IMG/VR virus record: IMGVR_UViG_2737471835_000006
Source: a virus
Lineage: Duplodnaviria; Heunggongvirae; Uroviricota; Caudoviricetes
Length of the DNA: 53,176 bases
Reading direction: 5' to 3' (one strand)
In this document: piece by piece, positions 1 to 53,176 of the stretch
How positions within the stretch are numbered: the first letter of the stretch is position 1
How the letters are laid out: every line of letters starts with the position of its first letter
The notes under the pieces: generated by a model
The model's input: the letters and a program-made list of their open reading frames with translations, nothing else
Told to the model about the DNA's origin: nothing
The model's database searches: none
Program-made: the position numbers and the translations under genes

Positions 1-1011
1 TCAATCATCATCAATGATCACGGGTATATAATATTTTTTATTTCCGTATGCAAAATAAAGTTTTTCGTCTCCGCTGATGAAGTAAAACGCGGTCTTAGGT
101 TCTGCTCCTGTGGGTAGTTTACTCACTACAGCTGCTGCGGGCGGGAGATGCCCATCATGAAATATTGATCGGGCAATCCTATCAGCCCCAACGTATTGCA
201 GACCATTTGCAGCACCGTAGGGAAAGTCAATTTTTAGGCTAGAGGCGTTGTGATCGTAAATCTGCAAATAAGAATTTTCCTTGCGTTCTATATATGCGTC
301 AGGAAATATTCCTCCGGGACTCCAAAATGCTAATTGACCGTTTTTTTTGACCCCGTCAACTGTAGTGGAATAAATTCGGACAGAACGACCGAAGTATAAA
401 TCAAAGTCAGTATAGCATGATGCTGTATTTGTGTTGCCTGCTGAATTTTTCCCTATCTGGATATTGTTATTAAATGTCGCCGGTGAGTCAAACGTGGCAC
501 CCAACAAAAATGTCGCCAATTTTTTGAATTTGTTTTTTTCCAGAAATTCATTTTCCTTATCGAGTTTTGCGAATTTTGACGAGTCAAGACTGGCGGCTGC
601 CGCTGCTGCTGCTGCTGCGCTGTTCGCGCTGTTAGTTTCAGATGTGTGCGCCGCACTGGCGCTGGCGTCTGCTGCTGCTGCAGCATTTTTCGCAGCCGAT
701 ACTAGCTCTTGAATCTCCGCCAACGCAGCTGGCGTCAGTTCGTCTGCGCTAAAATTAGTCAAATAGTCGTTTAACGTGCCGTCAACACTGTCCGGGTTAA
801 CGTTAATCACGCCGAGATATGCCGCACTAGCAGTGACAACGTAAACTCCGGGATTCATATCAAATTTGTACTCACCCGCCGCGCCTGTTTCTTGCTCTAC
901 AACAGTGGTCATTACTACGCGTGAACTCGTGACCCGTGCTGTTAATACTAACTGAACGCCGACAACGGGCTCGCCGACCCCATTTGCGTATGCACCCGAT
1001 ATTATTGCCAT
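1..1011 (-). CDS. Tail fiber protein with lambda Stf-like N-terminal domain and divergent AT-rich C-terminal domain
   Basis: Complete minus-strand ORF, stop codon at 1-3. N-terminal ~120 aa has the same layout as the N-terminus of the Stf fiber at 49720-53001, followed by an Ala-rich linker; the C-terminal half is AT-rich and unrelated. Confidence 0.5.
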   Translation of the reverse strand: MAIISGAYANGVGEPVVGVQLVLTARVTSSRVVMTTVVEQETGAAGEYKFDMNPGVYVVTASAAYLGVINVNPDSVDGTLNDYLTNFSADELTPAALAEIQELVSAAKNAAAAADASASAAHTSETNSANSAAAAAAAAASLDSSKFAKLDKENEFLEKNKFKKLATFLLGATFDSPATFNNNIQIGKNSAGNTNTASCYTDFDLYFGRSVRIYSTTVDGVKKNGQLAFWSPGGIFPDAYIERKENSYLQIYDHNASSLKIDFPYGAANGLQYVGADRIARSIFHDGHLPPAAAVVSKLPTGAEPKTAFYFISGDEKLYFAYGNKKYYIPVIIDDD

Positions 1012-1016
1012 TTCAT

Positions 1017-2060
1017 TTACTCCAGCGACAGTCGCGCAGAGAATCCGTTTTCAGCCAGCGTCAGCGTCAACGTATTGATTGTCCAGTCTCGGTCCTCCTC
1101 TGTCCCGAACCCTTGTGTTGTGACTTTGCATTCTGCAGTCAGCGATACTAAATCGAGCGTTGCTGGCGTTGTGTACGTCATGGAAAACTCTTTTTTAGCC
1201 GCACCGCCCTTGAGTCCTGGCGCAGCTTCTTTCGCTGCATCAAGCGACGGCTCCACTGCCGGCCACTCGATTACAGGATCGCCGCCACTGCCCGTACGCA
1301 ATTCTTTGATCTGCCCCGTTGCTGTATCGTGATATTTGATCAGATATGTTGGTTCCGCATTTTCGCCACCTCCGCCACTATCGCCGTTTTGTCCATTTCT
1401 CGAATAACCCCAGCTGGAGTTATCACGACGCGTGAGCGTGTAGTGCTGAAGCGGTGCTCCGCTAACAGATTCGCCCGCGCCGCGCGGCAGGAATATCCAG
1501 TACCCGCCCGCGGGTTTACTCACCGCATCGAATCTCGTTGCGAGCCGCGACATCAGGTGCATATCTGACTCGCCGACCTGATCGAGTTGCGTGATAACAT
1601 TGTTTGCAAACCGCTTTGATACGCGTGGTTTTAGCCCGTTATCACTCGCTATTGTCGCAACGATATCGCTGACGGTGACGTCGCTCCATGAGCGCGTCTT
1701 TTTGCTCTGAACTGTCGGAGAGCCCTTTGACGCGTTCATCGGAGCCGCTTTTGCTGTGAAATCAACTACCCGAGGTTCACCGCCACTGCTCGCCCCGTCG
1801 ACGATGTATATACCTTTATCGATTATCTGATTACCAAAACCGAGCCCAATGCTAATTTTCACTCCACGGGCCGGAATTTTCAGAGTTTCAGAAACTATTG
1901 CTACGCGGAGTTCGTCTGTCTGTTTACTGGAGCCGCCATAATCAGTCAGCGTGATATTGATCAGCCCTTTTCTTATTTTATCCGTGATGTTTTTATTATC
2001 AGCAGATATATAAAAATTAGGTTTCCACGCCTCCACGCCAGTATTTACGTAATCACCCAT
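1017..2060 (-). CDS. P2 gpD-like tail protein (late control D family)
   Basis: 347 aa; blocks such as TLTDYGGSSKQTDELRV and SWSDVTVSDIVATIASDNGLKP parallel P2 gpD; last gene of a P2-ordered tail cluster. Confidence 0.65.
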   Translation of the reverse strand: MGDYVNTGVEAWKPNFYISADNKNITDKIRKGLINITLTDYGGSSKQTDELRVAIVSETLKIPARGVKISIGLGFGNQIIDKGIYIVDGASSGGEPRVVDFTAKAAPMNASKGSPTVQSKKTRSWSDVTVSDIVATIASDNGLKPRVSKRFANNVITQLDQVGESDMHLMSRLATRFDAVSKPAGGYWIFLPRGAGESVSGAPLQHYTLTRRDNSSWGYSRNGQNGDSGGGGENAEPTYLIKYHDTATGQIKELRTGSGGDPVIEWPAVEPSLDAAKEAAPGLKGGAAKKEFSMTYTTPATLDLVSLTAECKVTTQGFGTEEDRDWTINTLTLTLAENGFSARLSLE

Positions 2061-2063
2061 TCA

Positions 2064-2276
2064 TCAATCCCATAATTGCGTTTCTTTTTTAACCGGTTCT
2101 GGTTCGATTTCTGGTAAAACAATTTTTTCTCCAGCACGAAACACGGCACACATATCAGTTACGCCGTAATTCGAAACCTGATATAAAACAGTCTCTGTCG
2201 TTTTTGACGCTCTCCCGTAGACCGCAAAGCAGATTTGATCGAGACGGTCACCGTCCCGCGTCGTATATGTAATCAT
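2064..2276 (-). CDS. P2 gpX-like tail protein X
   Basis: 70 aa; MITYTTRDGDRLDQICFAVYGR resembles the gpX N-terminus; sits between gpU-like and gpD-like genes. Confidence 0.55.
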   Translation of the reverse strand: MITYTTRDGDRLDQICFAVYGRASKTTETVLYQVSNYGVTDMCAVFRAGEKIVLPEIEPEPVKKETQLWD

Positions 2277-2513
2277 GATTATGAGGCCTCAAATGGAATT
2301 ATTTGCGTGGGTTATCGCTCTGTATATATGGTTAATGGCGAACCCGTTAATATCCATCATTTTATACGTAATACCGTTAGTAATTGCTCTAATAAGGGGA
2401 CATAAAAGCTGCGCAATGGTCGTTATTCTGAATATATTATTCGGATGGATATTTTTGATGTGGATCATTCTGTTGCTGTGGTCCGCTCTCGGTGATAAAA
2501 AACCGAAAGAAGT

Positions 2514-2942
2514 TCAATCCAGCGAAGCTCCGTAATATTCGAGCGTGAGTGAAAAGTCCTGCGATTTTGGGGTCCCTCCTTTCAGAAAACTGTTTTGCGT
2601 TTCTGTTAACTCCCTGATAACCCAGTACCCCTTCACCTCCCCGGTCCCCAGCACCAGTTGCTGGGGTTCTCCCGAGTTCCCCAGTGCCCGCAAATCTGTT
2701 AACAAGCCAATGCCGCACCCATCAAGGAATAAGGCATTTATTTTCCCATCGATCGTGATTGTGGGGTTCGGTCGTCCGGTTATCTGCAATGCGTCGTTTT
2801 TTCCGAACCGTGTTTGCTGAGCCCAGCGCCAGGCGTCACTACGTTGCAGTTTGTTGTACGCTATTGTTGATATAGCAAAAATGAAATCACCCAGGCCGAG
2901 CATAATGTCCTCAGCACCGTTTGTTGCATCACTCATTGTCAC
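2514..2942 (-). CDS. P2 gpU-like tail protein
   Basis: 142 aa; position immediately after the tape measure gene with 4-nt overlap; residue pattern similar to gpU. Confidence 0.55.
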   Translation of the reverse strand: MTMSDATNGAEDIMLGLGDFIFAISTIAYNKLQRSDAWRWAQQTRFGKNDALQITGRPNPTITIDGKINALFLDGCGIGLLTDLRALGNSGEPQQLVLGTGEVKGYWVIRELTETQNSFLKGGTPKSQDFSLTLEYYGASLD

Positions 2943-4579
2943 CCCGCCGCCGCTGGTTTATCAAACATTGCACCACGGTTGTACGAACTCGCAACTTGTC
3001 TCAGCCCGTCGAGCACACCCGATGCAGCAGCCTGCTGTGTTGATTGTGGATCTGCCGCTCCGATAATATTGATTTCAATTTTATTGTTTTGCTCTGGCGC
3101 TGGAGTTGCGACTGCCTGTCTCAGCGCGTCAATATTCAACGTTGCTGAGTTTTGTGATTCAGGCGTTGAGTCTTTATTTATTAATCCAGTAAACGGGTTA
3201 GCAAACGAGAGCATTGATTCAGCCTGTGATTTTGCACGAGCAAGACGTTCAGGGTGCCGCATATTATCGACGGCTTCGTCGGCTTTTGCTTTTGCTACAT
3301 TATCTGCTGCCAGTCCTGGGTTCGGTGAATATTTACCACCACTATCCATGAATTCCTGATACGCTTTATTATATTCTTCGTTATATACGCGCTGTTCCTC
3401 GTCTGTTTTCTCGTCTGGTATTAACCACTCCAGTTTTTTTACGACTGCCCAAATTATTTTTCCGAATTTAACGCACGCCTCGCCAAAACTGACTATCCCC
3501 TCCCACATTTTTTTCATATTTTCTGGCTTAACCCATTCTTTAATACTATCAACAACCCCCCCTTGATTCTCTTTAAACCAGGATGCCAGCCCGTCTCGCA
3601 TAGCGTCAAACGTCGGCGCGAGTTCCCCTCCGATTTTCCCGAGAGTATCTGCCAGCCCCGATGTGATTGCCCCCCACAGATTCGTGACGGATACGTGCGC
3701 GCGCGCTGCACCCTCAGCCCCTTCTTTCGTTAGCAGGTTTGATTTTTGAGCGTCCGACAGAGTCTGCTCCCAGCTTTTACCAGTCGCCCGCATATAAGTC
3801 ATTATTTTATTAGCTTCCCCCCCCATGAGCTGATCAGCCAGACTCGCCGCCTGTTGATCATCCTTCATTTCAGAGATACGCCGCATAACTTCATTGAACT
3901 GTTTTTCTCGATCCCATTTAGCCATCCGTTTTTTTGTCAGGCCAATTTGAAACAACATGGGGTTCAGGTTTTTTTCGTTTCCAACCTCCCCGATTTTATT
4001 AGTCAACTCCTCCGACAGATCTCCTACGTTTTCGCCATTCAGCCCTGCAGCTTTACCAATATTTTCCCACGCAGCGTATTTTTCGATGCCAACACCGTAG
4101 GACTTCGCCAGACCGAGTTTTTCTGACGTCTCTGCATTCATTGCCAACGCGCCAGCAGCCGCGCCGCCGAGCAGACCCACGGCCCCCAGCGTCCCCCATT
4201 TGATACCCCGTCCCGTGGCCCTCACCGCACCTGCGGCGGCTCGCCCTCCCCATTTTGCAGCACCTTTTGCGCGCCCCGTCCACTTCTCCAGCCGCTGTTT
4301 TTTGGCGAGCTGAGTATTCAGAGCTTCCTGGTCCTGTGTTGTCGCTTTTATCCGACGGTCCAGCTTTTGATACTGAGCAGATAAATCAGAAACGTCTTTA
4401 CCCGCCAGTTTCATTGCTGCGATTTTGTCTTTTAATTTATCCTGGCTTTTCGTTAATTTTCCGACAGTAGACGACGTCTGCCGAATTGCATCGTTGAGTT
4501 CTGTTGTACCGCGCCGAAACGACGGGTCTATTCTCCCCCCAAATACAACCTGCGTTTTAAAGTTTTGAGAAATAGCCAT
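2939..4579 (-). CDS. Tail tape measure protein
   Basis: 546 aa; coiled-coil N-terminal region, Gly/Ala-rich putative membrane segment (GTLGAVGLLGGAAAGALA), position between tail chaperone and gpU. Confidence 0.7.
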   Translation of the reverse strand: MAISQNFKTQVVFGGRIDPSFRRGTTELNDAIRQTSSTVGKLTKSQDKLKDKIAAMKLAGKDVSDLSAQYQKLDRRIKATTQDQEALNTQLAKKQRLEKWTGRAKGAAKWGGRAAAGAVRATGRGIKWGTLGAVGLLGGAAAGALAMNAETSEKLGLAKSYGVGIEKYAAWENIGKAAGLNGENVGDLSEELTNKIGEVGNEKNLNPMLFQIGLTKKRMAKWDREKQFNEVMRRISEMKDDQQAASLADQLMGGEANKIMTYMRATGKSWEQTLSDAQKSNLLTKEGAEGAARAHVSVTNLWGAITSGLADTLGKIGGELAPTFDAMRDGLASWFKENQGGVVDSIKEWVKPENMKKMWEGIVSFGEACVKFGKIIWAVVKKLEWLIPDEKTDEEQRVYNEEYNKAYQEFMDSGGKYSPNPGLAADNVAKAKADEAVDNMRHPERLARAKSQAESMLSFANPFTGLINKDSTPESQNSATLNIDALRQAVATPAPEQNNKIEINIIGAADPQSTQQAAASGVLDGLRQVASSYNRGAMFDKPAAAG

Positions 4580-4687
4580 CGGTTTTCATGACCTCGTTTA
4601 CATAGAAATTAAAAACCCGATACGGCAGGTCCATTTGCGTATCGGGCGGGATGGCAAGTTTTTTCGCAATAAACGGAATCAGAATTA

Positions 4688-4969
4688 CTATATCTGATGT
4701 CGGTCTTTCGGGTGCTTTACCAGTTCGTTAAACGCGGCCTCCAGTTGATCGTAATCGCACGCGGGGAGCGCATATAAATCCTCTCTCTCCAGATTTGCCA
4801 GGCGCGCCAGCATTGTCGCTGTCCGCTCTTCAAGACCGCTTTTATCGTTACTGAACATAATGCGGTCGCGTAATTTTGGTTCGCGAATAGTAATTGTATC
4901 GCAGCTCTCGCCCTTAATAATAAATGGTCGAGAGAGCGTAATAGTCATACTGTCTAATAATGATTCCAT
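4688..4969 (-). CDS. Tail assembly chaperone (P2 gpE position)
   Basis: 93 aa acidic protein between tail tube and tape measure genes; no obvious slippery heptamer for an E' frameshift was seen. Confidence 0.4.
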   Translation of the reverse strand: MESLLDSMTITLSRPFIIKGESCDTITIREPKLRDRIMFSNDKSGLEERTATMLARLANLEREDLYALPACDYDQLEAAFNELVKHPKDRHQI

Positions 4970-4981
4970 CTTACTTACCTT

Positions 4982-5494
4982 TTAATATACATGAAGGATT
5001 CGAGCGACGCCCGCAAGAACATCAACACCATTGATAACGCGTTTCATTTTTGCAGGATGAATTTCGTAAATAATTCGTCCATTTTGAACTCGTTTATAAT
5101 AGCTCGGCGCAATCGTTACTGATTGCCCCACTGACGATTTAGAATCAGTCCCCTGGGCATCATCAGTGATTGCTGTAATAAGCCCCTCATAGGTATCAAT
5201 GCGCTCAAAGTTTATTCCGTAAGAGTCTGTGTACGCACTACGAATTTCAAACCGCGTCTTCACTCCCGGTATTAACCCGAAATAGCTCATAACAGCAGAA
5301 TCAGAACCTGAAACTTTAAAACTGGCTGACATTTTCTCCATCCCCCCATCCAGAGTGATAGCTGTATCCATCGCGCCTGTTTTAAACTCGTCTTCGATTA
5401 TTTTCATATCTACTGGAGTATATTCAGTACAATTTAAAACCCGTTCGCCCTGCACGAATAGCGCAAACGCGCGGTAAGCGTTGCTGTCTGACAT
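4982..5494 (-). CDS. Contractile tail tube protein (P2 FII-like)
   Basis: 170 aa directly downstream of the sheath gene; C-terminal VINGVDVLAGVARIL resembles the tube C-terminus. Confidence 0.7.
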   Translation of the reverse strand: MSDSNAYRAFALFVQGERVLNCTEYTPVDMKIIEDEFKTGAMDTAITLDGGMEKMSASFKVSGSDSAVMSYFGLIPGVKTRFEIRSAYTDSYGINFERIDTYEGLITAITDDAQGTDSKSSVGQSVTIAPSYYKRVQNGRIIYEIHPAKMKRVINGVDVLAGVARILHVY

Positions 5495-5511
5495 ATTTAA
5501 TCTCCAAATTA

Positions 5512-7005
5512 TCAGGCTGTTTCTTTAAAAAGGGAGGCCAGTGCCTCAACTGTATAGTCATTATTAATACAGTACATTAACGTAATTGTTTGTGCCGGAG
5601 ATTTCGGACCAAAATCAACATTAATATAAAGATTGCCAGCGGCCAGACTTTCTTTTGTATTCAGCTCACCGTCTAACCACGCACGCCCTCCGTTAATCGC
5701 ACCCTGCTCCTCTAATTTGTGCAGATATGCGTTTATCGACTCGACAACGTCTGTTCCGAGATGCAGGTCTATCGGGCGATCAATAAAATCTGTCATCATT
5801 GCCCGGGCTATAGAATCTTCAATTACGTCAGCTGTCCGACGAACGCATTCAAACGACCATTGTGGATCCAGACTGCACAGATAGTTACCCCAGTGCCGGA
5901 ATCCATCGTAGCGAATAATGGTGCTGACCTGGCTGGCGTTCAGTAGGTTCGCTGTGCAGTTTGTCTCACCAATAATAAAATCGTCGATTTGTTCAAGCCC
6001 TGTTATTCCATAAATATTTTGATTCGACTTACTCCACCAAAACCCTTTTTCATTATCAATTCTGGCTCGTAAACCAGCGGCGATAGCTGAATATGGACGC
6101 GACAGATCACTGAGATCGCCAGCTGAAAACACACGCGGGCGTAGTATTTCCATGCGCGCGCTATATTTATGGCGGCGGTTAACGACGTCTGCGGGCGATG
6201 CCGTGCGTGGAGAATCAATATAGCCGACTCCACGTAATTTATTTGTGACTACCTCCAGCGCGGCAGCGACGTCGTCATTAGCACTGTAATCAGGTGCAAT
6301 CAAAATTCGTGGAGTCACCTGGTTTATCTGTCCCGATGTTAACATAGCGTTAATGCCGTTGATTACGTTCTCACGCTCTTTTGTCGCGTCTGTGTTTTCG
6401 TCTACGCGAACAACAACAATTAGCGCATCTGTCTGATTTAAAATATCAGTGATGGCTGCGGGGAGAGTGCCTGCTGCACCCAGGAGCGCCGCTTTTTTCT
6501 GACTACCTGCAATTAGTGTGGGTATGTTGACTGGAAATGGAGCGTCAGAACCGCCCGTCAGGCTCGTGACGGGCATCTGATAAACAATTCCATCATTTTT
6601 ACTGGCCTCATCCAACGCTACAAAAATATAATCCTCCGCGTTCCGTCCCTCATTGTGAGTCAGAACGTCTTGTGACAGCACCTCTGGCGTTGTTGTACTA
6701 TCTGTTCCGAGCGTTAATTTTATTGTCCCGTCCGGTAACGTGCTATATCCGTATTTAATTCCAGAAATGCCCTTCTTAATAATTTCAACTGCAAATTTAT
6801 TTCCGTAACTCCCTGAATAAACCGGGAGAAATGTCACCACATTATCTGACAAGGGTGACCCCCATGTTAATGAAGCTCTTCCTCCCAGCCCAACATCCGG
6901 TGCAGTACCAACAATCCCGATAACCGAAATATCTACCGCGCTGATCTCTTTTGTGCCGTCGTCGTATTCAAGCGTGCGGGGGCCGTGCAAAAAATTAGTG
7001 CTCAT
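5512..7005 (-). CDS. Contractile tail sheath protein (P2 FI-like)
   Basis: 497 aa; size, composition and position upstream of the tube gene typical of myovirus sheath proteins. Confidence 0.8.
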   Translation of the reverse strand: MSTNFLHGPRTLEYDDGTKEISAVDISVIGIVGTAPDVGLGGRASLTWGSPLSDNVVTFLPVYSGSYGNKFAVEIIKKGISGIKYGYSTLPDGTIKLTLGTDSTTTPEVLSQDVLTHNEGRNAEDYIFVALDEASKNDGIVYQMPVTSLTGGSDAPFPVNIPTLIAGSQKKAALLGAAGTLPAAITDILNQTDALIVVVRVDENTDATKERENVINGINAMLTSGQINQVTPRILIAPDYSANDDVAAALEVVTNKLRGVGYIDSPRTASPADVVNRRHKYSARMEILRPRVFSAGDLSDLSRPYSAIAAGLRARIDNEKGFWWSKSNQNIYGITGLEQIDDFIIGETNCTANLLNASQVSTIIRYDGFRHWGNYLCSLDPQWSFECVRRTADVIEDSIARAMMTDFIDRPIDLHLGTDVVESINAYLHKLEEQGAINGGRAWLDGELNTKESLAAGNLYINVDFGPKSPAQTITLMYCINNDYTVEALASLFKETA

Positions 7006-7010
7006 TAATT

Positions 7011-7244
7011 TTACTCTCCTGATTCGATTATAATTGGAGCCACATATTCAGCAACATCACCAAATTCACCGCAAGCGGCGCGCTCGTATAACTCTCGGCC
7101 ATATAATGTGGAGTCTGTCTTAGATGCAGTAAATAAAATAGCATTACCGATCCCTTGTATGTCACAGACAATATCAATACTGTTATTCGATGCGCTGGAA
7201 TAGCGCTGTGTTTTTATATTTGAAAAGTTATCAATTGTTATCAT
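7011..7244 (-). CDS. Hypothetical protein in tail fiber assembly (gpG) position
   Basis: 77 aa ORF between fiber and sheath genes; no recognisable motif. Confidence 0.3.
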   Translation of the reverse strand: MITIDNFSNIKTQRYSSASNNSIDIVCDIQGIGNAILFTASKTDSTLYGRELYERAACGEFGDVAEYVAPIIIESGE

Positions 7245-7249
7245 TTGTT

Positions 7250-8212
7250 TTACGCTATCCTCGTGAAATTAGTTGCAAATTTGCCAGTATAGATATCTTC
7301 ACCAGCCCCGGAAGATGGCTCATAGCTCTGGGGGATCAGTCCGCACAATTGCCAAATACCAGGCAATGGCTCACTTCCAAAAGTTAGCGTAAGCGTGGCT
7401 TCGCTCATAGAGCCGACACCTCCGGTATATTTCCATTGAATGCATGCAGGGGAAATTATCGAACCTTGTAACTGATCACCAGGTTTATAGTGCATTACAG
7501 TAGAGTTATCGAATGTAAATCCAGCATAAACAACTGAGCCGACAGCTGCAAACGCAGGCACCGCCGGTGCAGGGTCATCGTTAGCATCAATTAAATCATC
7601 AACGTCTTCTTTGGTGTAATAATTATCAAGATTTACGCCGATATTTTCTCGCGCCGTTTTTTGCGCCACCGTGCCTTTATCTTTAATTTCAGATAAATTT
7701 TTACCTATCTGCAAATATCGTTTATCGGCATCTGCCTGGCTCATTCCGCTACTGTTATCAATAACAACGTTAACAGTAGACGTGCTGGACACCGCGAGAG
7801 TGTATTTATACGTGATTGAAATCAGCGCGCCGTTGCTGTCCGTAGGTTTTAAAATATCCGGTGAACGTGCAACTGAGTACAGTTCCCCTTTATCTGTTAA
7901 TATCCCCACCTCGCGGATGGTATAACCGCCGGTTTCCGGCGGTACGTACAGTGTAAAAATGACCTGATTACCGCTATTTTCTGACGATTTAATATCTCCG
8001 CGATACGTCTCGTGAATTAATGCCGTTCTGGCCGGGTCTGGTGTTACGTCGTCATTTCCGTTCGCGTCACCAATAACGAATTTATTTAGCACTACCGGCA
8101 CGCCTGACGCCAGCGCCGCAGCTTCTAATTGCGCGCCACGGTCTGTCAGCACCGCATAAACTTGGCTCGCGTTAGCTTTCAGATTTGATTTTAATTTAGC
8201 CATTGGGTCCAA
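7250..8212 (-). CDS. Tail fiber protein, P2 gpH-like N-terminal domain
   Basis: 320 aa; N-terminal region (RTALIHETYRGD ... YVPPETGGYTIREVGILTDKGELYSVA) parallels the gpH N-terminal baseplate-attachment domain; C-terminus unique. Confidence 0.7.
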   Translation of the reverse strand: MDPMAKLKSNLKANASQVYAVLTDRGAQLEAAALASGVPVVLNKFVIGDANGNDDVTPDPARTALIHETYRGDIKSSENSGNQVIFTLYVPPETGGYTIREVGILTDKGELYSVARSPDILKPTDSNGALISITYKYTLAVSSTSTVNVVIDNSSGMSQADADKRYLQIGKNLSEIKDKGTVAQKTARENIGVNLDNYYTKEDVDDLIDANDDPAPAVPAFAAVGSVVYAGFTFDNSTVMHYKPGDQLQGSIISPACIQWKYTGGVGSMSEATLTLTFGSEPLPGIWQLCGLIPQSYEPSSGAGEDIYTGKFATNFTRIA

Positions 8213-8828
8213 TCTCCACTAACAGACTCACGATTGGCGAGCCTGATATATATAATCCGCCATTTAATTTCACGCCACCATCACCATCTGCCGGTATATT
8301 TACGCCTATTTTTGTGTAAGGAGTTCCAGCTATAAAAAATTCCCCTTCCACACCTGTTTCGAAATTTATTTCTTTTAATAAAGAGCGACAATTTTTTGCA
8401 TCAAATATTTGTGCAATAAATGTATTCAATAGCTCTAAATCTAACCCCATATTTTTTAGCAGATATATTTTAATTGCGAATGTATACGGGTCGTCCCTGG
8501 GCGCGGCTTCGAACCACTCTCTCATTTTGCTCTCAAATCCAACTGTTAATAACGCTCGTTCAACAGCTCCACGCGTTCCGCGGTGCTTGTTCTGCCACGC
8601 AGCTGCTTTAATAATTTCGCGTTTTTGCTGCTCGCTCCAGTCGGGGTTCCAGTAGGTGACGGCGTATTCCCACGCAAGCCACGGCAACAGATTTGCAGGA
8701 CACAAATCGGGATTCTTAATAATTCGAATATCGCCAGGCAGATCGCCGACGTGAGATAAAACGGCTTCCAGCGCTCTTTCTGGTGTTACTGCGTTAGGAG
8801 GCAGTACACTCTGGCTCGTCATTGTCAC
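8196..8828 (-). CDS. Baseplate/tail protein, P2 gpI-like
   Basis: 210 aa; conserved NPDLCPANLLPWLAWEYAV motif as in gpI. Confidence 0.7.
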   Translation of the reverse strand: MTMTSQSVLPPNAVTPERALEAVLSHVGDLPGDIRIIKNPDLCPANLLPWLAWEYAVTYWNPDWSEQQKREIIKAAAWQNKHRGTRGAVERALLTVGFESKMREWFEAAPRDDPYTFAIKIYLLKNMGLDLELLNTFIAQIFDAKNCRSLLKEINFETGVEGEFFIAGTPYTKIGVNIPADGDGGVKLNGGLYISGSPIVSLLVEIGPNG

Positions 8829-9745
8829 CCCATCTGTACGCTGAGTTTAATTTCGGTGCAATATGGTGCCTGTCCGACACCTGCAATGACGTCCTCTGTC
8901 GGCGATATCAGAATCACACGTTCGGTGCCGTCACGATGTATTGCGTCGTAAATTCCCGACAGGGCTGCTGTTGCCCCGATTTTATGTTGCGTGGTCACGT
9001 AGACCGCCAGGTCGCTCTGCGCGCCGTTGAGTAATACGTTCTGGTCGGGACCGAGCCCCGCTACGATAACGGCCTCAACCCGGTAATTCAGGTTCGACGC
9101 AGGTTTTACGGTCACGAAATCAGTTAGTGGCCGAGTGTCGTCAGGAGACAGGGCCGCATTCACTGTATTCAGTAGTGATTGCGGGGGTACACCGTCGCCT
9201 GTCCGGGACAAAACGTACATATCGACGTACCCTGGCTGAGTCACAGGCGGGCCGTATGCCTGCGCTGACAGAACATCGGGATCACTCGATAGCGCGAAAT
9301 AGTTATACGCGTTTGTACTGCCGGCAGTATTACGCGCGTACCATGATAGTTGTATGCGATGACGATACTCGTCGTCACTCTCGTAAACCGCTTCAGTCGG
9401 GGGGACTGAGTCGGGATTAGCTGGCGTTATCAACAGCCGCAGGCAGTCAAAATTAGCGCCAATCTGGTCGAGGTCAGTCCCTTTTGCAAACGCGAGCAAT
9501 ACAGCGAGCATCCCCTGATTTACCCGAGCTGTAATAATGATTTCTCTGTATGCAACTATTTCCAGCAGTTTAACTGCCGGGTCTGACTCCAGGAGTGCGT
9601 TAAATTGTGGATATAATATCTGCAGCTCTGACAGTAGATTAGATTTAACATCTGAAAATAACGGGGTTTTAACGAATGCTGGCGGCGGCAGCAGACTCAT
9701 ATCAATAGTTTTCACTATCGAGTTCTGAACTGTTGATGTTATCAA
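8825..9745 (-). CDS. Baseplate protein, P2 gpJ-like
   Basis: 306 aa; size and position between gpW-like and gpI-like genes; 4-nt overlaps on both sides. Confidence 0.7.
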   Translation of the reverse strand: MITSTVQNSIVKTIDMSLLPPPAFVKTPLFSDVKSNLLSELQILYPQFNALLESDPAVKLLEIVAYREIIITARVNQGMLAVLLAFAKGTDLDQIGANFDCLRLLITPANPDSVPPTEAVYESDDEYRHRIQLSWYARNTAGSTNAYNYFALSSDPDVLSAQAYGPPVTQPGYVDMYVLSRTGDGVPPQSLLNTVNAALSPDDTRPLTDFVTVKPASNLNYRVEAVIVAGLGPDQNVLLNGAQSDLAVYVTTQHKIGATAALSGIYDAIHRDGTERVILISPTEDVIAGVGQAPYCTEIKLSVQMG

Positions 9746-10131
9746 AATATCAGCTCCATATTATTAAACTCTAATCGCTGTTGTGTTTCGATATCTGTTG
9801 CGATAATTAATATTGTTATTTTCCCGATATCCACTGCTAACACATTTATTCTGTCAATTCTGACGCGTGGTTCCCAGCGTGCTATTGCGCCAGCACTTTC
9901 CATGATTATCCGTATAGCCAGTGATGGATCTGTGGGATTATCAACGAGGTCAAATAATTTGCTCCCATATTCCGGCAGCATTACACGGGTTCCCAGCGGG
10001 GTCGTTAAAATATCAACGATAGACTGACAAATGTGGTCAACCCCGGATAAAGGTTTACCAGTGTTACGGTCCATTCCAAGCATATTTACGCCATTGGTTG
10101 GTTCGGTTGTTGTGTTTCCCCGTCCGGGCAT
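9742..10131 (-). CDS. Baseplate wedge protein, P2 gpW / gp25-like
   Basis: Region MLGMDRNTGKPLSGVDHICQSIVDILTTPLGTRVMLPEYGSKL matches the gpW/gp25 signature; true start may be the internal Met at about 10083, just after the gpV stop. Confidence 0.7.
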   Translation of the reverse strand: MPGRGNTTTEPTNGVNMLGMDRNTGKPLSGVDHICQSIVDILTTPLGTRVMLPEYGSKLFDLVDNPTDPSLAIRIIMESAGAIARWEPRVRIDRINVLAVDIGKITILIIATDIETQQRLEFNNMELIF

Positions 10132-11003
10132 GTATGAGTGTGTCCGTTATACGTTGTGCGGACTTCAGTTATTGTGCCTTGTCGATCCTGCACCTCTTGT
10201 CCTGCTAACACACTACCGCGAGTTGTGATATTACCTGTTCCACCGTTATCTCCAGTGACAGAAATATCGTTACGGAATGTCGCTAATTTATCTACAATTA
10301 ATGTCTCGGTGATATGCGTTGGACCAGCTAGTGTTATCCCACCCGGAGCCCACGCACTGATTGTTTGAGCTGTCAGCGATATTCTGTTCGCAGCAGTAAC
10401 ACTAACAGAACTCGTTGCTATAACGTTCACTAAATCAGCATGTGCGTTAATTGTGTCAGTTGCTGTCACATTAATAATGTCAGCGTCTGCGTTAATTAAT
10501 TTTCCACCATGAATATTGACAACGTTTTCGCTATTAATAGTAACGTCTGCACGTCCGAATATTTCTATTTCAGACTCACCGAGTATTTTTACTACGCCGT
10601 CCGGTACGCCCTGCCATGTCAGAGTGTGATTTTTTGTGTTATACGTCATCGTAGCCCCGTCACAGTATGCAGTGACATGATCATGGGGGTCATTACTGGG
10701 CGGAGCTTTGTTGTCAATGTGCAGCCCGAGCATAACTACGCCGTTCCGCGTGTCCCCGCCCTCAGAAACAACGGTAACGGGATCACCCACTGATGGAGCG
10801 CTCCAATCCACTCGTTCCGATGTCGCGTGCGTGAACCACTGCAGCCAGCCTGACTGGTGCTCGCCGCCAAATGAGACGCGGCAGCGAGGAGGATTCATTT
10901 TAACTGCAGCTATCGTGCCGCGTTTAACTGCGTCACGCAGCCGGCGCGCGTTCTCCGCTGCAGCATATTCATCGTCCGATTGGGCCATAGTAGTCGCCCT
11001 CAT
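10086..11003 (-). CDS. Baseplate spike/assembly protein, P2 gpV-like with C-terminal extension
   Basis: 305 aa; first gene of the V-W-J-I-H block. Confidence 0.6.
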   Translation of the reverse strand: MRATTMAQSDDEYAAAENARRLRDAVKRGTIAAVKMNPPRCRVSFGGEHQSGWLQWFTHATSERVDWSAPSVGDPVTVVSEGGDTRNGVVMLGLHIDNKAPPSNDPHDHVTAYCDGATMTYNTKNHTLTWQGVPDGVVKILGESEIEIFGRADVTINSENVVNIHGGKLINADADIINVTATDTINAHADLVNVIATSSVSVTAANRISLTAQTISAWAPGGITLAGPTHITETLIVDKLATFRNDISVTGDNGGTGNITTRGSVLAGQEVQDRQGTITEVRTTYNGHTHTCPDGETQQPNQPMA

Positions 11004-11505
11004 GTTCTGCGCCGATATCTGGCGCTATTCCGACATATAAATTTTTCAGGGTTCCCTGTGATGGGTAATCGAAAATATCGGGACCAACGCCGACAACCTG
11101 CGTGAACGACACGCACTGAACTGAATGCGAACCGACTGACTGCCCGTTTTTAATCCAGTCACACGGTTCCGCGTCGCTGAATTTTGCCGGTTTAGTTCCG
11201 GGACCGAACATTCGCCCATCAATCCAGCTCGTCATATAGAGCGCTGCATTCTGCGATTTCAGTCCGTACCGATCCGCAGCAAACTCACGCAGCAAATACA
11301 AATTACACGACAGCTCGACTGACTGAATTGAGCCTGGAACCGATTCGTCACTCTGTGACCAGTTGCTGATTTCCAGGAACAGAGCTGGCGTTTCAAATCC
11401 TGCCGGAATTTCTGGATAAATTCCGAATGTTTTGATGAACGGTATTTGTAAAACCGCGCCTTTAACGCGATCAAGATATTCGTCAAATGCATCCAGTCCG
11501 CTCAT
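10969..11505 (-). CDS. Hypothetical virion protein (tail completion position)
   Basis: 178 aa between head-completion genes and baseplate genes; no motif recognised. Confidence 0.4.
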   Translation of the reverse strand: MSGLDAFDEYLDRVKGAVLQIPFIKTFGIYPEIPAGFETPALFLEISNWSQSDESVPGSIQSVELSCNLYLLREFAADRYGLKSQNAALYMTSWIDGRMFGPGTKPAKFSDAEPCDWIKNGQSVGSHSVQCVSFTQVVGVGPDIFDYPSQGTLKNLYVGIAPDIGAEHEGDYYGPIGR

Positions 11506-12182
11506 AATCGTTTACCTGTTTTAGGGTCTACGTGAACGCGTCCTTTCACTCGACCGCGCAAATCTTTCTCAAAAAAGCCCATGAAAACAGGGCCAATGTT
11601 TTCAAAAATATAATCATCGATAGCATCCTCAAGCGCGTCGTGCACAGGTACGCGAGCCTCTTCGATTCCTCCGCGAGCCAGTCGAATCCAGACGCTTTTC
11701 GCACCGTAGCGTTTCGCTACGAATGAATCTGGCCAACTAATCATCGCCAGCCCTGCACTTTTGGGCGTAAAAGTTGCCCCTCGAGCGCCTTTTTTTGTTT
11801 TCAAAAATTGACCGGTCTCTGGATTGCGAGGCTGCTTCTGCTTCCTGGGATTTTGTAATTGCCCCTTTAGCTCAGATACACGGAAATCGTTCAGGCCGTA
11901 CCAGAGTTTTACGCTACTCAGATCTCCTGCCCCTTCTTTTGTAAAATTGCGGCGCTTAATGAACGGTTTGATTCGTTTATTTACGGCCTTATGATTTTTA
12001 GCTGCCAGTGCAGTCAAAATCATTCCTGCTGAAATTCGGTGCATATGCTTTGCAGTTCGGTTCAGCGCTCTGTTGTATGCCATCAGCATCTGATGTTGCG
12101 TCGCGCTGATTTCGACTCTGAGCTGCTCCAGCGCCGAAACATCGATATCGAACATCTGCGCGTTACTACGTAAATCGGCCAC
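11502..12182 (-). CDS. Putative virion morphogenesis / tail completion protein
   Basis: 226 aa basic protein; position equivalent to P2 R/S. Confidence 0.4.
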   Translation of the reverse strand: MADLRSNAQMFDIDVSALEQLRVEISATQHQMLMAYNRALNRTAKHMHRISAGMILTALAAKNHKAVNKRIKPFIKRRNFTKEGAGDLSSVKLWYGLNDFRVSELKGQLQNPRKQKQPRNPETGQFLKTKKGARGATFTPKSAGLAMISWPDSFVAKRYGAKSVWIRLARGGIEEARVPVHDALEDAIDDYIFENIGPVFMGFFEKDLRGRVKGRVHVDPKTGKRL

Positions 12183-12213
12183 GGTTCCCCCTTAAGTGGG
12201 ACCGCGGTCCCAC

Positions 12214-12594
12214 TTAGTATTTTGAATACTCGCTGTTTTCGCTGGACGTGTGAGGCTCTAAAAAAATATTCGTGAGACCGATGCCATCCGGTTGAGGCTC
12301 TTTAACCACGTAATCGGTCCAGTCAGACCAGGTAACAGAGCCGTCAGCAGCGATACTGCGCTGCTTTGGGACCTGGACAACGTCACGCGCAACAACGCCA
12401 GCGACGTCGTCTGAAAGCGCTGTCAGGCTCGTTACTGTACCGGTAATAAAACCAGCGTGAGGAACGTCAACGCGCGCGTAAGGCTCGTTGAAAATAGCGA
12501 TAATAGGGTCGGTTTTACCGCGTAATTTAACGGGCCATCCCCACTCACGGATCATCTCCTCGTCGCCAGCCCGGAGGTCATCGTAGTAGCTCAT
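12214..12594 (-). CDS. Head-tail connector protein (lambda FII position)
   Basis: 126 aa directly after the FI-like gene with 4-nt overlap. Confidence 0.5.
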   Translation of the reverse strand: MSYYDDLRAGDEEMIREWGWPVKLRGKTDPIIAIFNEPYARVDVPHAGFITGTVTSLTALSDDVAGVVARDVVQVPKQRSIAADGSVTWSDWTDYVVKEPQPDGIGLTNIFLEPHTSSENSEYSKY

Positions 12595-12998
12595 AGCGCG
12601 TAAACGTGATCAGCTGCGATGAGGTCTGCAACCTCCGGTGAATCAACAACAATTTCCCGGCCAGCAGCAACAATCTCGCGAACGCGACGCCCGTTCACGT
12701 AGTGATAAACGTCCAGCGTGTTACGCAGTCTGACGCGGCGCGTGGCGGGGGACAGTTCTGGTTGTGACGTCGTGCTCGCGATTGACGGTTGTTCGGCACC
12801 GTCACCATCATCTGATGCGCTTGCATTAGTGTCGGCATCACTCTCGTCGCCGGATTGCTCGTTCAGAATATCGAGCTCTGACTCAGCGCCGGCGACGATT
12901 GATTCCAGTTCCGCAATAGTCCCGCTACGCGGTAATTCGCGACCAAGCTGGGCGCTCAGATCATCGATGCGCGCCAGCAATTCTGTTTTTGTGCTCAT
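12591..12998 (-). CDS. DNA packaging protein, lambda FI-like
   Basis: 135 aa; N-terminal MSTKTELLARIDDLSAQLGREL parallels lambda FI; acidic middle region. Confidence 0.55.
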   Translation of the reverse strand: MSTKTELLARIDDLSAQLGRELPRSGTIAELESIVAGAESELDILNEQSGDESDADTNASASDDGDGAEQPSIASTTSQPELSPATRRVRLRNTLDVYHYVNGRRVREIVAAGREIVVDSPEVADLIAADHVYAL

Positions 12999-13028
12999 GT
13001 TGATTCCTTAAAAAGAGCCTTTCGGCTC

Positions 13029-14063
13029 TTACGCGATTTTTACGACGACGAATGCATCAGCGTCCGTGAGCACCATTGCTGGCGCGGATTGAGTCATTGT
13101 CTGCGTCACTGCCGGATCACCGGTCGTCGTCCAGACTTTTGGATAGCGCGTGGCCTCGCAGATCCCCTCTTTCAGCGCGTCTTCGTCCTGAATCGCGCCA
13201 TACGTGCGGAGTCCGCGATTTTTTGTGTTGCCCAGGATCATCGTGTTATCCGGCATATAACGCGTTTCAATGCCTGTTACAGGGTCAATATATTGCCCCT
13301 TGTAAACGAACAGCGCCGTGTCGCCGTAATAGCCCTTAAAGCTAACGACATCGCCCAGGTTTTTCAGCGCGACTTCGAGCTGGCTGTTTGAGCCACGGCG
13401 CGTATCCAGTGCCGTCCAGAATTTTTTAAAGCGCTTCAACTGCTTCCAGGCTTTACCGTCCATGATGATCACGTTAACAGCACCGGAGGCGAGGTCTGCA
13501 TAGGATTCGATATCGTCGCTCGGGTCATACGTTTCCGCGTCCTGAGTAGACCAGGCTGTCGAACCGGACTGAGTGACGTTATTCGTCGCGCTGCGGCTCA
13601 TATCGATCTCATAGGTCTCGATATTGCTGCCGGAGACTGTGTATTTACCGTACAGAACCGCCTGCACTGCCTGGAACTCTTCGAGCTGACTGATGCTGAG
13701 TTCCTCGTCGAGCAGGTTCTGCATGATGATTTTTGCACGACGTTCGACCGGCGTTTCCGGCTGACCAATTTGCTCACCGGCGGCGCGCTTAATGCTCATA
13801 TTCGGATTGATCGTGTGTTTCGGCTTCGTGTAACCCGGTTTGAAATAGTTCGTTGAATAGCCGCGAGTGCGGTCAACTTTGCCGGTGATCATCGGCGCGC
13901 AATATACCGCCATATTGACTTTGCCCGGGATTTTATCCAGAAAAACCTCTTCGCTCGTAAACGTGTAGGTCTCACGGAAAAACAATCTTAAAAACAACGG
14001 ATTGAACTTAAATACCTGCTGCGTTGCGGTAATCAGTTCTGACGTAGTAAACGAATCGCTCAT
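13029..14063 (-). CDS. Major capsid protein, lambda gpE family
   Basis: 344 aa; FKFNPLFLRLFFRETYTF, GNTKNRGLRTYGAIQD and TTGDPA blocks match lambda gpE closely. Confidence 0.9.
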   Translation of the reverse strand: MSDSFTTSELITATQQVFKFNPLFLRLFFRETYTFTSEEVFLDKIPGKVNMAVYCAPMITGKVDRTRGYSTNYFKPGYTKPKHTINPNMSIKRAAGEQIGQPETPVERRAKIIMQNLLDEELSISQLEEFQAVQAVLYGKYTVSGSNIETYEIDMSRSATNNVTQSGSTAWSTQDAETYDPSDDIESYADLASGAVNVIIMDGKAWKQLKRFKKFWTALDTRRGSNSQLEVALKNLGDVVSFKGYYGDTALFVYKGQYIDPVTGIETRYMPDNTMILGNTKNRGLRTYGAIQDEDALKEGICEATRYPKVWTTTGDPAVTQTMTQSAPAMVLTDADAFVVVKIA

Positions 14064-14083
14064 TTATATATCCTGTATAAAAA

Positions 14084-14120
14084 AACCGCCCGGAGGCGGC
14101 TTGTTTTGAGTTTTTTTTTT
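14084..14120. terminator. GC hairpin (CCGCC-CGGA-GGCGG) flanked by an A-run and a T10 run
   Basis: Read directly: aaaaaccgcccggaggcggcttgttttgagtttttttttt; lies between the decoration and capsid genes. Confidence 0.4.
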
Positions 14121-14124
14121 GCTA

Positions 14125-14454
14125 TCAGCCAACGCTGACTGGCGTACCAGCAAACGCTGATTTGCGTTTAGCGACGTCAGTAACCGTACCCCAGTTAATC
14201 GCCGTATAACGAAACGATCCTGATTTGTAGTACGAGCAGTCTGCAGAACTGGAGCCTGTATTAACTGCTGTGGCTGTGAGACCAACCGCCTTACCAATTG
14301 AGCCGTCCCAGACTTTAAACGTCCCGGCAGTAGCGTCGAGCATAATCGGTGTCAGCCGGGGTACGTTGATCCCGCCCTGAAAATGACCGACGGTCGTCAC
14401 AACAAGATCGGGTCCCAGAATAAAATCATCCGGGCTATACGTTTCTGTGGTCAT
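14125..14454 (-). CDS. Head decoration protein, lambda gpD family
   Basis: 109 aa; PIMLDATAGTFKVWDG and KRKSAFAGTPVSV match lambda gpD. Confidence 0.85.
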   Translation of the reverse strand: MTTETYSPDDFILGPDLVVTTVGHFQGGINVPRLTPIMLDATAGTFKVWDGSIGKAVGLTATAVNTGSSSADCSYYKSGSFRYTAINWGTVTDVAKRKSAFAGTPVSVG

Positions 14455-15764
14455 TATTCATCCCCTAAAATTGAACGCCCTGCCGCGACCAGCATCGAGA
14501 CGTTTGCGGTTGTTCCTGTTGCCGTGGTGCTGCCGGCATCCTGAATAGTTTCCGGTGATTCAGTGCTCATGAGTGTATCGAGCGCCGTTTCTGTCCGCGC
14601 CTGCGCTGTTTGCGGTGCTGCCGCGAGGACAGCCTGCGCCTGCCCGACCGTCATCCCGGGGACGGCAGCGAGCGCTTTTGCCTGCGCCTCGCGCCCAACA
14701 GCTTCGGGACAGTTGATGATGGCCATCACGCGTGCCAGTTCGCTCGATGCGGCGTCCGCGCGAATCTGCTCCGCGTTGGACTCAACCGGCGCGACCGTAG
14801 TCGTAGCCGCGGTTTGTTCTGTGGTCGTGGTCTCCGCCGTGGTTTCTGTTGTACCTGGCATAAATCGCTCCGTTTTTGGTTTCAGTGCGTCGGCCATCAC
14901 TGCGATAGCGTCCGCGTAATTAACGAGTTGATCAGCGAGACCAGATTTAATCGCGTCCGCGCCGATAAATACTGCGGCCTCTGTGGCCAGCACCCTGGAT
15001 TTTTTCAGCCCGGTATAATCCGAGACTTTTTGCGCGAACTGCTCGCGTGTGCTGTTAATACTCAGCTGGAATTCGTCGCGAACGTCGTCGGGCAGCTGGG
15101 AATACGGGTTCCCGTCGACTTTGTGCGCGCCGGCGTAAATCAGCGTCACGTCAACGCCGGCAATCTCCAGCGCCTTTTCGACGCAGCGGTGAGCCATCAG
15201 GACACCGATTGAACCAACCGTGCCGGTCTGCGTTATCAGCCGGCGCGAACACGCTGACGCCAGCAAATATGCGGCGCTGCAGGCCGTATCGCTGGCCAGC
15301 GCCCACACCGGTTTTTGCTCTCGCGCCCGGGCGATTAAATCAGCGGTATCAAACGCGCCGGCGACCTCACCGCCAGGGGAATCAATATCCAGCAGGATCC
15401 CCTTAACATCGGGATCAGAAATCGCCTGCTGCAGGCGTTTTGCGATTCCGTCGTAACCACTCATCCCGCTGACCGGATTGATATAACCCAATTTATGAAC
15501 CAGCGTCCCGGTAACCGGCAGAACGGCTATACCACGCTCCACGCGATACGATTTCTGGCGTGTTCGCTCGCTGCTGTCCCACCCCATCGCGAGCGCGTTC
15601 ATTTCGTCGCTGTTCATTACCTCTCCTGACGCTGTATCAATCAGTCGCCCGGTACCGAACCGGTCGCTCAGCGCAGAAAAAAATACCCGCGCGTAGGCGG
15701 GCTCCAGCAAAAGCGGTTGATTGAACGCCCTAGCGGCGAGGTGCGGAAAATTGTTCCACGGCAT
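14454..15764 (-). CDS. Head maturation protease / scaffold, lambda gpC (S49 peptidase) family
   Basis: 436 aa; SppA-type peptidase core with Ala/Thr-rich C-terminal scaffold-like region; directly after portal. Confidence 0.85.
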   Translation of the reverse strand: MPWNNFPHLAARAFNQPLLLEPAYARVFFSALSDRFGTGRLIDTASGEVMNSDEMNALAMGWDSSERTRQKSYRVERGIAVLPVTGTLVHKLGYINPVSGMSGYDGIAKRLQQAISDPDVKGILLDIDSPGGEVAGAFDTADLIARAREQKPVWALASDTACSAAYLLASACSRRLITQTGTVGSIGVLMAHRCVEKALEIAGVDVTLIYAGAHKVDGNPYSQLPDDVRDEFQLSINSTREQFAQKVSDYTGLKKSRVLATEAAVFIGADAIKSGLADQLVNYADAIAVMADALKPKTERFMPGTTETTAETTTTEQTAATTTVAPVESNAEQIRADAASSELARVMAIINCPEAVGREAQAKALAAVPGMTVGQAQAVLAAAPQTAQARTETALDTLMSTESPETIQDAGSTTATGTTANVSMLVAAGRSILGDE

Positions 15765-17335
15765 CAGTTACCTCCCCAGCCGTTATCGTTGGTATTTGAG
15801 GGGTGAGATACTGACCAGGATGGTTCGCTCAGCTCCATTTCGCGCCGGCGCTGAATTTCGTATTCCTGTTGTTCCATGACCTCCTCGTAGTCCTGCCCCT
15901 GCAGCGCGAGTTCGTTCTGATACGTGCTGAGGCCAGTCGTGATGCGCATGGCGCTCTCCTGAACCTCTTTCAGCCCATCAATCGCCATGCGACCAGCGCC
16001 GATCCAGAGCGCGTTCGTCCAGGAGTTCCGCGCTTCATAAAACGACCGGACCGCTGAGCGTGGCAGGGTGATAACTCCGCGCGCCAGAGCTTCCTCAAAC
16101 CAGCAGCAGAACATCAGTGACGCCTGTCGTGCGGCGATAAAACGTCGACGGCCCATGAAAAAACGCCAGCTCACGTTTGCGCTGGCCCGCGCGCTGGAGT
16201 AACTGACCTGGCTGTAGTCCCGACTCAGTTCCTCATATGACGCGCCGACGCCAGCGGCAACGTAACGCAGGAGTGATTTTTCCAGCGAACTGAAACCAGC
16301 ATCAGCATTCTGAGCGGTCTGTAAACTGAGTTTGTCGCCGGGATGCAGGTGGGGAACTTTCACACCACCGAGCTTGATATTTGCGCCGTTGTAGTACGTC
16401 ACGTAACTCTGAATAAACGAACTCAGCGGGTTCGAGTCGATATCAGTACCCGCGCCGGCGATATATTCAAACGCCTGCTGGCTGTCGAGCTCTGATTCGA
16501 TTGTGGCGGCGTACATCGCCTTCACGATGGCGCTCTGCAGCTGTGTTTGCTGCAGCGTATCGAGCATTTTCAGCCGCTCCATTACGCTGTAAAAAATGTT
16601 ATCTCCGCGGGTTTGTCCGTCCTCGAGCGGCTCGAATATGTGAATGAATGCGTGTCTGCCGCTGCTGAGTTTTGCTGGTATGCGCCGGCATTTACCAACT
16701 CCGCCGAGGGGATAGGTATCCTCGGCTATCCAGTACCCAACCGCGGCCCCGTTTTTATCGATATCAACACCGGCGCGGCGAAATTGAGTGTCAGCTGCGT
16801 AGCCAGGATTTCGAATTCGTTTCGGTGAGACCATTTTGAATCGCGTCCGAAAAACGCTGCCGGCGCAGCTCTCCCACACCGGTTGTACGCAGGTTTCACC
16901 GTTGAACGCGTGAGTGGCCACGCCTTCGCGAATCATCATTGTGAACGTCCGTTTCCGCTCGATATCAATCGTGCAGTGAGGGTCCTCGGCGTATTCAGTC
17001 CACGCGACCTCAACGTCACGCGCCAGCGCCCTGGCGTCCTCGCGAGATATCCCGATGTAACGCCAGTTAGGGCGATAACTCAACTTAAACAGATTGCCGA
17101 CGATATGATCCTGATGCAGCTGCACGGCGTTCGACGCGACGCCGTTATTACGAACGAGATCGTCTGCTCGCGCGTTACCGCGATAAAAATTAGGCAGCAG
17201 TGCCGCATCGGCGCTTTGCTGTGGTGCATTCCAGTCAATCAGCTGGCCACCGAAGCCGGGACCGCCGCCGTTATACCCCGCGTAACGGCGTAGTGGCGTT
17301 TTACCGTCAGGCCCGAGCAACTGCTGAGCAGTCAT
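15764..17335 (-). CDS. Portal protein, lambda gpB family
   Basis: 523 aa; long collinear blocks with lambda gpB (LLPNFYRGNARADDLVRNNG, KRTFTMMIREGV, YSVMERLKMLDTLQ, IDGLKEVQE). Confidence 0.9.
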   Translation of the reverse strand: MTAQQLLGPDGKTPLRRYAGYNGGGPGFGGQLIDWNAPQQSADAALLPNFYRGNARADDLVRNNGVASNAVQLHQDHIVGNLFKLSYRPNWRYIGISREDARALARDVEVAWTEYAEDPHCTIDIERKRTFTMMIREGVATHAFNGETCVQPVWESCAGSVFRTRFKMVSPKRIRNPGYAADTQFRRAGVDIDKNGAAVGYWIAEDTYPLGGVGKCRRIPAKLSSGRHAFIHIFEPLEDGQTRGDNIFYSVMERLKMLDTLQQTQLQSAIVKAMYAATIESELDSQQAFEYIAGAGTDIDSNPLSSFIQSYVTYYNGANIKLGGVKVPHLHPGDKLSLQTAQNADAGFSSLEKSLLRYVAAGVGASYEELSRDYSQVSYSSARASANVSWRFFMGRRRFIAARQASLMFCCWFEEALARGVITLPRSAVRSFYEARNSWTNALWIGAGRMAIDGLKEVQESAMRITTGLSTYQNELALQGQDYEEVMEQQEYEIQRRREMELSEPSWSVSHPSNTNDNGWGGN

Positions 17336-17565
17336 AATCGAACTCCCACGGGACGGCGGCGTCCCGTACTCAGACCGAGCTGTGATTTCAGCTCGATAAT
17401 GTACGTTCGGAGCTGTTCAATACTCGCCTGTGAGTATTGATAGCTCCGGTTATTTCCCGCTGAATCGCCGTGAGACAGCGATACAGTCGATCTACCCGTT
17501 AATAATTTGTGCAGGGCAATTTCAGCTTCCAGCAGCCGTTCTGTTAAAACCTCGCGCGACATCAT
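17332..17565 (-). CDS. Head-tail joining protein, lambda gpW family
   Basis: 77 aa; ALHKLLTGRSTVSL ... LRTYIIELKSQLG parallels lambda W; 4-nt overlaps with terminase and portal. Confidence 0.8.
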   Translation of the reverse strand: MMSREVLTERLLEAEIALHKLLTGRSTVSLSHGDSAGNNRSYQYSQASIEQLRTYIIELKSQLGLSTGRRRPVGVRL

Positions 17566-19526
17566 GAGCTCCCTCCGAGCATTCTGGCCATCTCCTCGAG
17601 AGACAGTTTGTTTTGTGATTTTTTCCGTTGCTCAGCGAGCGTCTCGAGATTGAGCTGGAAACGAATTTTACTGATACGTAGCGCTGCCAGCGCGTATACC
17701 CAGCAGTCGAGCGCCTCATTTCGCCGGCCCTGGTTGTCCCAGCGATAAACGACGCGACCGTTAATCAGTTTCGGGATCAGAACTTCAGAGACGAGCTGTT
17801 TTGCCTCTGTCGTGCCGAATATTTCGTCGTCGTTGGGAAAATGAATCGCACTTGGTGTCGCCGATTTAGAATCGGGTTCCAGCGGCAGGCGCATTGCGAG
17901 CAAATCTTTTGCCGTATCAGTACCGATTAACGACAAATAGACTTTATTCGCGTTACGTGTACGCGGCATATTTACGACTGGCTGACCGTATGAACTCGCA
18001 CCTTTAATTGGAATGACCCACAGCGGACCGAGTTTCAGCGAGCGGTTATAAACGACCTGCGCATCTATACCACCGGTATCCCACGCCCAGCGACTGACGC
18101 CGATTGTGGTCCCGTCGCTGCGCCGGTATTGTTTGCGAATCACTCCGTCGACGCGCTGCAGCGTGTCCTCCTCGTCGTAGCGACCGAGGACGATTGTTTT
18201 ATCAATCAGCCAGCACTCCTCCTCCACTCCCCAGCCCCACACGTAACACTCGTAGCGACCGGACGTCTGAGAGTCGATGCCGCCGGTCAGATAAACAACA
18301 CCGTCAGGAACCTGGCTGGCGTATTTTTCCCGGCGATTAACCAGAATATCGTGCTCCAGCTGCTCGCTGGCTACGTCACTCCAGAGTTCGCCGAGCGTCG
18401 TGTTATGAAACGTCTTTTCTTTGAGCGGATCGCCCTTCGCTTTCAGCCACTCGCTGACAATCTCGCCCCAGCCGTCGAGATTCAGCGAATACATGGCGTT
18501 TATCACGATCGCCGCGTGTTTCGGCGCGCGAACGACACCACCGTCGTGATCAAAAAAACGAATACCGTCCCGCGTCCAGGTGCAGTCCTCTGCTATCCAG
18601 CGCCCCGCGAGCTCCATTTTTTCGAGATCGCGATAGTAAAAATGCTCAGGACAGTGGCAGCACTGGTAATACGCGGACGACGATTTCGCCTCATTTGTCT
18701 GCAGGCTATTATCCCATTTGAGGCCATATTCGATGCCGTCGAAACCAAATACCAGGACCTGCTCCTCGCCACAATGCGGACATTTCAGGTAAAAACGAAA
18801 CGTCAGGTCAGCGGCATCCTCCAGCATTTCAATATGACTTTTTCCGGTGACGGTTGGCGTCGAGCCGAAAATCGCCTTCGGGTACGCTGCCCCTTTAATT
18901 CGAACGAGCGCCAGTTCGATGGGCGAGCCCTCGCCTTTGCCTTTTTTGGCAACTTCCAGCGGCCAGCCGTCAACTTCGTCACCCTCGACAACCTGTTTCG
19001 TTAGTCGCCGGAAATTTCCTGGTGCACTCGCGCCGCGAAAATCAATAATCGCGCCGCTCATTTCTTTACGCTGGAGATTGTTACGCTCGTTGCTTTTATC
19101 CCAGTCGGGGAAAATTTTCTGAATCACCGGCATTTCGGCGATAGCGGGGTCAACCTCGTCGGCAACAAATCCATCCGATTCGTCATCGATAGGCTGATAG
19201 ACCACGGCACTACGTTTTTTGTGCTCAGCGAAATAGAGCAGCGCCGCGACGAGTATTTTTGTATAACCGAGACGAGCTGATTTGCGAACAGACACGATTT
19301 TTATCGCGTCGTTAGTCATCATATTGAGCATCACTACCTGGACCGGCTGAGTCGTCCAGTGGCCAGCGATGTGGCTGGAGCCCTCAGGGAGATAAAAATA
19401 TTTATCAGCCCACTCAACCCCCGTCATCGGTATCGTCACGCGCAAGGGATTCAACCCTGTCGAGATCGCGTTCGATATCGCTGACATCGTAATCGCTGAA
19501 GTCGACTCGTATGTCTGCCAGTTCAT
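17562..19526 (-). CDS. Terminase large subunit, lambda gpA family
   Basis: 654 aa; VEWADKYFYLP, CPHCGEEQ, KTFHNTTLGELW and VIPIKGAS blocks match lambda gpA; start may be a downstream Met, reducing the overlap with the small subunit. Confidence 0.9.
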   Translation of the reverse strand: MNWQTYESTSAITMSAISNAISTGLNPLRVTIPMTGVEWADKYFYLPEGSSHIAGHWTTQPVQVVMLNMMTNDAIKIVSVRKSARLGYTKILVAALLYFAEHKKRSAVVYQPIDDESDGFVADEVDPAIAEMPVIQKIFPDWDKSNERNNLQRKEMSGAIIDFRGASAPGNFRRLTKQVVEGDEVDGWPLEVAKKGKGEGSPIELALVRIKGAAYPKAIFGSTPTVTGKSHIEMLEDAADLTFRFYLKCPHCGEEQVLVFGFDGIEYGLKWDNSLQTNEAKSSSAYYQCCHCPEHFYYRDLEKMELAGRWIAEDCTWTRDGIRFFDHDGGVVRAPKHAAIVINAMYSLNLDGWGEIVSEWLKAKGDPLKEKTFHNTTLGELWSDVASEQLEHDILVNRREKYASQVPDGVVYLTGGIDSQTSGRYECYVWGWGVEEECWLIDKTIVLGRYDEEDTLQRVDGVIRKQYRRSDGTTIGVSRWAWDTGGIDAQVVYNRSLKLGPLWVIPIKGASSYGQPVVNMPRTRNANKVYLSLIGTDTAKDLLAMRLPLEPDSKSATPSAIHFPNDDEIFGTTEAKQLVSEVLIPKLINGRVVYRWDNQGRRNEALDCWVYALAALRISKIRFQLNLETLAEQRKKSQNKLSLEEMARMLGGSS

Positions 19527-19980
19527 TCAGGGCTATCGCCAGCTCCTCTCGTAAAACACTGCTCGCCTCCTGCGGCATTTCAGGCCACACCTTTTTCAAC
19601 CGTGGTGGCCACGATTCGACACGGGTACGTAATTCAACTGCGACGCGAGATACAGCGACGCTGATTAATTCAATTGGCGCGTAGCGTTTAGCAAGAATGC
19701 GGCGTTTCACGCGAGCCATCAGGATTCGCTCCTGTCGTTCCTCATTTTTCAGCCACTGCTCGCGATTTTTTTCGGGAGAATTGTCCCCCACTTCCGGTTC
19801 GTCAGTACCAACTGTGTCGCGTCTATTACTCCGGAGATAATGAATATAGAAATGGCGCCAGGCGTCTAGCTCCCAATCACCACGTCCTTGTGGGACTGGT
19901 GCTCCCGGAAGTTTTGCGAGATCGCGCAGACGACGATCTGATAGCAGTAAATGTGCTGCGACCTCAGCCTGACTTGCCAT
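19414..19980 (-). CDS. Terminase small subunit (Nu1-position, N-terminal HTH)
   Basis: 188 aa immediately upstream of and overlapping the large subunit; N-terminal helix-turn-helix-like segment, acidic C-terminus. Confidence 0.55.
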   Translation of the reverse strand: MASQAEVAAHLLLSDRRLRDLAKLPGAPVPQGRGDWELDAWRHFYIHYLRSNRRDTVGTDEPEVGDNSPEKNREQWLKNEERQERILMARVKRRILAKRYAPIELISVAVSRVAVELRTRVESWPPRLKKVWPEMPQEASSVLREELAIALNELADIRVDFSDYDVSDIERDLDRVESLARDDTDDGG

Positions 19981-20352
19981 TAAAAATCCTCACCGGAACC
20001 GGAAATACATAAAATGAAAAAATACTAAAAATGAGTGAGTTTTTGCGCGTCTACCGACCCTCGGTGTTTTGAATTTCGGAAAGGACCCGCGACCAGGGGG
20101 GCTATATCCCTTTCAGGACAGGAATCGGGGGCTCGCATCAGGTTCATCAAACTCGACTGTAGCCTCGCGGCGTACTTGTTTGCATACATCAGCTTTGTGT
20201 ATCTCATTATCAGCGTAAGCTTTCACTTTGGCAGCGAGCCATCCTTTTGCGCTGTATCGATAGACTACCGAACAAAGTTTTCCCTATGTGTATATATCTT
20301 GAAATTATTGATATTCTTACAGAAAAGCAACAACCATGAGCACACAAAAAAA

Positions 20353-20598
20353 ATGAACAAAGAAAAAATCGAAGCCTTAATGAGCGTAATATTAAAAGAA
20401 GCTGACCCCAAAAAATTTCCTGAGAAGTTATCAGAGGACGCCATCGTATCTTTTTATCGTGCGAACTCCTCTTACCTACATTGTCCAACTTTAAGAGAAT
20501 GGTTAAGCGGCGAAGCAGAGCCTTCAGATGAGATACTTGAGGAGATTATGATTCAGAACAACTGGCGTGCAACTAAATGGTCAAATCGGTTACCTTAA
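20353..20598 (+). CDS. Hypothetical small protein (moron-like, AT-rich)
   Basis: 81 aa from the internal ATG of the 187-aa six-frame ORF (an upstream ATG is followed by an in-frame stop); followed by a hairpin terminator. Confidence 0.3.
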   Translation: MNKEKIEALMSVILKEADPKKFPEKLSEDAIVSFYRANSSYLHCPTLREWLSGEAEPSDEILEEIMIQNNWRATKWSNRLP

Positions 20599-20612
20599 CC
20601 TGTTGAATGTGT

Positions 20613-20645
20613 GCCGCCTTAAAACAAAAAGGCGGCCTCTCGTTT
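20613..20645 (+). terminator. Rho-independent terminator candidate
   Basis: 8-bp stem GCCGCCTT/AAGGCGGC with 8-nt loop, followed by a moderately T-rich tract. Confidence 0.45.
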
Positions 20646-20866
20646 AAGTAAAGCGTCTCTTTCATCAGCCACCAGCTCTTTGGCACATTGCGCAGTTGTT
20701 TTTTATACGTCGGCGAGCTGTTGCGAAGCTCAGTCCCTGCGCGTCACACCATTCTTTCGGTGATACACATGATTTGACGTACTCGGACAGGAATCGCTTC
20801 TGAAGCTCAAGCCCAGTCCCGGTTAGCTCATGTAATTAAATCCTACTGTATTCTCATGGTGCCCAG

Positions 20867-21208
20867 ATGTCGTCTATGCTTTTAACTCGAACATTCAATG
20901 AAGAGAAATGCTCTATGGTTATTGGTATGCAGGAATCAAAAAATTGCCCTGTATGCGGCTCTGATGCCACATGGACAAATCACGATACGTGCTGGAAAAT
21001 TCATTGCAGTGGTTTTTGCGGTGATTTTTTAATCACAACCATTACGATAAATTATCTGAAGGGCGATGCACTAAGGCGTCTTGATGCCATCGATCTATTA
21101 AAAGAGCCAACAACACTCAAGACACCTTTAACAAACAAAATCCTTGCTGAATATGCACGTACAAAACATCCCGTGCACATCTTTGAAGGTCACTATCCGG
21201 GCTATTAG
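20867..21208 (+). CDS. Hypothetical Cys-rich protein
   Basis: 113 aa with CPVCGS ... HCSGFCGD spacing suggestive of a zinc-binding fold; no SD seen. Confidence 0.3.
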   Translation: MSSMLLTRTFNEEKCSMVIGMQESKNCPVCGSDATWTNHDTCWKIHCSGFCGDFLITTITINYLKGDALRRLDAIDLLKEPTTLKTPLTNKILAEYARTKHPVHIFEGHYPGY

Positions 21209-21483
21209 TCAGTGCTAGTAACTTTCGAAATAGGAGAAATTTTAGATGTGTGATAATTCATCTCGTCGATAGTCTGAGGAATTAACTCACTCGCGCCATT
21301 TGCAACTGCAACGCGATAATGCGGTCCATTCCATCGACTAAAATCGGAGCGTTCATAAATTACTACCTCATCCCCCACAGAAACCCTTAACTCCGTGCTA
21401 CCTACGGGTTCAATAGCGGAATTAGAATAAATGTCTTCAACACGACCGTGAAAAGGCCCACCAACGAACAAAAACTGTGACAT
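21205..21483 (-). CDS. Hypothetical protein
   Basis: 92 aa ORF downstream of the lysis cassette; no motif recognised. Confidence 0.3.
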   Translation of the reverse strand: MSQFLFVGGPFHGRVEDIYSNSAIEPVGSTELRVSVGDEVVIYERSDFSRWNGPHYRVAVANGASELIPQTIDEMNYHTSKISPISKVTSTD

Positions 21484-21621
21484 ATAATTTCCTATTAAAA
21501 AATACCCAGTTAAATCGGCATTTAAAAATATGTCATATTTATGATTCTGTCTTTAGCACCTTTGTGTGGTCAGGTTGCCTGGGCCAAATGACCAATCGTC
21601 AATTCATTAAGATAAATTACC

Positions 21622-21816
21622 CTATTTTCCAACGGGGCATGAAGCCACTGCCCCGGTTGAATCAATACAACCACCGTTCGCTGTTGTAATCTTCGTACCC
21701 GGCGCGATCGTCACGTGTTTAATACTGCTGTCGTCAGCGCGAGTCGCTTCGGTGTATGTCGAATGTGTGCAGCCTGCCAGCGTGAAGAACGCGACAGCTA
21801 AGAGAAGTTTTTTCAC
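21622..21816 (-). CDS. Small lipoprotein at the end of the lysis cassette (Rz1/Bor position)
   Basis: 64 aa; signal peptide with lipobox LAGC; immediately downstream of the endolysin gene. Confidence 0.5.
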   Translation of the reverse strand: MKKLLLAVAFFTLAGCTHSTYTEATRADDSSIKHVTIAPGTKITTANGGCIDSTGAVASCPVGK

Positions 21817-21823
21817 GTTTTAC

Positions 21824-22303
21824 CTACGCTTCTGAGATAGATTTCTCAGCATTCACGAATGGAAGTGATTGTGGAACATCAGTTTGGCCTGCTGGCCAGC
21901 GGTAGCCTGTTACGCGGGAACGAGGAAAAGCTTTGATATTTACTTCATCTGCCTGGTTACCACCCAAAATCATTAAATCCCCGGCGGCATTTTTCCCGAC
22001 AACAAAGCCAACGTGACCACCGCCAGACCGAGACAGAATAGCAATGCATCCATAGGCGGGTTCCTTCAGTTCATTACCCCAATCGAGATAAGAATTCGCA
22101 GACTCAAAACGCGTTGAGCGAATACCTACACGTTCCAGCATTGCTCCGGTGAAGGCAGCGCACCACGGGGTTTCATCATCCTTAATGCCGCCGCGTTTGA
22201 TATCTTTCCAGTACTGCACAATTTCTGCAGCATGTTGCTTCCCTTTCATTTCCCGAATGCCGAGATTTTTTCGTGCCTCAATTAGCCATTTAGGATCGGT
22301 CAT
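21824..22303 (-). CDS. Endolysin, NlpC/P60-CHAP-like cell-wall peptidase
   Basis: 159 aa; Cys-His catalytic pair in DETPWCAAF ... GGGHVGFVVG typical of phage peptidase-type endolysins; overlaps the upstream membrane gene by 14 nt. Confidence 0.7.
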   Translation of the reverse strand: MTDPKWLIEARKNLGIREMKGKQHAAEIVQYWKDIKRGGIKDDETPWCAAFTGAMLERVGIRSTRFESANSYLDWGNELKEPAYGCIAILSRSGGGHVGFVVGKNAAGDLMILGGNQADEVNIKAFPRSRVTGYRWPAGQTDVPQSLPFVNAEKSISEA

Positions 22304-22574
22304 ACCTGTCTCCTGTTATTTTTGAAATATTCCCTCGTGCCCGCCAGACAGCAATACAGATGGTGAGATTGAGAAAGAACTCTGCGGGATCAACCTGCGT
22401 GTATTTCCCGTAAAAAATTCGTAGGGCTATCCACGCAGCAGACAGAATCGCCAGGTAAGCAGTTAGTGAGATGAAAAAACGATAGCGGCCTGTTTTTTGA
22501 AAAAACATCAACCGCAGTGCCAGCATCAGACAGATAATTGCATTGGCATTAATGAGGACAGAGTGCAGGGTCAT
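22290..22574 (-). CDS. Lysis-cassette membrane protein (holin/antiholin-like)
   Basis: 94 aa with about three hydrophobic helices; coupled to neighbours by overlapping stop/start. Confidence 0.5.
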   Translation of the reverse strand: MTLHSVLINANAIICLMLALRLMFFQKTGRYRFFISLTAYLAILSAAWIALRIFYGKYTQVDPAEFFLNLTICIAVWRARGNISKITGDRYDRS

Positions 22575-22957
22575 TATTTCATCCCCTTATCTGATTTCCA
22601 TAAACGAGCTTGTGACATGATCCGCAACAGTGATGTAACGCTGATTACTGATGCAACCAGTGCACCAATGGCGGGAGAGACTTTTACTGTTACGGGAGGG
22701 TTCAGGTGACTCAGCACCGCGTTCAGAATACCGGTAATGATGGCTGACGCTGTCTCAGCGCAATACACACCGCCAACAAACGAAATGAGTGCGAAAATAA
22801 CCTGCTTCCAGAATCGATGCTGCCCGGACGACAACACATAGAGAGCTGCGCCAGCCAGCGCACAGATCATCACTGCAGGTGTTGCCTCAGGAAATAACGC
22901 AGCAAACGTCACCCCCGCCGAGCCAGCAGCAACGCCAGCGGTTAGAGGTTCAGACAT
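22574..22957 (-). CDS. Putative holin
   Basis: 127 aa, multiple transmembrane segments, charged C-terminus; first gene after the putative late promoter/terminator. Confidence 0.55.
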   Translation of the reverse strand: MSEPLTAGVAAGSAGVTFAALFPEATPAVMICALAGAALYVLSSGQHRFWKQVIFALISFVGGVYCAETASAIITGILNAVLSHLNPPVTVKVSPAIGALVASVISVTSLLRIMSQARLWKSDKGMK

Positions 22958-22965
22958 GATTTTTC

Positions 22966-23066
22966 CTGATTCAGAAACGACAAAACCCCGCCGTGGCGAG
23001 GTTCTTAGAAATTTGGCAACATACCAAATTAGCGTTTAATATGGCCTGTTTTGTTCGGTTTTGCAA
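22966..23066 (-). promoter_or_regulatory. Putative late promoter pR' with downstream tR' terminator (Q antitermination target)
   Basis: Minus strand: TTGCAA, 17-18 nt, CATATT/ATATTA just after the Q stop, then hairpin CCUCGCC-ACG-GCGGGG followed by UUUUGUCGUUU immediately before the holin start. Confidence 0.4.
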
Positions 23067-23069
23067 GCA

Positions 23070-23741
23070 TTATACGCAAACGTCGTCTAAATGGTTTTGA
23101 TAATGATGCAAAGTTGCAAGAAGTGCCATTTCATCAAGTGCTCTCACCGCCTCTTTCATTCCTACCCAGTGCGGGGAGTATGTTTCGCACCAGGTGGAAC
23201 GAGAAACAGACAACATTCCAGCTAGCGCAGATCCAGCCATCTCCTTAAAATCCTCGCGTTTATTTGCTGCTGCAACCGCCTGCACGGACAACCACACCAA
23301 CGAAAGCAGACGCTTAGCTACTTTTCTCTGAGTTGACGCGGGGATGTGTCCTTTATAGCGACTCCAGACAGCCTCACAAATAGCTGTTTGGTGTTTGAAC
23401 GCCAGGTGACCACCGTAGCAATAGCGCAACCACGCCTGCTGGCTAACGTCGAGCGAATTCACGGCGCGGCGCCACGATGAATCAGCGAATTCATAATCAT
23501 TCATCGGCGGCGCGGGACGACGTCTGCTGAAACTTTCCAGGGCATAAACTGGCGTAACCAGAGCATCAACGGTCCGGTCCTCCAGTTGCACACGATGAAT
23601 ATGTTTGCGTGGGTATGCGTTTTTATCTGCTGGCGGGTGCTCACACAATGCTTCCAGTTGCCCCTTAGAACCACCAGACAAATCCCGTAATGCAGCGCGC
23701 AGTTTTATGCGGGTATATTCCAATAAATACTCGTTACTCAT
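23070..23741 (-). CDS. Late-gene antiterminator, Q family
   Basis: 223 aa; position directly upstream of the late promoter and lysis genes; composition typical of the long Q-type antiterminators. Confidence 0.6.
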   Translation of the reverse strand: MSNEYLLEYTRIKLRAALRDLSGGSKGQLEALCEHPPADKNAYPRKHIHRVQLEDRTVDALVTPVYALESFSRRRPAPPMNDYEFADSSWRRAVNSLDVSQQAWLRYCYGGHLAFKHQTAICEAVWSRYKGHIPASTQRKVAKRLLSLVWLSVQAVAAANKREDFKEMAGSALAGMLSVSRSTWCETYSPHWVGMKEAVRALDEMALLATLHHYQNHLDDVCV

Positions 23742-24034
23742 CAGATAAACTCCTCATCGCGCCAGATAGCCAGTGTTCTGAAAACTCCCTCAGCGTGCAT
23801 CAACAACAATGAGTCGTGCTCGTAATCCGTTTTTGTACGTCCGTCGATGGCATCGTGACACGCACTGCAGGCGATAGCGCCCTGCATATCGTGAGGTTTG
23901 ATGGCTGTGCCGCACGTTCCGGCGAGACGATAATGAGCCAGTACGCTGGTTTCAGGATTGTGATTGCACACACCGGGGATACGCACAGTACAAGCGCGAC
24001 CACGTGCAGCTTTTCTCAGGTCGATTTTTTTCAT
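23741..24034 (-). CDS. YbcO-like (DUF1364-type) Cys-rich putative nuclease
   Basis: 97 aa; LRKAARGRACTVRIPGVCNHNPETSVLAH ... ACSACHD resembles the DLP12 YbcO family; nin-region position before Q. Confidence 0.5.
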   Translation of the reverse strand: MKKIDLRKAARGRACTVRIPGVCNHNPETSVLAHYRLAGTCGTAIKPHDMQGAIACSACHDAIDGRTKTDYEHDSLLLMHAEGVFRTLAIWRDEEFI

Positions 24035-24627
24035 GATGTGTAATCCAACAGCTGCGCGGCAGCATTTTCAGCGGCCTCCTGAGAGGCAAACGTGCGGAAC
24101 AAAATATAATTCCACAGCACATCTAAAACGGCTGAATACAGTTGACCGAACTCAAGATCGTCCATCGCAGCAAACGAGATTGAACGAGGTACACGCATCA
24201 AACTACCATCTGGCATCTGATGAACGTCATAAAATCCAGATTCCATAGTCGCCCAGGCGCGAAACGCCTCGAACGACTTCACCGCACTGATATTCCCCGC
24301 GCGCTTTTCCGACTCATCGAGAAGATACTGATCAGCCAGCTCAGCCATGACATCACCATGCCCACCGTAATACGCCAGTAACTTAACGTAGCCGTGGACC
24401 AGTTCTCGCTCCGCAGGAGAAATAGCCCCTCCGGACGGATGCCAGTAATCAAAGCCCAGGTTGAGAAGTGAGAAAAATTTACGGTGAAACGCGGGATTAC
24501 GTGCCTGTTTGAAATCTGCATACACAACAGCACCTGGTTTGACTCGTTCAGTCAACCAGCGTTGCGTGTCTGGTGTCGCGGGTATTAGCGAACCGCCGGA
24601 TACCCTGATAAATGAATGCTGCGCCAT
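24031..24627 (-). CDS. Hypothetical nin-region protein
   Basis: 198 aa; 4-nt overlap with the downstream gene. Confidence 0.45.
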   Translation of the reverse strand: MAQHSFIRVSGGSLIPATPDTQRWLTERVKPGAVVYADFKQARNPAFHRKFFSLLNLGFDYWHPSGGAISPAERELVHGYVKLLAYYGGHGDVMAELADQYLLDESEKRAGNISAVKSFEAFRAWATMESGFYDVHQMPDGSLMRVPRSISFAAMDDLEFGQLYSAVLDVLWNYILFRTFASQEAAENAAAQLLDYTS

Positions 24628-24704
24628 GTTTAACTCCAGGTGGCGCGGCAGTGTTCAGAAAATGGTGCCGGGTGTTCAATCCAGCACCGATATTATACCG
24701 TGTT

Positions 24705-24884
24705 TTACGCGTCAGGGGGTGTAATAGTATATCCAGCTATTTCTGCCAACTCGAGAAACGCCATCAGGCTGGCAATCCGTTCATCATCGGTCAGAACACG
24801 CACACCAACGATGTGTCCGTCCTTACGCTTGATAACAGCCCGGCATGTTTCCGGTAGTTCGCCTATAGATTCTTGAATATTCAT
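24705..24884 (-). CDS. Small protein behind a LexA-box promoter; candidate SOS-induced antirepressor
   Basis: 59 aa ORF (MNIQESIGELPETCRAVIKRKDGHIVGVRVLTDDERIASLMAFLELAEIAGYTITPPDA), too short for the six-frame track; SD GGGGGAAG 4-6 nt before the ATG. Confidence 0.45.
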   Translation of the reverse strand: MNIQESIGELPETCRAVIKRKDGHIVGVRVLTDDERIASLMAFLELAEIAGYTITPPDA

Positions 24885-24904
24885 GTCTTCCCCCTAACGC
24901 CATT

Positions 24905-24942
24905 ACCTGTACATTTATACAGTATTTTATGGCATTTGTCAT
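24905..24942 (-). promoter_or_regulatory. Sigma70-like promoter with overlapping LexA (SOS) box
   Basis: Minus strand reads ATGACA, 17 nt, TATAAA; the 20-mer TACTGTATAAATGTACAGGT (CTGT-N8-ACAG) overlaps the -10 element. Confidence 0.6.
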
Positions 24943-25035
24943 AACGCCAGATACAATGAGGGAATAATGAACAATTATATTCACGTCGTGAATTTTATTA
25001 AACGGTTTTATAGGAGATTAAACCGTTTATGGTCA

Positions 25036-25677
25036 TTATTTATCACTCCTGTAAATTGAAATTAACCATTTTCTAATCGTCGACGCTGCAGGTGGGTCAG
25101 AGTATTTCGCCACAAAAATACCGGATATGTATTGCACACCACGCGATAATGGCGCTGTCGGGTTTTCAGTAAAAAAACGATCAGCCAGTTCAATGGCTTC
25201 GCTTTTTAATCTGTGCTGTGGTCGTCCTCCGCCCTTAGTGCCAAGGTAGCGCGCCAGTTGTTTGAAACGGTAGGCGATGATCAACGGTCGCATCATCATA
25301 TTGAAAAAATCGCGGGCATCGTTGTCAGCGCCTTGCGCTAGCAACAGTGCAAAAAACAGATACGGGATTGTGTACACTTCAGGAGATATACGAACCCGTT
25401 CACAAGTTGGTGGAGCCAACTCAATAAGTAAGTCAGCCAGCGGATTCCCCTTTTCTCCACGTTTGTAATAGCGATACAGCGGCCCGATATCAAGTTCACT
25501 CACGTCGATTTCAGGATGCCCGGCAACGGCTGTACGTATCTCTTCTGCCAGAGCGTCAAATATTGCCCCGGTCCGCTCAAGATAGAGCCTCCGGGTCGAG
25601 CCGCGATCATCCAGAGCTCGTAACATATCTAATCGGCTAACGAAAGTTTCAGGCCAGTCCTCATAGAAGGTTTTCAT
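25036..25677 (-). CDS. Hypothetical protein
   Basis: Start placed at MKTFYEDW, which has SD GAGGT 5 nt upstream; the six-frame ORF begins at an upstream TTG (25713). Confidence 0.4.
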   Translation of the reverse strand: MKTFYEDWPETFVSRLDMLRALDDRGSTRRLYLERTGAIFDALAEEIRTAVAGHPEIDVSELDIGPLYRYYKRGEKGNPLADLLIELAPPTCERVRISPEVYTIPYLFFALLLAQGADNDARDFFNMMMRPLIIAYRFKQLARYLGTKGGGRPQHRLKSEAIELADRFFTENPTAPLSRGVQYISGIFVAKYSDPPAASTIRKWLISIYRSDK

Positions 25678-25756
25678 AATTACCTCGAATAATAAAAACT
25701 GCATTATTTGCAAAATTTATTATTCGTTTTCACATCGCAGGGTTCTATAAAAAAGA

Positions 25757-25776
25757 AAACCCGCCGAAGCGGGTTA
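25757..25776 (-). terminator. Rho-independent terminator candidate
   Basis: Stem ACCCGC/GCGGGT with CGAA loop; T-rich tract follows on the minus strand, directly after the stop of the 25796-26074 gene. Confidence 0.5.
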
Positions 25777-25795
25777 GTTATTCATTTGCACCAGA

Positions 25796-26074
25796 TTATG
25801 AGGCCATACCGTAGGCTTTTTTATGCATCCCATGGTCATAGCCCATATTATATGCTTCAAAAGCATCTTTATGACGGACATGCCCAGCCTGGCTTTCGGG
25901 TAAATCACCTAAAACAGAGTCATCAACCGCACGCGGAACGCCGATTAATGCATGCCACATACCTTTATCATAGGCACATCCACAACACTTGTGCCGCCCA
26001 ACGTTACCCTGATTTGCAGAAAGAACATCAAACATACTGTCGTGACGATGTGACTTTTTACAGATGTGTTTCAT
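25796..26074 (-). CDS. Hypothetical His/Cys-rich small protein
   Basis: 92 aa with many His and a CCGC motif; followed by a hairpin terminator. Confidence 0.35.
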   Translation of the reverse strand: MKHICKKSHRHDSMFDVLSANQGNVGRHKCCGCAYDKGMWHALIGVPRAVDDSVLGDLPESQAGHVRHKDAFEAYNMGYDHGMHKKAYGMAS

Positions 26075-26542
26075 TCATTGACCTATATCATTTTCGGTAA
26101 TGAATGCTTTACACGGGATCCCGGTTGAGGTAATCTCCCAAACCGAGATCTCAACGAAAGCATTAACCGATGTTTTTGTATGGCCCTGACAGTTGGCGCT
26201 GTCAGGGCTTTCCCTTTGATGCGACTCTAAAAACTTCGCAACCTCCAGATCCTATCCAGGACCAAGAAAAACTTCAATGAAAAGATCAAGTTAGATCTGT
26301 ATTTTTTTACAGATGTAATAAATCACACATGTAATAGCCTTCCCTTTCCGTTCTCATCTGGCCTCTTGTGGCATCCATTTTTTTAAGAAACATATGGACG
26401 CTTAAAAAACCACTAATGTCATGATTATCATGTATGTTTTTACTGGAAACATTGAGCCATCCACAATGCAGCGTAAAAAGCAAGCAATTCACAAGATTTT
26501 AAAGTGATTTATCTGGAAGACTTTACTACTAACAGTTAATAT

Positions 26543-26587
26543 CGTACCAGAAGTGCAGAATTTGCACTTTCACAGGAAAGTGGTACG
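26543..26587. promoter_or_regulatory. Nested inverted repeats upstream of the ImmA-like gene (candidate operator)
   Basis: CGTACCA ... TGGTACG arms enclosing GTGCAGAATTTGCAC, about 55 bp upstream of the 26642 start. Confidence 0.35.
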
Positions 26588-26641
26588 GAACATGTTGTCT
26601 ATATTTCGACCAACAATCGTAATGCAGTAACTGGAGGAGCT

Positions 26642-27130
26642 ATGGCTACCAACCCAAGAGAGCACGCCCGGCGAGTGCTGGACACGTTCTGGTGCGGGCG
26701 TGGTTTCCCTGTTGATCCAGCGAAAATTGCTCACGACATGGGATTAGATGTTTTTATTACCGATCTTCCTGGGAAAGTTTCTGGCGCACTGATTAAACAA
26801 AAAGATCAAGATCCAGCGATCTTTCTAAACAGTGATGACAACAAAGTTCGTCAACGTTTTTCATGTGGGCATGAGTTGGGGCATTACATCGCCCGGCAAG
26901 CATCGCATAGTGATGAATATGAGTACGTTGATTTACGTGGCGAAACCGCAAGCGCCGGAACGCATCCTGATGAAATTTTTGCGAACAAGTTCGCAGCAGA
27001 ACTTCTGATGCCGGTTGATGAGGTCAGAAAACTGCACGCTGACGGCCAACCAAGTTATATAATGGCGCATTATTTTGGCGTATCTGACGATGCGATGACT
27101 TATCGTTTAAAGAACTTGAGGTTGGGGTAA
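26642..27130 (+). CDS. ImmA/IrrE-family zinc metallopeptidase
   Basis: 162 aa; HEXXH motif in CGHELGHY; strong SD GGAGGAG. Confidence 0.7.
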   Translation: MATNPREHARRVLDTFWCGRGFPVDPAKIAHDMGLDVFITDLPGKVSGALIKQKDQDPAIFLNSDDNKVRQRFSCGHELGHYIARQASHSDEYEYVDLRGETASAGTHPDEIFANKFAAELLMPVDEVRKLHADGQPSYIMAHYFGVSDDAMTYRLKNLRLG

Positions 27131-27139
27131 CGCTTTAGA

Positions 27140-27745
27140 ATGCCATCGGATGACGATTTTAACAGCCGTTTCAAACAGGAAGTTGCACGCCGACTGAAGG
27201 ATTCCCTCAACCTACACCGTCAGTTAGCAGAAGAGGTTGAGCCGGGGGACGATGAAACCCCGGTTCAGTCTCCTGACGAAACTTCACCTCAGCCAAAGGT
27301 TTCGCACGCCCCCAAAAAAACGGCTGTCCGTATTCGCGGAATAGCCAGAAAAAGAGCTGCCGAAGCTCGCAAAATGGCTGTAGCTGCGTCTAGCAAAAGA
27401 ATTCCAACTGTTACACCCTCTCAACAAGTCACCCGTACTGAGAGTAAAATCTTGACCGAGTTCACATCTGTGAAACAGGTGAATTCACTTGATACCGAGC
27501 ATGAGCGCAAACAACTCAACAACAAAGATTTTGAAGCAGAAATCGCTCTAAAAAAACGATACGGGAAATGGTTCCTGATTATCCTTGCTTGCCAACTTCT
27601 GATAATGAATGGTGTATTTATTGCCGACGGCGCAGGTAAGCTGGAATTTGAGGATTTAACACTACAGTTGTACATGGGCGGTACTTTGACAGAGGTATTC
27701 GGCCTCGTGCTGGTCGTGACAAAATACCTTTTTAAACGCAAGTAA
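27140..27745 (+). CDS. Membrane protein with disordered N-terminus and two C-terminal TM helices
   Basis: 201 aa; starts 10 nt after the ImmA-like stop; C-terminal WFLIILACQLLIMNGVFIA and GGTLTEVFGLVLVVTKYLF hydrophobic segments. Confidence 0.5.
   Translation: MPSDDDFNSRFKQEVARRLKDSLNLHRQLAEEVEPGDDETPVQSPDETSPQPKVSHAPKKTAVRIRGIARKRAAEARKMAVAASSKRIPTVTPSQQVTRTESKILTEFTSVKQVNSLDTEHERKQLNNKDFEAEIALKKRYGKWFLIILACQLLIMNGVFIADGAGKLEFEDLTLQLYMGGTLTEVFGLVLVVTKYLFKRK
27667..27745 (+). repeat. Direct repeat copy 1 (3' end of the 27140-27745 gene)
   Basis: About 75 bp nearly identical to 31269-31346 (one indel, about four mismatches). Confidence 0.85.
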
Positions 27746-27854
27746 CTCTCTCTATGGAACAGACTTTAGTCGATTTAATGGAGAAGACCAGCAACCCCAA
27801 ATGACCAAGTAACAAGTGCTGGCCTTATAGACGATTACTGAGTGTGTTCGAGTG

Positions 27855-28259
27855 CTATCGTTGTACAATTCGTCCGTTGGGATCCAGCCACATCCCATCA
27901 GAAAGATACACCATTTCCCTGGGTTCATCCGTTACCTGCAGGTCATGGTAAATTGAAGTAAGTTCATTTTTAGGTGAAGGAGTGATATCTTCGCTTCCAA
28001 AGATCATATCTTGGTATTGTGCCCAATTTTGGCGAATTTCGAAATACATATCAACATCATAATCCTGCCCTCTTAGTTCATCATCTGAAGATATATTCAA
28101 TGTCTTTTTGAGACCGATGATGTTAAAGATCCACTTCTTACCACCTTTAATGAAGTATGCCCCAGTATATGCCTCTTCATCTGGTACAGCCTCATAACCT
28201 AAATTTAATGCTAATTGTATCTGTTCTGCTAATGTAAAAGGCTCTTTCCATCCACTCAT
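27855..28259 (-). CDS. Hypothetical protein (AT-rich cassette)
   Basis: 134 aa acidic protein with ATG start; no motif recognised. Confidence 0.4.
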   Translation of the reverse strand: MSGWKEPFTLAEQIQLALNLGYEAVPDEEAYTGAYFIKGGKKWIFNIIGLKKTLNISSDDELRGQDYDVDMYFEIRQNWAQYQDMIFGSEDITPSPKNELTSIYHDLQVTDEPREMVYLSDGMWLDPNGRIVQR

Positions 28260-28579
28260 AGCTTATTACCTACCTGTGAACCTGTTTGCTGCATGAAAAA
28301 CAATATAATAAAGCGTTATTGAAGACTATGATCCAAGTAAATTTAATCAAATACGTTTATAACGTATTTGCCTAAACAACTTCCAACGTATGATCCGCTT
28401 CTCGCTCTCAGCAGACCTTTATCTGCAGGTGCTTGTCTGCTGTGTTCCAGAAGCAGATATTATTATATAACTCTTTAACCCATGTATGACAAAATATTCT
28501 TGGAGCTTATTAAAACTTCATACGTCTAAATCACCTCTTCATTAGTGAATCAATAATTGTATAGTTAAAATGTAACACT

Positions 28580-29245
28580 TTATTTTTTATGATTAACTTG
28601 CTTTGCTAAAGAGCTATAAATCATATCAACCAAAACATATTTTTCGCATTCCCAAGGTTCACTAATAGATGGGTTTACTAAGTCTGGCTTCCCCCCCATT
28701 AGTGTATGAACATGCGAATAAATACCTATTCTTTCTGCGAGCTGCATTATTTTTATTTGATGTTCTGGTGGGAGCATTTTGTTTTTAAACCATGTTGTAA
28801 ATATATGCTTGGTAAGTTCCTTAGTACAAACAAACCATTCACCTTGACGTCTTTCGTTGCTAAATTTTTCATGAAGATAGTTTTCTTTTTCTGAACCACC
28901 TGGTTCCAAAGCGTGTAATATTAATTGACCAAATGCACCTGTCTGCAGGTTAGACAACCTTTTTAGCACATTATTGGAACGCCCTATTTTCACATAAAGT
29001 CCCGAGTAAGGGTTATTTTTATCTGAAGAACCGGCCCAAGTATCAGGCACTTGTAAAATATAATAAATACTACTTACTTTCCCACTCGATACATTATTTG
29101 CCCAAATCTGCCATTCTTCCATCCAGCTTTTTGCATCTTCTCTCGTGTCAAAGGCATGACTTGTATAGTAAAATTCACCAGTATCCAAGAACATATCGAA
29201 AACATATTTGCCATTCTCTATAATTCTTAAGTTGTCGGCTTTCAT
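28580..29245 (-). CDS. T5orf172 / GIY-YIG-superfamily domain protein
   Basis: 221 aa; central GLYVKIGRSNNVLKRLSNLQTG ... ENYLHEKFSNERRQGEWF matches the T5orf172 (Mug113-like) signature; AT-rich gene with large AT-rich upstream region. Confidence 0.55.
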   Translation of the reverse strand: MKADNLRIIENGKYVFDMFLDTGEFYYTSHAFDTREDAKSWMEEWQIWANNVSSGKVSSIYYILQVPDTWAGSSDKNNPYSGLYVKIGRSNNVLKRLSNLQTGAFGQLILHALEPGGSEKENYLHEKFSNERRQGEWFVCTKELTKHIFTTWFKNKMLPPEHQIKIMQLAERIGIYSHVHTLMGGKPDLVNPSISEPWECEKYVLVDMIYSSLAKQVNHKK

Positions 29246-29449
29246 GGAAGTTTCTCACAAAGTTACAGGAATATATAAAAACTTTACTACGCTTAGTATA
29301 TATTACCACCTGATTATGTATTATTTGATTTACACAACTTATTGCTAGTAATAACGGTTTTGATGTAATCTTCTCATCCCAAACTAACCTTCAAAATAGA
29401 TTTAATCTAAATTATATCAAAATATGCTCTCAGTTAAGATGGCTTATTT

Positions 29450-29647
29450 TTAATCAGTTAGAGGATCAACCTGATTTTCTCTAATAAGATTTCGTAACGC
29501 AGTACGAGCAGCCGCGACTTCTGTCATTCCATTTAGAACCACGCTGGAATGCCCTCCTCTAACCCCAAAGACTGTGACCATATCCTCTTCACGGAAGTAT
29601 TCTGCTTCATACTGAAGGCCATCTTTCTCTACGCGAATATATGACAT
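29450..29647 (-). CDS. Hypothetical small protein
   Basis: 65 aa ORF upstream of the T5orf172 gene on the same strand. Confidence 0.3.
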   Translation of the reverse strand: MSYIRVEKDGLQYEAEYFREEDMVTVFGVRGGHSSVVLNGMTEVAAARTALRNLIRENQVDPLTD

Positions 29648-30273
29648 AACAACCTCATTTTATTATCTTTTGTTTGAATGATATATCCACAAAATAATTT
29701 AAGCAATCTCGCCCAAGACGGTACGCCAAGCTTGCCTTGTAAGTATACTGTAAATATTCCGATAAAACTAATCATTCGCTTTTAGCGCATGTCCAAAAAA
29801 TGGTTCAGGTATCCTATCGTGCCAATATTCGCTCCTCACTCATAGCGGCTTTCAGGCAAGTTAACTAGTCCGCTCGGTGCCATATAGAGCCATGGTTATT
29901 AACAGCAGGGAATAATTCCACACTGAAATTAAATGTCTACCTTTTACAGTAGAAATAGTTCCTCCAGGACACTATCCATTGCCGGGCACAATCACTCGGG
30001 GTATAACGATATAAAATATGTTCATGATAGTGCAGGTTCGTATATTAAGTTCAGCAGCGAAAACATGCCTTACAGGTTTCCGGTTTTGGGAGCGTCGTTA
30101 CAGGATCCTGTGCATACCGTTCCCATCTGTTGAATTAAAGGTTTCACAGCCTTTGCCGATATCACCTTTTACCTTGCCTGTGATGCGTTCAGTGCTCAGC
30201 GTTGTTTACTGTAGCTCTCGGAACTGATTACAGACCGCGTCTTAAAAACCAATCCTTACTCTAAAGGGAATTC

Positions 30274-31197
30274 ATGAGATTAAAATACTCAGTACTCTTA
30301 CTCGCCATTGCCCTTACAGGCTGTGATAACAAAAAAGATGAGATCGGTTGTTCTTCGGAAATGACCCAATCAGCTCTCATGGATTTATTAAAAAAATCTG
30401 CTTATGAAGGACTCTCTGAACAGGTCGATAAATACCCTGATGTCACTAATCAGACCAAACGAAGCACACTGGACAAGATCAAACTAGCCGTCTCTGAAAT
30501 CTCCACAACATCAAGTGACACGGGCAGCACAATGAAAACTTGTGAAGGGACCGTGACGATGACTCTACCTGCGAACGAGTACGTCCAGCTTTCTGATGCT
30601 TACAGAAAGAATTTTAATCGTAATCTCGATAAGCAAATGGAAAATCTGTTTTTGGAGAACAACGCAAACGCCTTTTCAAAACGTATCACCTACACCGTGC
30701 AGGCGACCGACGATCAGAAAAACGTTTTTGTAAAAACCTCTTCTGATAATCCGATATCAGTGGGCGCCGCTTTACTGACATCGCTTTCCATTATCAACCC
30801 GATCGTTGAGCAGCAGAAAATCCAGCAGGCTAAGGATGCCCAACAGAGTCAAATTGAAGCGGAACAACAGGTGCAACTCAGGGCACAGGAACAGGCCAGG
30901 TATGAGGCGGAGAAGCAAATAGAGAGGCAGGCACAACTTCAGCCGCAAAAAGCTGAAAGCCTTGATCAGTCCCGAATGGCATTTGCGAATGCTGACTCTG
31001 ATTTGAATACAGTCTGGGGCAGGTTAACGCCGGCGAAGAAAAAAGAGTTGCTGCCTTCTCAGCGTCAGTGGATCAAAACTAAGGATGCTATGTGCGGTAA
31101 AGTTTCAATGCAGGGAACAGATGCTGAAGTCAAGAAAATGGTCGACTGCCAGACGCAAATGACCCTTTCAAGAATCGCTTTCCTCAGAAACCAATAA
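30274..31197 (+). CDS. Lipoprotein with C-terminal DUF1311 (LprI-like) domain
   Basis: 307 aa; signal peptide and lipobox LTGC; Gln-rich coiled-coil middle; C-terminal NTVWGRLTPAKKKELLPSQRQWIKTKDAMC pattern. Confidence 0.5.
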   Translation: MRLKYSVLLLAIALTGCDNKKDEIGCSSEMTQSALMDLLKKSAYEGLSEQVDKYPDVTNQTKRSTLDKIKLAVSEISTTSSDTGSTMKTCEGTVTMTLPANEYVQLSDAYRKNFNRNLDKQMENLFLENNANAFSKRITYTVQATDDQKNVFVKTSSDNPISVGAALLTSLSIINPIVEQQKIQQAKDAQQSQIEAEQQVQLRAQEQARYEAEKQIERQAQLQPQKAESLDQSRMAFANADSDLNTVWGRLTPAKKKELLPSQRQWIKTKDAMCGKVSMQGTDAEVKKMVDCQTQMTLSRIAFLRNQ

Positions 31198-31268
31198 CTG
31201 AAGTTTCCTTCAAGCTGGCGCCTGGTGTTAACCTGGTGCCAGCTTAGTCATCAAGTACATACGTAACA

Positions 31269-31346
31269 GTTTTACATGGGCGGTACTTTGACAGAGTATT
31301 CGGCCTCGTGCTGGTTGTGACTAAATACCTTTTTAAGCGCAAATAG
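31269..31346 (+). repeat. Direct repeat copy 2 (degenerate duplicate of the 27140-27745 gene end)
   Basis: Matches 27667-27745 but carries a 1-nt deletion, so is out of frame; lies just downstream of the antirepressor-like gene stop. Confidence 0.85.
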
Positions 31347-31374
31347 AGTATAACCGCGCCAAACATTCAACCTG

Positions 31375-32169
31375 TCAAAATGCTGAATCAGCAACGGATA
31401 CAACCGACTTTTTCCCCATTACCATCAATTTATCCAGCGTCATACTTCGCAGGTTGTCGCTGTGGATCACCAGATACCCTGCCCGCTCAGCGATCTCTTT
31501 GAAAGCGTCAAACGTCATCAGATGTTCGCCTTTGGCAACATGGCGCATCCTGGTCACTTTTCCATTTTTGATAGTGGTGATAAAAGAAAAATCTGGAATG
31601 GTTGGCTGATTTTCATCGAGTAGCAGGCAGTGGATGTATTCAATCGCCTCTAACATTTGCGTCTGTGACAGTTGTTCTATGTGAGAGACGGCGAAGCGTT
31701 GATGAATCATGGTGTAGGCATCGGGATACATCATGCCTTTCTTACCGACCAGCATATTAACGGCATCACGTAAGGGAGTACGGTCATCGGTAGTTGTACT
31801 CCGCCTCTCTGGACGCTGTCTAAAATAACAATCTTCCAGCTTTTCGAAAACTTCCCAGGCCTGTTCTGTTTCCAGCATTTTGGCATGGCGAGCTGCGCCG
31901 CATTCTGTCCAGAGGATGAGAGAGCGGACATTTCTGGCGATTTTCACAGGAGGTCTTAAAGACATGCTGTGCTTAAATTCGCGCAACTCCTCACCTTCGA
32001 GCAAAAAGTAATGCTTCCCGACCACGAATCGCTCTGAGTTCCGGTTATGGTTTTTACGAATGTAATCCGGCTCTGTGCCATAGAGGTTCGCGAGTAATTC
32101 GGTGGTGAGGACGGGAAGTTGGTTGTGGATAATCGGGGAGATGGCTGCTGCGGATACTTGAGTTGTCAT
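31375..32169 (-). CDS. Phage antirepressor-like protein (ORF6N-type N-terminal domain)
   Basis: 264 aa; N-terminal LLANLYGTEPDYIRKNHNRNSERFVVGKHYFLLEGEELREFK resembles the ORF6N domain. Confidence 0.55.
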   Translation of the reverse strand: MTTQVSAAAISPIIHNQLPVLTTELLANLYGTEPDYIRKNHNRNSERFVVGKHYFLLEGEELREFKHSMSLRPPVKIARNVRSLILWTECGAARHAKMLETEQAWEVFEKLEDCYFRQRPERRSTTTDDRTPLRDAVNMLVGKKGMMYPDAYTMIHQRFAVSHIEQLSQTQMLEAIEYIHCLLLDENQPTIPDFSFITTIKNGKVTRMRHVAKGEHLMTFDAFKEIAERAGYLVIHSDNLRSMTLDKLMVMGKKSVVSVADSAF

Positions 32170-32441
32170 AGCGATTTCCTTTTAGTCGGATAATCACCCC
32201 CCTCAGGTGCAAATCTTTGGGTGGTGAGACATGCAGGGTTTGCACTACCGGCTAAAAGGACCCGGCGAGCCTTTCGACTCCCCTACACGCCCCACCATAA
32301 ATCGCGGATGTGGCTGTGCGCACGACAATAAAAAAGACGCTGGCGCGTCGTTGTCGCCTTTTAGATATCCGGGGTGCAAATCCCGGCAACCGATTTTGCG
32401 GCTGCGCGGAAACTATAGCCCCGGGCTTTTTCTAAGTCAAT

Positions 32442-32663
32442 TCAATCAACTTCAAACCTCCGGTGTTCACATTCCATACACTCAACGGGAACATCATCGC
32501 GATGCAAGTCCACATATCCGACCCGCTTATACAACTCAATAATGTCCGGTAACGTGACCAGATGTTTTTCCGGTTCCAACACCTCAGCCTTGGTTACTTT
32601 GTAATCTGAAATATAGAGCACTATCCGCCCGTTCCGTGGTAACTCCAGTTTATCGCCAAACAT
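32442..32663 (-). CDS. Hypothetical protein
   Basis: 73 aa ORF in the nin-like region. Confidence 0.3.
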   Translation of the reverse strand: MFGDKLELPRNGRIVLYISDYKVTKAEVLEPEKHLVTLPDIIELYKRVGYVDLHRDDVPVECMECEHRRFEVD

Positions 32664-32850
32664 GTCCTTTCCCTCCGGGAAACCAATGATATTGACGATA
32701 TTACACCCACAACGATTCGTTTTACGTCACTCCGCAATCACCATACATACGTACCAATCCGTACATTCCCACCACAAAAATGGCATTCGGCGGGCACTGG
32801 TAATGGATTTTTAACGCGTGCTATTGCCTTGCGACGTATTTTCAATTCAC

Positions 32851-33075
32851 TCATACAGCCTCCCTGCTCTCAAACGGGCGAATATTTGTTGGTTCTCCAC
32901 ACGGAATGGCCCAACCCAGCCAGGTGAATATTTTCAGGTCACACATCGCGTCATACTGCTCACCGGGGATAATGTCGATCATGCTGCATACAATTTCGTA
33001 TTGATCATTAACGGCACTCAACGCCACTTTGTCGTTAATAAATCGTGGAATAAATGCGAGTAAAATTTCGTTCAT
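32851..33075 (-). CDS. Hypothetical protein
   Basis: 74 aa; 4-nt overlap with the upstream gene. Confidence 0.3.
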   Translation of the reverse strand: MNEILLAFIPRFINDKVALSAVNDQYEIVCSMIDIIPGEQYDAMCDLKIFTWLGWAIPCGEPTNIRPFESREAV

Positions 33076-33305
33076 TTTTCTCGTTCCCCTCTCCAGTAAT
33101 TCAGTCGGTCCCTGAAAAACTCCCGGTAATTATCAGGAGTATTTTTCAACGCCTCTGTAACCGTGCCGCGTGGTATTCGTTTTTCGTATAACTGGCGAAT
33201 CAGCCCGGCGGCGCGCAAATCGTAATGTTCCAGTATTTGATACTCCTGCGGCCATGCTGCCCTGTTGTGTGGCAACCCAGCCGGGAGATAATCTGCGCCA
33301 GTCAT
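33072..33305 (-). CDS. Hypothetical protein
   Basis: 77 aa; overlapping stop/start with the upstream gene. Confidence 0.35.
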   Translation of the reverse strand: MTGADYLPAGLPHNRAAWPQEYQILEHYDLRAAGLIRQLYEKRIPRGTVTEALKNTPDNYREFFRDRLNYWRGEREK

Positions 33306-33706
33306 TATTTTTTGCCCTTCTTCCTGATGGGCTTCACGGTGTCGAGTAACAACCGGGTGCTGCCTGATGCGCCTAAGCGGTAACCTGTTTTTTTATCGTA
33401 GTTCTCCCTTACACCCGCAGACCACGCAGTCGCTGTTTCGCGGAGTTTTACTGTGCGCTCGCCAGTATTTTTAATAACAACGCCGGTATGTGTTTTGGCG
33501 GTCCCTGAGGTTATTTCTGCCGGGCGAATAACTGCTACGTGCTCAGGTTTTGCAATTACCACAACGTCAGTGTTTTTAGGTGGCGGGCAATATGTCGAGC
33601 GGGTACGTGCTCGCGCGGCTGCGTTCATGTGCCACAGAATTGAATCCAGGTAGTTTTTACCGTCGTCACTATAGTGTGCACTCGTGTGGTTAATTAATTG
33701 GGTCAT
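33305..33706 (-). CDS. Hypothetical nin-region protein
   Basis: 133 aa directly downstream of the helicase gene. Confidence 0.4.
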   Translation of the reverse strand: MTQLINHTSAHYSDDGKNYLDSILWHMNAAARARTRSTYCPPPKNTDVVVIAKPEHVAVIRPAEITSGTAKTHTGVVIKNTGERTVKLRETATAWSAGVRENYDKKTGYRLGASGSTRLLLDTVKPIRKKGKK

Positions 33707-33744
33707 TGGTCTTTCCTCGGTTATTTCACGCTGGTCAGGCGTGG

Positions 33745-35136
33745 TTAAAATGGGTCCGTATTAAAGTTTTTGTTTGAACACCGTTTTTCACGTTTTCTCG
33801 GTTGCTCTGCCTCCTTCTGGATGCGTATTTTTTCGCGCGCTACGTGTTGATCAACTGGCAGGAAATGCCCATTCCTGAATTCCTGATAAATAATTTCACC
33901 TGCCCCGCCAGAACGGTTTTTACCAATAATCACCTCAGCGATACCCTTTGCAGGTGAATCAGGTGTGTAAACGTCATCGCGATACAAAAACAAAATGCTG
34001 TCAGCATCCTGCTCAACACTGCCGGAATCGCGCAGGTCCGACATCACCGGGCGACGCTGGCCAGCAGGTCGAGAATCCACCTGGCGGGAAAGCTGGCTAA
34101 GAGCAAAAACAGGGGTATGCAGACGCATGGCCATAGTCTTCATGTTGCGGGAGATATGCCCCACAGCGAGATCGTGGCGCTCGGCCTTCGGTTTTTTGAT
34201 CAGGCCCATGTAATCAACACCAATCAGCTTCAGGTGCGGATAACGGCGTTTATGAGTCTCTGCAATGGCGCGGATCTGCTCAATCGTCAAATCAGTGGCA
34301 TCAACAATCCAGATATCGCGATCCTGCATGATTGCAAGCGCGGCGGTTAATCGAGACCAGTCCTCATCGTCCATTTCTTTTGGATTACGCAGACGCGATG
34401 AGGACATATTCCCAGCCCCGGCAACGGTACGTTCAACAATCTGCTGAGCGCCCATTTCCATGCTGAAAAACAGTGCGCCGCCACCATCTGCGGTAACGCC
34501 ATCGATAATCTTCAGGGTAAATTCCGTTTTCCCCATGCCTGGACGACCGGCAACCACAACAAGGTCGGTCATGTTGATACCGCCCAGGGCGACATCCAGA
34601 TCCTCGACTCCGGTTTTCAGCATCATTTCCTGCGCGTCACCAGACATCCGTTTATCAACGGTGTCAATGTAGAGCGGTAACAGCTCTTTGATGTGTACCG
34701 GCTGGACTGTGCCGGTAGCGGCGCTCATATCCAGCACCTGAGCAACATGAGATTCAATAACCTCATCACGCTGACTCTGGTTTACAGCGTTACGGATACC
34801 ATCCGCGCCAGATTGCAACAATGCCGCCATTTTGCGGCTCCGCCATGCCCGCACCATTTTCCCGGCATAGCCTTTCAGATTCGGTACCGTTGCCGGGATC
34901 CGGGATATTTGAGACAGATCCGCAAGGCTGGAACCGCCCAGCGCTTCGCTGATAAACAACATGTCGATCATGCCGTTCGCCAGTGCCTGCTTTTTGATTT
35001 CGCTGAAAGCGCGACGGTGAAACACGATGCTGAAGGCTTCCTCCGGAGTAGTGGCAATCACATCAAACGCGTCAGGCGTCGCGCCACCGTTAATCAGACC
35101 AGCGAGAACGATCGCTTCCAGTTCTTCTGGATTCAT
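33745..35136 (-). CDS. Replicative DNA helicase, DnaB family
   Basis: 463 aa; Walker A GRPGMGKT and DnaB C-terminal blocks (GVDYMGLI, SQLSR, DADSILFLYRDDVY). Confidence 0.85.
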   Translation of the reverse strand: MNPEELEAIVLAGLINGGATPDAFDVIATTPEEAFSIVFHRRAFSEIKKQALANGMIDMLFISEALGGSSLADLSQISRIPATVPNLKGYAGKMVRAWRSRKMAALLQSGADGIRNAVNQSQRDEVIESHVAQVLDMSAATGTVQPVHIKELLPLYIDTVDKRMSGDAQEMMLKTGVEDLDVALGGINMTDLVVVAGRPGMGKTEFTLKIIDGVTADGGGALFFSMEMGAQQIVERTVAGAGNMSSSRLRNPKEMDDEDWSRLTAALAIMQDRDIWIVDATDLTIEQIRAIAETHKRRYPHLKLIGVDYMGLIKKPKAERHDLAVGHISRNMKTMAMRLHTPVFALSQLSRQVDSRPAGQRRPVMSDLRDSGSVEQDADSILFLYRDDVYTPDSPAKGIAEVIIGKNRSGGAGEIIYQEFRNGHFLPVDQHVAREKIRIQKEAEQPRKREKRCSNKNFNTDPF

Positions 35137-36233
35137 AATGCTCCTTCCCTGGTTTTACGCAGTGTTTCTGGCTTCATCAGGTAATCAAACCCTGCCCGCC
35201 AGCCGGTGCGATATTCGCCGCCGAAATAGAAGTCTGGGGCGTTATCGCGGAATTTTTCGAAGTAGCCGATAAATGCGCCAAGAGTTTGCGTGCGCATATG
35301 TGCCAGCAGGCGCAGGATTGCCCGACGGCGGTCAGTATCAATTTCAGCTATAGGTAGCAGGTCGCCCAGAATCTCGTTGTAGCCCTTCACAACTTCAGCA
35401 GGGTCAACGGCAGCCTCAGCAGTGGCCCACGCCTCAGCGTCAGCCAGATATCCGTCAAACCGGTTTACGCGGCAAATGTTCGCAGGTTTCGGCACGCTTC
35501 CGCTACGACGGCGCCATGTCGCAATAACCCAACGAATTACTAACTGAATCTCAGCCACGCTGTAACCAGCGCGGGTGGTGGTGGCAGTCAGCAGCATGAC
35601 AAACGGTTTAACGTCGCGGCAGCGTGTACCGACTTTCTCGTTGTAGTAGTTCAGAGCTTTTTGAGCGTCAGCGAGAATGATTTCCTCGCCCTCCCCCTTT
35701 TGGGGGTAAGGGGGATCTTTTATCTCTGTAGTACTCTCTGTTGTATTCTCTGTAAGAGATTGGGTCATTTTGACCCTAGCGCATGGGTCAACTTGACCTG
35801 ATGCTTGGGTCACATTGACCTCTTCGATTGGGTCAACTTGACCTAATCGATTGGCCACAGGGAATGTTGTCTCTTCAATCTTACATAACTGGGCATAATT
35901 GATTGAATACCACTTGGTTTTATCCCAGGCATCACTGTTAAAGTTCCCAGTAAATACCACATTCAATTTTTCCAGATTGGCCAGCACGCGTTTTATTGTC
36001 GACTCGCTCCAGAACGGGAATTGTTCTTGCCAATCGGTCACACTGTTGTACACCCAGTGGCGATTTTCGAAGAAATTTTGAGATGAATTCAGCCAGTAGT
36101 GGATTTGCTGTAGAACGATGGCTTCATTCAACCCTATAGTGCATGCCAACGTGGGCAGGACCTGAAGGGGGTTTTCGTTAATCAGCAAACGACTCATACT
36201 CAGATCTCCAGAGCTTCGGCTATCTGACGACAA
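35133..36233 (-). CDS. Replication initiator (lambda O-like replisome organiser) containing the origin
   Basis: 366 aa; iteron array lies within the coding sequence; 4-nt overlap with the helicase gene. An alternative start at 36197 (MSRLL) sits 2 nt after the stop of the upstream small ORF. Confidence 0.65.
   Translation of the reverse strand: MSSDSRSSGDLSMSRLLINENPLQVLPTLACTIGLNEAIVLQQIHYWLNSSQNFFENRHWVYNSVTDWQEQFPFWSESTIKRVLANLEKLNVVFTGNFNSDAWDKTKWYSINYAQLCKIEETTFPVANRLGQVDPIEEVNVTQASGQVDPCARVKMTQSLTENTTESTTEIKDPPYPQKGEGEEIILADAQKALNYYNEKVGTRCRDVKPFVMLLTATTTRAGYSVAEIQLVIRWVIATWRRRSGSVPKPANICRVNRFDGYLADAEAWATAEAAVDPAEVVKGYNEILGDLLPIAEIDTDRRRAILRLLAHMRTQTLGAFIGYFEKFRDNAPDFYFGGEYRTGWRAGFDYLMKPETLRKTREGAL
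35761..35843. repeat. Origin iterons: four copies of TGGGTCA-N3-TGACC at about 22 bp spacing
   Basis: Read directly: tgggtcattttgaccc / tgggtcaacttgacc / tgggtcacattgacc / tgggtcaacttgacc inside the O-like gene. Confidence 0.7.
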
Positions 36234-36424
36234 CCGGCTTCATAGTCCGCATTGCTCAGCCCTTTGTCGCGCAACTCGACCTTCCTGGATTCATACTGCT
36301 CCCACACCGAAAGCGCGGCAGCCATACGCCCATCAAAAATAGGTTGGATCTCTGCAACATGTGCCGGGCGCCCATTCAGGTGCCAGCCGTTACGCCAGGT
36401 AATGCGGTCAATATGTCTTAACAT
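36200..36424 (-). CDS. Hypothetical small protein upstream of the initiator
   Basis: 74 aa; stop lies 2 nt before the alternative O start. Confidence 0.35.
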   Translation of the reverse strand: MLRHIDRITWRNGWHLNGRPAHVAEIQPIFDGRMAAALSVWEQYESRKVELRDKGLSNADYEAGCRQIAEALEI

Positions 36425-36463
36425 CGGTCTTTCCTCGGTATAAGTTAAACGCTGGTCAGGCGC

Positions 36464-36940
36464 TCATGCATGGTGGTCTTGCGCAGTGCGTATCACTGCT
36501 CCTCGCGTCGCTACCAGCGCCGCTATTGCTTCGTCAATTTCCTGGATAGTTAACTCTGGCGCGAAGTGGAGATGTACAGCGTTAATCGCTTCCACCCCTT
36601 CTTTTGCCGCCAGCGTTGCCAGCAAAACGGGATCGCCCGGCGACTCCAGACGCGCCCGCCGTTCTGCGGGTAGCACGGCTTTCATCACACTGGCCAGCAC
36701 CTGAGTTTTTCGGCGCGCCGCCGTTGTCTCGCCACGTAACCAGCGAAAGATTTTCTGCCGATTGTTGTTGATGGCTCTCCAGTCCACATTGCCGTCCGCG
36801 TCCTCAAATTCATGTAGTCTCAACTCATCATTGCGTCCCTGACTGAACCAGGCCCGGCAGATTTCAATCGTGACGAGTTCCTGCCCAGCCCTTGCCGCCC
36901 AGGTCAAAATCTCTTTTCGTAATTCCTCTGGGTTTTCCAT
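36464..36940 (-). CDS. Early-right operon protein (cII position; possibly YdaT-like)
   Basis: 158 aa between cro-like and replication genes; contains QKIFRWL, recalled from YdaT-type proteins, but this is uncertain. Confidence 0.4.
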   Translation of the reverse strand: MENPEELRKEILTWAARAGQELVTIEICRAWFSQGRNDELRLHEFEDADGNVDWRAINNNRQKIFRWLRGETTAARRKTQVLASVMKAVLPAERRARLESPGDPVLLATLAAKEGVEAINAVHLHFAPELTIQEIDEAIAALVATRGAVIRTAQDHHA

Positions 36941-36999
36941 AGCGTCTCCTGTCGCTAAAAATTGATTACGCTTAATCAGATGTAATAAGCCGCCCTTTG

Positions 37000-37197
37000 C
37001 TAAGCTTTTTCATGTTTTGGAACATCGTAAAAAGTCGGGTCATATTTCAGTGCTCCGTTAGTGATATGGTCGAGTCGAGCAGCTCGCTTTTCAGGAACTG
37101 TTGCCCCCCAACGAGTAACCGCCACTTGAGATATACCCAGCACCTTGGCTGTGGCTGTCTTTGAACCAAAAAAACTAATAACCGTCTCTGTTTTCAT
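37000..37197 (-). CDS. Cro-like HTH regulator
   Basis: 65 aa; HTH segment TATAKVLGISQVAVTRW; strong SD GGAGGG; divergent from the repressor gene. Confidence 0.6.
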   Translation of the reverse strand: MKTETVISFFGSKTATAKVLGISQVAVTRWGATVPEKRAARLDHITNGALKYDPTFYDVPKHEKA

Positions 37198-37209
37198 AAT
37201 CCCTCCACG

Positions 37210-37260
37210 TAACTTTTGTTAGCAAAATAAATACTAACGAAAGTTATGTCAAGTTAACTT
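37210..37260. promoter_or_regulatory. Operator region of the repressor/cro switch
   Basis: 15-bp inverted repeat TAACTTTTGTTAGCA / TACTAACGAAAGTTA separated by 7 bp, plus palindrome AAGTTAACTT. Confidence 0.55.
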
Positions 37261-37265
37261 ATATT

Positions 37266-37679
37266 ATGAGGATGAAGAATTTGATGCTTAGCGACCGTTT
37301 ATCTCAAAGACGCAAACAGCTTGGTCTAACCCAACAACAGCTTGCTGATATGGTTGGAAGATCGAGTGTGAGCGTTTTTAAATGGGAAAGCGGACAAAAT
37401 GAACCAAAAGGTCAGAACTTGCTGGCTTTGGCCAATGCACTTAAGTGTTCTGCCACATGGCTGCTTTTTGGTGACGAAGACCAGGCGCCAACTCCGGTAG
37501 ACGAATTACCAACAGAGCTGGATTCACGTCAAAAAAGATTGTTAGAGTTATTTGATTCATTACCCGAGTCAGAAAAAGAAAAGCAACTAATTGAATTAGA
37601 AGATAAAGTTGAAAACTTTAATCGTTTATTTGAAGAGTTACTGGTTACCAGAAAGAAACTAACCCCCATCAAAAAATAA
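37266..37679 (+). CDS. XRE-family HTH repressor (CI-like) lacking a LexA-type peptidase domain
   Basis: 137 aa; HTH LTQQQLADMVGRSSVSVFKWESG; acidic C-terminus; start codon choice among the first three Met is uncertain. Confidence 0.7.
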   Translation: MRMKNLMLSDRLSQRRKQLGLTQQQLADMVGRSSVSVFKWESGQNEPKGQNLLALANALKCSATWLLFGDEDQAPTPVDELPTELDSRQKRLLELFDSLPESEKEKQLIELEDKVENFNRLFEELLVTRKKLTPIKK

Positions 37680-37682
37680 AAT

Positions 37683-37718
37683 AAAGGCAATGTTTTCAAT
37701 GCATTGCCTTTATTTTTA
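37683..37718 (+). terminator. Rho-independent terminator after the repressor gene
   Basis: 10-bp stem AAAGGCAATG/CATTGCCTTT followed by ATTTTT. Confidence 0.7.
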
Positions 37719-37858
37719 CCCCAAATACTAACTTTTGTTATAAAACACCTTGCGCATAAAATTACCTTTAGTTATATTCATTCCATCAACAACGCTTACC
37801 CAGCGGCAGTTGTTCAGAAAAACGTTCCGCTACCCGGCGTTAAGGGAAAGGAGAAGAG

Positions 37859-38083
37859 ATGGAACTTCGTAAGGTTTCAATTGCGGCAGGAAGTGCCGTT
37901 GGTCCAGTAGCTTTGGCCTTGGTCGAGAATCTTCGCAAGATCTCAGGTGAACTCAACGCTAAGGATGCAGGTGATGTTCTTGCGATATTAAGTGGCGCCA
38001 TCGATAAGTTTGATGGCGCGCAAATGGATGAGGCTACTTTCTGGGAATCGGTTTGTAATCAGTTACTAGAAGCAACTTATTGA
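37859..38083 (+). CDS. Hypothetical small protein
   Basis: 74 aa; strong SD AAGGAGAAGAG upstream of the ATG. Confidence 0.4.
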   Translation: MELRKVSIAAGSAVGPVALALVENLRKISGELNAKDAGDVLAILSGAIDKFDGAQMDEATFWESVCNQLLEATY

Positions 38084-38267
38084 ATATTCCCAGGCTGAAA
38101 TCATCACCCGGATAAAGCTCTGATTTAGCTTTTGCAACATGCTTTGATAGGTCGGATTTCTCCTCGTAGCTCATACGACCAACCAACGCAGACAGTATTA
38201 CCTGGTGAGACTTTAGCTCCTTTTTAAGTAAAGCCAGTTCATCTTTAAGTTGTTCAAGCTCTGACAT
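38034..38267 (-). CDS. Hypothetical coiled-coil small protein
   Basis: 77 aa; convergent with and overlapping the 37859-38083 ORF by about 50 bp, so at most one of the pair may be real. Confidence 0.3.
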   Translation of the reverse strand: MSELEQLKDELALLKKELKSHQVILSALVGRMSYEEKSDLSKHVAKAKSELYPGDDFSLGIFNKLLLVTDYKPIPRK

Positions 38268-39005
38268 AAGAAAATCCTTTTTTGTTGTGTGGGCATTAAA
38301 GGTAGCACGACCGGGCGTGTTGAAAAATCCCGGAACTTAATTCTTCGGGTCGCCGACAGCACGATGACAGAGGGAAAGACTTCACCGGCATATGGCACAT
38401 GTGTCGAAGCGGTCTGGATGGAAGCGGAGCCTTAACGCGTTGTCTCCATAGCAGGTAGCCGGAATGTGCAAGCCACAGCCAGGTATGAGCGATTGATTCA
38501 CCATCAAGGCGATACGGTGTGACCACCAGGGAAGAGTCCTGGCTACAACACGAGAGCGCACTTCATCGACTCAACTTTGAGCTTTGTCGTTAAATTTTGA
38601 AATGGCGGAGTGCGCTCCCGGTTGTGGTGAACAGGTGTTTAACGGGAACTCCCTGCCCGTTACCCGGTTCGATTCCGGGCGCCCATCATCAATTTGCTGT
38701 GTTTAGTCTTTGCCCAGTCCGCACGATGGGCCATTTTTTCACACAGCCAGGTTTTATCGCTGTGCCTGAGTCCCCAACAGGAGAGGCCAAACCCGCAGCG
38801 TGACACCAGGGAAAGACCGGAGGAAGCACCACGCCTGACCAGCGTTGACCATGAGCCTGACCAGCTCAAAACAGGAAAGACCAGCCCCGTACGGTCGTGA
38901 TGGAAACATAACGACGCCGGAAACGTAACCGGCACCCTTTAGATAGCAAAAGACCCGCACAAGGCGGGCCAGTTACCCCGAACGGCGACCAAACCATTCG
39001 GATTT

Positions 39006-39029
39006 ATCACAAGTGACCAAACTTGTGAT
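39006..39029. promoter_or_regulatory. Perfect 9-bp inverted repeat ATCACAAGT-N6-ACTTGTGAT
   Basis: Read directly; lies upstream of the early-left operon. Confidence 0.4.
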
Positions 39030-39113
39030 GAGGAAAGACCAACGACACTGACGCTATGGAAGCTGATCAATATTCGCTGATCGGTCCCGAGTATACATTA
39101 CCAAGGAGTCGCT

Positions 39114-39434
39114 ATGGAAGCGCGCACCATCCCAGTAACACTCTTTATTCATTATGCAACTTCAACTTTCAGCCATGAAAAGCTGCTTATTGCGACGGTT
39201 GATATGTCAAAAAATTTTCCAGACAGGTACATCCTTATGGAAAGCCGCGAAATTGAAATTACCGTCAACCAGCCCCAGCCAATCGACATCATCGGTTTAC
39301 AGGTTCAGCAGCTGCGTGAGCAAAAACAGAAAACAGCCGCCGACGCCCAACAGCGTATTGCTGCTATCGATGACAAAATCCAGCAGTTACTTTGCATCGA
39401 ATACACGCCAGATACCGTTGAAATCCCCTACTAA
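39114..39434 (+). CDS. Hypothetical protein (first gene of early-left operon)
   Basis: 106 aa; SD AAGGAG 6 nt upstream. Confidence 0.45.
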   Translation: MEARTIPVTLFIHYATSTFSHEKLLIATVDMSKNFPDRYILMESREIEITVNQPQPIDIIGLQVQQLREQKQKTAADAQQRIAAIDDKIQQLLCIEYTPDTVEIPY

Positions 39435-39464
39435 AGACCACTGACCTGTAATGAGGAAAGACCA

Positions 39465-41681
39465 ATGACCATTTTTAACGGCTTGTTAGAAGCGAAAAAA
39501 GGTGCGCTCAAAAACGGCGCGATCCCGGCGCTGGCCATCGCCATCGACGCCCCTAACAAAAAAGTTGCCGAGAACATCATCATCGGCAAATTGTGGGAAG
39601 CCTACCCTGACCACGGCGACAACTATTTCAAACCTAAAATCTGGGAAGATGCCCCGGGCCAACCGCGCCCAGGCGTCGGTGAGTTTGATGAGACGTTTGC
39701 CACAGAACACAGTTTTGATGGCGAGAGATGGGTAGTTAACACTCCTGTTGATTCAGGTTGCAGTTCAGCAGATATCTCACAGGTTAGCGACCTGATGAAA
39801 CTGCCTGCTCGTGAACGCTTCGCCGCCGTCCTGCTGTTCAGCCACGATGCCAACGAAGTCGACAGTGAATTGCTTGCGCAGACGCGTGAATACCTGGAGA
39901 TGCTCGACAACAGTGATACTGACAGTGAGGATGAGGTTGACGCGTTTAACCGCATCGTTCTTGATGCCATGGTGGCGTGTAAGCCCATCGAGTACATGCA
40001 TATTGCTGGATTGAATAATCTGGTACATGCAATTTTGGCAAGTTGCGATACCCAGGAACAAAACCCGACCAGTTGGACTATCTCCAAATTTATAAAAAAA
40101 TGGGTAGAGAATCCCGGTAAACGCGATGAAATGCTGCCGGAGGTAAAACCAGAAACAGCATCCGCACGTCCTTACCAACAGACTCACGCCACACTGGATC
40201 GTGAAATTGCCTGCGCCCTGTTACCCGTTGGCCCGGAAAAAATCACCCCCAGCATCCTGAAAGCGGCAGACGAAATAATCAGTCAGGACAGGGAAGATTT
40301 TAAACGCTGGTCAATGGCCTTGCGCACAACGGATCAGATCCTTGCCTATGACCGTGCATCAGTATTCGGTGTTATTCAGAGCGCCCCCGCAAAAGACACG
40401 TACCACTTCCCACAATCCCTGCGCAGTCACATCGACAACTGGCTGCAAGCTAACGGGCAGCGTGATGCAAATGCTGTTGAAGAGAAGCCAAAGGAAGCAG
40501 CACCAAAGGATGATGTAAAAGTCACCAACCACGGCGGCGGACGATTCTCAATTGATGGGATGATGTCAGAAACACCCTCAAATCAGGGCGAAAAAAGCGA
40601 AGCTGCAAATGCTGGAGAACGTAGTTTGCAGCAGTTGCGTGAGCAGTTTGTCACGCCTCGCCATGTGTATGACGTACCTGAAAATAACGCCGTATCACAG
40701 AGGGAACCTGCAGCAATTACCCTGGCAGAAGAGACTCCTCCACAAGAAAAACTTAGCGAGCAGGTAAAGGATCTGGTGCAGAACGTTGACGCGCTGGTTG
40801 AGCGGGTCCATACCGAAGAGCACAAGCGGCAGAATGCAATCTCAGCTATCGAAACGGAGTTAAAGGACTCCGACGACACAGATAACCTGGCATTGTGGAA
40901 GAACGTATTCAAAACCGATGAGCGCTTCACCAGTGCTTTCTCTCAGAACGGCGGCGGCACATCCATCAACGGCACTTATATAGCGATGAAAGCGACTCGC
41001 GAATTTGGGCCGTTTGGTATTGGCTGGGGTGTAGAGGTGGTGGAAGAGCGTTTTGATAAAGGCGCACCGATAGTTCGCAAAAAACAGGTTGGTGAAAAAA
41101 TAGAATGGGATCTGATTCAAGACGGTGTTGGCGGGTACCTATGTGAAATGCACCACACCATGAAAGTTAGAGTCTGGTACATATTGAATGGAGTGCGCGG
41201 TGAGTCCGAGGCTTACGGATGCACACCTTATATCTACGACACTAAATACGGACCAACAAGCGACGGCGAAGCGCCGAAGAAATCCTGGACGGATGCTGTT
41301 AAGAAAGCGCTATCCCCTCTCGGATTCAGCGCCGATATTTTCATGGGCCTGTACGACAATCCGGAATACCGCCAGAGGAATAAAGCTGAGTTTGATATCA
41401 AGAATGCCAGCGAAAATGCGGAAGATGCTACCCGTCTGCGTAAGGAACTGGATGAGAAGCTTATCAACGTTGCCAATACGCTGGCCGCCGCGGTAACCGC
41501 CAACGAAGTAAACAAGGTATTTGGCCTCATCGCCCGCGAAGTGGATGTACACAGGAAAGCAGCGGAAGCCAAAGGCGATAAAGAATATTCATCGTATCTG
41601 GGATCACGTCTGCGCCGTATCAGCGACATCAAAACCGAACGCCTCGCCGCTCTCGCCGCCGCACAGGAGCAAACAGCATGA
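39465..41681 (+). CDS. Large early-left protein with C-terminal Rad52/Sak-like single-strand annealing domain
   Basis: 738 aa; C-terminal REFGPFGIGWGVEV ... EAYGCTPYIYD ... KKSWTDAVKKALSPLGFSADIF resembles Rad52-family SSAP motifs; acidic N-terminal half of unknown function. Confidence 0.45.
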   Translation: MTIFNGLLEAKKGALKNGAIPALAIAIDAPNKKVAENIIIGKLWEAYPDHGDNYFKPKIWEDAPGQPRPGVGEFDETFATEHSFDGERWVVNTPVDSGCSSADISQVSDLMKLPARERFAAVLLFSHDANEVDSELLAQTREYLEMLDNSDTDSEDEVDAFNRIVLDAMVACKPIEYMHIAGLNNLVHAILASCDTQEQNPTSWTISKFIKKWVENPGKRDEMLPEVKPETASARPYQQTHATLDREIACALLPVGPEKITPSILKAADEIISQDREDFKRWSMALRTTDQILAYDRASVFGVIQSAPAKDTYHFPQSLRSHIDNWLQANGQRDANAVEEKPKEAAPKDDVKVTNHGGGRFSIDGMMSETPSNQGEKSEAANAGERSLQQLREQFVTPRHVYDVPENNAVSQREPAAITLAEETPPQEKLSEQVKDLVQNVDALVERVHTEEHKRQNAISAIETELKDSDDTDNLALWKNVFKTDERFTSAFSQNGGGTSINGTYIAMKATREFGPFGIGWGVEVVEERFDKGAPIVRKKQVGEKIEWDLIQDGVGGYLCEMHHTMKVRVWYILNGVRGESEAYGCTPYIYDTKYGPTSDGEAPKKSWTDAVKKALSPLGFSADIFMGLYDNPEYRQRNKAEFDIKNASENAEDATRLRKELDEKLINVANTLAAAVTANEVNKVFGLIAREVDVHRKAAEAKGDKEYSSYLGSRLRRISDIKTERLAALAAAQEQTA

Positions 41682-42247
41682 GCACCGCTATCGCTATTGC
41701 AAAAGAATACGCCAGCCTGATTGACCTGCTGGAAACCTCCGACGAACTGACGCCAGAGATGATCGCCGACACACTTGAAGGTATGGAAGGAGAACTGGGA
41801 GACAAACTGGACGCCATGATGGTCATCTGCCGCAATTTACAGGGCAATGCCAGTACCTGCGCTGAAGAAATGTCTCGCCTGGCTACCCGTAAGACGTCCT
41901 TTGAAGGCAAGGAAAAAGCAATTCGGAAGCATATGCTCGCCTGCCAGCAAGCTGCTGGCCTGGATAAACTAAAAACCGCAAAAAACACATTTACTGATGC
42001 ACAGGGGGCTATCCGGGTAATTATCGATAGCAAAGATAAGATCCCGGATGAGTATGAAGGCGTGTCACTTGTTGATGTAGAAACGGTTATTACACCAAAC
42101 AAGCGAGCCATTAAAGAAGTGATTGAATCTGCGGAGGCGGTTGCCGCCGAAATACTGGCGCGTGGAGAAACACCACCAGCCGAGTTATTAAACCCGGTAC
42201 CAGGCGCACATCTGGAACGCGGCGAACGTTCGCTGAGGGTACGCTAA
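41678..42247 (+). CDS. Hypothetical protein coupled to the recombination protein
   Basis: 189 aa; ATGA overlap with the upstream gene; helical, acidic. Confidence 0.4.
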   Translation: MSTAIAIAKEYASLIDLLETSDELTPEMIADTLEGMEGELGDKLDAMMVICRNLQGNASTCAEEMSRLATRKTSFEGKEKAIRKHMLACQQAAGLDKLKTAKNTFTDAQGAIRVIIDSKDKIPDEYEGVSLVDVETVITPNKRAIKEVIESAEAVAAEILARGETPPAELLNPVPGAHLERGERSLRVR

Positions 42248-42429
42248 TGCTTAAACTCACATTAAAGCGTGGTGACGCGGTTCACCTGGTACTTGCCGAT
42301 GGTACCAATGGCATTATTGAAGCACGGAGTCGCTGCGAACTTGGGCTACACCTGCCAGAAAACATTAAGGTCACGCGGGAGAAATCGGCATTCCCCCCAC
42401 CAGAACTGATTACGCCTAATCAGAAATAA
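42247..42429 (+). CDS. Small beta-rich protein with CsrA-like sequence pattern
   Basis: 60 aa; TAATG overlap with the upstream gene; MLKLTLKRGD ... LGLHLPENIKVTREK loosely parallels CsrA. Confidence 0.3.
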   Translation: MLKLTLKRGDAVHLVLADGTNGIIEARSRCELGLHLPENIKVTREKSAFPPPELITPNQK

Positions 42430-42478
42430 AAACTCACCATCGCTAGCATTGCGATTCACCAGTAACAGGAGGATCACA

Positions 42479-42673
42479 ATGCTGCGATGGCAACCGGGAG
42501 CAACTCTGCTCTCCGCATTTGATATCAAAATTGGCCGACTGTCGGCCAGCGTCAGGAAACAGGCCTTGACCGAGTCTGATATTGCCCGTGCCTGCCATGT
42601 GGCAGATGACGCAATAAGCTACATAATGAGGAAAGACCATGAACGATCTGTTAAACGACGAGGAACTGGTTGA
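42479..42673 (+). CDS. Hypothetical small protein
   Basis: 64 aa from the Met preceded by SD AGGAGG (7-nt spacer); the six-frame ORF starts 30 nt upstream. Confidence 0.35.
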   Translation: MLRWQPGATLLSAFDIKIGRLSASVRKQALTESDIARACHVADDAISYIMRKDHERSVKRRGTG

Positions 42674-42854
42674 ACTGACCGGCTACCAGTTCCCGTCAAA
42701 ACAATGCGGCGCCCTGACCCGTGCCGGGATCTCTTATGTAAAACGCCGCGATGGGCGACCTCGCGTCACATGGACGCATGTAAACGCTGCGCTGTCCGGA
42801 GCAAGGTCCGTGCAGATTGCCGAAGAAGAACAACCAAATTTTGATGCAATCTGA
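42639..42854 (+). CDS. Putative excisionase / recombination directionality factor
   Basis: 71 aa immediately upstream of the integrase with overlapping stop/start. Confidence 0.4.
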   Translation: MNDLLNDEELVELTGYQFPSKQCGALTRAGISYVKRRDGRPRVTWTHVNAALSGARSVQIAEEEQPNFDAI

Positions 42855-43882
42855 TGAGCAGAACACGAAAAAGCGCGGAAGATAATAAGCTGCCACCCCG
42901 CGTTTATAAAAACAAATACAGCTATTATTTCAAACCAACGCCCCGAGAGTGTATTACGCTGGGTAAAATTAATGATCTGTCAATTGCTCAGGTATGGGTG
43001 AAATACGAAGAGATCCTGAATGATGCTATTGATGTCATGACGTTCAGTAAACTCTGGAACAAATTTCTCAACAGCACCTACTATCTGGAACTCGGTCAGC
43101 GTACACAAAAGGATTATCTGCAGCACCAGAAGAAATTACTCGCCGCGTTCGGGAAAATGAAAGCCGACAACATAAAACCTGCTCACGTGCGGCTGTATAT
43201 GGACAAGCGGGGGCTGAAAAGCAAAACACAGGCGAACCATGAAAAAGCCAGTATGTCGCGAGTATTCCGCTGGGGATACGAACGCGGATACGTAAAAGGG
43301 AATCCATGCCAGGGCGTCAGTAAATTTTCCCTCAAGCCCCGCGACTACTATTTCACGGACGAGGAATATATCGCAATTTATCAGGAGGCATCTCCCGTTT
43401 TACAGTGCGCGATGGAGATCGCCTATCTGTGCGCCACGCGGATCGGCGATATACGAAAGCTGACGTGGGATCAGGTTATGAGTAAGGGTTTGTTTATCCA
43501 ACAGGGTAAGACTGGCAAAAAGCAGATCAAACAGTATTCAGAGCGACTGACGTTCGCACTTGAGCAGGCGAAATCGTTGGGAGGACAACATTTCGTGGTC
43601 TGTAACAAATATGGCGGGCAATACAGTTATACCGGATTTAACGATATCTGGCGTAAAGCCAGGGCGGCGGCAAGTGAAAAGCTGGGCTACCCGATTACGG
43701 GAACGTTTCACGATTTAAAAGCGAAGGGGATCTCAGACTACGACGGAAGCAGTAAAGAAAAGCAGTTGTTCTCTGGTCACAAAACTGAGGCGCAGGTGCT
43801 GACGTATGATCGCAAACCTGCAGTTTCTCCGACTCTGGATATTCCGGTGCTGGATGTCACAGTTCTGAGCAGAAACCCGTGA
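42854..43882 (+). CDS. Tyrosine site-specific integrase
   Basis: 342 aa; phage-integrase architecture with C-terminal catalytic region (HDLKAKGISDY ... LFSGHK ... LTYDRK); adjacent to a tRNA-derived att core. Confidence 0.8.
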   Translation: MSRTRKSAEDNKLPPRVYKNKYSYYFKPTPRECITLGKINDLSIAQVWVKYEEILNDAIDVMTFSKLWNKFLNSTYYLELGQRTQKDYLQHQKKLLAAFGKMKADNIKPAHVRLYMDKRGLKSKTQANHEKASMSRVFRWGYERGYVKGNPCQGVSKFSLKPRDYYFTDEEYIAIYQEASPVLQCAMEIAYLCATRIGDIRKLTWDQVMSKGLFIQQGKTGKKQIKQYSERLTFALEQAKSLGGQHFVVCNKYGGQYSYTGFNDIWRKARAAASEKLGYPITGTFHDLKAKGISDYDGSSKEKQLFSGHKTEAQVLTYDRKPAVSPTLDIPVLDVTVLSRNP

Positions 43883-43967
43883 CGGTCTAATTCTAAGTGA
43901 ATATTCTAAGTCCGTTCTAACAGGGGGATCGACGGTGAAAAGTGAGTGACGTAAGTCATTGATAAAG

Positions 43968-44037
43968 TGGCGGAGAGAGGGGGATTTGAACCCCCGGTAG
44001 AGTTGCCCCTACTCCGGTTTTCGAGACCGGCCCGTTC
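43968..44037 (-). tRNA. tRNA-Ser (anticodon CGA) 3' fragment; att core copy, not a complete gene
   Basis: Minus strand reads anticodon arm CCGGT-CTCGAAA-ACCGG, long variable arm, T-arm GGGGG-TTCAAAT-CCCCC, acceptor 3' strand TCTCTCC and CCA; no complementary 5' acceptor strand exists upstream. Confidence 0.6.
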
Positions 44038-44163
44038 ATCAAACAAAACAGCAACTTAGCTCACATTATGAGGAAAAGTATCTTTTTTGTACTATGTAAA
44101 TTCAAAGGGTTAGCCTCATTTCCCAGATGGTTTTCTCAACACTATTAGTTGTGAGCCCTTGCA

Positions 44164-45266
44164 ATGTTCATTAATATACACCACACAAATAATTCACAGA
44201 TATTGCAAAATGCTCAGGTCAAAAATAAAATAAAACGTGTTGATCGTCTGCTCGGTAATGAATCTCTTCATCACGACATCCCCCTGATTTTCATAAACAT
44301 TATTTCCATGCTGACGAGCAAGCTGTCACTGTGTGTCATCGCCGTTGACTGGAGTGGATACCCCTCTCAGGAGTATCACGTACTCCGCGCCAGCCTGATT
44401 TGCGATGGACGTTCGATTCCATTGCTGAGTTGGATAGTTCCTTCGGAAAAACAGCAAAATGCTAAGATACAGCAAGCCTTTCTTAATACTCTTTCCGAAG
44501 CGGTAAACCCAAAAGCAAGGGTAATCATCGTCGCGGATGCAGGGTTTCAGAATGCCTGGTTTCGGCACGTAAAATCACTCGGCTCGGATTTTATTGGCCG
44601 GATACGAGGCAATAAACAACTACATCTGGCAAGAAAAGGGGAATGCTGGTTCAGGCGTCAGGAATTACAGGCCAGTAACAAACCTGAATATCTGGGGCCG
44701 GGGACGCTTTCCCGGGCGGAATACGCCCGTTGCGATGGTCATTTTTATTTGCACAAAAAAGAGCCGAAAGGCCGGAGAAATAAACGTTCGCGTTGTGGTA
44801 TAGCCAGACCATCACAGATAAAAGATGCCAGGTCGGCGGCAAAAGAACCATGGTTAATATTCAGCAGCACAGATGACTTTAAACCGCGAGAAATCATGAA
44901 GTTATACAGCCACCGAATGCAGATTGAGCAAAACTTCAGGGATGAAAAAAGTGAGCGTTTTGGGTTCGGTCTGCGAGCCAGTTGCAGCTGTTCGGCAGGA
45001 AGAATGCTGGTACTGAGCCTGCTGGCAACACTGAGCACAATAGTGCTGTGGCTTATTGGCTATCACGCTGAAAATCAAGGAGATATCAGGCCAACAGCAT
45101 TAAAACGCAGCGGGTAATCTCGCATCTGACGTTAGCGGAGAATGTCTTACGACACTCCCCGCTAATTTTAAAACGAACGGTGCTAAGCACCATTCTTAAT
45201 CACCTCGCCAGAACCTACCAGAATATGGTGTTGGTTTATTAGCGCTGATTTATGGGGATCCCTCAG
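44164..45266 (+). mobile_element. IS4-family (IS10-like) insertion sequence remnant with disrupted transposase
   Basis: 317-aa ORF 44164-45117 collinear with the IS10 transposase core (KRVDRLLGN, VIIVADAGF, SAAKEPWL, YSHRMQIEQNFRDEKS) but short at both ends; terminal repeat CTGAGGGATCCCCATAAAT (reverse strand) at 45248-45266; no left end found. Confidence 0.6.
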
Positions 45267-45407
45267 CGCTTATGCGGGCTTTTTCATCTACTTAAATTAC
45301 GGTGTTTAATACATCCCCCTCAACGGGTATCATTCTTTTCTTTCATCGATCCAAACTTTCCACCATAAAAATGAATCCCCATATGATCTAGAAGCGAATA
45401 TCGATTA

Positions 45408-47111
45408 CTATGTGGGGTCGACCAACCAACCTTCAATATAATGGAAAGGAACTGGGTATCGGTAACAGCGACACGCTGTAAGAACTAATGGTGCATACCC
45501 TTTAATCACGGCTGACATTCTCTTAAACGAATCTGCATTATTACACTCTTGTGCAATGTGTTTTATTGCTAATTCGCCATTCATCGGGAAATCTGTTGAC
45601 GCTGAGCCATGTGTATCTGAGTTCGAGTACATATATTGTTCACTGTATTGATTTGGATACCAATACTGTAGCGTGCTATGTGCCAGTTTTTCAGTAGCAA
45701 ACTCTTCCAAATCTTTGCTTAAAGAGTCTAATTTATACAGAGAGCAAAAGACTGTTAACAGAGGATATAAAATACTAGCCTCAGTAACCTTATTCTTATA
45801 AATCTTGTCAGTTTTATCTTTATTCCTATGTTCAATCAGTTTTTCGTAAGTTTCATATATAATTGGATACATTCCATTGATCTCAAAAGAGAATATACAT
45901 CTATTAACCATTTCCGATAGCCAACTTTTCACAAACTCATCGAGCTCTGAATTATTTGAGAGTAACATTAGAGCTAACCCAATATCTATCGCCTGAGAAT
46001 CTTTTTGCGGTGAGAGCAGAACCGGATTGTTGATAACTAATAGACGAATTGACTTTGTTATTTTCCTGAGATGTATACATAACCTTTCTTGTTCTTTGCT
46101 CTCTCCATCAATTGGTGGGTTCTCTGCATAATTCTTAGACAACAAATCTAAAATCCAGTGTCCCTTGACGGATAAACGACCTAGCACATCAAAAAGCTTA
46201 AAGTTTATATCAATAGAGCACGGGGAGCGAACAGCATGAGATAAAGCATATTTAAATTCAACATACGGAATTAAACAACGTTCAATATAGCAATCAGTAA
46301 TTTGCTGGTAGGTATCTAAAATGCTATCAAATGACTTTGAAGGCCTATTCTTTCCGGTATAGTGTTCTTTTACTTTATCCCAAGCTAACAGCAATGCTCG
46401 TTCTGATGAAAGATATGCTGATTCTAAATTCCCGCCATCACGACACCAAGCAAATAAAACCCATAGACAAACATTTATCCGTGTTATCGATGAGGCAACA
46501 GAATCTGAATCTGTAGCGTTTTTCAGAACATCATTAATCAATAGAAAGAAGTAATTGCTAGAAGTCTCTGGTTCTTCAAGTAAAGCCAAAGATTTTCTTA
46601 ATAAGGTCTGGCTGGAACTAGGTAGTAATTCTTCTTTCAACAAATGCTGCTGGATAAGCTCAGATATTTTATCACCATTCCACTCTTCAAAAGAAATATT
46701 ACCTTGAGTATTTCGTGTTTCATACCCAGACACCTCTTGCCTGATCCCTGAGCTAACATCTCCACCAAAGCATAAGCAAATAACTATTTTTTTATCTCTA
46801 TGTTCGGGCGGTAAACGACTTGGTATAAATGAATCTTGAATCTCATCTAACGAAGGTCTAAGAGCCTGATCTGCGTTTCCATTCCATGTCTCACGAGTAA
46901 GGTTTCCAGATTTAACAGAAAATAAATAGACTTTTGTCTCTTCACCATTTATTTGGCCTACAGCCGCTATATCTACTCCATACTCTTTCACTCCACGGGT
47001 TGGCGAAATAAACACATTCATCCCCATACTGCTCAACAAATCTGGCAGTATAGCATCTAACTCTGCTCGTTCTTTTAATGAAGCCAAGTATTGCTTAAGA
47101 ATTAATTTCAT
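45408..47111 (-). CDS. Uncharacterised large protein with Mrr-type restriction-endonuclease-like N-terminal domain
   Basis: ATG start at 47111 lies 1 nt after the upstream gene's stop (the track's 47126 start is a GTG). N-terminal SPTRGVKEYGVDIAAV ... KVYLFSVKSG resembles the Mrr catalytic-domain pattern; rest helical; AT-rich. Confidence 0.5.
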   Translation of the reverse strand: MKLILKQYLASLKERAELDAILPDLLSSMGMNVFISPTRGVKEYGVDIAAVGQINGEETKVYLFSVKSGNLTRETWNGNADQALRPSLDEIQDSFIPSRLPPEHRDKKIVICLCFGGDVSSGIRQEVSGYETRNTQGNISFEEWNGDKISELIQQHLLKEELLPSSSQTLLRKSLALLEEPETSSNYFFLLINDVLKNATDSDSVASSITRINVCLWVLFAWCRDGGNLESAYLSSERALLLAWDKVKEHYTGKNRPSKSFDSILDTYQQITDCYIERCLIPYVEFKYALSHAVRSPCSIDINFKLFDVLGRLSVKGHWILDLLSKNYAENPPIDGESKEQERLCIHLRKITKSIRLLVINNPVLLSPQKDSQAIDIGLALMLLSNNSELDEFVKSWLSEMVNRCIFSFEINGMYPIIYETYEKLIEHRNKDKTDKIYKNKVTEASILYPLLTVFCSLYKLDSLSKDLEEFATEKLAHSTLQYWYPNQYSEQYMYSNSDTHGSASTDFPMNGELAIKHIAQECNNADSFKRMSAVIKGYAPLVLTACRCYRYPVPFHYIEGWLVDPT

Positions 47112-47112
47112 T

Positions 47113-48837
47113 TTACATTCTCTCACTACGACATGTTATCAAAAAATAATCTAGTAACACGGGATCTAAAGCATCCAACCTTGGCATTTCAGTAGAGTGA
47201 GAAAAAGTCTGCATTTGCATTTCCTGTCGTATGGATTCCCCATCACCTTGATGTATATAATAAATAGAACTGTTCCCGTATAATAAAATTTTAGGTTTCG
47301 AGAACATTCTAAATAAAGAAAATTCCGATGCTTCTTCGATAGCTTTTTGCATACTTCTGTCAACATTTTTCCAATAAATGCTTAAATTTTCGCTGGGTGC
47401 TTTTAGTTCATTAAGTTCAGATACTTTTTCAATACCAGTCTGATGGAGTTTATACTTTGCAAGCAATCGCTCACATAGATGTTCCTGGATGCCGCTATCA
47501 ATGCATGATTGAAAGAAGCGTTTAAGTTCTCCAGGGTAACTTAAAAGCAAAGGGAAGTACAAAATACCCTCAAGCTTTTCAATTGTGTTTTCCGAAGCCA
47601 CATCTGCAATAGAAAGAATAAATTTTGCAGTTTCAACTGGCCGTGTAAATAACCATCCTATAGCCTTACGACTAATAAAAACTTGCTTTATATCATTATC
47701 CAATAAATCCAATTCCGCCTTTAGTTCAATTTCCTCACCCGTAGCATCATGAAGTAAATCTAAAATACCATGACAAAATTGTTTTTCTCCACCCAGAAGC
47801 CATTTTGTAATGATGTGATTAAGTAGTTCTTGATGCTTACTTATTAATTCATTAGAAAAATAGTCCAGCGATTTAAATGTAACACCTGCTATTAAAGTTG
47901 ACTCCAATAATTCCACAGCAAGCGAGTACTTACTTTTCTCAGCTAACATGACCAATATATAATCAATATTACCTATAATACCTTTATGATCACAGGACAC
48001 ATTAGTTAATTTCTTAAGCATGATATACAGAATACTATCTGGAAGAATCTCCGATTGAAATGCAACAATACTTGAAATTATCTGAAGAACCTCTGTAGAT
48101 TCTCTCTTAACAAAAGCAATTAAAAACTCTTCTATTTGCGGCCAGTAAGATGGAAACCTTTTCCCAAATTGGAGTGCAGACATCAATATCGACGCACAAC
48201 AATCATTATCACTCTCGCTAACACCATTGTTTCTAATTTGCTCCCAAATTAAGTTAGCCTTTGTCTCATCAATATCTAACTGTCCCAAAGTAAAATAGCC
48301 TTGATTTCTGATCATTGCATTTCTATTAGAAATGAGTCTTTCTGTCATCTGGATAGCTGTTATGACACTATCTGCGTCGTAAGCAAGGAGCGAGCTTGAA
48401 AGAAAAGGGGCATATGCATTCAAATCACTTTGTGCAAGGATAAACTCAACACTATCTCTAGAGCGAGATGCTTTCACACTACAGTAACGCTCATAGGCTT
48501 TATAGATTGTACCAATAGTTGCCCCTCTCCCGACCTGTTGCACCAATTGAACCAGACAATGTAGAACATCCTCAATTCTTGCATCTATCAAAGGTAGCGC
48601 TTCTTCAAACGTTTGTAGAATAGTAAAAAAATTACTACCGTAGGATTTTTTATCAATACCTTTTACCATTTTGAGGATATCAATCACACCAGTGTTGTGG
48701 AGTTCAGCTAGCGCTAATGCTAAACTTCTTTCTTCGGTATGTAATTCTTGAGCATATAAATCACAAACTAGAGCAAGCAGATCTTCTGCCGTTTCACTTG
48801 CATTCAGCAACTGGCCTCTTGTTTCTTCTAACGACAT
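47113..48837 (-). CDS. Uncharacterised large alpha-helical protein, first gene of a two-gene operon
   Basis: Start placed at ATG 48837 (MSLEETRGQ) with GAGG about 9 nt upstream; the track's 48852 start is a GTG. No P-loop or other catalytic motif seen; AT-rich. Confidence 0.5.
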   Translation of the reverse strand: MSLEETRGQLLNASETAEDLLALVCDLYAQELHTEERSLALALAELHNTGVIDILKMVKGIDKKSYGSNFFTILQTFEEALPLIDARIEDVLHCLVQLVQQVGRGATIGTIYKAYERYCSVKASRSRDSVEFILAQSDLNAYAPFLSSSLLAYDADSVITAIQMTERLISNRNAMIRNQGYFTLGQLDIDETKANLIWEQIRNNGVSESDNDCCASILMSALQFGKRFPSYWPQIEEFLIAFVKRESTEVLQIISSIVAFQSEILPDSILYIMLKKLTNVSCDHKGIIGNIDYILVMLAEKSKYSLAVELLESTLIAGVTFKSLDYFSNELISKHQELLNHIITKWLLGGEKQFCHGILDLLHDATGEEIELKAELDLLDNDIKQVFISRKAIGWLFTRPVETAKFILSIADVASENTIEKLEGILYFPLLLSYPGELKRFFQSCIDSGIQEHLCERLLAKYKLHQTGIEKVSELNELKAPSENLSIYWKNVDRSMQKAIEEASEFSLFRMFSKPKILLYGNSSIYYIHQGDGESIRQEMQMQTFSHSTEMPRLDALDPVLLDYFLITCRSERM

Positions 48838-49086
48838 ATTCCTTAACCTCACAAAACTGACATTAGATCAATCCGTACTTTGTAAGATTAGAAGAAACAG
48901 GTCAATTGTAACCTCCCCATTTCATACATCTTGATGTTCGCAACTTCCGCCACAGTTCTCGAATCAATGCCATACTGTCATGAAGTTTTGGTAGAAAGAT
49001 ATTTAGGTTCACTCATACCAGAATACGGCAAAATTGATAACGACTATAAATCATTCAATACTCGCACTATCAGAAGTTCACCAGCC

Positions 49087-49131
49087 AACCGCGGCACGTC
49101 CTGCATAGGACGTGTCTGCGGTTTTTCTTTT
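49087..49131 (+). terminator. Strong plus-strand rho-independent terminator with no obvious plus-strand gene
   Basis: Extended stem around CACGTCC-TGCATA-GGACGTG followed by TTTTTCTTTTT. Confidence 0.5.
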
Positions 49132-49135
49132 TCGC

Positions 49136-49720
49136 TTACATTGTGTCTGGTTCTTCCGGCCACTCAATATCAGGTGCAGTTGTTGTATTAACACGGTTCA
49201 GCAACACCCGATACTTCTTCCAGGCTTCCAGCAACGAGGTTTCTTCCTCCGTTGCAATTTCCAGATCTGCAGCATCCTGAAGCGGCGCAATATGCTCACT
49301 GGCTACCTGCATCAGGCTGTTTTTTGTTTCTTCCGCCTCCCGGATCCGGAACAGTTTTTCTGCTTCTGCATCTTTCACCCAGGCTGTGCCGTTCCACTTC
49401 TGATATTCCCCTCCCGGCGACAACCAGGTAACATTTTCCGGTAACGGACCGAGTTCAGAAATAAATAACGCGTCGCCGGAAGCCACGTCATAAACCGTTT
49501 TACCCCGATGGTCTTCAACGAGATGCCACGATGCCTCATCACTGTTGAAAACAGCCACAAAGCCAGCAGGAATATCTGGTGGTGCAATATCGGTACTGTT
49601 TGCTGGCAGACCTGTATGAGGCGGAATATATGCGTCACCTTCACCAATAAATTCATTAGTCCCGACCAGCAGATTATAAATTTTTATGGTCCGTGGTTGT
49701 TCACTCATTCTGAATGCCAT
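49136..49720 (-). CDS. tfa: Tail fiber assembly protein, lambda Tfa
   Basis: 194 aa, near-identical over its length to lambda Tfa as recalled ([18 protein letters not shown] ... [51 protein letters not shown]). Confidence 0.85.
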
Positions 49721-52700
49721 TATGCAAGCCTCACAATATAGTTAAATGCGATGTTTTTGACGGTGTTTTCCGCATTACCAGCAGCGTTAACGGTGATGGT
49801 GTGTCCATGTGAACCAATCGCAACGGAGTGCGTATGAGCACCAATACCGACAGTATGCGCGTGTGCACCTGCAGATGCTGCTGTGCCGGACAGTGAGTGG
49901 CTATGATTACCATCTGTACTGGTATTAGCTAACCACCCCGTAGACATACCTACTGAGCCTTGTACACCCCAGGTATTTTGACCTGAGCTTGTATAACCAT
50001 ATTGATAAGTATCTTTAAAAACACTGGGGTTAAATCGACGGCCATCTCTATGGCTGTGATTACCAGCTGCATTCGTGCTGCCACTTAAACTATGAGTATG
50101 CGCACCAGTGTTATTCGTGGATTTAGTGCCGTAATCAAACGATGATGTGGTTTTCGTACCCAAATCCGTACTGGATACGCTGGCGCTGTGGGTGTGCGAT
50201 TTAATGCCGTCCTGTTCCTGAGACAATACGGCACGACCACTGGCGGGCTTGCCCTTAATCGTCCAGCCACGCATATCAGGGATCACGCCTGACGGATAAG
50301 CGGCTGCAAGTTTCGGGTAAGCAGATTTGTCAAAAGTCTGCCCCTGCATCAGGGCATAACCAGACGGAACGGTATCTGATGGCCACGGGATTGGTGCGCC
50401 GACTGGGTAGCTTTCTGGTGGAAGATTTTTCGAGGTATAAACTTCTGCCCAGTCTTCCTCAAAACCATAACCGTCTCTTGAAGAACGGTAGAACAGACCA
50501 CCATTTCTGTAATGCGCCTTCATCTGCAGGGTCCGGCAACTTCCGACTCCGGTATAGAAGTTAACCAGAATATAGCTGTCGCCAGAGCGGGTGACATTGT
50601 AAGCGCCTGATTCGGCATTCCATGGAACGCCCCCATCCGCATCGGCATATGTATCCGTTGCCCTTCTGGCAAAAGCAGCCACATGCGCGGCGGTTAAAGT
50701 GATATCAGTAGAACCATCAAATGGAACACCGGATATTTTTCTTGCAGTCTGAAGTTTTGTAGCAGTTGCAGCATTACCAGTGGTGTTCTGATTACCCGTA
50801 GTGTTTACACCTGGAAGGTTAATATTTGCAGAACCGTCGAAAACAACTCCACCGATAGATCTTGCCGTCTGCAATTTCGTGGCTGTACTTGCATTACCAT
50901 TCAATGAACCAGTTAATCCACCTGTAACAGACAACGGACCTGAAACTGTTCCTCCGGTTGTTGGCAGTGCTCCAATATCTGATGGTGTAGGTTTCTGATG
51001 TGAGCTATACATCGTATAAACAACACCATAGGTAACGCTGGAAGGCTTACTCACTGAATATGTTGGCGAGGTATAAACAGAAACTGACGCATTTGCAGTA
51101 CAATCCCAATGGATATTTACACTCGTCGCATAATTGCCAATCTCAACGTAAATATCATATGTATCGCCGGATGTGTTGATCCAGGCGAAATTCGTTAATC
51201 CGACGGCTGTACGCTTCCACAAAGCCCCGGTAATTCCTTTGGGGTTTCCATTGCCTGCTCGTAGAACCAGTTCTGAAATGCCTGCCTGATGTGGGGAGCC
51301 GACGTTGTAACCAGCGCCACCAATCAATGCGATGTAAACGATGGAACTCGCTTGTGGCATGGTAACCGTAGCCAGTTTGAACCACCCAGCCCCGCCAGAG
51401 AAAGACATCGTTACTGAATTTAAAGTACCAATATCTTTCGGCGTTAATGTTATATCCGCAGTCAGTGCTTTTCCGTTAACTTTTCGGTTAGATGGCACCC
51501 TGCTATTCGCATTGTCATTGGCTGCTTTAACTGCTTTTGGCGTTGCGGCCAGCGATTCACTGGTGCTATCAACAGCACTGCTAAGTTTCACAACACCTTT
51601 AGTTGTAAGGCTTGCGTCTTCCATCGCAACTGCACCGGCAATCTCTTCAGCACGATCAGCAGCAGTTTCCGCACGGGTCGCAGCGGATTCAGCAGCAGTT
51701 TTGCTCTGAGATGCTGCCGTCGCACTGCCTGCCGCCTCTGTTGCTTTCGTGGATGCCGTCGCGGCGCTGCCCTTCGCTGCTGACGCCTGTCTGGTCGCCT
51801 CATCTTTTGAAGCAGACGCAGATGATGCCGATGACGCCGCCGAACTGGCGGACGATGCGGCAGCCGTTTTTGAGGATTCTGCGCTGGTTTCCGACGCTTT
51901 CGCGTTCGTCTCGGATGTCTTCGCTGCGGAAGCAGACCTCGCTGCTGCGCTGGCCTGTACAGCGGCTTCGCCAGCCTTCGTTGTGGCTGTTGAAGCGGAC
52001 GATGCAGCACTTTCTGCCGATTTTCCGGCGGCGGTGGCACTGGCTGAGGCCTGCCCGGCACTTGTTGACGCGGCACTGGCAGACGACGCAGCCGCTGTTT
52101 TTGAGCCTGCCGCAGCTGAGGCACTCTGTCCCGCTGCCGTTTCAGAAGCCTTGGCGTTCGTCTCGGACGTTTTTGCCGCCTTCGCAGAATTTGCTGTCGC
52201 CGTTGCCGAGGAAGCTGCGCTGCTGGCGCTCGAGGCTGCGCTCGTTTCTGATGATTTTGCCGCCTCTTTTGAAGCCGACGCATCCCGGGCTGAGGTGGCA
52301 GCTTCTGACGCTTTCGTGGTCGCGGTGGATGCTGAAGTGGCTGCTGATTGTTGTGACGCTGCCGCATTCGTTTCTGACGTTTTTGCCGCAGCGGCACTGG
52401 TGGCCGCCGCGCTTTTTGAGGACTCTGCAGCGGCAGCACTTTTTGATGCTTCAGTGGCCTTTGCTGATGCCGTTCCTGCGCTGGAAGACGCTGACTGAGC
52501 CGACGAAGCGGCCTGTCCGGCTGACGTGCTGGCTGCGCGTGCTGAGCCTGCAGCATCAGTCGCATGGGTTGCCGCCTCACGGGCTGATGTGCTGGCATCG
52601 CCGGCTGACTTCTTCGCGGCTGCCGTGTTCTGTGCCACCGCGGACGCGTTACGCGCCACCTCTTCCACCATCAGTTCAAAACGGCGCAGTGCCTCAGGAC

Positions 52701-52995
52701 GGGCATCATCCTCCGTCATGGCACCGAGAAAATCATTCAGCGTACCGGGTCGGGAATCTTCATACACGGTGATGGTCCCGGCATGTGACGGCGGGAATCC
52801 TTCCACCAACAGAATAACGCTGTACTGACCGTACTCAACGTCCATGCTGTAACGCCCGGCTTCATCCGGATTTTCTGAGGCCAGCGTGTTCACCACCACC
52901 GTGGTGCTGTTACGTTTTGCTTTCAGCTGGATTGTGCAGTTCTGTACCGGTTTTCCTGTGCCGTCTTTCAGTACACCTGAAATCTTTACTGCCAT
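49720..52995 (-). CDS. stf: Side tail fiber protein, lambda Stf family (long form)
   Basis: [27 protein letters not shown]-terminus, Ala/Ser-rich repeats, and His/Gly-rich C-terminal region ending [11 protein letters not shown] as in lambda Stf; ATG start placed 6 nt inside the track ORF (first codon there is GTG). Confidence 0.9.
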
Positions 52996-53003
52996 ATTCA
53001 CCC

Positions 53004-53033
53004 CACAAAAAAGCCCGCCTGAACCGGCGGGCT
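53004..53033 (-). terminator. Rho-independent terminator between lom and stf
   Basis: Stem AGCCCGCC/GGCGGGCT with 6-nt loop; on the minus strand it is followed by UUUUUUG. Confidence 0.5.
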
Positions 53034-53059
53034 GTCATAACACTGTGTTACCTGGCTAA

Positions 53060-53176
53060 TCAGAACTTATAACCGACACCCACGATGAAACCGTCAGTGC
53101 GCCAGTCGCCACTGCCGGAGCCTTCATAAGCAATATCAATGGCCACGGATTCGGTCGGGTTAAACTGCACGCCAGC
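53060..53176 (-). CDS. lom: Lom/Ail/PagC-family outer membrane protein, C-terminal fragment (continues beyond window)
   Basis: Minus-strand translation ends ...AGVQFNPTESVAIDIAYEGSGSGDWRTDGFIVGVGYKF-stop, matching the lambda Lom C-terminus; lies upstream of stf as in lambda. Confidence 0.7.
   Translation of the reverse strand, partial: AGVQFNPTESVAIDIAYEGSGSGDWRTDGFIVGVGYKF

Follow-up and report, generated by a model that had tools for sequence, protein, structure and literature searches.

When an ImmA/IrrE-type (M78) peptidase gene stands beside a gene for a membrane protein, what does the peptidase act on? In ImmA/ImmR (ICEBs1, phage phi105), IrrE/DdrO (Deinococcus) and CapP/CapH (CBASS), the proteases ImmA, IrrE and CapP act on the repressor encoded next to them, an XRE-HTH protein whose cleavage turns transcription on after DNA damage. 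In the stretch of viral DNA analysed here (the window, 53,176 nucleotides, IMG/VR record IMGVR_UViG_2737471835_000006, Caudoviricetes), a peptidase with the same M78 fold and catalytic motif has a membrane protein with two transmembrane helices (the 2TM protein) as its partner instead. By analogy with a homologous pair that has been tested, the two genes probably form an autonomous toxin–antitoxin or abortive-infection cassette of the RosmerTA type, carried as accessory prophage cargo, in which the 2TM protein would be the effector and the M78 peptidase its neutraliser.

The peptidase gene (26642-27130, plus strand) encodes a zinc metallopeptidase of 162 aa, which consists of the peptidase domain only and matches PF06114 Peptidase_M78 in Pfam at 7.7e-18. 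The HEXXH zinc-binding/catalytic motif is intact (H77-E78-L-G-H81, 26870-26884), so that the sequence-only reading was right to call the product an ImmA-like metallopeptidase, and E111 (26972-26974) is a candidate for the third zinc ligand. Across 47 homologues (43-88% identity) and in an alignment of 7 loci, H77, E78, H81 and E111 show no variation. Among the PADLOC profiles, CapP matches at 2.4e-25 and RmrA at 5.8e-12; the RmrA models (357-400 aa, with an HTH) match the protein only via their peptidase domain, at about positions 145-290. The AF2 model forms a single domain (pLDDT 91), and CapP (7t5t, TM 0.73) is its closest fold in the PDB and is the top PDB match by sequence as well; the fold also matches IrrE. 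Against CapP and IrrE the TM-score is 0.73 when normalised to the query and 0.44 when normalised to the target. The peptidase aligns with the N-terminal half of these two proteins only, and the C-terminal GAF domain that they carry is absent here. Moreover, no HTH domain was detected in the 162 aa by Pfam, in keeping with the one domain of the AF2 model.

The partner gene (27140-27745, plus strand; 201 aa, phrog_5346) starts 9 nt after the peptidase stop codon (TAA cgctttaga ATG), which is essentially the spacing of 10 nt noted earlier, and both genes lie in the same frame. The product does have a charged N-terminal part and, by both hydrophobicity and AF2, two C-terminal transmembrane helices, as had been read from the sequence. 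The hydrophobic stretches lie at aa 143-164 and aa 177-193, flanked by KKRYGK and KYLFKRK and separated by an acidic loop; the basic flanks and the acidic loop imply a predicted N-in/C-in topology. In the AF2 model, a helix at aa 4-32 is followed by disorder at aa 33-118 and by helices at aa 119-164 and 172-199. The first of them is a predicted cytoplasmic amphipathic helix (27149-27235, pLDDT 80-87), in which L19, L23 and R27 are invariant across Enterobacterales and the amphipathic pattern is kept even in distant members, and it is a candidate site at which the protease docks or cuts. The disordered linker (27236-27493, pLDDT <50) is charged and Pro/Ser-rich; it is hypervariable, its length differing by 0 to ~100 aa among relatives, and many members of the family have only ~15-35 residues ahead of the juxtamembrane helix. 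In the remainder (27494-27736), AF2 and hydrophobicity place the juxtamembrane helix with TM1 at aa 119-164 and TM2 at aa 172-199, joined by an acidic loop on the periplasmic side. Both TM helices contain polar residues, Q152 and N157 in TM1 and E185 in TM2. G164, L168, E185, L197 and F198 never vary among 41 diverse members, and Q152 and N157 hardly ever do. The family counts 645 clusters at 50% identity. The protein had no match in Pfam, PADLOC or NCBIfam, its model had no significant match in a fold search of BFVD, a single-sequence tblastn against 50,697 phage records returned nothing, and no paper was retrieved by accession of the proteins or by PHROG id.

The pairing of the two genes is obligate. 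Wherever a sampled locus extends at least 500 nt upstream (about 60 loci, from Gammaproteobacteria, Betaproteobacteria and metagenomes), the M78 gene lies directly 5′ of the 2TM gene on the same strand, contig ends being the only exceptions; since this order recurs in every locus with upstream sequence, the adjacency is far beyond chance. The loci in which co-occurrence was assessed are viral and metagenomic, since a scan of genome contigs yielded only 4. Across about 49 distinct pairs, the two genes are separated by -8 to +11 nt. The two genes diverge together: each of the M78 relatives at 50-56% identity, from Pectobacterium, Salmonella, Pseudoalteromonas and Silvimonas, is accompanied by a homologous 2TM protein. 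No HTH gene was found in the cassette, and none is a conserved neighbour of it in the 11 annotated contexts. A hidden HTH partner was also considered, and Pfam scans of the upstream and downstream neighbours in several contexts gave none. With neither an HTH domain nor an HTH partner, and with the 2TM gene as its invariable neighbour, the peptidase is indeed paired with a membrane protein rather than with an HTH protein, as first proposed. In order to decide which of the two genes is dispensable, natural loss-of-function alleles were sought; the frameshifted M78 alleles found, in P0168 and P0125, sit in assemblies that show homopolymer or multiple indels, are probably sequencing errors, and were left out of the argument.

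The relationship of the pair to a tested system was reached through a search with the M78 peptidase, followed by profile comparison of its partner. Gp32 of Gordonia phage Kita is 43-44% identical to the peptidase (E 1e-41; tblastn 5e-31). The 2TM profile HMM scores 31.3 bits with a bias of 0 against Kita gp33, compared with about 0 for two unrelated small TM proteins in the same run, and hhalign gives 95.2% with an E value of 2.7e-8 over 79 columns at 24% identity; this similarity is remote, at the profile level only, and confined to the juxtamembrane region and the TM hairpin. According to the supplement of PMC10440598, gp32 (YP_009301393.1) is RmrA_D25 and gp33 (YP_009301394.1) is RmrT_D5. 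It has been reported that RmrT_D5 is toxic alone and rapidly depolarises and permeabilises E. coli, that RmrA_D25 neutralises this toxicity partly, and that the Kita pair, in E. coli, protects against two myophages, Bas54 and Bas59; AlphaFold gave no complex of the Kita toxin and antitoxin, with a pDockQ of 0.05 (PMC10440598).

As in Kita, the first gene here encodes a short HTH-less M78 peptidase and the next, directly after it, a small protein that ends in a two-TM hairpin. The pairs agree in gene order and in tight coupling (a 4-nt overlap in Kita, a 9-nt gap here), both are phage-borne, and the TM hairpins are homologous at the profile level, including the Glu motif of TM2. However, the Kita pair belongs to a phage of Actinomycetota and the pair here to an Enterobacterales prophage, that is, to different phyla, and the E. 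coli toxin alone adds an 86-residue disordered insert and the conserved N-terminal helix. Four features of a Kita-type RosmerTA pair (NetFlax D25:D5) are found here, namely an M78 peptidase with HEXXH, homology to RmrA, homology to RmrT_D5 and a tight two-gene operon. On these comparisons, the E. coli pair is the counterpart of the Kita RosmerTA pair, a so far unannotated representative of an established kind of system, and no new kind of system is revealed. Toxicity, depolarisation, partial neutralisation and defence would be expected by analogy with the Kita homologue, and because the homology of the toxins is remote, the function of the 2TM protein could differ from that of RmrT_D5.

Other known systems are further away. 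Canonical RosmerTA (10.1101/2022.05.11.491447) is likewise a two-gene toxin–antitoxin defence system with an M78-bearing antitoxin and a toxin of unknown family, but its RmrA has ~360-400 aa with an N-terminal XRE HTH, whereas the peptidase here has no HTH, and its toxins are unrelated to the 2TM protein. PD-lambda-2 (PMC9519451), an E. coli defence system, also has an ImmA/IrrE-type peptidase domain in a toxin–antitoxin-like operon; it consists of three genes (a HigB-like toxin, a toxic HTH-peptidase fusion and a P4-type antitoxin) and, unlike the pair here, is without a membrane effector. PanT/PanA and other small membrane toxins offer a parallel in that an inner-membrane toxin exposes a cytoplasmic N-terminal tail, which is met by a cytoplasmic antitoxin, and causes depolarisation, but the antitoxin in PanT/PanA is a Panacea-domain protein and not a protease, and the sequences are unrelated to those of the pair here.

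The cassette moves as a unit. The conserved block of ~1.38 kb (26380-27767, plus strand) comprises ~260 nt of upstream sequence, the M78 gene, the 2TM gene and ~20 nt downstream. About 431 of 5,426 complete E. coli genomes (~8%) carry the pair, many of them ST131, and the cassette is present in most of the ST131 prophage copies sampled. About 420 E. coli genomes align to the window only from 26380/26386 to 27752/27767, at ~98% identity and with differing flanks, and among prophage variants the homology stops 7-22 nt past the 2TM stop codon. A direct repeat of 82 nt flanks a variable cargo slot. Its left copy is the 3′ end of the 2TM gene (27664-27745, plus strand); the other copy (31266-31346, plus strand), of ~94% identity with a 1-nt deletion, is a non-coding remnant of the same 3′ end, with the LprI gene on one side and the ORF6N anti-repressor gene on the other. 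Such a remnant also occurs in the related viral contigs L044-L047 and in L084, and in E. coli GPEC172 the 2TM gene directly abuts the anti-repressor gene. The homology break and the repeat together identify the 3′ end of the 2TM gene as a recombination junction, in agreement with its description as the anchor of the adjacent cassette. In strain GF131, the neighbouring slot is occupied by the candidate defence system PDC-M25. Unrelated elements carry the cassette at cargo positions: on the opposite strand between Q and the replication genes, next to the integrase at a prophage edge, and between Q and the holin gene; P4-like satellites and a non-phage island have it too.

This distribution bears on two other explanations of the pair. 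The 2TM protein might be a superinfection-exclusion or lysis-timing protein (holin-like, antiholin-like or an injection blocker), which the peptidase only processes without any toxin–antitoxin behaviour. Its two N-in/C-in transmembrane helices and highly charged C-terminus do resemble class II holins and small exclusion proteins, its topology is compatible with that of a class II holin, and it sits in the accessory region of the prophage. However, the lysis genes (21824-22957) are not adjacent but 4 kb away on the opposite strand, the cassette also occurs outside phages, in non-phage islands and in satellites, and the Kita homologue is a growth-arresting, depolarising toxin (PMC10440598); we regard this explanation as improbable.

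The other explanation had been put forward from the sequence: the peptidase would cleave the distant repressor of the prophage in trans, leading to induction, and the 2TM protein would be accessory. The repressor concerned, a DicA-like protein of 137 aa (37266-37679, NCBIfam DicA 2.3e-59), is a short XRE-HTH protein without an S24 or self-cleavage domain, an architecture like that of ImmR, DdrO and CapH, and short XRE repressors are likewise present in several further hosts of the pair. Nevertheless, its gene lies 10 kb from the M78 gene on the opposite strand, and the pair is also found in a Plesiomonas prophage with a cI of the self-cleaving type, which contains an S24 peptidase domain itself, as well as in a Leclercia island by the ars operon, in P4-like satellites and between housekeeping genes of Pseudoalteromonas. 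The prophage, too, already has an anti-repressor of the ORF6N/Ant type (31375-32169), a LexA-box-like site is present 5′ of a conserved small ORF, and cleavage in trans would leave the strictly conserved 2TM partner without a role. With the pair occurring beside an S24-type cI, in non-phage islands and in satellites, action on the distant repressor is disfavoured and must be considered very improbable.

As to expression, the M78 gene is preceded by a strong Shine-Dalgarno sequence (GGAGGAG, 26633-26639, plus strand), of which GGAGGA is invariant in 7 divergent loci. In most pairs GGAGG stands 4-8 nt ahead of the M78 start, and the 2TM gene usually has no Shine-Dalgarno sequence. The nested inverted repeats reported upstream of the pair are real: they occupy 26543-26587 (plus strand), 55-100 nt 5′ of the M78 start, with outer arms at 26543-26549/26581-26587 and inner arms at 26551-26557/26563-26569 and 26565-26571/26576-26582, and the predicted free energy of the RNA fold of this region is -18 kcal/mol (z = -4.6), none of 200 shuffles folding equally well. 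They are possibly a 5′-UTR hairpin or an operator, and they are lineage-specific, only the outer stem being common with Salmonella L011 and the region not being conserved family-wide. A conserved upstream operator or riboswitch was looked for in the 7 divergent loci aligned, where the Shine-Dalgarno sequence alone is conserved. SOS control was likewise set aside: perfect CTGT-N8-ACAG sites exist, and the nearer one lies outside the block common to the 420 genomes. With regard to the damage-sensing role first suggested, a perfect LexA-box-like site at 26297-26312 is beyond the conserved cassette block.

The RosmerTA-type reading is preferred because both genes are homologous to the tested Kita pair and are obligately paired, because they diverge together while the catalytic residues stay invariant, because the cassette occupies cargo positions in unrelated elements, and because the predicted topology makes the N-terminal region of the 2TM protein cytoplasmic and so accessible to the protease. 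In the proposed mechanism, the 2TM hairpin with its membrane-embedded Gln, Asn and Glu would oligomerise in the inner membrane and dissipate the membrane potential. The cytoplasmic M78 peptidase would be the cognate antitoxin, made first and in excess from its strong Shine-Dalgarno sequence, and the toxin would be translated by coupling. Since the peptidase has no HTH, neutralisation would be post-transcriptional, and its likeliest route may be catalytic, the peptidase cutting or degrading the toxin at the N-terminal helix and linker that are exposed in the cytoplasm. Phage infection would then upset the balance and free the toxin, so that the infected cell may no longer support phage growth.

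The opposite polarity has to be weighed against this, namely that the 2TM protein is an inert pro-form, and that a signal (e.g., ssDNA, as for CapP) makes the M78 peptidase clip its N-terminus and release the pore. Every biochemically studied relative of M78 is a signal-switched latent protease that cleaves a neighbour-encoded protein within a helix, and it counts against the antitoxin reading that the characterised ones (ImmA, IrrE and CapP) cleave HTH repressors and no toxins. An exposed, disordered linker lies between the conserved N-terminal helix of the 2TM protein and its hairpin, the top PADLOC and PDB matches of the peptidase are CapP, and the logic would be like that of the protease-activated bacterial gasdermins. 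On the other hand, full-length Kita toxin alone depolarises at once and RmrA lowers its toxicity (PMC10440598); the peptidase lacks GAF, the presumed signal receiver of CapP and IrrE; the N-terminal residues of many 2TM relatives are so few that they leave little for an inhibitory domain; and a protease gene that comes first, with a strong Shine-Dalgarno sequence and a coupled second gene, is the usual antitoxin–toxin layout. Activation by cleavage is, on balance, unlikely. Of the protease-activated membrane effector that the sequence-only reading had suggested, the abortive-infection kind is retained, but the protease would be an antitoxin and not an activator, because the membrane protein of Kita is toxic alone and the protease counteracts it.

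Within the RosmerTA-type reading, it is conceivable, though rather doubtful, that the M78 peptidase, having no DNA-binding domain, is a purely catalytic antitoxin, which continually clips the helix or linker of the toxin until a phage cue switches the protease off. To our knowledge, site-specific proteolysis has not yet been demonstrated as a way of toxin neutralisation for any toxin–antitoxin class. If such a catalytic antitoxin were true, the hypervariable linker would be an evolving substrate or sensor region.

The pair is currently annotated as 'ImmA/IrrE peptidase' and 'hypothetical protein', despite its presence in ~8% of complete E. coli genomes, and the PADLOC models used (v2) cannot call it because they hold no model of the 2TM protein. 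The link to Kita turns this annotation into a functional prediction, that of a membrane-depolarising abortive-infection module, which bears on the host range of phage therapy in clinical E. coli. In addition, a two-protein pair free of HTH would provide a clean system for the question that RosmerTA raises, namely whether the peptidase neutralises the toxin by proteolysis.

The M78 (ImmA/IrrE-type) peptidase gene (26642–27130, + strand) encodes a 162-aa protein that matches Peptidase_M78 in Pfam (7.7e-18), with HEXXH at H77–H81. Its AF2 model is a single, confident domain (pLDDT 91), whose best solved structural relatives are CapP (7t5t, TM 0.73), IrrE/PprI and an M. tuberculosis HTH-DUF955 regulator; it spans just the peptidase half of all three, and both HTH and GAF domains are absent from the protein. 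Since H77, E78, H81 and E111 are unchanged in 47 of 47 homologues (43–88% identity), M78 catalysis is under selection.

The gene of its two-TM partner (2TM; 27140–27745, + strand, 201 aa) starts 9 nt past the M78 stop codon; the adjacent HEXXH peptidase and two-TM protein described in the sequence-only reading (there, 10 nt apart) are both confirmed. By hydropathy, the C-terminus of 2TM has two hydrophobic stretches (aa 143–164 and 177–193), and the basic clusters on their flanks and the acidic loop joining them imply an N-in/C-in topology. The AlphaFold2 prediction (21 homologues) consists of a helix (4–32), a disordered region (33–118) and two long helices (119–164 and 172–199). The disordered linker (27236–27493) is cytoplasmic, with many Pro, Ser and charged residues. 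In the first homologue search, matches were confined to Enterobacterales and Plesiomonas; in these, the N-terminal helix is kept and the C-terminal 90 residues are highly conserved, while the linker varies from 0 to ~100 residues, which swings the total to 130–240 aa even within Enterobacterales. At 50% identity, the exhaustive profile search gave 645 clusters, most of them 100–170 aa long, and the linker is missing from most members outside Enterobacterales. Among 41 diverse members, G164, L168, E185, L197 and F198 are invariant and Q152 and N157 nearly so, so that each of the two TM helices has polar residues within it. Family members have no match in Pfam or PADLOC, and they belong to phrog_5346 and phrog_35754, both of unassigned function.

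The pairing was counted in viral and metagenome scans and then by six-frame HMM searches of the loci. In all loci with at least 500 nt 5′ of the 2TM gene, an M78 gene is immediately upstream on the same strand, and the four loci that lack it are all contig ends. Even M78 relatives at only 50–56% identity (Pectobacterium, Salmonella, Pseudoalteromonas and the betaproteobacterium Silvimonas) are followed by a small ORF, which is a 2TM homologue; that is to say, the two genes diverge together. A 162-aa M78 gene stood directly 5′ of 2TM in seven different contexts. Overall, the pair is known from unrelated surroundings: in this window it separates the replication genes from Q; in Klebsiella, E. 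coli and Salmonella it is next to an integrase at the edge of a prophage or island; in Serratia it lies between Q and holin; in Plesiomonas it belongs to a prophage whose cI carries its own S24 peptidase domain; in Leclercia it is in a non-phage island adjoining an ars operon; in Pectobacterium and Silvimonas it is in P4-like satellites near primase, AlpA and integrase; and in Pseudoalteromonas it is between housekeeping genes. Across these contexts the neighbours include no conserved third gene and no conserved HTH gene, in agreement with the earlier remark that an HTH partner is missing. M78 and 2TM form a two-gene unit that is both obligate and mobile.

In ~49 distinct pairs, the gap between the genes is −8 to +11 nt, nearly every M78 gene has an SD of GGAGG type, and the 2TM gene generally lacks one; this combination points to translational coupling of the 2TM gene, by which the peptidase would be made in excess. 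In this window both genes share one reading frame, separated by TAA and three codons (27128–27142), which is probably incidental because spacing differs in other lineages. The nested inverted repeats noticed upstream of M78 are real and lie at 26543–26587, where they fold far better than shuffles (z −4.6). Further 5′, the 540-nt divergent intergenic region contains a strong GC-rich hairpin (26182–26209, + strand; 12 bp, 7 of them GC) with a T-rich tract after it, and no + strand gene ends there.

The cassette is present in ~431 of 5,426 complete E. coli genomes, many of them ST131, as a shared block from 26380/26386 to 27752/27767 with flanks that vary by lineage. In E. coli JX21CE8, two consecutive type I-E CRISPR spacers (589–620 and 650–681 of locus L090) match it perfectly, one inside the M78 gene (26851–26882), the following one inside the 2TM gene (27696–27727); 3′ of both protospacers the + strand reads CAT or CTT, which correspond to ATG and AAG, the canonical PAMs. 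As JX21CE8 itself is cassette-free, the cassette or its carrier has been a natural CRISPR target.

When the M78 protein was searched by tblastn against 50,697 phage records, the top match was one identical E. coli phage fragment, followed by Gordonia phage Kita and 16 related Gordonia phage records (44% identity, E 5e-31). Kita gp32 is a 178-aa M78 protein without HTH, and gp33 (119 aa), which overlaps the gp32 stop codon by 4 nt, has two C-terminal TM helices. The 2TM family profile scores 31.3 bits on gp33 with zero bias, and hhalign aligns the two (95.2% probability, E 2.7e-8) across the juxtamembrane helix plus the pair of TM helices, with the Glu motif of TM2 in the aligned part. The same profile scores ~0 on two small, unrelated TM proteins encoded after M78 genes. 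These are Mycobacterium phage Che9c gp33 (129 aa, one C-terminal TM; within L088:1917–2812) and, in a P2-like phage, a protein of 159 aa that has two hydrophobic segments (within L089:1989–3165), each behind a short HTH-less M78 gene and neither with detectable kinship to the 2TM family; partner swapping within a general layout of small M78 plus small membrane protein is suggested.

Supplementary data to Ernits et al. 2023 (PMC10440598) list YP_009301393.1 (gp32) as RmrA_D25 and YP_009301394.1 (gp33) as RmrT_D5, a RosmerTA antitoxin–toxin pair. It has been reported that E. coli membranes are rapidly depolarised and permeabilised by RmrT_D5, that RmrA gives only partial neutralisation, that AlphaFold failed to model the RmrA–RmrT_D5 complex, and that the Kita pair shields E. 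coli from the BASEL phages Bas54 and Bas59 (PMC10440598). In its first description, RosmerTA consisted of a Zn-peptidase antitoxin and a toxin whose function was not known, and the rmrA deletion was not transformable, possibly through toxicity (Millman et al. preprint). By analogy with this homologue, 2TM would be a pore-forming or depolarising toxin, M78 its antitoxin, and the pair anti-phage. M78, having no DNA-binding domain, would act post-transcriptionally, and the most economical reading is that it neutralises the toxin by proteolysis of the exposed cytoplasmic helix or linker, because its catalytic residues are invariant and these parts of the toxin are accessible in the cytoplasm. The earlier proposal of an abortive-infection effector activated by the protease thus survives in its general kind; although activation of a latent 2TM protein would fit the behaviour of ImmA, IrrE and CapP, that role is at odds with a Kita toxin that is toxic at full length and with a gene order that puts the antitoxin first.

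The window comes from E. coli and is a prophage; the stretch used as query is 100% identical to the E. coli O43 RM10042 chromosome, where the element is located at tRNA-Ser next to mtfA. Its early region is lambdoid (DicA-like repressor, Cro-like gene, YdaT, replicative helicase, NinB-like and NinG-like genes, Q), and it also encodes holins, an endolysin, and head and contractile-tail proteins. The pair is on the strand opposite to every neighbour gene, the usual mark of accessory (‘moron’) cargo. It had also been proposed that the peptidase acts in trans on the distant DicA-like repressor (37266–37679, 137 aa, no S24 domain). This is unlikely, since the cassette resides in elements with quite different repressors or none, the prophage already encodes its own Ant-type anti-repressor, and the 2TM partner would be left unexplained. 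Two perfect LexA-box-like CTGT-N8-ACAG sites with AT-rich spacers were also seen. One (26297–26312) falls within the divergent intergenic region, beyond the limits of the conserved cassette block; the other (24907–24922) is just upstream of a 59-aa ORF (24705–24884, − strand) conserved in all related prophages, which could be a candidate LexA-controlled anti-repressor, as the DicA-like repressor has no self-cleavage domain.

The 3′ end of 2TM is indeed a recombination anchor: prophage variants lose homology 7–22 nt past its stop codon, and its last 82 nt (27664–27745) recur, frameshifted, at 31266–31346, between the LprI and anti-repressor genes. A 3.6-kb segment of variable cargo is therefore enclosed by the repeats, here containing a 134-aa ORF, a GIY-YIG/T5orf172 gene, a 65-aa ORF and the LprI gene. 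The same remnant is present in related viral contigs, and E. coli GPEC172 has the collapsed form, in which an intact 2TM gene abuts the anti-repressor gene; the LprI–remnant–Ant junction occurs in ~443 E. coli genomes. The slot just 3′ of the pair (27855–29245) looks like a defence-cargo hotspot, with contents that differ by strain: the 134-aa ORF and GIY-YIG/T5orf172 protein in this window, both genes of the PADLOC candidate PDC-M25 (AAA ATPase and partner) in E. coli GF131 (L025:8077–10019), an IS fragment and a 266-aa ORF in C41, and a 232-aa ORF in ST131.

In summary, the pair is the proteobacterial branch of a toxin–antitoxin defence family already validated in an actinophage. This gives an annotation to a currently unnamed cassette that is common in E. 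coli, with ST131 among its carriers, and the pair offers a simple system for asking whether an M78 antitoxin works by proteolysis.

What the first reader, a model, noticed from the sequence alone, without database searches (positions are those of the whole stretch)
27667..31346. About 3.5 kb AT-rich cassette bounded by about 75 bp direct repeats derived from a gene's 3' end
The last about 25 codons of the membrane-protein gene (27667-27745) recur at 31269-31346 with one indel and a few substitutions, so the second copy is a non-coding remnant. The intervening DNA is AT-rich and carries four genes with long AT-rich intergenic spacers: a 134-aa protein, a T5orf172/GIY-YIG-type protein, a 65-aa protein and a DUF1311 lipoprotein. 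This is the footprint of a module inserted or exchanged by recombination at a short homologous anchor, as seen at prophage accessory hotspots.
Basis: seen in the sequence. Interest (0 to 1): 0.65.

Follow-up and report, generated by a model that had tools for sequence, protein, structure and literature searches.

The report
Gene-end repeats flanking swappable prophage cargo
An E. coli prophage keeps a dead 81-base copy of a membrane-protein gene's end 3.6 kb downstream of the live gene, and the DNA between the copies is a stack of swappable accessory genes; this is a well-documented but ordinary example of how prophages trade cargo.

Summary
Window 27664-27745 (the last 26 codons plus stop of the membrane-protein gene) recurs at 31266-31346 with 75 of 81 bases identical and a 1-nt deletion. 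It is the only repeat in the 53-kb window.

The window is a lambdoid E. coli prophage. The repeats lie in an accessory-gene hotspot between a conserved 225-aa gene and the ORF6N antirepressor gene.

The 3.6 kb between the repeats is not one cassette. It holds a hypervariable slot (27765-29872) and a conserved block (29873-31265) that contains a self-contained LprI-lipoprotein unit (30045-31246).

Related prophages carry at least six other cargo sets at this locus. Most swaps break at 27765 and 29872, not at the repeats. Copy 2 also persists in prophages that lack copy 1.

The repeats do recombine:
- One of 5,426 E. coli genomes (GPEC172) has a precise deletion with a hybrid copy.
- An E. whittamii prophage has the opposite hybrid, followed by a further cargo segment.
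- The two crossovers fall in different parts of the repeat, which indicates general homologous recombination rather than site-specific recombination.

Verdict: a typical mosaic accessory or defence hotspot with a fossil gene end. It is a new member of a known kind, of modest interest.

The parts
25036..25713 (-). Conserved 225-aa phage gene (phrog_5215). It is the left border of the variable region.
   Evidence: Present at 70-100% identity to the left of the variable region in types A, B, C, E, F and G. The corresponding 213-aa gene in type D is identified only by its position in the E24377A annotation table. PHROG match.
26642..27130 (+). ImmA/IrrE (Peptidase_M78) metallopeptidase gene, first gene of the ImmA-TM pair.
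   Evidence: Pfam PF06114 7.7e-18; PADLOC capP 2.4e-25. Always directly upstream of the TM gene in 9 distant genomes.
27140..27745 (+). 201-aa protein with a variable N-terminal part and two C-terminal hydrophobic segments. Its last 27 residues are almost invariant across the family.
   Evidence: alignment A1; phrog_5346.
27664..27745 (+). Repeat copy 1: the functional 3' end of the TM gene (codons 176-201 plus stop).
27765..29872 (.). Hypervariable cargo slot. Homology to related prophages stops sharply at both ends.
   Evidence: Breakpoints at 27764-27767 and 29872/29873 in L001, L003 and L004; 29878 in L020. This cargo occurs in 18 of 5,426 E. coli genomes, once each.
27855..28259 (-). 134-aa ORF with no family match.
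28348..28370 (-). Hairpin downstream of the T5orf172 gene (terminator-like).
   Evidence: fold -14.1 kcal/mol, z -4.8.
28580..29245 (-). 221-aa MUG113/T5orf172 (GIY-YIG-like) protein gene.
   Evidence: Pfam PF13455 6.4e-10 and PF10544 4.4e-07. Homologues sit next to PARIS-type genes in Enterobacter and in a Vibrio region carrying BrnT- and ParE-toxin genes.
29450..29647 (-). 65-aa ORF. It travels with the T5orf172 gene in one other viral contig.
   Evidence: Window 28394-29743 matches L056 at 85%. It is absent from the more distant T5orf172 contexts.
29873..30273 (+). Conserved non-coding leader upstream of the LprI gene. The part from 30045 onward belongs to the portable LprI unit.
   Evidence: Conserved in types A, B, C, D and F. 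The other phage group shares only 30045-31246. No Rfam match.
30274..31197 (+). 307-aa lipoprotein with a C-terminal LprI/DUF1311 domain. Lipobox LTGC followed by Asp at +2.
   Evidence: Pfam PF07007 5.4e-08; sequence; dN/dS 0.10-0.15 against the other phage group.
31213..31245 (.). Strong hairpin between the convergent LprI and antirepressor genes. It marks the end of the LprI unit.
   Evidence: -28.2 kcal/mol, z -4.3; it also forms on the minus strand. Homology with the other phage group ends at 31246.
31266..31346 (+). Repeat copy 2: a frameshifted, non-coding remnant of a TM-gene 3' end, 30 nt from the antirepressor stop codon.
31375..32169 (-). ORF6N antirepressor gene. It is the right border of the variable region.
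   Evidence: Pfam PF10543 8.2e-18; phrog_4792 anti-repressor.

Best explanation
The repeats lie in an accessory-gene (moron or defence-type) hotspot of a family of lambdoid Escherichia prophages. The hotspot sits between a conserved 225-aa gene and the ORF6N antirepressor gene, in the region between the replication genes and NinB/Q.

Inferred history: the ImmA-TM gene pair originally ended about 30 nt from the convergent antirepressor gene. New DNA was then joined in by recombination between related phages, with one join inside the TM gene at about codon 175. That left the last 26 codons stranded next to the antirepressor gene as copy 2. An intact ImmA-TM pair, probably a different allele, lies upstream and supplies copy 1.

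The DNA between the copies was built up piecemeal from portable units: an LprI-lipoprotein unit with its own upstream region and hairpin, a p65-T5orf172 unit, and a 134-aa gene. It keeps being replaced, mostly at breakpoints 27765 and 29872.

Shown by natural variants: the two 81-nt copies act as a substrate for general homologous recombination. This can delete everything between them, restoring a chimeric but intact TM gene, or join cassettes from different phages.

The cargo genes most likely serve the lysogen, for example in exclusion of or defence against other phages. That is inferred and not shown.
For: 1. Repeat real and unique in the window.
2. Context: the window is a lambdoid prophage 100% identical to E. 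coli E62 and others, with Q, NinB/Orf, DnaB, an O-like replication initiator, YdaT, an HTH repressor, an exonuclease, a Gam-like protein and an integrase.
3. Cargo variability between conserved borders:
   - Type A: the window, 18 genomes.
   - Type B: 232-aa gene, 413 genomes.
   - Type C: transposase pseudogene plus a 266-aa gene.
   - Type D: 8-kb island with LEM-3 GIY-YIG and HNH genes and no ImmA-TM pair.
   - Type E: L053.
   - Type F: L020, with GmrSD_N/NsnA-like cargo.
   - Type I: L080/L081, with SMEK and methyltransferase genes.
4. Portable sub-units: the LprI unit 30045-31246 occurs alone next to a NinB-like gene in about 25 other viral contigs. The p65-T5orf172 unit 28394-29743 occurs in an unrelated contig.
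5. Copy 2 is a fossil of a TM-antirepressor junction. It is present without copy 1 in types D and F, and it is cut to its last 13 nt in type I.
6. Recombination across the repeats:
   - GPEC172 (L015) has ImmA-TM abutting ORF6N. Its single copy carries copy-1 variants on the 5' side and copy-2 variants plus the copy-2 flank on the 3' side.
   - Its flanks are 99.8% identical to type B, against 87-98% to the window, so it is nested within a lineage that has the duplication.
   - Its TM protein has Val at T194, a position invariant in 20 family members.
   - E. whittamii L005 has the reverse hybrid (copy-2 5' part, copy-1 3' part), followed by the start of type-B cargo and a PDC-M25 candidate defence pair.
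   - The two crossover intervals (repeat positions about 13-46 and about 57-73) do not overlap.
7. Copy 1 and copy 2 in the window differ by 4 synonymous changes and 1 non-synonymous change plus the indel. This is weakly suggestive that they diverged as coding alleles.
8. Foreign composition of the left 2 kb.
Against: - The order of the founding events cannot be reconstructed. The decayed copy-1 remnant in L020 has the same left end as copy 2, and the simple model does not predict this.
- The hybrid pattern in GPEC172 is formally also what an ancestral empty site would look like. The deletion direction rests on parsimony and on the T194V change.
- I could not check that GPEC172 lacks the cassette elsewhere in its assembly.
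- No validated defence system is present in the window's own cargo: PADLOC gave only marginal hits.
- Promoter-like matches in the region are no more frequent than in shuffled sequence, so independent expression of the units is unproven.
Confidence: 0.75

Rival explanations
1. Site-specific integration. The 3.6-kb segment would be an integrative element that inserted into the 3' end of the TM gene and carried its own copy of that end. The two repeats would then be attL and attR, as for e14 or phage 21 in icd.
For: Direct repeats of a gene's last 26 codons, with an intact copy on one side and a displaced remnant on the other. The hybrid single copy in GPEC172 is also what an attB site would look like.
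Against: - No integrase or recombinase gene in any cargo type. Pfam, PADLOC, PHROGs and NCBIfam runs on the cargo proteins found none. The only recombinase-type gene is an unrelated transposase pseudogene in type C. The prophage integrase lies 11 kb away.
- Two natural recombinants crossed over in non-overlapping parts of the repeat.
- The segment is a composite of units that move separately.
- Copy 2 exists without copy 1.
- The repeats have no unusual secondary structure.
Confidence: 0.04
2. In-situ duplication. A local tandem duplication or replication slippage copied the gene end, and the intervening DNA and the differences between the copies accumulated afterwards.
For: Same orientation and the same right-hand limit at the stop codon.
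Against: - The intervening DNA is compositionally foreign and is made of units found elsewhere on their own.
- Differences between the copies in the window are mostly synonymous. This fits two coding alleles better than decay of a fresh duplicate.
- Copy 2 occurs in prophages without the parent gene.
Confidence: 0.05
3. Nuclease-driven turnover. The GIY-YIG-like and HNH genes in the cargo would be free-standing homing-type endonucleases. Their double-strand breaks, repaired from co-resident phages or by single-strand annealing between the repeats, would drive both cargo spread and the deletion.
For: Nuclease-family genes recur in the cargo: T5orf172/MUG113 in type A, and LEM-3 GIY-YIG in types D and E, with an HNH gene as well in type D. 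The units are AT-rich and intergenic. The prophage encodes an exonuclease, a Gam-like protein and NinB/Orf.
Against: - Types B, C and I carry no recognised nuclease gene; type F carries only a GmrSD_N-type restriction-endonuclease domain.
- T5orf172 homologues sit as single genes next to PARIS-type genes in an Enterobacter island and in a Vibrio region carrying BrnT- and ParE-toxin genes, which fits defence or accessory cargo better.
- No cleavage site or co-conversion tract was identified.
Confidence: 0.12
4. Chance similarity or assembly artefact.
For: None.
Against: - E 2e-26, and the only repeat in the window.
- The same two-copy arrangement is present in hundreds of independent complete genomes.
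- The exact runs shared between the two copies are at most about 22-24 nt, which makes an assembler mis-join at the hybrids unlikely (inference).
Confidence: 0.01

Closest known systems
Morons and mosaic module exchange in lambdoid phages (Hendrix, Juhala and colleagues, HK97/HK022 comparisons; from my own knowledge)
   Same: Extra genes sit between genes that are adjacent in a relative (GPEC172). They have foreign base composition. The plus-strand cargo (ImmA-TM and LprI) runs opposite to the phage early-right operon, whereas the three genes in the variable slot run with it. The units have their own flanking hairpins, sharp homology breakpoints at gene borders, and they recur in otherwise unrelated phages.
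   Different: Here a fossil of the neighbouring gene's end was left behind and now forms an 81-nt direct repeat. That repeat has demonstrably mediated later deletion and cassette joining. Promoters and expression in the lysogen were not shown.
Prophage and satellite defence hotspots, such as the P2/P4 hotspots (Rousset et al. 2022, PMC9122126; Vassallo et al. 2022, PMC9519451)
   Same: Conserved flanking phage genes enclose highly variable content. The content includes candidate defence genes: PDC-M25, an NsnA/GmrSD-like gene, and T5orf172 next to PARIS-type genes elsewhere.
   Different: This is a different phage type (lambdoid, between the nin region and the antirepressor). No experimentally validated system was recognised in this window's cargo. 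I did not find this particular hotspot described, in four keyword searches and term look-ups in one paper.
Gene 3'-end duplication by integrating elements, such as e14 or phage 21 in icd, which leave the icdC pseudogene (from my own knowledge)
   Same: An intact gene end on one side of the foreign DNA and a displaced remnant of the same gene end on the other. The differences between them are largely synonymous.
   Different: No integrase belongs to the segment, the crossover position is variable, the interior is composite, and the remnant also exists without the intact gene.
Integron gene cassettes separated by attC sites
   Same: In E. whittamii the A-type cargo and a further cargo segment lie in series, separated by a hybrid copy of the same 81-nt sequence.
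   Different: The repeat is a coding gene end with no attC-like fold (z -0.6 and +0.6). The cargo proteins scanned include no integrase. Exchange is by homology at variable points.

Membership tests
Lambdoid-phage moron / accessory hotspot | Extra DNA lies between genes that are adjacent in a close relative. | tested here: met
   GPEC172 has ImmA-TM directly next to ORF6N, with 99.8% identical flanks. The LprI and p65-T5orf172 units occur separately in other phages.
Lambdoid-phage moron / accessory hotspot | Base composition differs from the surrounding phage genes. | tested here: met
   GC 0.29-0.40 across 27850-29650 against about 0.45-0.55 in the flanks. The LprI unit is less extreme at 0.41-0.49.
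Lambdoid-phage moron / accessory hotspot | Each unit has its own promoter and terminator. | tested here: inconclusive
   Strong hairpins follow the LprI gene (31213-31245) and the T5orf172 gene (28348-28370). Promoter-like matches are not above the shuffled expectation (11 found against 14.0 expected).
Lambdoid-phage moron / accessory hotspot | Expressed from the repressed prophage. | not testable with these tools
   This needs RNA-seq of a lysogen. The only support here is that the ImmA, TM and LprI genes run opposite to the early-right operon.
Anti-phage defence hotspot | Conserved borders with variable content across relatives. | tested here: met
   At least seven cargo types occur to the left of the ORF6N antirepressor gene. 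The p225 left border was seen in types A, B, C, E, F and G, and by annotation position in D.
Anti-phage defence hotspot | Content includes recognised defence systems. | tested here: inconclusive
   Relatives carry PDC-M25 A and B (8.5e-157 and 4e-96) and an NsnA-like/GmrSD_N gene. The window's own cargo gave only marginal PADLOC hits.
Anti-phage defence hotspot | Cargo protects against phage infection. | not testable with these tools
   This needs plaque assays with cloned cargo.
Site-specific integrative element (attL/attR) | A recombinase gene lies within the element. | tested here: not met
   No integrase, recombinase or functional transposase was found in cargo types A, B, D, E, F or I.
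Site-specific integrative element (attL/attR) | Crossover occurs at a fixed core position. | tested here: not met
   The L015 crossover lies within repeat positions about 13-46 and the L005 crossover within about 57-73.
Transposon target-site duplication | Short identical duplication with terminal inverted repeats at the element ends. | tested here: not met
   The repeat is 81 nt and 7% diverged. No inverted repeats lie at the inner edges.
Integron cassette array | attC-type folded recombination sites and an IntI integrase. | tested here: not met
   The repeat strands fold no better than shuffles. The locus proteins scanned with Pfam include no integrase.

The most novel reading that the evidence does not exclude
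The locus may be a previously undescribed lambdoid-prophage defence hotspot whose fixed resident, the ImmA-like peptidase plus small two-TM protein pair, is itself an uncharacterised and widely distributed two-gene module. The pair was found in Enterobacteriaceae, Thalassotalea, Gallibacterium, Microbulbifer, Desulfuromonas and a Rhodococcus MAG. It could be a protease-controlled membrane effector acting in abortive infection or as an addiction module. On this reading, its extremely conserved 3' end doubles as a portable homology anchor that lets related phages stack or shed defence cassettes without any dedicated recombinase.
Probability: 0.2. Interest if true: 0.55.

Novelty: new member of a known kind. 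Interest (0 to 1): 0.3.

Why it matters
The locus gives an unusually complete natural record of how a prophage accessory region evolves. It preserves a fossil gene end that marks the original junction, at least seven alternative cargo sets, portable sub-units seen elsewhere on their own, and two natural recombinants. Those recombinants show that an 81-nt imperfect repeat is enough for homologous recombination to delete or concatenate cassettes.

In practice, it flags a defined interval in a prophage family present in several hundred of the 5,426 complete E. coli genomes searched, including the ST131 strains sampled. That interval is a place to look for uncharacterised phage-exclusion genes: the T5orf172 gene, the LprI-type lipoprotein and the ImmA-TM pair. 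It does not reveal a new kind of mechanism.

Tried and rejected
- Rfam scan of 24500-33000 at E up to 1: nothing inside the cassette. The only matches were C4/isrK RNAs beyond the antirepressor gene.
- Promoter scan: matches were not above the shuffled background, so no promoter claims are made.
- Folding of the two repeat copies: no attC-like or terminator-like structure.
- PADLOC, NCBIfam and PHROGs on the 134-aa and 65-aa proteins: no informative matches.
- INPHARED phage collection: no sequenced phage carries the locus beyond a 731-nt contig end.
- p65 as an obligate partner of T5orf172: rejected, because it is absent from the Enterobacter and Vibrio contexts.
- Literature searches for PDC-M25 and for an ImmA-plus-membrane-protein system found nothing specific.
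- Treating the mostly synonymous differences between the copies as proof of an allelic origin: rejected as too weak. There are only 5 substitutions, and the type-B copy 2 carries three non-synonymous changes.
- I could not verify that the cassette is absent elsewhere in the GPEC172 assembly, because hit lists cannot be filtered by accession.

Full report
**1. The observation**

The direct repeat is real. The repeat finder reports it in two in-register pieces (27664-27694 with 31266-31296, and 27695-27744 with 31296-31345). BLAST joins them into one 81-column alignment at 92.6% identity with one gap.

A self-comparison of the whole 53,176-nt window finds no other non-trivial repeat (E 2e-26).

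Copy 1 is the end of the 201-aa ORF 27140-27745 (residues 176-201 plus TAA). Copy 2 (31266-31346, ending in TAG) has a stop codon immediately upstream in that frame and a 1-nt deletion that breaks the frame.

The four genes between the copies are as described:
- 134 aa, no family match.
- 221 aa, MUG113/T5orf172.
- 65 aa, no family match.
- 307 aa, with a C-terminal LprI/DUF1311 domain and a lipobox (LTGC, Asp at +2).

GC is 0.29-0.40 over 27850-29650. It is only mildly low (0.41-0.49) over the LprI gene.

**2. Context**

The window is a lambdoid prophage of E. coli, 100% identical over the 6-kb query to strains E62, D217-5 and others.

On the minus strand, reading from right to left, lie the early-right genes:
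- a YdaT-family gene;
- an O-like replication initiator;
- a DnaB-type helicase;
- small ORFs;
- C4/isrK antisense RNAs;
- the ORF6N antirepressor gene (31375-32169);
- after the region in question, a 225-aa gene (25036-25713), NinB/Orf, DUF1364, Q, lysis genes and terminase.

The ImmA-like peptidase gene (26642-27130), the TM gene and the LprI gene are on the opposite strand. The three genes in the variable slot run with the early operon.

**3. What related sequences show**

In 5,426 complete E. coli genomes, 775 match some part of the 6-kb query. About 450 carry the flanks at 95% identity or more.

Homology to the window stops sharply at 27764-27767 and resumes at 29872/29873. I found these architectures:

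| Type | Where seen | Arrangement |
|---|---|---|
| A | The window; 18 E. coli genomes | ImmA-TM, then 134-aa / T5orf172 / 65-aa genes, LprI, copy 2, ORF6N |
| B | 413 genomes, including the ST131 strains sampled | Slot holds a 232-aa gene |
| C | One genome | Transposase pseudogene plus a 266-aa gene |
| D | E24377A, SE11 and others | No ImmA-TM pair. An 8-kb island with a 7TM-like protein, a 459-aa protein, LEM-3 GIY-YIG, HNH and a lipoprotein, then the same leader, LprI and copy 2 |
| E | L053 | ImmA-TM, 3.4 kb of other genes, LEM-3 GIY-YIG, LprI cut to its last 40 codons, copy 2 |
| F | L020, L072 | No ImmA-TM pair. A decayed copy-1 remnant with an in-frame stop, a GmrSD_N/NsnA-like gene plus a 204-aa gene, LprI, copy 2 |
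| I | L080 and strain A42 | ImmA-TM, then a 450-aa gene, a SMEK-domain gene, a methyltransferase and a TM protein, directly followed by ORF6N. Only the last 13 nt of copy 2 (TAAGCGCAAATAG) remain |

The interval between the 225-aa gene and the antirepressor gene is therefore a hotspot of variable accessory DNA.

**4. The interval between the repeats is composite**

In about 25 viral contigs of another phage group, an LprI homologue sits next to a NinB-like gene (LprI 84-86% identical, 76% in one contig). In the five such contigs I compared at the DNA level, homology to the window covers at most 30045-31246. That is 230 nt of upstream sequence, the gene and the hairpin 31213-31245. There is no copy 2 and no ORF6N.

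The hairpin is strong on both strands (-28.2 kcal/mol, z -4.3).

LprI is under purifying selection (dN/dS 0.10-0.15).

The segment 28394-29743 (the 65-aa gene plus the T5orf172 gene, ending near hairpin 28348-28370) occurs at 85% identity in an unrelated 70-kb viral contig.

More distant T5orf172 homologues are single genes. One lies beside an AAA_15 plus DUF4435 (PARIS-type) pair in an Enterobacter chromosomal island. Another lies in a Vibrio vulnificus region that also carries BrnT- and ParE-toxin genes.

So the "3.5-kb cassette" is a stack of at least three units that move independently. Copy 2 lies outside the LprI unit.

**5. Copy 2 is a fossil of the TM-antirepressor junction**

Every architecture keeps the most 3' part of a TM gene 30 nt from the antirepressor stop codon. 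That part is 81 nt in types A-F and 13 nt in type I. This holds whether or not an intact TM gene is present.

The simplest reading, which is an inference, is as follows. ImmA-TM and the antirepressor gene were once convergent neighbours. Incoming DNA was joined inside the TM gene near codon 175.

The window's copy 2 differs from copy 1 by four synonymous changes and one non-synonymous change plus the indel. This weakly suggests that the two copies diverged as coding alleles of different phages. The numbers are too small for confidence, and the type-B copy 2 carries three non-synonymous changes.

**6. The repeats do recombine**

A chimeric "empty-site" query found exactly one genome of 5,426 (GPEC172) in which ImmA-TM abuts ORF6N.

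- Its single repeat copy has copy-1 variants at the 5' end. From "cggTctc" onward it has type-B copy-2 variants, including the copy-2 downstream flank.
- Its flanks are 99.82% and 99.86% identical to type B. Against the window they are 96.8-97.7% on the left and 86.8% on the right.
- The two-copy arrangement is shared by lineages that are far more diverged than that. The empty site is therefore most parsimoniously a recent deletion by recombination between the repeats.
- The resulting TM protein has Val at T194, which is invariant in 20 diverse family members. This fits a 3' part that spent time as a non-coding remnant.

In the E. whittamii prophage (L005) the copy after LprI is the reciprocal kind of hybrid: copy-2 variants on the 5' side and copy-1 variants on the 3' side. 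It is followed by the first 250 nt of type-B cargo and then a PDC-M25 A/B candidate defence pair.

The two crossovers lie in non-overlapping parts of the repeat (positions about 13-46 and about 57-73). This argues for general homologous recombination and against a site-specific core.

The longest exact runs shared by the copies are about 22-24 nt. Assembler mis-joins are therefore unlikely, although I could not independently confirm the GPEC172 assembly.

The prophage encodes an exonuclease, a Gam-like protein and NinB/Orf. Whether these functions or RecA did the work cannot be told from sequence.

**7. What the cargo does (inferred, not shown)**

- The window's own cargo has no match to validated defence systems.
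- Relatives carry candidate defence genes at the same place.
- The T5orf172 gene keeps defence-type company elsewhere.
- The LprI-type lipoprotein, with Asp at +2 (the E. coli inner-membrane retention signal, from my own knowledge), could act in the periplasm against incoming phage lysozymes. This is speculation by analogy with T4 Spackle, also from my own knowledge.
- A rival view, that the GIY-YIG-like and HNH genes are homing-type endonucleases driving turnover, cannot be excluded. It does not fit the cargo types that lack recognised nuclease genes.

**8. Comparison with known systems, and verdict**

The locus behaves like a classical lambdoid moron or accessory hotspot, and like the P2/P4 defence hotspots (PMC9122126, PMC9519451).

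It resembles the icd/e14 type of gene-end duplication in appearance. It fails the tests for site-specific integration: no recombinase in the segment, a variable crossover point and a composite interior.

What is worth keeping:
- the clean natural before-and-after evidence that an 81-nt imperfect repeat supports cassette loss and cassette joining;
- a defined interval in a common E. coli prophage family that holds several uncharacterised candidate exclusion genes.

Noticed in passing
window 26642-27745; loci L006-L014: The ImmA/IrrE-like peptidase gene and the small two-TM protein gene form a conserved adjacent pair in very distant bacteria: Buttiauxella, Leclercia, Thalassotalea, Gallibacterium, Microbulbifer, Desulfuromonas and a Rhodococcus MAG. 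No conserved HTH partner accompanies them. The last 27 residues of the TM protein are almost invariant while its N-terminal part is hypervariable. PADLOC 2.0 has no TM-partner model, and ImmA hits only capP/RmrA. This may be an uncharacterised two-gene module.
   Followed up: partly
window 26850-26881 and 27696-27727; locus L058: The type I-E CRISPR array of E. coli JX21CE8 has two adjacent spacers identical to the ImmA gene (flanking PAM ATG) and to repeat copy 1 itself (flanking PAM AAG). Copy 2 differs from the second spacer at two positions.
   Followed up: partly
window 30274-30305; locus L057: A type I-E CRISPR spacer present in WCHEC005784, and in at least eight other E. coli genomes in the sampled hit list, matches the first 32 nt of the LprI gene.
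   Followed up: partly
window 32217-32418 (-): Rfam finds a C4 antisense RNA (73.6 bits), isrK (76.2 bits) and, 0.9 bits below its gathering score, the a1/b1 target element directly upstream of the ORF6N antirepressor gene. This is a P1/P7- or Gifsy-type antisense-controlled antirepressor module in a lambdoid prophage.
   Followed up: no
window 25714-26400: A second small variable slot lies left of ImmA. The window has a 92-aa minus-strand gene (25796-26074, phrog_3941), whereas type-B and type-F prophages have a 77-aa plus-strand gene. Homology between them resumes at 26380-26400.
   Followed up: partly
L005 11637-13579: The E. whittamii version of the hotspot carries a complete PDC-M25 candidate defence pair: an AAA-type ATPase (8.5e-157) and its partner (4e-96). 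The insertion replaced the 3' end of the antirepressor gene.
   Followed up: partly
window 42854-53001: Beyond the prophage integrase (42854-43882) lie a DDE transposase gene (44164-45117) and then minus-strand genes, including a 1,093-aa tail-fibre protein (49720-53001) and two large ORFs with no Pfam match. This may be a second phage-derived element or a rearranged prophage end.
   Followed up: no
E. coli genome hits H17, H21, H37, H56, H171-H173: IS1 or ISEc23 copies have inserted into the cargo slot or, in H56, into the ImmA-TM part of the locus in several genomes. The hotspot also tolerates IS insertions.
   Followed up: no

What the first reader, a model, noticed from the sequence alone, without database searches (positions are those of the whole stretch)
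28580..29245. T5orf172 / GIY-YIG-like domain protein as candidate anti-phage or phage-competition effector
The central region has the T5orf172 signature (G-L-Y-V-K-I-G ... R-L ... E-N-Y-L-H-E-K-F ... R-Q-G-E-W-F), a GIY-YIG-superfamily domain recurrent in defence islands and in phage-encoded nuclease-like proteins. The N- and C-terminal extensions match nothing I recognise. It sits in the repeat-bounded AT-rich cassette with two small unknown genes on the same strand.
Basis: partly seen in the sequence, partly recalled or inferred. Interest (0 to 1): 0.65.

Follow-up and report, generated by a model that had tools for sequence, protein, structure and literature searches.

The report
Stand-alone T5orf172 nuclease, prophage cargo
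A 221-residue protein with an intact GIY-YIG-type (T5orf172) nuclease core sits in a swappable cargo slot of an E. coli prophage, and its relatives lie beside known anti-phage systems and in Vibrio integron cassettes, so it is a good but untested candidate for a one-protein defence nuclease.

Summary
ORF 28580-29245 (-) encodes a 221-aa protein that matches Pfam MUG113 (6.4e-10) and T5orf172 (4.4e-7) above their curated cut-offs, with every quoted motif present.

It belongs to a small, sharply bounded family of about 215-225 aa. The acidic N-domain (YegP/UPF0339-like fold), the nuclease core and the C-terminal region always occur together. The catalytic-type residues (Y61, Y62, K86-I-G88, R96, E136) are invariant, and dN/dS is about 0.11-0.18.

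The gene is not part of the phage backbone. Only 18 of 5426 complete E. coli genomes carry it; about 430 carry the same backbone with different cargo in this slot.

Relatives are single-gene integron cassettes in Vibrio. Others lie directly beside Shango, PARIS, AbiV, an Eco29kI R-M pair or PADLOC candidate genes.

The three genes are not one unit. The 65-aa gene travels with it only in Enterobacterales and also precedes unrelated cargo; the 134-aa gene is independent. The mobile block is 28382-29906, bounded by two copies of a ~90-nt hairpin element, not by the 81-bp repeat.

Best reading: a self-contained nuclease serving anti-phage or anti-mobile-element defence. This rests on context; no activity was tested. 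It matches no model of a validated defence system, and only weakly the PADLOC candidate PDC-S57.

The parts
28580..29245 (-). Gene for the 221-aa T5orf172/MUG113 (GIY-YIG clan) protein; coordinates include the stop codon.
   Evidence: ORF list. Pfam MUG113 6.4e-10 and T5orf172 4.4e-7. phrog_8130 3.6e-78. RefSeq calls it 'GIY-YIG nuclease family protein' WP_021560857.1. dN/dS 0.11-0.18 against four orthologues.
29081..29245 (-). N-terminal domain, aa 1-55: three strands plus a helix, acidic, with a YegP/UPF0339-like fold.
28778..29080 (-). Nuclease core, aa 56-156: beta1 S-I-Y61-Y62-I, an 18-residue insert, beta2 K86-I-G88-R, helix with R96, E121/H125, G-E136-W-F, H147.
28583..28777 (-). C-terminal region, aa 157-221: long helix plus an extended segment, specific to this family. 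Invariant L158, P159, N191, P192, W198, D207.
   Evidence: Alignment A1. No Pfam or PDB match. In the 1.84-billion-protein library it is found only with the rest of the family or in truncated or IS-disrupted fragments.
29450..29647 (-). 65-aa gene, co-transferred with the nuclease gene in Enterobacterales. A conserved 'leader' of variable cargo, not a specific partner.
   Evidence: 91% identical copy upstream of the orthologue in L012, L018 and L019. Absent from more distant homologues. The same family precedes an FRG/PDC-S15 gene and unrelated 441-aa and 270-aa genes in P4-type-integrase islands. dN/dS 0.12-0.20.
28382..28474 (-). Right (3') copy of the ~90-nt hairpin-forming inter-cassette element. 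Homology with other genomes ends at its last base, 28394.
   Evidence: Alignments A3 and A5. RNA fold -29.3 kcal/mol, z -4.3. Covariance model 99 bits. The 21-nt core occurs twice in the window against 0.04 expected.
29816..29906 (-). Left (5') degraded copy of the same element. The breakpoint between alternative prophage cargos (29872/29873) lies inside it.
   Evidence: Covariance model 61.7 bits. Alignment A5. Breakpoints. This copy does not fold better than shuffles (z 0.28).
27855..28259 (-). 134-aa, very acidic (net -11) gene: a separate cargo module in the same slot.
   Evidence: No homologue next to any other family member. Its own family sits at prophage ends in Proteus (before a 371-aa gene and an ApeA-like PDC-S58 gene) and in a Citrobacter P2-like prophage.
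27768..29872 (.). Variable cargo slot of the prophage, replaced by 1925 bp of other DNA (a 232-aa gene) in about 430 E. coli genomes.
   Evidence: blastn breakpoints between the window and L015. Distribution of the two variants.

Best explanation
The gene encodes a self-contained, catalytically competent nuclease of the T5orf172/MUG113 branch of the GIY-YIG superfamily. It is carried as accessory cargo of a lambdoid-type prophage. Its most likely role is single-protein defence or exclusion: cutting the nucleic acid of an incoming phage or rival mobile element. No methylase, antitoxin or other partner is conserved with it. Self/non-self discrimination must therefore lie in the protein itself. 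It could come from the family-specific acidic N-domain or the C-terminal region holding the core inactive until a phage cue arrives, or from a preference for a feature of foreign DNA such as base hypermodification, as in CMoRE. Shown here: family membership, conservation of catalytic-type residues, purifying selection, cargo status, autonomy as a one-gene unit, and neighbourhood with defence systems. Inferred: nuclease activity, the defence role, the substrate and the trigger.
For: Membership and an intact active site: Pfam hits above threshold; Y61, Y62, K86, I87, G88, R96, E121, H125, E136 and H147 invariant in 28 homologues down to 39% identity. R96 and E136 occupy the positions of the catalytic Arg and Glu whose Glu mutation abolishes activity in Odn (E180A, PMC8263062) and SNIPE (E414A, 10.1101/2025.11.03.685801). 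The AF2 model is confident (pLDDT 89.6, pTM 0.85) with a GIY-YIG-like topology. dN/dS is 0.11-0.18.

Autonomy: in Vibrio the gene is alone between attC/VCR-type repeats of a cassette array. No neighbour is conserved across the family.

Cargo status: it is in 18 of 5426 complete E. coli genomes, while about 430 have the same backbone with other cargo in the slot. The region has low GC. Full-length homologues at 42-57% identity occur in gammaproteobacteria, cyanobacteria, Dehalococcoidia, Acidobacteria and Planctomycetes.

Defence neighbourhood in independent contexts: Shango SngABC directly upstream, with PDC-S31 and MkoC downstream; PARIS AriA/AriB; HEPN AbiV; an Eco29kI REase with a C5-methylase; PDC-M04A; a P4/CP4-57-type island. 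After the 65-aa gene it alternates with the PADLOC candidate PDC-S15.

Precedent for one-protein GIY-YIG defence: CMoRE/PD-T4-3 (PMC12923530) and SNIPE/PD-lambda-1.
Against: No functional data exist for any member; no paper in the library mentions the RefSeq accession. No PADLOC model of a validated system matches; the only hits are a weak partial one to candidate PDC-S57 (E 0.0037) and one of similar strength to a type II REase model. The protein has no recognisable DNA-binding or sensor domain, and its N-domain is acidic. Some homologues sit next to housekeeping genes (Moritella; nitrogenase-type neighbours). In the prophage the gene points the same way as the replication and Q genes, so it could be expressed in lytic growth rather than in the lysogen. 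Promoter-like sites are no more frequent than in shuffles. Guilt by association has a substantial false-positive rate.
Confidence: 0.55

Rival explanations
1. It is a free-standing homing endonuclease, as most phage T5orf172 genes are thought to be. It would be a selfish gene that cuts HEG-less alleles of its own insertion site and is copied in by repair.
For: T5orf172 genes are abundant putative homing endonucleases in ICP1, T5-like and other phages (PMC10448857). The gene shows presence/absence-type polymorphism in a prophage and has intact catalytic residues.
Against: It lacks the CapR/DUF723/DUF4397 zinc-finger DNA-binding modules found in 87% of those endonucleases: no Pfam hit and no conserved Cys. 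The flanking genes differ in every context, so there is no common target site. In Vibrio it is an integron cassette, moved by a different mechanism. The slot holds alternative cargo rather than a full versus empty state. No full-length copy exists in 50,697 phage genomes, and IMG/VR holds only three loci.
Confidence: 0.08
2. It is a weapon used by the phage itself during lytic growth. It would cut a satellite, a co-infecting phage or host DNA, in the manner of ICP1 Odn, rather than protect the lysogen.
For: The gene has the same orientation as the replication, Q and lysis genes of the prophage, so read-through from the early rightward operon is plausible. Odn is a stand-alone T5orf172 nuclease with exactly this kind of role (PMC8263062).
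Against: Most family members are not in phages at all: they are in integron arrays, chromosomal islands and P4-type islands. Odn gets its specificity from a RepA_N-like DNA-binding domain, which has no counterpart here.
Confidence: 0.15
3. It is the toxin of a two-gene toxin-antitoxin or addiction module, with the upstream 65-aa protein as antitoxin or immunity factor. The module would stabilise the element that carries it.
For: The 65-aa and 221-aa genes move together as one DNA block in four enterobacterial contexts, and both are under purifying selection. A small acidic protein upstream of a nuclease is a common toxin-antitoxin layout.
Against: The 65-aa family is confined to Enterobacterales, while the nuclease family spans several phyla without it. 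E. cloacae orthologues at 76% identity have an unrelated 151-aa upstream gene. Vibrio cassettes hold the nuclease gene alone. The 65-aa gene also precedes unrelated cargo: FRG/PDC-S15, and 441-aa and 270-aa genes. The two genes are separated by 204 bp, which is not the usual tight coupling.
Confidence: 0.08
4. It is a domesticated, non-cutting DNA-binding regulator, as CapR of the PLE satellite is, or a repair-type nuclease unrelated to conflict.
For: T5orf172 was first described as a DNA-binding module (the name is still used in the BFVD hits). CapR shows that domestication happens (PMC10448857).
Against: The catalytic-type Arg and Glu and the GIY/KIG motifs are invariant across the family, which is not expected after loss of catalysis. 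There is no DNA-binding domain. The distribution is patchy, on mobile elements, and not that of a repair gene.
Confidence: 0.06

Closest known systems
SNIPE (PD-lambda-1), a single-protein membrane-bound GIY-YIG nuclease defence of E. coli (bioRxiv 10.1101/2025.11.03.685801)
   Same: One polypeptide. A GIY-YIG-type nuclease whose conserved Glu is essential. No methylase partner. Self-protection is built into the protein. Carried by some E. coli strains only.
   Different: SNIPE has an N-terminal transmembrane segment and a DUF4041 DNA/tape-measure-binding domain, with the nuclease at the C-terminus. The window protein has no hydrophobic segment (max KD19 0.49) and no DUF4041. Instead it has an acidic YegP-like N-domain and its own C-terminal region. 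The PADLOC PD-lambda-1 models did not match.
CMoRE (PD-T4-3), a single-protein GIY-YIG type IV restriction enzyme for 5hmC/glucosyl-hmC DNA (PMC12923530)
   Same: A stand-alone GIY-YIG defence nuclease that needs no partner. Discrimination comes from an appended domain, and the enzyme is autoinhibited by an acidic element. This is a plausible model for how the window protein could avoid self-damage.
Odn (ICP1 gp88), the T5orf172 homing endonucleases of ICP1/T5-like phages, and CapR of PLE (PMC8263062, PMC10448857)
   Same: The same Pfam domain (T5orf172). The same conserved Arg and Glu. Use of the domain in conflicts between mobile elements.
   Different: Those proteins carry sequence-specific DNA-binding modules (RepA_N-like or CxxC zinc fingers) and live in lytic phages or their satellite. 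The window protein has none of these modules, and its family is mostly outside phages.
PADLOC candidate PDC-S57 (a computationally proposed single-gene defence candidate)
   Same: Weak similarity over the nuclease core (E 0.0037, aa 83-157). Single-gene candidate status.
   Different: Only the core aligns, to positions 18-98 of a 212-position profile. The score is far below what true members would give, so this is not the same family.

Membership tests
GIY-YIG superfamily, T5orf172/MUG113 branch (Pfam PF10544, PF13455) | Profile match above the curated gathering score | tested here: met
   MUG113 39.9 bits (cut-off 22.3) and T5orf172 30.8 bits (cut-off 20) at aa 74-152. All 33 homologues that cover the core carry both domains in the precomputed annotation; the one 134-aa N-terminal fragment carries none.
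GIY-YIG superfamily, T5orf172/MUG113 branch (Pfam PF10544, PF13455) | First-strand 'GIY' and second-strand 'YIG' motifs | tested here: met
   S-I-Y61-Y62-I and K86-I87-G88 are invariant in 28 sequences. The second motif has Lys in place of Tyr. An 18-residue insert separates the two strands.
GIY-YIG superfamily, T5orf172/MUG113 branch (Pfam PF10544, PF13455) | Catalytic Arg about 10 residues after the second motif, and a metal-binding Glu | tested here: met
   R96 (10 residues after K86) and E136 (in G-E-W-F) are invariant. Equivalence to I-TevI R27/E75 and Odn E180 is by alignment logic, not by a structure superposition that I could inspect.
GIY-YIG superfamily, T5orf172/MUG113 branch (Pfam PF10544, PF13455) | Three-stranded sheet with flanking helices (GIY-YIG fold) | tested here: met
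GIY-YIG superfamily, T5orf172/MUG113 branch (Pfam PF10544, PF13455) | Metal-dependent endonuclease activity | not testable with these tools
   Needs purified protein.
T5orf172 homing endonucleases (ICP1/T5-like type) | One or more CapR/DUF723/DUF4397 zinc-finger DNA-binding modules | tested here: not met
   No such Pfam hit even at E<=1. Only 2 Cys, neither conserved.
T5orf172 homing endonucleases (ICP1/T5-like type) | Insertion beside a conserved (usually essential) phage gene, with HEG-less alleles of the same site | tested here: not met
   The flanks differ in every context. In the prophage the slot holds alternative cargo. Vibrio copies are integron cassettes.
SNIPE / PD-lambda-1 | N-terminal membrane anchor plus DUF4041, with a C-terminal nuclease; match to the PADLOC model | tested here: not met
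   No PADLOC PD-lambda-1 hit at E<=0.1. No DUF4041. Maximum 19-residue hydropathy 0.49.
CMoRE / PD-T4-3 | 'GIYxY-YIG' motif, C-terminal modified-cytosine sensor, match to the PADLOC model | tested here: not met
   The motif here is I-Y-Y-I-L (no Tyr at +2). No PADLOC hit. Preference for modified DNA was not testable.
Anti-phage defence gene (operational definition) | Recurrent location within defence islands or mobile-element cargo hotspots | tested here: met
   Immediate neighbours are Shango, PARIS, AbiV, an Eco29kI R-M pair, PDC-M04A and PDC-S31/MkoC in separate lineages. Other contexts are a prophage cargo slot and integron arrays. This is a qualitative count over about 10 resolved contexts, not a genome-wide statistic.
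Anti-phage defence gene (operational definition) | Reduces phage plating or burst when expressed in a naive host | not testable with these tools
   Needs an experiment. No report was found for this protein.
Integron gene cassette | A single ORF bounded by attC-type repeats in an array | tested here: met
   Met for the Vibrio homologues only. In L008 the gene 6001-6702 lies between repeat copies at 5909-6038 and 6701-6836, within an array of 14-17 copies; L033 is likewise an array of the same kind of repeats (up to 13 copies per family) around its copy. The window copy is not in an integron, and its flanking hairpin element lacks the attC R-box consensus, judging by the sequence.

The most novel reading that the evidence does not exclude
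The family may be a previously unrecognised one-protein immune nuclease. Its family-specific acidic YegP-like N-domain and C-terminal region would form a new kind of built-in sensor or autoinhibitor. In Enterobacterales it may also be shuffled between prophages and islands as a gene cassette whose borders are a so far undescribed ~90-nt hairpin element, which would act as a recombination site analogous to, but distinct from, integron attC.
Probability: 0.15. Interest if true: 0.75.

Novelty: new member of a known kind. Interest (0 to 1): 0.45.

Why it matters
If the protein protects against phages, it adds a compact (221 aa), partner-free nuclease to the defence repertoire. It would raise a clear mechanistic question: how does a soluble GIY-YIG nuclease with no DNA-binding module, methylase or membrane anchor spare its own chromosome? 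The cross-phylum spread at 42-57% identity, and the occurrence as a single-gene integron cassette, suggest a function that works in many hosts without host-specific partners. That would also make it a candidate tool enzyme. The slot analysis shows that this prophage family carries a swappable cargo position, and it points to several other untested cargo genes. If the protein shows no phenotype, it remains one more uncharacterised T5orf172 protein, of which about 29,600 cluster representatives exist.

Tried and rejected
- Megablast of the cassette against 50,697 phage genomes found no match. tblastn against phages and plasmids found only core-domain hits in proteins of other architectures.
- NCBIfam gave no hit. 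The PDB sequence profile search gave only spurious ribosomal-protein hits. Foldseek against the PDB gave nothing at E<=0.001. The afdb50 fold library was unavailable.
- PADLOC matched no model of a validated system.
- The promoter/terminator scan found no more promoter-like sites than in shuffles. It found one terminator-like hairpin at 28348-28370, downstream of the block.
- Rfam found nothing credible in 26000-32000.
- I considered that the three same-strand genes form one operon or system. I rejected this because the 134-aa and 65-aa genes have their own, different distributions.
- I considered that the 81-bp direct repeat marks the cassette. I rejected this because both prophage variants have it.
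- I tested whether the hairpin element has covariation support. Pairing is kept in 86% of cells, but no measure exceeds the shuffles, so the structure is not proven beyond sequence palindromy.
- Apparent hits to the C-terminal or N-terminal region alone (P0057, P0180, P0102) turned out to be IS-disrupted or frameshifted fragments, not new architectures.
- A 391-aa ORF in Dehalococcoidia (L028) is probably an artefact of my crude ORF picking, not a fusion.

Full report
**1. The observation**

The ORF at 28580-29245 (- strand) is real and encodes 221 aa. Pfam hmmscan places aa 74-152 in MUG113 (PF13455, E 6.4e-10, 39.9 bits against a cut-off of 22.3). It also places them in T5orf172 (PF10544, E 4.4e-7, 30.8 bits against 20). 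From established knowledge, both models belong to the GIY-YIG clan.

PHROGs gives phrog_8130 (E 3.6e-78, function unknown), and RefSeq annotates the identical protein as 'GIY-YIG nuclease family protein'. The N- and C-terminal parts match nothing in Pfam, NCBIfam or PDB sequences. GC is 0.32-0.37 across 28000-29800, against 0.45-0.52 on both sides.

**2. Where it sits**

The window is a prophage integrated beside tRNA-Ser/mtfA in E. coli. The gene lies between the replication module and Q, in a stretch of mixed-orientation accessory genes:

- an ImmA/IrrE protease at 26642-27130;
- a 201-aa protein with a hydrophobic (predicted transmembrane) segment at 27140-27745;
- the three - strand ORFs;
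- an LprI-like lipoprotein at 30274-31197;
- an ORF6N anti-repressor at 31375-32169.

Only 18 of 5426 complete E. coli genomes hold the cassette. About 430 hold the same backbone at about 97% identity but with 1925 bp of unrelated DNA (a 232-aa gene) in its place. The exchange points are window 27767/27768 and 29872/29873. The region is therefore a swappable cargo slot, not phage backbone.

**3. The family**

The word-indexed search of 5.8 billion proteins found 34 clusters, nearly all 211-242 aa and aligned end to end. The exhaustive HMM search of 1.84 billion representatives found only 12 hits below 1e-30, several of them fragments. A further 29,613 proteins share nothing but the core, profile positions ~81-155. 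Apparent stand-alone N- or C-terminal hits are IS-disrupted or frameshifted remnants. The three parts therefore always travel together.

In 28 aligned members (down to 39% identity) the invariant residues are:

- W45 and W48;
- Y61, Y62, P67, W70, G72 and G82;
- K86-I87-G88 and R96;
- E121, H125, R132, R133 and G135-E136-W137-F138;
- H147, L158, P159, N191, P192, W198 and D207.

R96 lies ten residues after the second-strand motif and E136 lies in GEWF. These are the positions of the catalytic Arg and Glu of GIY-YIG enzymes. The equivalent Glu is essential in the T5orf172 nuclease Odn (E180A, PMC8263062) and in SNIPE (E414A, 10.1101/2025.11.03.685801). dN/dS against four orthologues is 0.11-0.18.

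**4. Structure**

AlphaFold2 with the family alignment gives pLDDT 89.6 and pTM 0.85.

- The C-terminal 65 residues (a long helix plus an extended segment) have no structural match.

**5. Context of relatives**

Full-length homologues at 42-57% identity occur in Vibrio, Photobacterium, Pseudoalteromonas, Moritella, Colwellia and Thiohalophilus. They also occur in cyanobacteria, Dehalococcoidia, Acidobacteria and Planctomycetes. That distribution implies horizontal transfer. The neighbours differ every time:

| Host and locus | Neighbourhood |
|---|---|
| Citrobacter (L018; same island in L055) | Directly after Shango SngA/B/C; followed by PDC-S31 and a Mokosh-type MkoC helicase |
| E. cloacae (L003-L007) | Convergent with PARIS AriA/AriB |
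| Enterobacter genomosp. O (L019) | Next to a HEPN AbiV gene |
| Vibrio sp. Of7-15 (L024) | Next to an Eco29kI restriction enzyme and C5-methylase |
| Thiohalophilus (L002) | Next to PDC-M04A |
| Another Enterobacter (L012) | In an AlpA/YfjJ/WYL/anti-restriction island |
| Colwellia (L013) | Follows a CTX-like filamentous prophage |
| V. vulnificus (L008), V. pacinii (L033) | Alone between attC/VCR-type repeats of a long cassette array |
| Moritella (L021) | Borders metabolic genes |

Nitrogenase-type proteins are among the neighbours scanned in bulk, probably in the cyanobacterial loci. About half of the ten resolved contexts therefore have a known or candidate defence gene as the immediate neighbour. 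The integron cassettes show that the protein is a functional unit on its own.

**6. The other two ORFs**

The 65-aa gene is 91% identical upstream of the orthologues in L012, L018 and L019 and is absent elsewhere. Its family is confined to Enterobacterales. It also precedes an FRG-domain PDC-S15 gene and unrelated 441-aa and 270-aa genes, in P4-type-integrase islands that carry CTD/MC-type conflict systems. It is thus a conserved leader of variable cargo, not a dedicated partner.

The 134-aa gene (net charge -11) never accompanies the nuclease outside this prophage. Its own family sits at prophage ends in Proteus, before a 371-aa gene and an ApeA-like gene, and next to ogr in a Citrobacter P2-like prophage.

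**7. Borders of the mobile block**

DNA shared with L012, L018, L019 and L055 runs from window 28394 to about 29743-29846. Both ends carry the motif CTGCTnnGAGCGAGnAGCGGA in direct orientation: two matches in the window against 0.04 expected. The motif is the 3' arm of a ~90-nt element. Its right copy folds into a long hairpin (-29.3 kcal/mol, z -4.3); the left copy is degraded (z 0.28).

A covariance model finds the element in several other places:

- at both ends of the block in the window, L018 and L055;
- three times between DJ-1 and DinB cassettes in an E. coli island (L040);
- between an FRG gene and a helicase gene in another island (L041);
- after the 134-aa and 371-aa genes in Proteus;
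- at the edge of the alternative cargo in L015.

The breakpoint 29872/29873 between the two prophage cargos falls inside the left copy. Pairing is kept in 86% of cells, but covariation does not exceed shuffles. Its orientation relative to the genes is not constant. I therefore read it as a terminator-like inter-cassette element that offers homology for cargo exchange. An active recombination site is possible but not shown. The 81-bp repeat (27664-27744 / 31266-31345) is a duplicated 3' end of the 201-aa gene, present in both prophage variants, and is not the cassette border.

**8. How it most likely works**

Shown: a conserved, selected, probably catalytically intact GIY-YIG-type core in a compact three-part protein; cargo status; autonomy; defence neighbourhoods.

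Inferred: it cuts nucleic acid of invaders. No partner is conserved, so protection of self must be intrinsic. Two models fit known single-protein GIY-YIG systems. One is preference for modified DNA with autoinhibition by an acidic element, as in CMoRE (PMC12923530). The other is activation or positioning by an appended domain, as in SNIPE. The acidic N-domain and the invariant C-terminal residues are the candidates for that role.

I put 0.55 on the defence/exclusion nuclease reading. The rivals are:

- a phage-side weapon in lytic growth, 0.15;
- a homing endonuclease, 0.08;
- a toxin with the 65-aa protein as antitoxin, 0.08;
- a domesticated regulator or repair enzyme, 0.06.

**9. Comparison with known systems, and novelty**

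The protein is a member of the T5orf172/MUG113 branch of GIY-YIG; all sequence and fold criteria are met, and activity is untested. It is not a member of the ICP1-type homing endonucleases (no zinc fingers, no common target), of SNIPE (no anchor, no DUF4041, no PADLOC hit) or of CMoRE (different motif and architecture, no PADLOC hit). It touches PADLOC candidate PDC-S57 only weakly (E 0.0037).

No paper in the library mentions the protein. T5orf172 and other GIY-YIG nucleases in conflict roles are established, so this is a new member (a new family) of a known kind, with an unusual domain set.

Interest is moderate. It is a well-supported candidate with a clear experiment, not a surprise. The hairpin-bounded cassette traffic is the least expected thing seen, and it remains unresolved.

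Noticed in passing
window 28382-28474 and 29816-29906 (- strand); also L040 5201-5289, 5987-6080, 6688-6779; L041 5978-6071; L048/L049 5543-5626 and 6979-7065; L015 4749-4841: A ~90-nt hairpin-capable element recurs at the 3' ends of, or between, unrelated cargo genes in Enterobacterales prophages and islands. The cargo includes T5orf172, DJ-1, DinB, FRG, and 134-aa and 371-aa genes. One cargo-exchange breakpoint lies inside it. It has no Rfam match and no covariation support. It may be a terminator that doubles as a recombination hotspot, or an unrecognised attachment site.
   Followed up: partly
window 27855-28259 (-): The 134-aa protein is very acidic (net -11). Its family sits at prophage ends next to ApeA-like and other cargo in Proteus, and next to ogr in a Citrobacter P2-like prophage. 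Size and charge recall DNA-mimic anti-restriction proteins. No domain match was found.
   Followed up: partly
window 26642-27745 (+): An ImmA/IrrE metalloprotease matches the PADLOC capP model (CBASS-associated protease, E 2.4e-25). It is followed 9 bp later by a 201-aa protein (phrog_5346) with a C-terminal hydrophobic segment (KD19 2.25 at aa 144). The pair is on the strand opposite to the phage late genes. It may be a protease-controlled membrane effector.
   Followed up: no
window 27664-27744 and 31266-31345: An 81-bp direct repeat (92-97% identical). The second copy is an orphan duplicate of the 3' end of the 201-aa gene. It is present in both prophage cargo variants, so it is older than the cargo swap. 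It brackets the cargo slot plus the LprI-like gene.
   Followed up: yes
window ~30266-30309 and ~26848-26882: CRISPR arrays of several E. coli genomes contain spacers matching these prophage positions (the start of the LprI-like gene at 93% identity, and the ImmA gene at 100%).
   Followed up: no
L015 3323-4021 (same slot in ~430 E. coli genomes): The alternative cargo is a 232-aa protein with no Pfam match and a weak PADLOC hit to a DRT-associated transmembrane protein model (RTasTM, E 1.8e-5). About 1.2 kb of apparently non-coding DNA lies beside it.
   Followed up: partly
L012 3176-4892 (-): The Enterobacter island that holds the orthologue also holds a second, unrelated T5orf172/MUG113 protein (268 aa, core at the C-terminus). 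Its start lies 2 bp after the end of a 302-aa gene of unknown function. Neither matches PADLOC.
   Followed up: no
L026 and L027 (cyanobacteria), neighbours of the homologue: Five nitrogenase-type (Oxidored_nitro) proteins are among the bulk-scanned neighbours, probably in these two heterocyst-former loci. The gene may lie in or beside a nif-region insertion element. I did not assign the hits to loci individually.
   Followed up: no
L018 10792-11903: An IS3-family element is inserted 42 bp after the stop codon of the Citrobacter orthologue. It splits the block from its 3' hairpin element. The otherwise identical island in L055 lacks the IS.
   Followed up: yes

Follow-up and report, generated by a model that had tools for sequence, protein, structure and literature searches.

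The gap of about 0.8 kb that follows the repressor gene in this E. coli lambdoid prophage (38270-39113; the window is the whole stretch of 53,176 nt that was analysed) is the untranslated leader of the PL (early-left) operon, and positions 38339-38739 of its + strand are a modular non-coding RNA array composed of a core, a long-stem hairpin, a decayed tRNA and an RprA-like module. The core is a real, conserved and structured RNA of the + strand, it falls outside the Rfam families and it has never been annotated. The module that closes the array, 38687-38739, is a phage homologue of the processed, active form of RprA, and is predicted from its sequence to be an sRNA. The elements of the leader are as follows:

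37723-37762, + strand: OL operator and PL promoter-like site, TTGTTA-16-TAAAAT (promoter scan)
37840-38338, no strand assigned: PL-leader insertion, about 500 bp when set against the loci L078 and L004 (leader comparison)
38345-38383, + strand: two small leader hairpins (compensatory counterparts, read by eye)
38384-38548, + strand: core structured RNA, about 160 nt, pseudoknotted (covariance model R1, covariation)
38545-38625, + strand: hairpin module H1, long stem ACAAC-ACGAGAGCGCACU / AGUGCGCUCCCG-GUUGU with a variable interior (inverted repeat)
38626-38686, + strand: tRNA-derived remnant (a hairpin followed by a T-arm)
38687-38739, + strand: module like processed RprA, predicted sRNA (Rfam RprA, alignment, terminator scan)
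38804-38883, + strand: degenerate junction repeats (repeat families D4, D12, D16 and D17)
38916-38970, + strand: two conserved hairpins (terminator scan, comparison with locus L098)
38987-39046, + strand: three copies of GACCAA, a hairpin and an orphan initiation cassette (stem comparison, repeat D2)
39047-39113, + strand: 17-nt lineage-specific insertion, start of a 40-aa upstream ORF and RBS of a 106-aa gene

An earlier sequence-only reading had called this stretch an early-left leader, and its position 3' of OL and PL bears this out. Repeat analysis showed that the operator TAACTTTTGTTA is common to OR (37210-37221) and OL (37729-37740), and the promoter scan placed the PL promoter-like site itself at 37735-37762, overlapped by the OL operator; PL occupies the matching position in the syntenic loci L004, L043 and L078, and the terminator of the repressor gene was found by terminator scan at 37678-37716. 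The OL/PL site is external to the interval 38270-39113 and is the promoter feeding the array. The insertion at 37840-38338 holds ORFs of 74 aa (+ strand) and 77 aa (- strand) according to the ORF list and the Pfam run. Within 38270-39113 itself (i) the longest ORF in the list has at most 91 aa, (ii) the Pfam search of the ORFs returned zero matches, (iii) the RefSeq annotation of E. coli SE11, whose sequence is 100% identical over 38200-39200, contains no CDS, and (iv) the indels by which related prophages differ measure 1-20 nt, in lengths not divisible by three. On the blank Pfam search and the frame-breaking indels, hidden coding capacity was rejected, in agreement with the earlier statement that the stretch lacks a convincing ORF.

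Energy-only folding was uninformative, with a z of -1.6 over the array and of -2.45 over the second half. The two small hairpins that precede the core, UCGG-GUCG-CCGA (38345-38356) and GAGG-GAAAGA-CUUC (38370-38383), have counterparts with unchanged loops, GCGC-GUCG-GCGC in L078 and GCGG-GAAAGA-CUGC in L004. The core comprises P1 (38386-38406), P2, which encloses a variable hairpin, the invariant junction GGUAGCCGGAAUGUGCAAG (38454-38472), P4, which bears a proposed CACC/GGUG pseudoknot, and P5 (CCAGG-GAAGAGU-CCUGG, 38526-38542); a second proposed pseudoknot pairs GCACA with UGUGC, and the variable hairpins differ in length among phages. The covariance model R1 gave 138 bits for the core and found it as a single copy, with no second core in the PR or late operons of the window. 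In the alignment, 97.3-97.5% of the cells were paired and double changes occurred in 11-12 of 22 pairs; none of 500 shuffles matched the observed values, and slid controls reached 25-46%. Several of the pairs are mainly G-U and would turn into C-A if the opposite strand were read, so the core RNA is encoded on the + strand. Across many genera, and in 80 or more distinct sequences, the covariation and the near-invariant junctions are kept. The suggestion that the stretch specifies a structured RNA stood up through the strong covariation of the core, while the motifs that had been cited for it belong to other elements. Rfam 15 (4227 models, E up to 10) gave no match overlapping 38384-38548, gathering thresholds yielded no family on the cores of 17 other loci, and a literature search with core sequence strings and keywords found no earlier description.

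The core occurs in at least 120 viral contigs, in 84 phage records and in 669 of 5426 E. coli genomes (about 12%); the phages that carry it include Stx2, P1-like, epsilon15-like, Klebsiella and also Salmonella phages. Transcription units consistently carry it close to their 5' end, with genes in the same orientation downstream. In syntenic prophages of four immunity types, as well as in Stx2a_1447, mEp460 and mEp390, it lies about 60-230 nt 3' of the repressor gene; in most of these phages the gap holds a promoter-like sequence, as judged by eye, and early-left genes follow. In SopranoGao, a terminator and a TTGCAA-18-TATATT promoter stop 7-9 nt 5' of the core. About half of 117 distinct arrays have, in a crude scan, a strong terminator 240-670 nt 3' of the conserved 19-mer of the core, usually with no ORF of at least 60 aa ahead of it; the ORFs after the terminator are mutually unrelated and usually begin about 100-170 nt past it. 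These observations define a recurrent arrangement of promoter, core, terminator and genes. Epsilon15 has a truncated core of which 52 nt are left, L028 has two cores, and an R1 search found no core in SfV, whose early-left genes are like those of mEp460.

Between the core and the RprA-like module lie H1 and the tRNA remnant. Homologues of H1 were found in 15 sequence variants, 5' or 3' of the core, with exchange of A-U for G-C in the stem. A resemblance of the 3' strand of H modules (UGCUCUUU) to the rrn/lambda boxA was considered and set aside, this strand being paired inside a covarying stem. Tiny ORFs beginning MKAH are present within H1 modules and vary in length; the window lacks them, with ACG instead. 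The remnant contains the T-arm CCCGG-TTCGATT-CCGGG (38663-38679) and, just 5' of it, the hairpin AACGGG-N9-CCCGTT (38641-38661), both located as the earlier reading had described them, and its view that they do not complete a cloverleaf agrees with ARAGORN, which found no tRNA, and with RF00005, which gave no match at E up to 10. The only tRNA model to respond in Rfam was tRNA-Sec, whose 19.3 bits (E about 1) fall short of the cut-off of 47; the putative anticodon loop has 9 nt, and mismatches interrupt the acceptor stem. The window holds two copies of GGTTCRANTCC, versus 0.25 expected, the other copy being a genuine tRNA-Ser fragment at the prophage end. The remnant is limited to this lineage and E. 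whittamii (L133) and is missing in the syntenic L004; a real tRNA lies within -400 to +1000 nt of the core in 48 of 156 arrays. The T-arm is a lineage-specific remnant of a decayed tRNA.

The RprA-like module consists of the seed GCUGUGUUUAGUCUUUGC (38696-38713), a terminator stem (38712-38731) and a U-tract (38734-38739). Its alignment with nt 54-104 of E. coli RprA, the reference sequence of which was confirmed against 5422 genomes, has 45 of 54 positions identical (83%), terminator included. The conserved 3' block of RprA (seed GCUGUGUGUAGUCUUUGC) and the intrinsic terminator, that is, the processed 47-nt species, are present; the 5' and central stem-loops are absent, the local alignment beginning at RprA nt 54 with the tRNA remnant upstream. 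Covariance-model searches, which had been proposed as a check, gave a divided outcome: Rfam RprA (RF00034) matched 38631-38741 with 37.4 bits (E = 0.019), missing its gathering cut-off of 70 and aligning convincingly in the 3' half only, the tRNA-Sec score was low, and the core fell in no family. The seed is invariant in 23 loci, always 3' of the core and on the same strand, and the terminator stems vary among loci with compensatory changes; the window's seed has U in place of the G of RprA and the other phage copies. The homology of seed and intrinsic terminator to RprA lends substance to the earlier idea of an sRNA, here a predicted one, and a literature search for "RprA-like" phage sRNAs returned no match. 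Two further proposals were set aside. An att-site origin of the RprA fragment was rejected, as the prophage sits at tRNA-Ser about 5 kb rightward, and so was pairing of the seed with the GGAAAGACC ribosome-binding cassettes, for which only a 6-bp core is possible and which an RNAduplex scan of the window left unranked.

In the second half of the leader (38740-39113) we located the remaining features of the sequence-only reading. All four of its copies of the repeated GGAAAGAC motif were found (38810, 38874, 39032 and 39455), plus a fifth at 38373, the copy at 39455, beyond the interval it had delimited, being the RBS of a 738-aa gene. The window contains 8 copies versus 1.5 expected, a number attained in none of 100 shuffles. 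AGGAAAGACC is a ribosome-binding cassette used by four real prophage genes, and the copies in the leader are orphans. Among the junction repeats are the P5-like hairpin CACCAGGGAAAGACCGG (38804-38820), GCCTGACCAGC at 38833 and 38855, and the orphan AGGAAAGACCA (38873-38883); the unit CCTGACCAGCG...GAGGAAAGACCRATG is also found 5' of real genes at 33709 (- strand) and 36427 (- strand). Of the two conserved hairpins, GCCGG-AAACGUAA-CCGGC spans 38916-38933, and that at 38952-38970 is terminator-like, its T-run lying here on the - strand; the counterpart in L098 shows the compensatory pairing CCCGC/GCGGG versus CCCAC/GUGGG and then has the U-run on the + strand. GACCAA is repeated at 38987, 39015 and 39037, and its central copy is the loop of the hairpin AUCACAAGU-GACCAA-ACUUGUGAU. 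This hairpin is the inverted repeat ATCACAAGT-N6-ACTTGTGAT, present at 39006-39029 as reported; four unrelated stems occur with an identical loop and 3' flank. Arms that change completely between relatives around a constant loop mark the palindrome as an RNA hairpin and not an operator. It was also rejected as an operator on the grounds that its half-site is nowhere near OR or OL. An RfaH ops element within GGUAGCCGG was likewise discarded, the critical T11 and G12 being unmatched (by eye). The orphan initiation cassette GAGGAAAGACCAACG has ACG where ATG stood, ATG being kept in L004 and L098, and repeat D2 has 88% identity to the sequence around the authentic start of the 738-aa gene. The duplicated CGCTATGGAAGC was recovered at 39052 and 39110, its first copy inside the 17-nt insertion; the 40-aa upstream ORF begins at 39056 and the 106-aa gene at 39114. 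The features listed by the earlier reading are all real and peripheral to the main content of the interval. What matters most there, the conserved structured core (38384-38548) and the module homologous to RprA (38687-38739), was overlooked.

Taken together, these results point towards a PL leader with an embedded modular ncRNA array, shared cassette-wise among enterobacterial phages, in which a core acting in cis is combined with an RprA-like sRNA; we place this account just on the probable side. The + strand would be read in the order PL, small hairpins, core, H1, decayed tRNA and RprA-like module, with a terminator ending at 38739, past which orphan ribosome-binding cassettes and the two conserved hairpins would take up about 370 nt ahead of the early-left genes. 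Once the repressor is lifted, PL would transcribe the array, and transcripts ending at 38739 would be trimmed by an RNase E-type cleavage between CA and AUUUG, giving an Hfq-type RprA mimic that could act in trans on host RprA targets. The core would act in cis on the polymerase or on the transcript, letting a fraction of transcription pass the long untranslated leader with its terminator and extend into the recombination, xis and int genes; by its logic it would be a put-like, protein-independent antiterminator in place of N/nutL. Judged from position alone, antitermination in cis is the most likely role of the core. Several observations count against it: the core has no sequence or architecture in common with HK022 put, and there is one core with none in the PR operon, whereas HK022 has put in both operons. 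Furthermore, a conserved seed with a strong terminator at the array end implies that termination is wanted there, which is awkward with an efficient antiterminator upstream; the terminator of the window is weak (5-bp stem, CA before the U-tract), so that simple leakiness could suffice, and the 52 nt retained by epsilon15 indicate that the core is dispensable in that phage. The G-to-U change in the seed of the window also weighs against the account. The stronger formulation, in which the core founds a class of its own among cis-acting RNAs, needs no phage protein to modify RNA polymerase of the E. coli type or to block Rho, and is coupled to release of the RprA mimic, is put forward tentatively, as a possibility we consider rather doubtful.

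Comparable doubt attaches to the idea of a self-contained ncRNA operon, in which the core would be cut out as a stable trans-acting RNA working on a host protein or RNA (as decoy, sponge or scaffold). It would be co-transcribed with tRNAs, tRNA-like modules and sRNA, and the downstream genes would be served by leaky termination or by promoters of their own. The strong terminators that close about half of the 117 arrays in the crude scan, usually with no ORF before them, fit this picture, as do the bona fide tRNAs in 48 of 156 arrays, the reordering of modules (H1 on either side of the core, two cores in L028), the mutually unrelated cargo ORFs after the terminators and the 59 invariant columns, which suggest a conserved contact partner. 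However, the core lacks the closing terminal stem usual in excised stable RNAs, its ends being local hairpins, and its consistent 5' placement upstream of genes in the same orientation would be needless for an RNA acting in trans. P4 CI and P1 C4 are tRNA-like leader sRNAs, processed by RNase P, that pair with the leader of their own operon. A device of this type, with pairing that causes premature termination or a translation block and thereby times or limits early-left expression, is improbable here. The leader does have tRNA-like pieces and an sRNA ending at a terminator, a 7-nt complement of the seed, ACACAGC (38741-38747), stands right after the U-tract with similar ones in L004, L098 and L060, and the prophage has a C4/IsrK pair elsewhere (true C4 at 32217-32302). 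Nevertheless, there is no Rfam C4 (RF01695) match in 37900-39600 at E up to 10, and no inverted repeat (exact 8-nt seed, extended to at least 10 nt) joins the array to the downstream leader or gene starts; even the strongest duplexes that the seed forms with the rest of the window do not stand out, a UG repeat such as this seed easily finds short complements, and PL is controlled by the repressor, so that the RNA would not be made in the lysogen for immunity.

That the whole stretch is mostly decayed DNA, in which a tRNA, deleted genes and a captured rprA piece survive as functionless debris, is very unlikely. The T-arm piece that is not a tRNA, the ATG to ACG change in the orphan cassette, the patchy, indel-rich second half and the truncated core of epsilon15 speak for decay, which applies to parts of the second half only; for the core and the sRNA it is refuted by the covariation of the former in its at least 80 sequences, and by the invariant seed and compensatory terminator stems of the latter, and the second-half hairpins covary too. 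The nut-like or densely protein-bound leader envisaged by the sequence-only reading, with GAAAGA-loop hairpins as boxB analogues and the palindrome as an operator in a cluster of Cro or repressor sites, is left with scarcely any probability and is largely refuted. The location 3' of PL fits, and several hairpins (38370-38383, 38526-38542, 38804-38820) are capped by a purine-rich loop, GAAAGA or GAAGAGU; such hairpins covary and resemble lambda boxB, which has GAAAA or GAAGA loops, and the loops found here have 6-7 nt versus 5. Against it, the lambda nut boxA (CGCUCUUA) was not found with up to one mismatch on the + strand of 37770-39113, and no N-like gene was annotated or detected by Pfam among the early-left ORFs in this and related prophages, a negative qualified by the limited coverage of N proteins in Pfam. 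Besides, the cI/Cro operators of the prophage have the form TAAC-N4-GTTA, unlike the palindrome, whose changing arms and constant loop are the behaviour of an RNA hairpin, and the repeated motif serves ribosome binding.

The core occupies the site of lambda N/nutL and of HK022 putL, which makes it a candidate for the means by which N-less lambdoid phages, some of them bearing Shiga toxin, pass their early terminators. If so, it would open a fresh approach to the timing of phage genes and to the induction of Stx prophages. It would also be a second, unrelated solution to the problem that HK022 meets with put, used by N-less lambdoid phages, those with Stx2a and Stx2c among them, and taken over by epsilon15-like, P1-like and Klebsiella phages as a portable leader of moron and tRNA cassettes. 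The RprA-like module would be a phage copy of the active fragment of a core-genome sRNA and the mirror image of the known phage "anti-sRNAs"; it is tempting to think that such a mimic reprogrammes the host upon induction, which could then touch the Rcs/RprA regulon (narP). The R1 covariance model can be used to annotate core loci, which now draw spurious small-ORF calls.

Among known systems, GOLLD and ROOL, which are associated with tRNAs, resemble the core in being phage-borne, highly structured RNAs frequently found beside tRNA genes; they differ in their much larger size and in their Firmicutes or environmental lineages, as opposed to Enterobacterales, and had no Rfam match here. P1/P7 C4 and P4 CI (RF01695) are like the array as regulatory RNAs in an operon leader with tRNA-like structure and a terminator, and unlike it in that the array has no model match and no extended downstream complementarity. 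The Y RNA YrlA shares with some modules a long terminal stem around T-arm-like hairpins. However, the Y RNA motif is GNCGAAN0-1G (PMC4201824), family members do not conserve the GUCGAAG of the window, the neighbourhood has no annotated Ro60 gene, and Rfam scans of the interval and the other loci returned no Y RNA-type family, so that this identification was rejected. HK022 put and the core are alike as folded RNAs just 3' of PL in N-less lambdoid phages, 5' of terminators (PMC9378689). Put, of about 70 nt, folds into two stems and a triplex, compared with the about 160 nt, four helices and pseudoknots of the core. The core is present once per phage and, unlike put, turns up beyond immunity regions too, namely in epsilon15-like, P1-like and Klebsiella phages. 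R1 has no match in the HK022 immunity region, the putL sequence is unrelated to the core, and HK022 is absent among the blastn matches listed (45 of 84 records). The hallmark of put is factor-independent read-through of terminators, abolished by mutations in the zinc-binding domain of rpoC.

The closest likeness is that to RprA, which shares with the phage module the seed block and the terminator ...CACGAUGGGC-U6, L039 having in addition AACAACGAA 5' of the seed. RprA has its own Rcs-controlled promoter, whereas the phage module would be the 3' end of a long leader transcript, and the first ~53 nt of RprA, with two stem-loops and the narP-pairing central region (nt 30-70), are missing in the phage (PMC9262595); the stem-loop of RprA that carries the seed for hdeD is placed near nt 31, counted from its 5' end (PMC5861431). 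Processing of RprA by RNase E (PMC6202311) yields its final 47 nt as a naturally occurring species that is active alone (PMC9262595), and it is to this processed form that the phage module corresponds.

The stretch at 38270-39113 is non-coding, as the sequence-only reading had proposed: its ORFs (up to 91 aa) have no Pfam match, RefSeq annotates nothing there, and relatives differ across it by many indels, disrupting any reading frame. All five sequence items listed in that reading were found, at or adjoining the positions assigned to them. The window, a lambdoid prophage of E. coli, matches strain SE11 at 100% identity over the 1 kb at 38200-39200, and related DNA occurs in 451 of 5426 complete genomes; the SE11 prophage ends with an integrase adjoining tRNA-Ser and mtfA. 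The features around and within the stretch are the following.

37000-37197 (-): P22-Cro-type gene, left of the repressor
37266-37679 (+): HTH_3 repressor, 137 aa
37678-37716: hairpin terminator, 3' of the repressor gene
37735-37762: promoter-like site, its -35 overlapped by the OR operator copy TAACTTTTGTTA
37840-38338: insertion of ~500 bp relative to the PL (early-left promoter) leaders of L078 and L004, with a 74-aa ORF (+), then a convergent, unannotated 77-aa ORF (-), between repressor and gap
38384-38548 (+): core, a structured RNA
38545-38625: hairpin module H1, a long stem directly 3' of the core
38626-38686: tRNA-like piece
38687-38739: RprA-like module, closing the array (38339-38739, +)
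Right of the gap, all +: 106-aa gene, 738-aa gene, Gp157-family gene, DUF4224 (xis-like) gene and integrase

Promoter and terminator assignments are consensus matches. On this basis the site at 37735-37762 is predicted to be PL, so that ~37770 to 39113 would all be early-left leader. The position of PL is the same in syntenic prophages of other immunity specificities (L004, L043, L078 and L098), where a conserved leader start (CAUCAAC..GCGGCAGUUGUUCAGAAA) joins directly to sequence equivalent to window 38339 onward; the window therefore has an insertion at this point. The 77-aa ORF within it lacks RefSeq annotation and gave a weak ZapG-like match below the Pfam cut-off. The repressor is devoid of an S24 peptidase domain, and the identical SE11 gene is labelled 'frameshifted' by PGAP; an antirepressor, and not RecA-mediated cleavage of the repressor, may therefore be what triggers induction.

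Covariation supports a predicted core fold of four helices and two pseudoknots, derived from an alignment of 29 diverse copies. In this alignment, 97.5% of the cells held standard pairs and 11 pairs had changed on both sides (matched by 0-1 of 500 shuffles on these measures), with slid-partner controls pairing at 25-46%. The corresponding values for 80 distinct sequences fitted to R1, the covariance model built from the core, were 97.3%, 12 of 22 pairs, 0 of 500 shuffles and 29-44%. Both sets of values come from related sequences gathered by the exact 19-mer of the core junction, so that the apparent conservation of the junction is inflated. Several pairs were predominantly G-U in the 80 sequences, and the + strand is therefore the RNA strand.

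Relatives came from a sensitive blastn search, in which 38386-38557 was ~74% identical to unannotated intergenic DNA of very different phages: between the terminase and portal genes of the epsilon15-like phages SPN1S, Tyrion, PAT1 and BUCT554, in Klebsiella phages, and between tRNA genes and ban/dnaB in the P1-like phage-plasmids D6 and SJ46. The invariant 19-mer GGTAGCCGGAATGTGCAAG (38454-38472) is present in at least 120 IMG/VR contigs and in 24 GTDB species representatives (22 Enterobacterales and two probably mis-binned MAG contigs). The core itself was found in 669 of the 5426 E. coli genomes, 206 plasmid records among them, with no annotated feature under the match among the records listed, and in 84 phage records, including Stx2a and Stx2c converting phages, cdtI, mEp390, mEp460, phiV10, TL-2011b and P7. 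The R1 search gave a single copy in the window (138 bits). Rfam 15 families did not match the core in the window at E up to 10, nor 17 other core loci at gathering thresholds, and our literature search found no matching paper and no described RNA family.

Some individual records deserve mention. Two MAG contigs labelled Oscillospiraceae and Bacillota (L140, L152) carry the exact enterobacterial 19-mer, and their bin assignments look doubtful, as do the host assignments of the 'Stenotrophomonas' phages BUCT708 and BUCT709 (L004 = OM816835; OM816834), which are syntenic with the window prophage and have a leader ~72% identical. One IMG/VR contig (L028, -) has two cores ~800 nt apart (3994-4154 and 4801-4959), the sole such locus among 92 sources scanned. 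Of the core, epsilon15 (L157, 1501-1604) has kept the leading ~52 nt and nothing more; an annotated terminator comes next, then gene 50, and immediately upstream the authors of the record marked a putative RNase III site as well as a repressor site.

In other phages, relatives of H1 are found on either side of the core, and an A-U pair has been exchanged for G-C at least once. The 5' strand of the H1 stem reads AUGA(A/G)AGCGCAC in five compared loci (L004, L011, L015, L027, L132), where the AUG opens tiny ORFs (MKAH... / MRAH...) of 14-24 aa, variable in length and sequence; the window reads ACG. The T-arm hairpin of the sequence-only reading does lie in the tRNA-like piece, but ARAGORN and Rfam ruled out a tRNA there. 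This piece, missing from the syntenic L004 and limited to the window lineage and E. whittamii, is read as a decayed tRNA cassette; in 48 of 156 arrays, genuine tRNAs lie between -400 and +1000 nt from the core, commonly tRNA-Arg(UCU) on its downstream side or tRNA-Met(CAU) on its upstream side. Elsewhere in the window, 43968-44040 (-) holds only the 3' ~60 nt of a tRNA-Ser, from anticodon arm to 3' end, and because it is partial ARAGORN and Rfam found no tRNA in the window. With a complete tRNA at the SE11 counterpart, it looks like the prophage att junction, beyond which window and SE11 seem to run on into different elements. Above Rfam gathering scores are also a C4 antisense RNA (32217-32302, -) adjoining isrK (32330-32405, -), a P1/P4-type RNA regulator pair within this prophage, and IS009 (49179-49377, -).

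RprA was the top sub-threshold Rfam match of the region (37.4 bits, E = 0.019). Local alignment to nt 54-104 of E. coli RprA, whose reference sequence is exact in 5422 genomes, gave 45 of 54 identical columns, including the terminator ...CACGAUGGGC-U6. This segment coincides with natural processed RprA, the last 47 nt, which is generated by RNase E (PMC6202311), coexists with the full-length sRNA and suffices for one mode of narP repression (PMC9262595). The seed GCUGUGU(G/U)UAGUCUU(U/G)GC occurs in 23 loci, always on the same strand as the core and 205-903 nt downstream of the 19-mer, with variable terminator stems. Directly 3' of the U-tract, ACACAGC (38741-38747) complements the seed's GCUGUGU (38696-38702), and 5-7-nt seed complements are found at the equivalent position in three compared loci (L004, L098, L060). 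Such pairing could mask the seed in transcripts that read through; as the seed is a UG repeat, the match could also be chance.

Over 38740-39113 conservation is patchy. The repeated motif GGAAAGAC is enriched in the window (8 copies against 1.5 expected), and half of its copies form the SD-spacer of real genes: GAGGAAAGACC(A/G)ATG at 33709 (-), 36427 (-) and 39455 (+), the first two preceded by CCTGACCAGCG, and GAGGAAAGACCATG at 42630 (+). In the leader, the copies at 38810, 38874 and 39032 are orphan versions of this CCTGACCAGCG / SD-spacer junction unit; the last has 88% identity to the region where the 738-aa gene truly starts, with ACG where relatives carry ATG. Another copy (38373) forms the loop of a small hairpin that covaries. 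The palindrome at 39006-39029 keeps its GACCAA loop and 3' flank across four lineages, whereas the stem is entirely different in each; it is an RNA hairpin and not an operator. GACCAA occurs three times within 55 nt (38987-39042), at 38987, in this loop (39015) and 3' of an SD (39037), all conserved across the four lineages compared. The hairpin at 38952-38970 covaries and may be a second terminator, because of a + strand U-run in L098. The CGCTATGGAAGC duplication arises from a 17-nt insertion peculiar to the window lineage.

With the parts, their order, conservation and strand established here, PL would transcribe leader and array, transcription would terminate at 38739, and the terminated transcript would be trimmed to the RprA-like sRNA. 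We favour a core that would act in cis to take transcription across the leader, which is untranslated and bears terminators. At least five lambdoid immunity groups, Stx2a_1447, mEp460 and mEp390 among them, have the core ~60-230 nt past the repressor gene, most with promoter-like sequence in between (read by eye); this is the place of N/nutL in lambda and of putL in HK022 (PMC9378689). Also in favour, no N-like protein was annotated or detected in the window prophage or related phages; outside lambdoid leaders the core is at or near the transcript 5' end, beginning 7-9 nt past the -10 box in SopranoGao; and a strong terminator, then unrelated same-orientation genes, usually follow it. Its conservation far exceeds that of any cargo, which fits host machinery as its partner.

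The chief alternative, a self-contained operon of stable RNAs with a trans-acting core, accounts for module shuffling and tRNA association as well as the cis-acting core does. Several points count against action in cis: there is one core per phage, the conserved sRNA depends on its terminator, the terminator in the window is itself weak and may simply leak, and the core has no homology to HK022 put, the polymerase-utilisation RNA. Much less likely than either are a P4/P1-type self-targeting leader RNA and the nut-like leader of the sequence-only reading. Altogether, the core is a structured phage leader RNA, of a general kind already known, and the RprA-like module adds to a known sRNA family a truncated member that is carried by phages and is new.

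Follow-up and report, generated by a model that had tools for sequence, protein, structure and literature searches.

What a Rad52-type annealing domain does at the end of a 738-residue phage protein is the question raised by one locus in a 53,176-nucleotide stretch of viral DNA (the window; IMG/VR record IMGVR_UViG_2737471835_000006). The open reading frame (ORF) for this protein (39465..41681, on the plus strand, as are all features given here with coordinates) is preceded by a GAGGA ribosome-binding site 8-12 bases 5' of its ATG. It is followed by the ORF for a 189-residue partner of the Sipho_Gp157 family (41678..42247), which is translationally coupled to it, such that the ATG of the partner and the TGA stop of the larger gene share four bases (ATGA) in the junction GCATGAGC. 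A sequence-only reading had proposed this overlapping pair and its placement in an early-left operon, and both are borne out by the ORF coordinates and the junction. The analysis described here points, with a probability of about 70%, to the gene pair as the nuclease-free Rec module of a ZF40-like temperate prophage, in which the 738-residue protein is a single-strand annealing protein.

The genomic setting is that of a lambdoid recombination locus. Directly upstream of the large gene lies a 106-residue ORF of phrog_2479 (39114..39434), a frequent companion of the module: of 80 related viral loci, 70 have a homologue upstream of the annealase gene. Downstream, a 60-residue ORF of phrog_2482 (42247..42429) overlaps the partner gene by TAATG and is found in 67 of the 80 loci, and the operon ends with an excisionase (DUF4224) and a tyrosine integrase (42639..43882). 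The large gene is on the strand of a cI-like repressor gene (37266-37679) and heads toward xis/int, with cro and the replication genes running the other way, an arrangement that corresponds to the early-left or "Rec" slot of a lambdoid layout. The host element is a prophage of approximately 44 kb in Escherichia coli that adjoins tRNA-Ser/mtfA. Its head genes are lambda-like, its tail is contractile and it encodes a Q antiterminator, a general build that it shares with Pectobacterium phage ZF40.

A frameshift or misassembly artefact as the source of so long a fusion can be ruled out, given that the single ORF is kept in approximately 70 viral contigs across 50-100% identity, at lengths of 654-881 residues. 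Of 5426 complete E. coli genomes, 464 (about 8.6%) contain the 3.5-kb region as 95-100% identical DNA, and E. coli genome annotation gives the large gene as "hypothetical protein". Megablast against 50,697 phage records returned no match, and the element is known solely as a prophage and from IMG/VR contigs. The large gene and its partner are real genes under purifying selection, with dN/dS against two diverged alleles of 0.11-0.14 and 0.08-0.21, respectively; by region of the large gene, the values are 0.15-0.19 in the N-terminal scaffold, 0.43-0.57 in the linker and 0.06-0.09 in the annealase part. In some E. coli genomes the 738-residue gene is interrupted by ISEc52, and these broken copies show that it is dispensable for the lysogen.

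Rad52-like motifs had been proposed for the last 250 or so residues, and they are indeed present there, with limits that can be drawn more closely. A Rad52-fold single-strand annealing core spans residues 464-640 (40854..41384), and a three-helix tail, in which the helices are predicted with pLDDT >90, completes the protein at residues 641-738 (41385..41678). Stand-alone proteins of 240-275 residues in Pseudomonas, Yersinia, Serratia, and further bacteria and phages match residues 464-738 with 40-60% identity, and this part is therefore an autonomous unit. The tail, with a mean identity of 55%, is also part of these stand-alone homologues and is a candidate domain for binding of a partner or of SSB.

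The Rad52 relationship rests on fold comparison and on weak Pfam matches. The C-terminal domain shares its beta-beta-beta-alpha core fold with the N-terminal domain of RAD52. A Pfam search with the whole 738-residue protein gave nothing above threshold, and a 275-residue C-terminal query reached 13.7 bits for Rad52_Rad22 (PF04098) over its residues 96-176 (E 0.059), below the cut-off of 20.3. Sub-threshold matches to PF04098 were obtained for 24 of 32 single homologues, the best with an E value of 1.4e-5, and the Pfam search for Sak3/DUF1071 (PF06378) gave no match. PDB-chain sequence searches with the whole protein, a 32-sequence C-terminal profile and a trimmed core profile returned chance coiled-coil or unrelated matches only and did not find RAD52, which argues that the relationship is distant. 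The domain is its own clade in the Rad52 fold superfamily and fails the Pfam family threshold.

A tentative residue-level comparison was made by hhalign of the profile with residues 1-207 of RAD52 and gave an E value of 0.0022 and a probability of 13%. In this alignment FGPFGIGW lies opposite FGYNGW, and TDAVKKALSPLG lies opposite TDGLKRALRSFG. The TDAVKKAL helix of the core contributes K613 and K614 (41301-41306), invariant or nearly so in the family, opposite the RAD52 groove residues K152 and R153. At the position of R156 the family has an invariant Ser, a point against the annealase reading. Near the putative equivalent of R55, almost all family members have a Lys, for which the 738-residue protein has Ser.

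The N-terminal region had been described as acidic and without a recognizable motif. The first part of this description stands, in that the N-terminal 470 residues have a net charge of -30 and a pI of 4.8, but the second does not: as judged from sequence and profile comparison, residues 1-335 share homology with the N-terminal, non-catalytic part of RecE/exonuclease VIII. In the AlphaFold2 model of the N-terminal part (pLDDT 86.7), three domains are folded. N1 (residues 1-95, 39465..39749) is a small alpha/beta domain; N2 (residues 110-225, 39792..40139) is helical, the least conserved, and duplicated or replaced in some homologues; N3 (residues 240-335, 40182..40469) is helical and is the core common to RecE/exonuclease VIII proteins. 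A variable acidic linker (residues 336-463, 40470..40853), with an identity of 19% and a gap fraction of 28%, joins this scaffold to the annealase and holds a short conserved motif, GGGRFSIDGMM (residues 356-366, 40530-40562).

Homology of the scaffold to RecE is supported at several levels. The exonuclease VIII family phrog_607 matches residues 232-327 (E 2.5e-24), and positions 261-370 of the NCBIfam exodeoxyribonuclease VIII model (PRK09709) match residues 232-336 (E 2.5e-12), a partial match that is far under the equivalog cut-off. By tblastn, "exonuclease VIII" proteins, including those of Gifsy-1/2, mEp460-like phages and Tritos, are 25-41% identical to the region in their own N-terminal parts, and by BLASTP it matches the Tritos protein over residues 18-331 (E 1e-18) and Gifsy-2 RecE (E 2e-16). 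Direct BLASTP matches Rac RecE only marginally (E 0.011), such that this homology is clear only through intermediates and by profile: hhalign of a 20-sequence profile with residues 1-350 of Rac RecE gave a probability of 97.5% (E 6.6e-12) over 246 columns, covering RecE residues 49-350. The PD-(D/E)XK 5'-3' exonuclease domain of RecE (PF12684-like) is absent from the 738-residue protein, as it is from all 22 representatives of the annealase class described below, and is present in Rac and Gifsy-2 RecE. The gene next downstream is that of Gp157, and recT is absent from this position. The earlier suggestion of a fusion with an exonuclease-like or regulatory domain is partly supported, in that the fused region is the RecE scaffold without its nuclease.

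The extent to which this scaffold is shared was surveyed by an exhaustive HMMER search with residues 1-345 against 1.84 billion cluster representatives, which returned only 138 clusters. Representatives with 450 residues or more, 82 in number, were sorted by C-terminal class with reference domains. The Rad52-like annealase accounts for 22 of the 82, the RecE PD-(D/E)XK nuclease for 15, and a DEDDh 3'-5' nuclease of the Tritos/CP-933P type (Pfam Rv2179c-like) for 11. None of the three reference types is found in the other 34, and all but one of these (33/34) have in common an uncharacterized C-terminus (phrog_26058, motif YRQQLTIAALQGLCANPA) without a Pfam domain. Given its presence on four C-terminal classes, the scaffold is a shared module with exchangeable effectors. 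Exchange extends to N1, whose place can be taken by the Pfam Exonuc_VIII N-terminus, as in P0309, a protein composed of Exonuc_VIII_N, N3 and the annealase. The linker motif, as nLGgGxFS[IV][DE]GL, is found in 29 of the 82 representatives, in all four C-terminal classes, and not once in shuffled sequences.

The family assignment of the partner is clear. Residues 6-156 cover positions 4-149 of the 162 in the Pfam model for Sipho_Gp157 (PF05565; E 8.3e-27, 94.6 bits against a cut-off of 28.6), homologues of the partner score 107-151 bits in ten of ten cases, and the protein matches phrog_253 (E 8.9e-45); by these sequence matches it is a true Sipho_Gp157 member. The Gp157 gene lies directly 3' of the annealase gene, mostly with a four-base overlap, in 78 of 80 IMG/VR loci, or 78 of 78 that can be evaluated, as the two excluded contigs end just past the annealase gene. 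The pairing holds for stand-alone annealases of 240-275 residues (L038, L039, and those of Pseudomonas phages PseuP_222 and PMG1) and, in ZF40 and Stenotrophomonas phage BUCT708, for the fused form. The neighbor of the nuclease-bearing scaffold proteins is RecT or nothing, and Gp157 is therefore tied to the annealase and not to the scaffold. Gp157 was already known as a family of annealase neighbors (PMC8093625), and in Firmicutes phages the genes for Gp157, Mu Gam, DUF1351 or DUF2483 alternate beside erf-ssb modules, from which analogous roles were inferred (PMC8093625). A cryptic PD-(D/E)XK nuclease in Gp157, for which the conserved D124 and D141-K142 were considered, was rejected because the spacing is not D/E-x-K and position 141 is Asn here.

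In the mechanism proposed for the pair, the C-terminal Rad52-fold domain probably oligomerizes, binds resected ssDNA in a basic groove and anneals complementary strands. Annealing would serve genome circularization, repair, recombination-dependent replication and mosaic exchange. Production of the ssDNA is presumably left to host nucleases, since the operon encodes no nuclease and resection would fall to enzymes of the host. The acidic linker, approximately 130 residues long and predicted to be disordered, would tether the annealase to the three-domain RecE-type scaffold, which is most likely a delivery or assembly module that acts independently of the effector. The scaffold may keep the effector in place on DNA ends or on a factor of the host, perhaps via the conserved linker motif; structural comparison of the scaffold gave no informative match, so its role is a guess. 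Gp157 would be an accessory factor of the annealase, either a mediator or a modulator of DNA ends or of host nucleases.

Annotation favors a different account, that of a RecE-type exonuclease (exonuclease VIII), with Gp157 as its partner in annealing or in an accessory role. The protein matches phrog_2489, labeled "exonuclease", over its full length, some NCBI names read "exonuclease family protein" or "phage-associated endonuclease", and to these can be added the exodeoxyribonuclease VIII match at residues 232-336 and the homology of the N-terminal region to RecE. The "exonuclease" label is placed on the fusion family and on the stand-alone annealase family (phrog_7838) alike, and looks like a carried-over error. 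The sequence-only reading had likewise named a C-terminus of unrelated fold, or a protein that is as a whole a RecE-type exonuclease, as contrary outcomes, and what was found is a Rad52 fold in a protein without a nuclease domain; the exonuclease account is very improbable. It is also unlikely, if less so, that the Rad52-fold domain acts outside recombination, in replication restart, ssDNA protection or anti-defense, or as trigger or decoy for annealase-sensing abortive infection, served by the scaffold and Gp157. The clade is known here from sequence and predicted fold, phage annealases have been linked to host defense sensing (PMC8093625), and the scaffold is also carried by the DEDDh nuclease of Tritos and by the class of "other" domains, in modules without a visible annealase that need not be recombinases. 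Against such a role, all characterized Rad52-fold proteins that were matched (RAD52, Mgm101 and Sak) anneal nucleic acids, the gene occupies the classical Rec slot, and PADLOC defense models match none of the four proteins.

A third account concerns Gp157 and is compatible with the nuclease-free Rec module as a sub-hypothesis: Gp157 could bind DNA ends in the manner of Mu Gam/Ku and block RecBCD, making the module an annealase with an anti-RecBCD function, as in P22 Erf/Abc and lambda Bet/Gam. The label of phrog_253 is "Mu Gam-like end protection", and the record for PseuP_222 names the homologue a host-nuclease inhibitor. The main text of a 2025 survey (PMC12315714) gives ZF40 an anti-RecBCD gene, for which gp06, a Gp157 protein, would be the obvious candidate. 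Relatedness to Mu Gam finds no sequence support, given that no Pfam match to PF07352 at E <= 1 was obtained for ten Gp157 homologues, hhalign of Gp157 with Mu Gam gave a probability of 0.4%, and no sequence relative of Gp157 was found in the PDB. The evidence for a putative end-protection role thus consists of the PHROG label and gene position. The window contains only two Chi sites in 53 kb, but this equals the expectation from base composition, such that Chi enrichment was dropped as an uninformative sign of reliance on RecBCD, and ZF40 has 19 top-strand Chi sites though it carries a Gp157 gene. A Gam-like Gp157 is therefore doubtful.

Comparison with known systems clarifies what is new in the nuclease-free Rec module. 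The annealase differs from Lactococcus phage ul36 Sak and from eukaryotic RAD52 and Mgm101 in forming its own clade below the PF04098 threshold, with a three-helix tail of approximately 100 residues, in being the C-terminal domain of a 738-residue protein, and in always being paired with Gp157, and not with an SSB or exonuclease. With Rac and Gifsy-type RecE the protein shares the homologous scaffold of approximately 335 residues, the operon position upstream of xis/int and the long acidic disordered linker before the effector, but it has an annealase in place of the PD-(D/E)XK nuclease and no recT after it; the Pfam Exonuc_VIII N-terminus of Rac RecE also differs in sequence type from N1. The "exonuclease VIII" of CP-933P/Tritos (823 residues, DEDDh/Rv2179c-like C-terminus) has the same N1-N2-N3 scaffold and genomic slot, but its effector is a 3'-5' DnaQ-like nuclease and neither Gp157 nor an annealase adjoins it. 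The pairing of a small accessory protein with a Rad52-superfamily annealase, and without a dedicated exonuclease, recalls P22 Erf with Abc1/Abc2 and the Firmicutes erf/sak3-ssb modules. In the latter, Gp157 or Mu Gam is upstream, whereas here Gp157 is downstream and translationally coupled; the present module has no SSB gene, and its annealase bears a RecE scaffold.

In ZF40, gp07 is a full-length homologue of the 738-residue protein (35% identity over 98%). The main text of the survey, which covers 325 lambdoid phages, gives ZF40 as the sole member of a type that has an anti-RecBCD gene and lacks a nuclease and a strand-annealing protein, and it describes "RecE-2" proteins as RecE relatives without a nuclease domain, with a role given as unknown (PMC12315714). 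The homology of gp07 indicates that the annealase domain seemingly went unrecognized in that main text. ZF40-type Rec modules would accordingly shift from "no annealase" to "annealase present".

The 738-residue fusion is a new architecture made from known parts, and it suggests that the front half of RecE is a reusable module. The N-terminal 560-600 residues of RecE lack an assigned function, and full-length RecE improves linear-linear recombineering in comparison with the nuclease domain alone (PMC11611040). The presence of the same scaffold on an annealase, two unrelated nucleases and an uncharacterized domain argues that its job is independent of catalysis, and the scaffold fusions are natural chimeras for probing the function of the RecE N-terminus. 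As a tentative extension, the N-terminal region of RecE, approximately 335 residues long, may be a portable delivery module of temperate phages of Enterobacterales for interchangeable DNA-end effectors, suggested to be a 5'-3' nuclease, a 3'-5' nuclease, a Rad52-type annealase and the fourth, uncharacterized domain. The linker motif, nLGgGxFSI[DE]GL, might then dock a common host factor, the gene pair would be a nuclease-free two-component recombinase, and Gp157 would be a dedicated annealase cofactor and not a Gam-like inhibitor.

A widespread annotation can be corrected: about 8.6% of complete E. coli genomes, and many Salmonella prophages, carry the gene under the name "exonuclease" or "hypothetical protein". 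The compact pair of annealase and Gp157, found in phages of E. coli, Pseudomonas and Vibrio, is a candidate for recombineering. The main implications are for the N-terminus of RecE and for the Gp157 family.

The linker of the 738-aa protein, which joins its RecE-type N-terminal scaffold to its Rad52-type annealase, carries the sequence GGGRFSIDGMM (aa 356-366; window 40530-40562), an instance of the family pattern nLGgGxFS[IV][DE]GL. The surrounding linker is variable and the motif is conserved. The pattern is found in 29 of the 82 representatives of the scaffold family, irrespective of the C-terminal domain that follows, and never in shuffled sequences. The motif looks like a candidate docking site for some partner.

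The scaffold is also found with a fourth class of C-terminal region, an uncharacterised one that corresponds to phrog_26058, carries the motif YRQQLTIAALQGLCANPA and has no Pfam domain. Members of this class, all from outside the window, are the cluster representatives P0270, P0283 and P0310 and 30 others, and the class may be the same as the "RecE-2" proteins of a 2025 survey of lambdoid Rec modules (PMC12315714). Both phrog_2489 and phrog_7838 are labelled "exonuclease", and phrog_7838 is a family of stand-alone Rad52-like annealases of ~242 aa; the fused proteins, with their RecE-like N-terminus, are the probable source of this label.

In E. coli S14 (L090; NZ_CP107114.1), the gene for the 738-aa protein is interrupted in its N-terminal half by an IS3-family element, ISEc52. 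Hits H39-H45 show the same interruption, which brings in at least seven further genomes. In all of these, the interrupted gene is a pseudogene and the gene for the Gp157 partner is intact.

Upstream of the 106-aa ORF, the ~1 kb that separates it from a 74-aa ORF (38084-39113) contains no convincing ORF and is without annotation in RefSeq. A sub-threshold match to RprA-like RNA in Rfam lies at 38631-38741 on the plus strand, with a terminator-like hairpin at its end (38717-38731); it scores 37 bits (E 0.099), where the cut-off is 70. Several terminator-like sites are present on the minus strand of the region.

Directly behind the integrase, weak Rfam matches mark a short tRNA- or tmRNA-like fragment (43968-44033), which is probably the duplicated end of a tRNA-Ser at the attachment site. 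It is followed by a 317-aa ORF (44164-45117) that by appearance looked like a putative IS4-type transposase, and that is missing from the corresponding position in E. coli E62.

Elsewhere in the prophage there is a low-GC island at about 27800-32200, with a GC content of 36% in the 28-30 kb interval. The prophage of E62 is identical, and going by its annotation in RefSeq the island has genes for a GIY-YIG nuclease (28580-29245, minus strand), an LprI-family protein (30274-31197, plus strand) and an ORF6N-domain protein (31375-32169, minus strand). The island may be a region of accessory or defence cargo.
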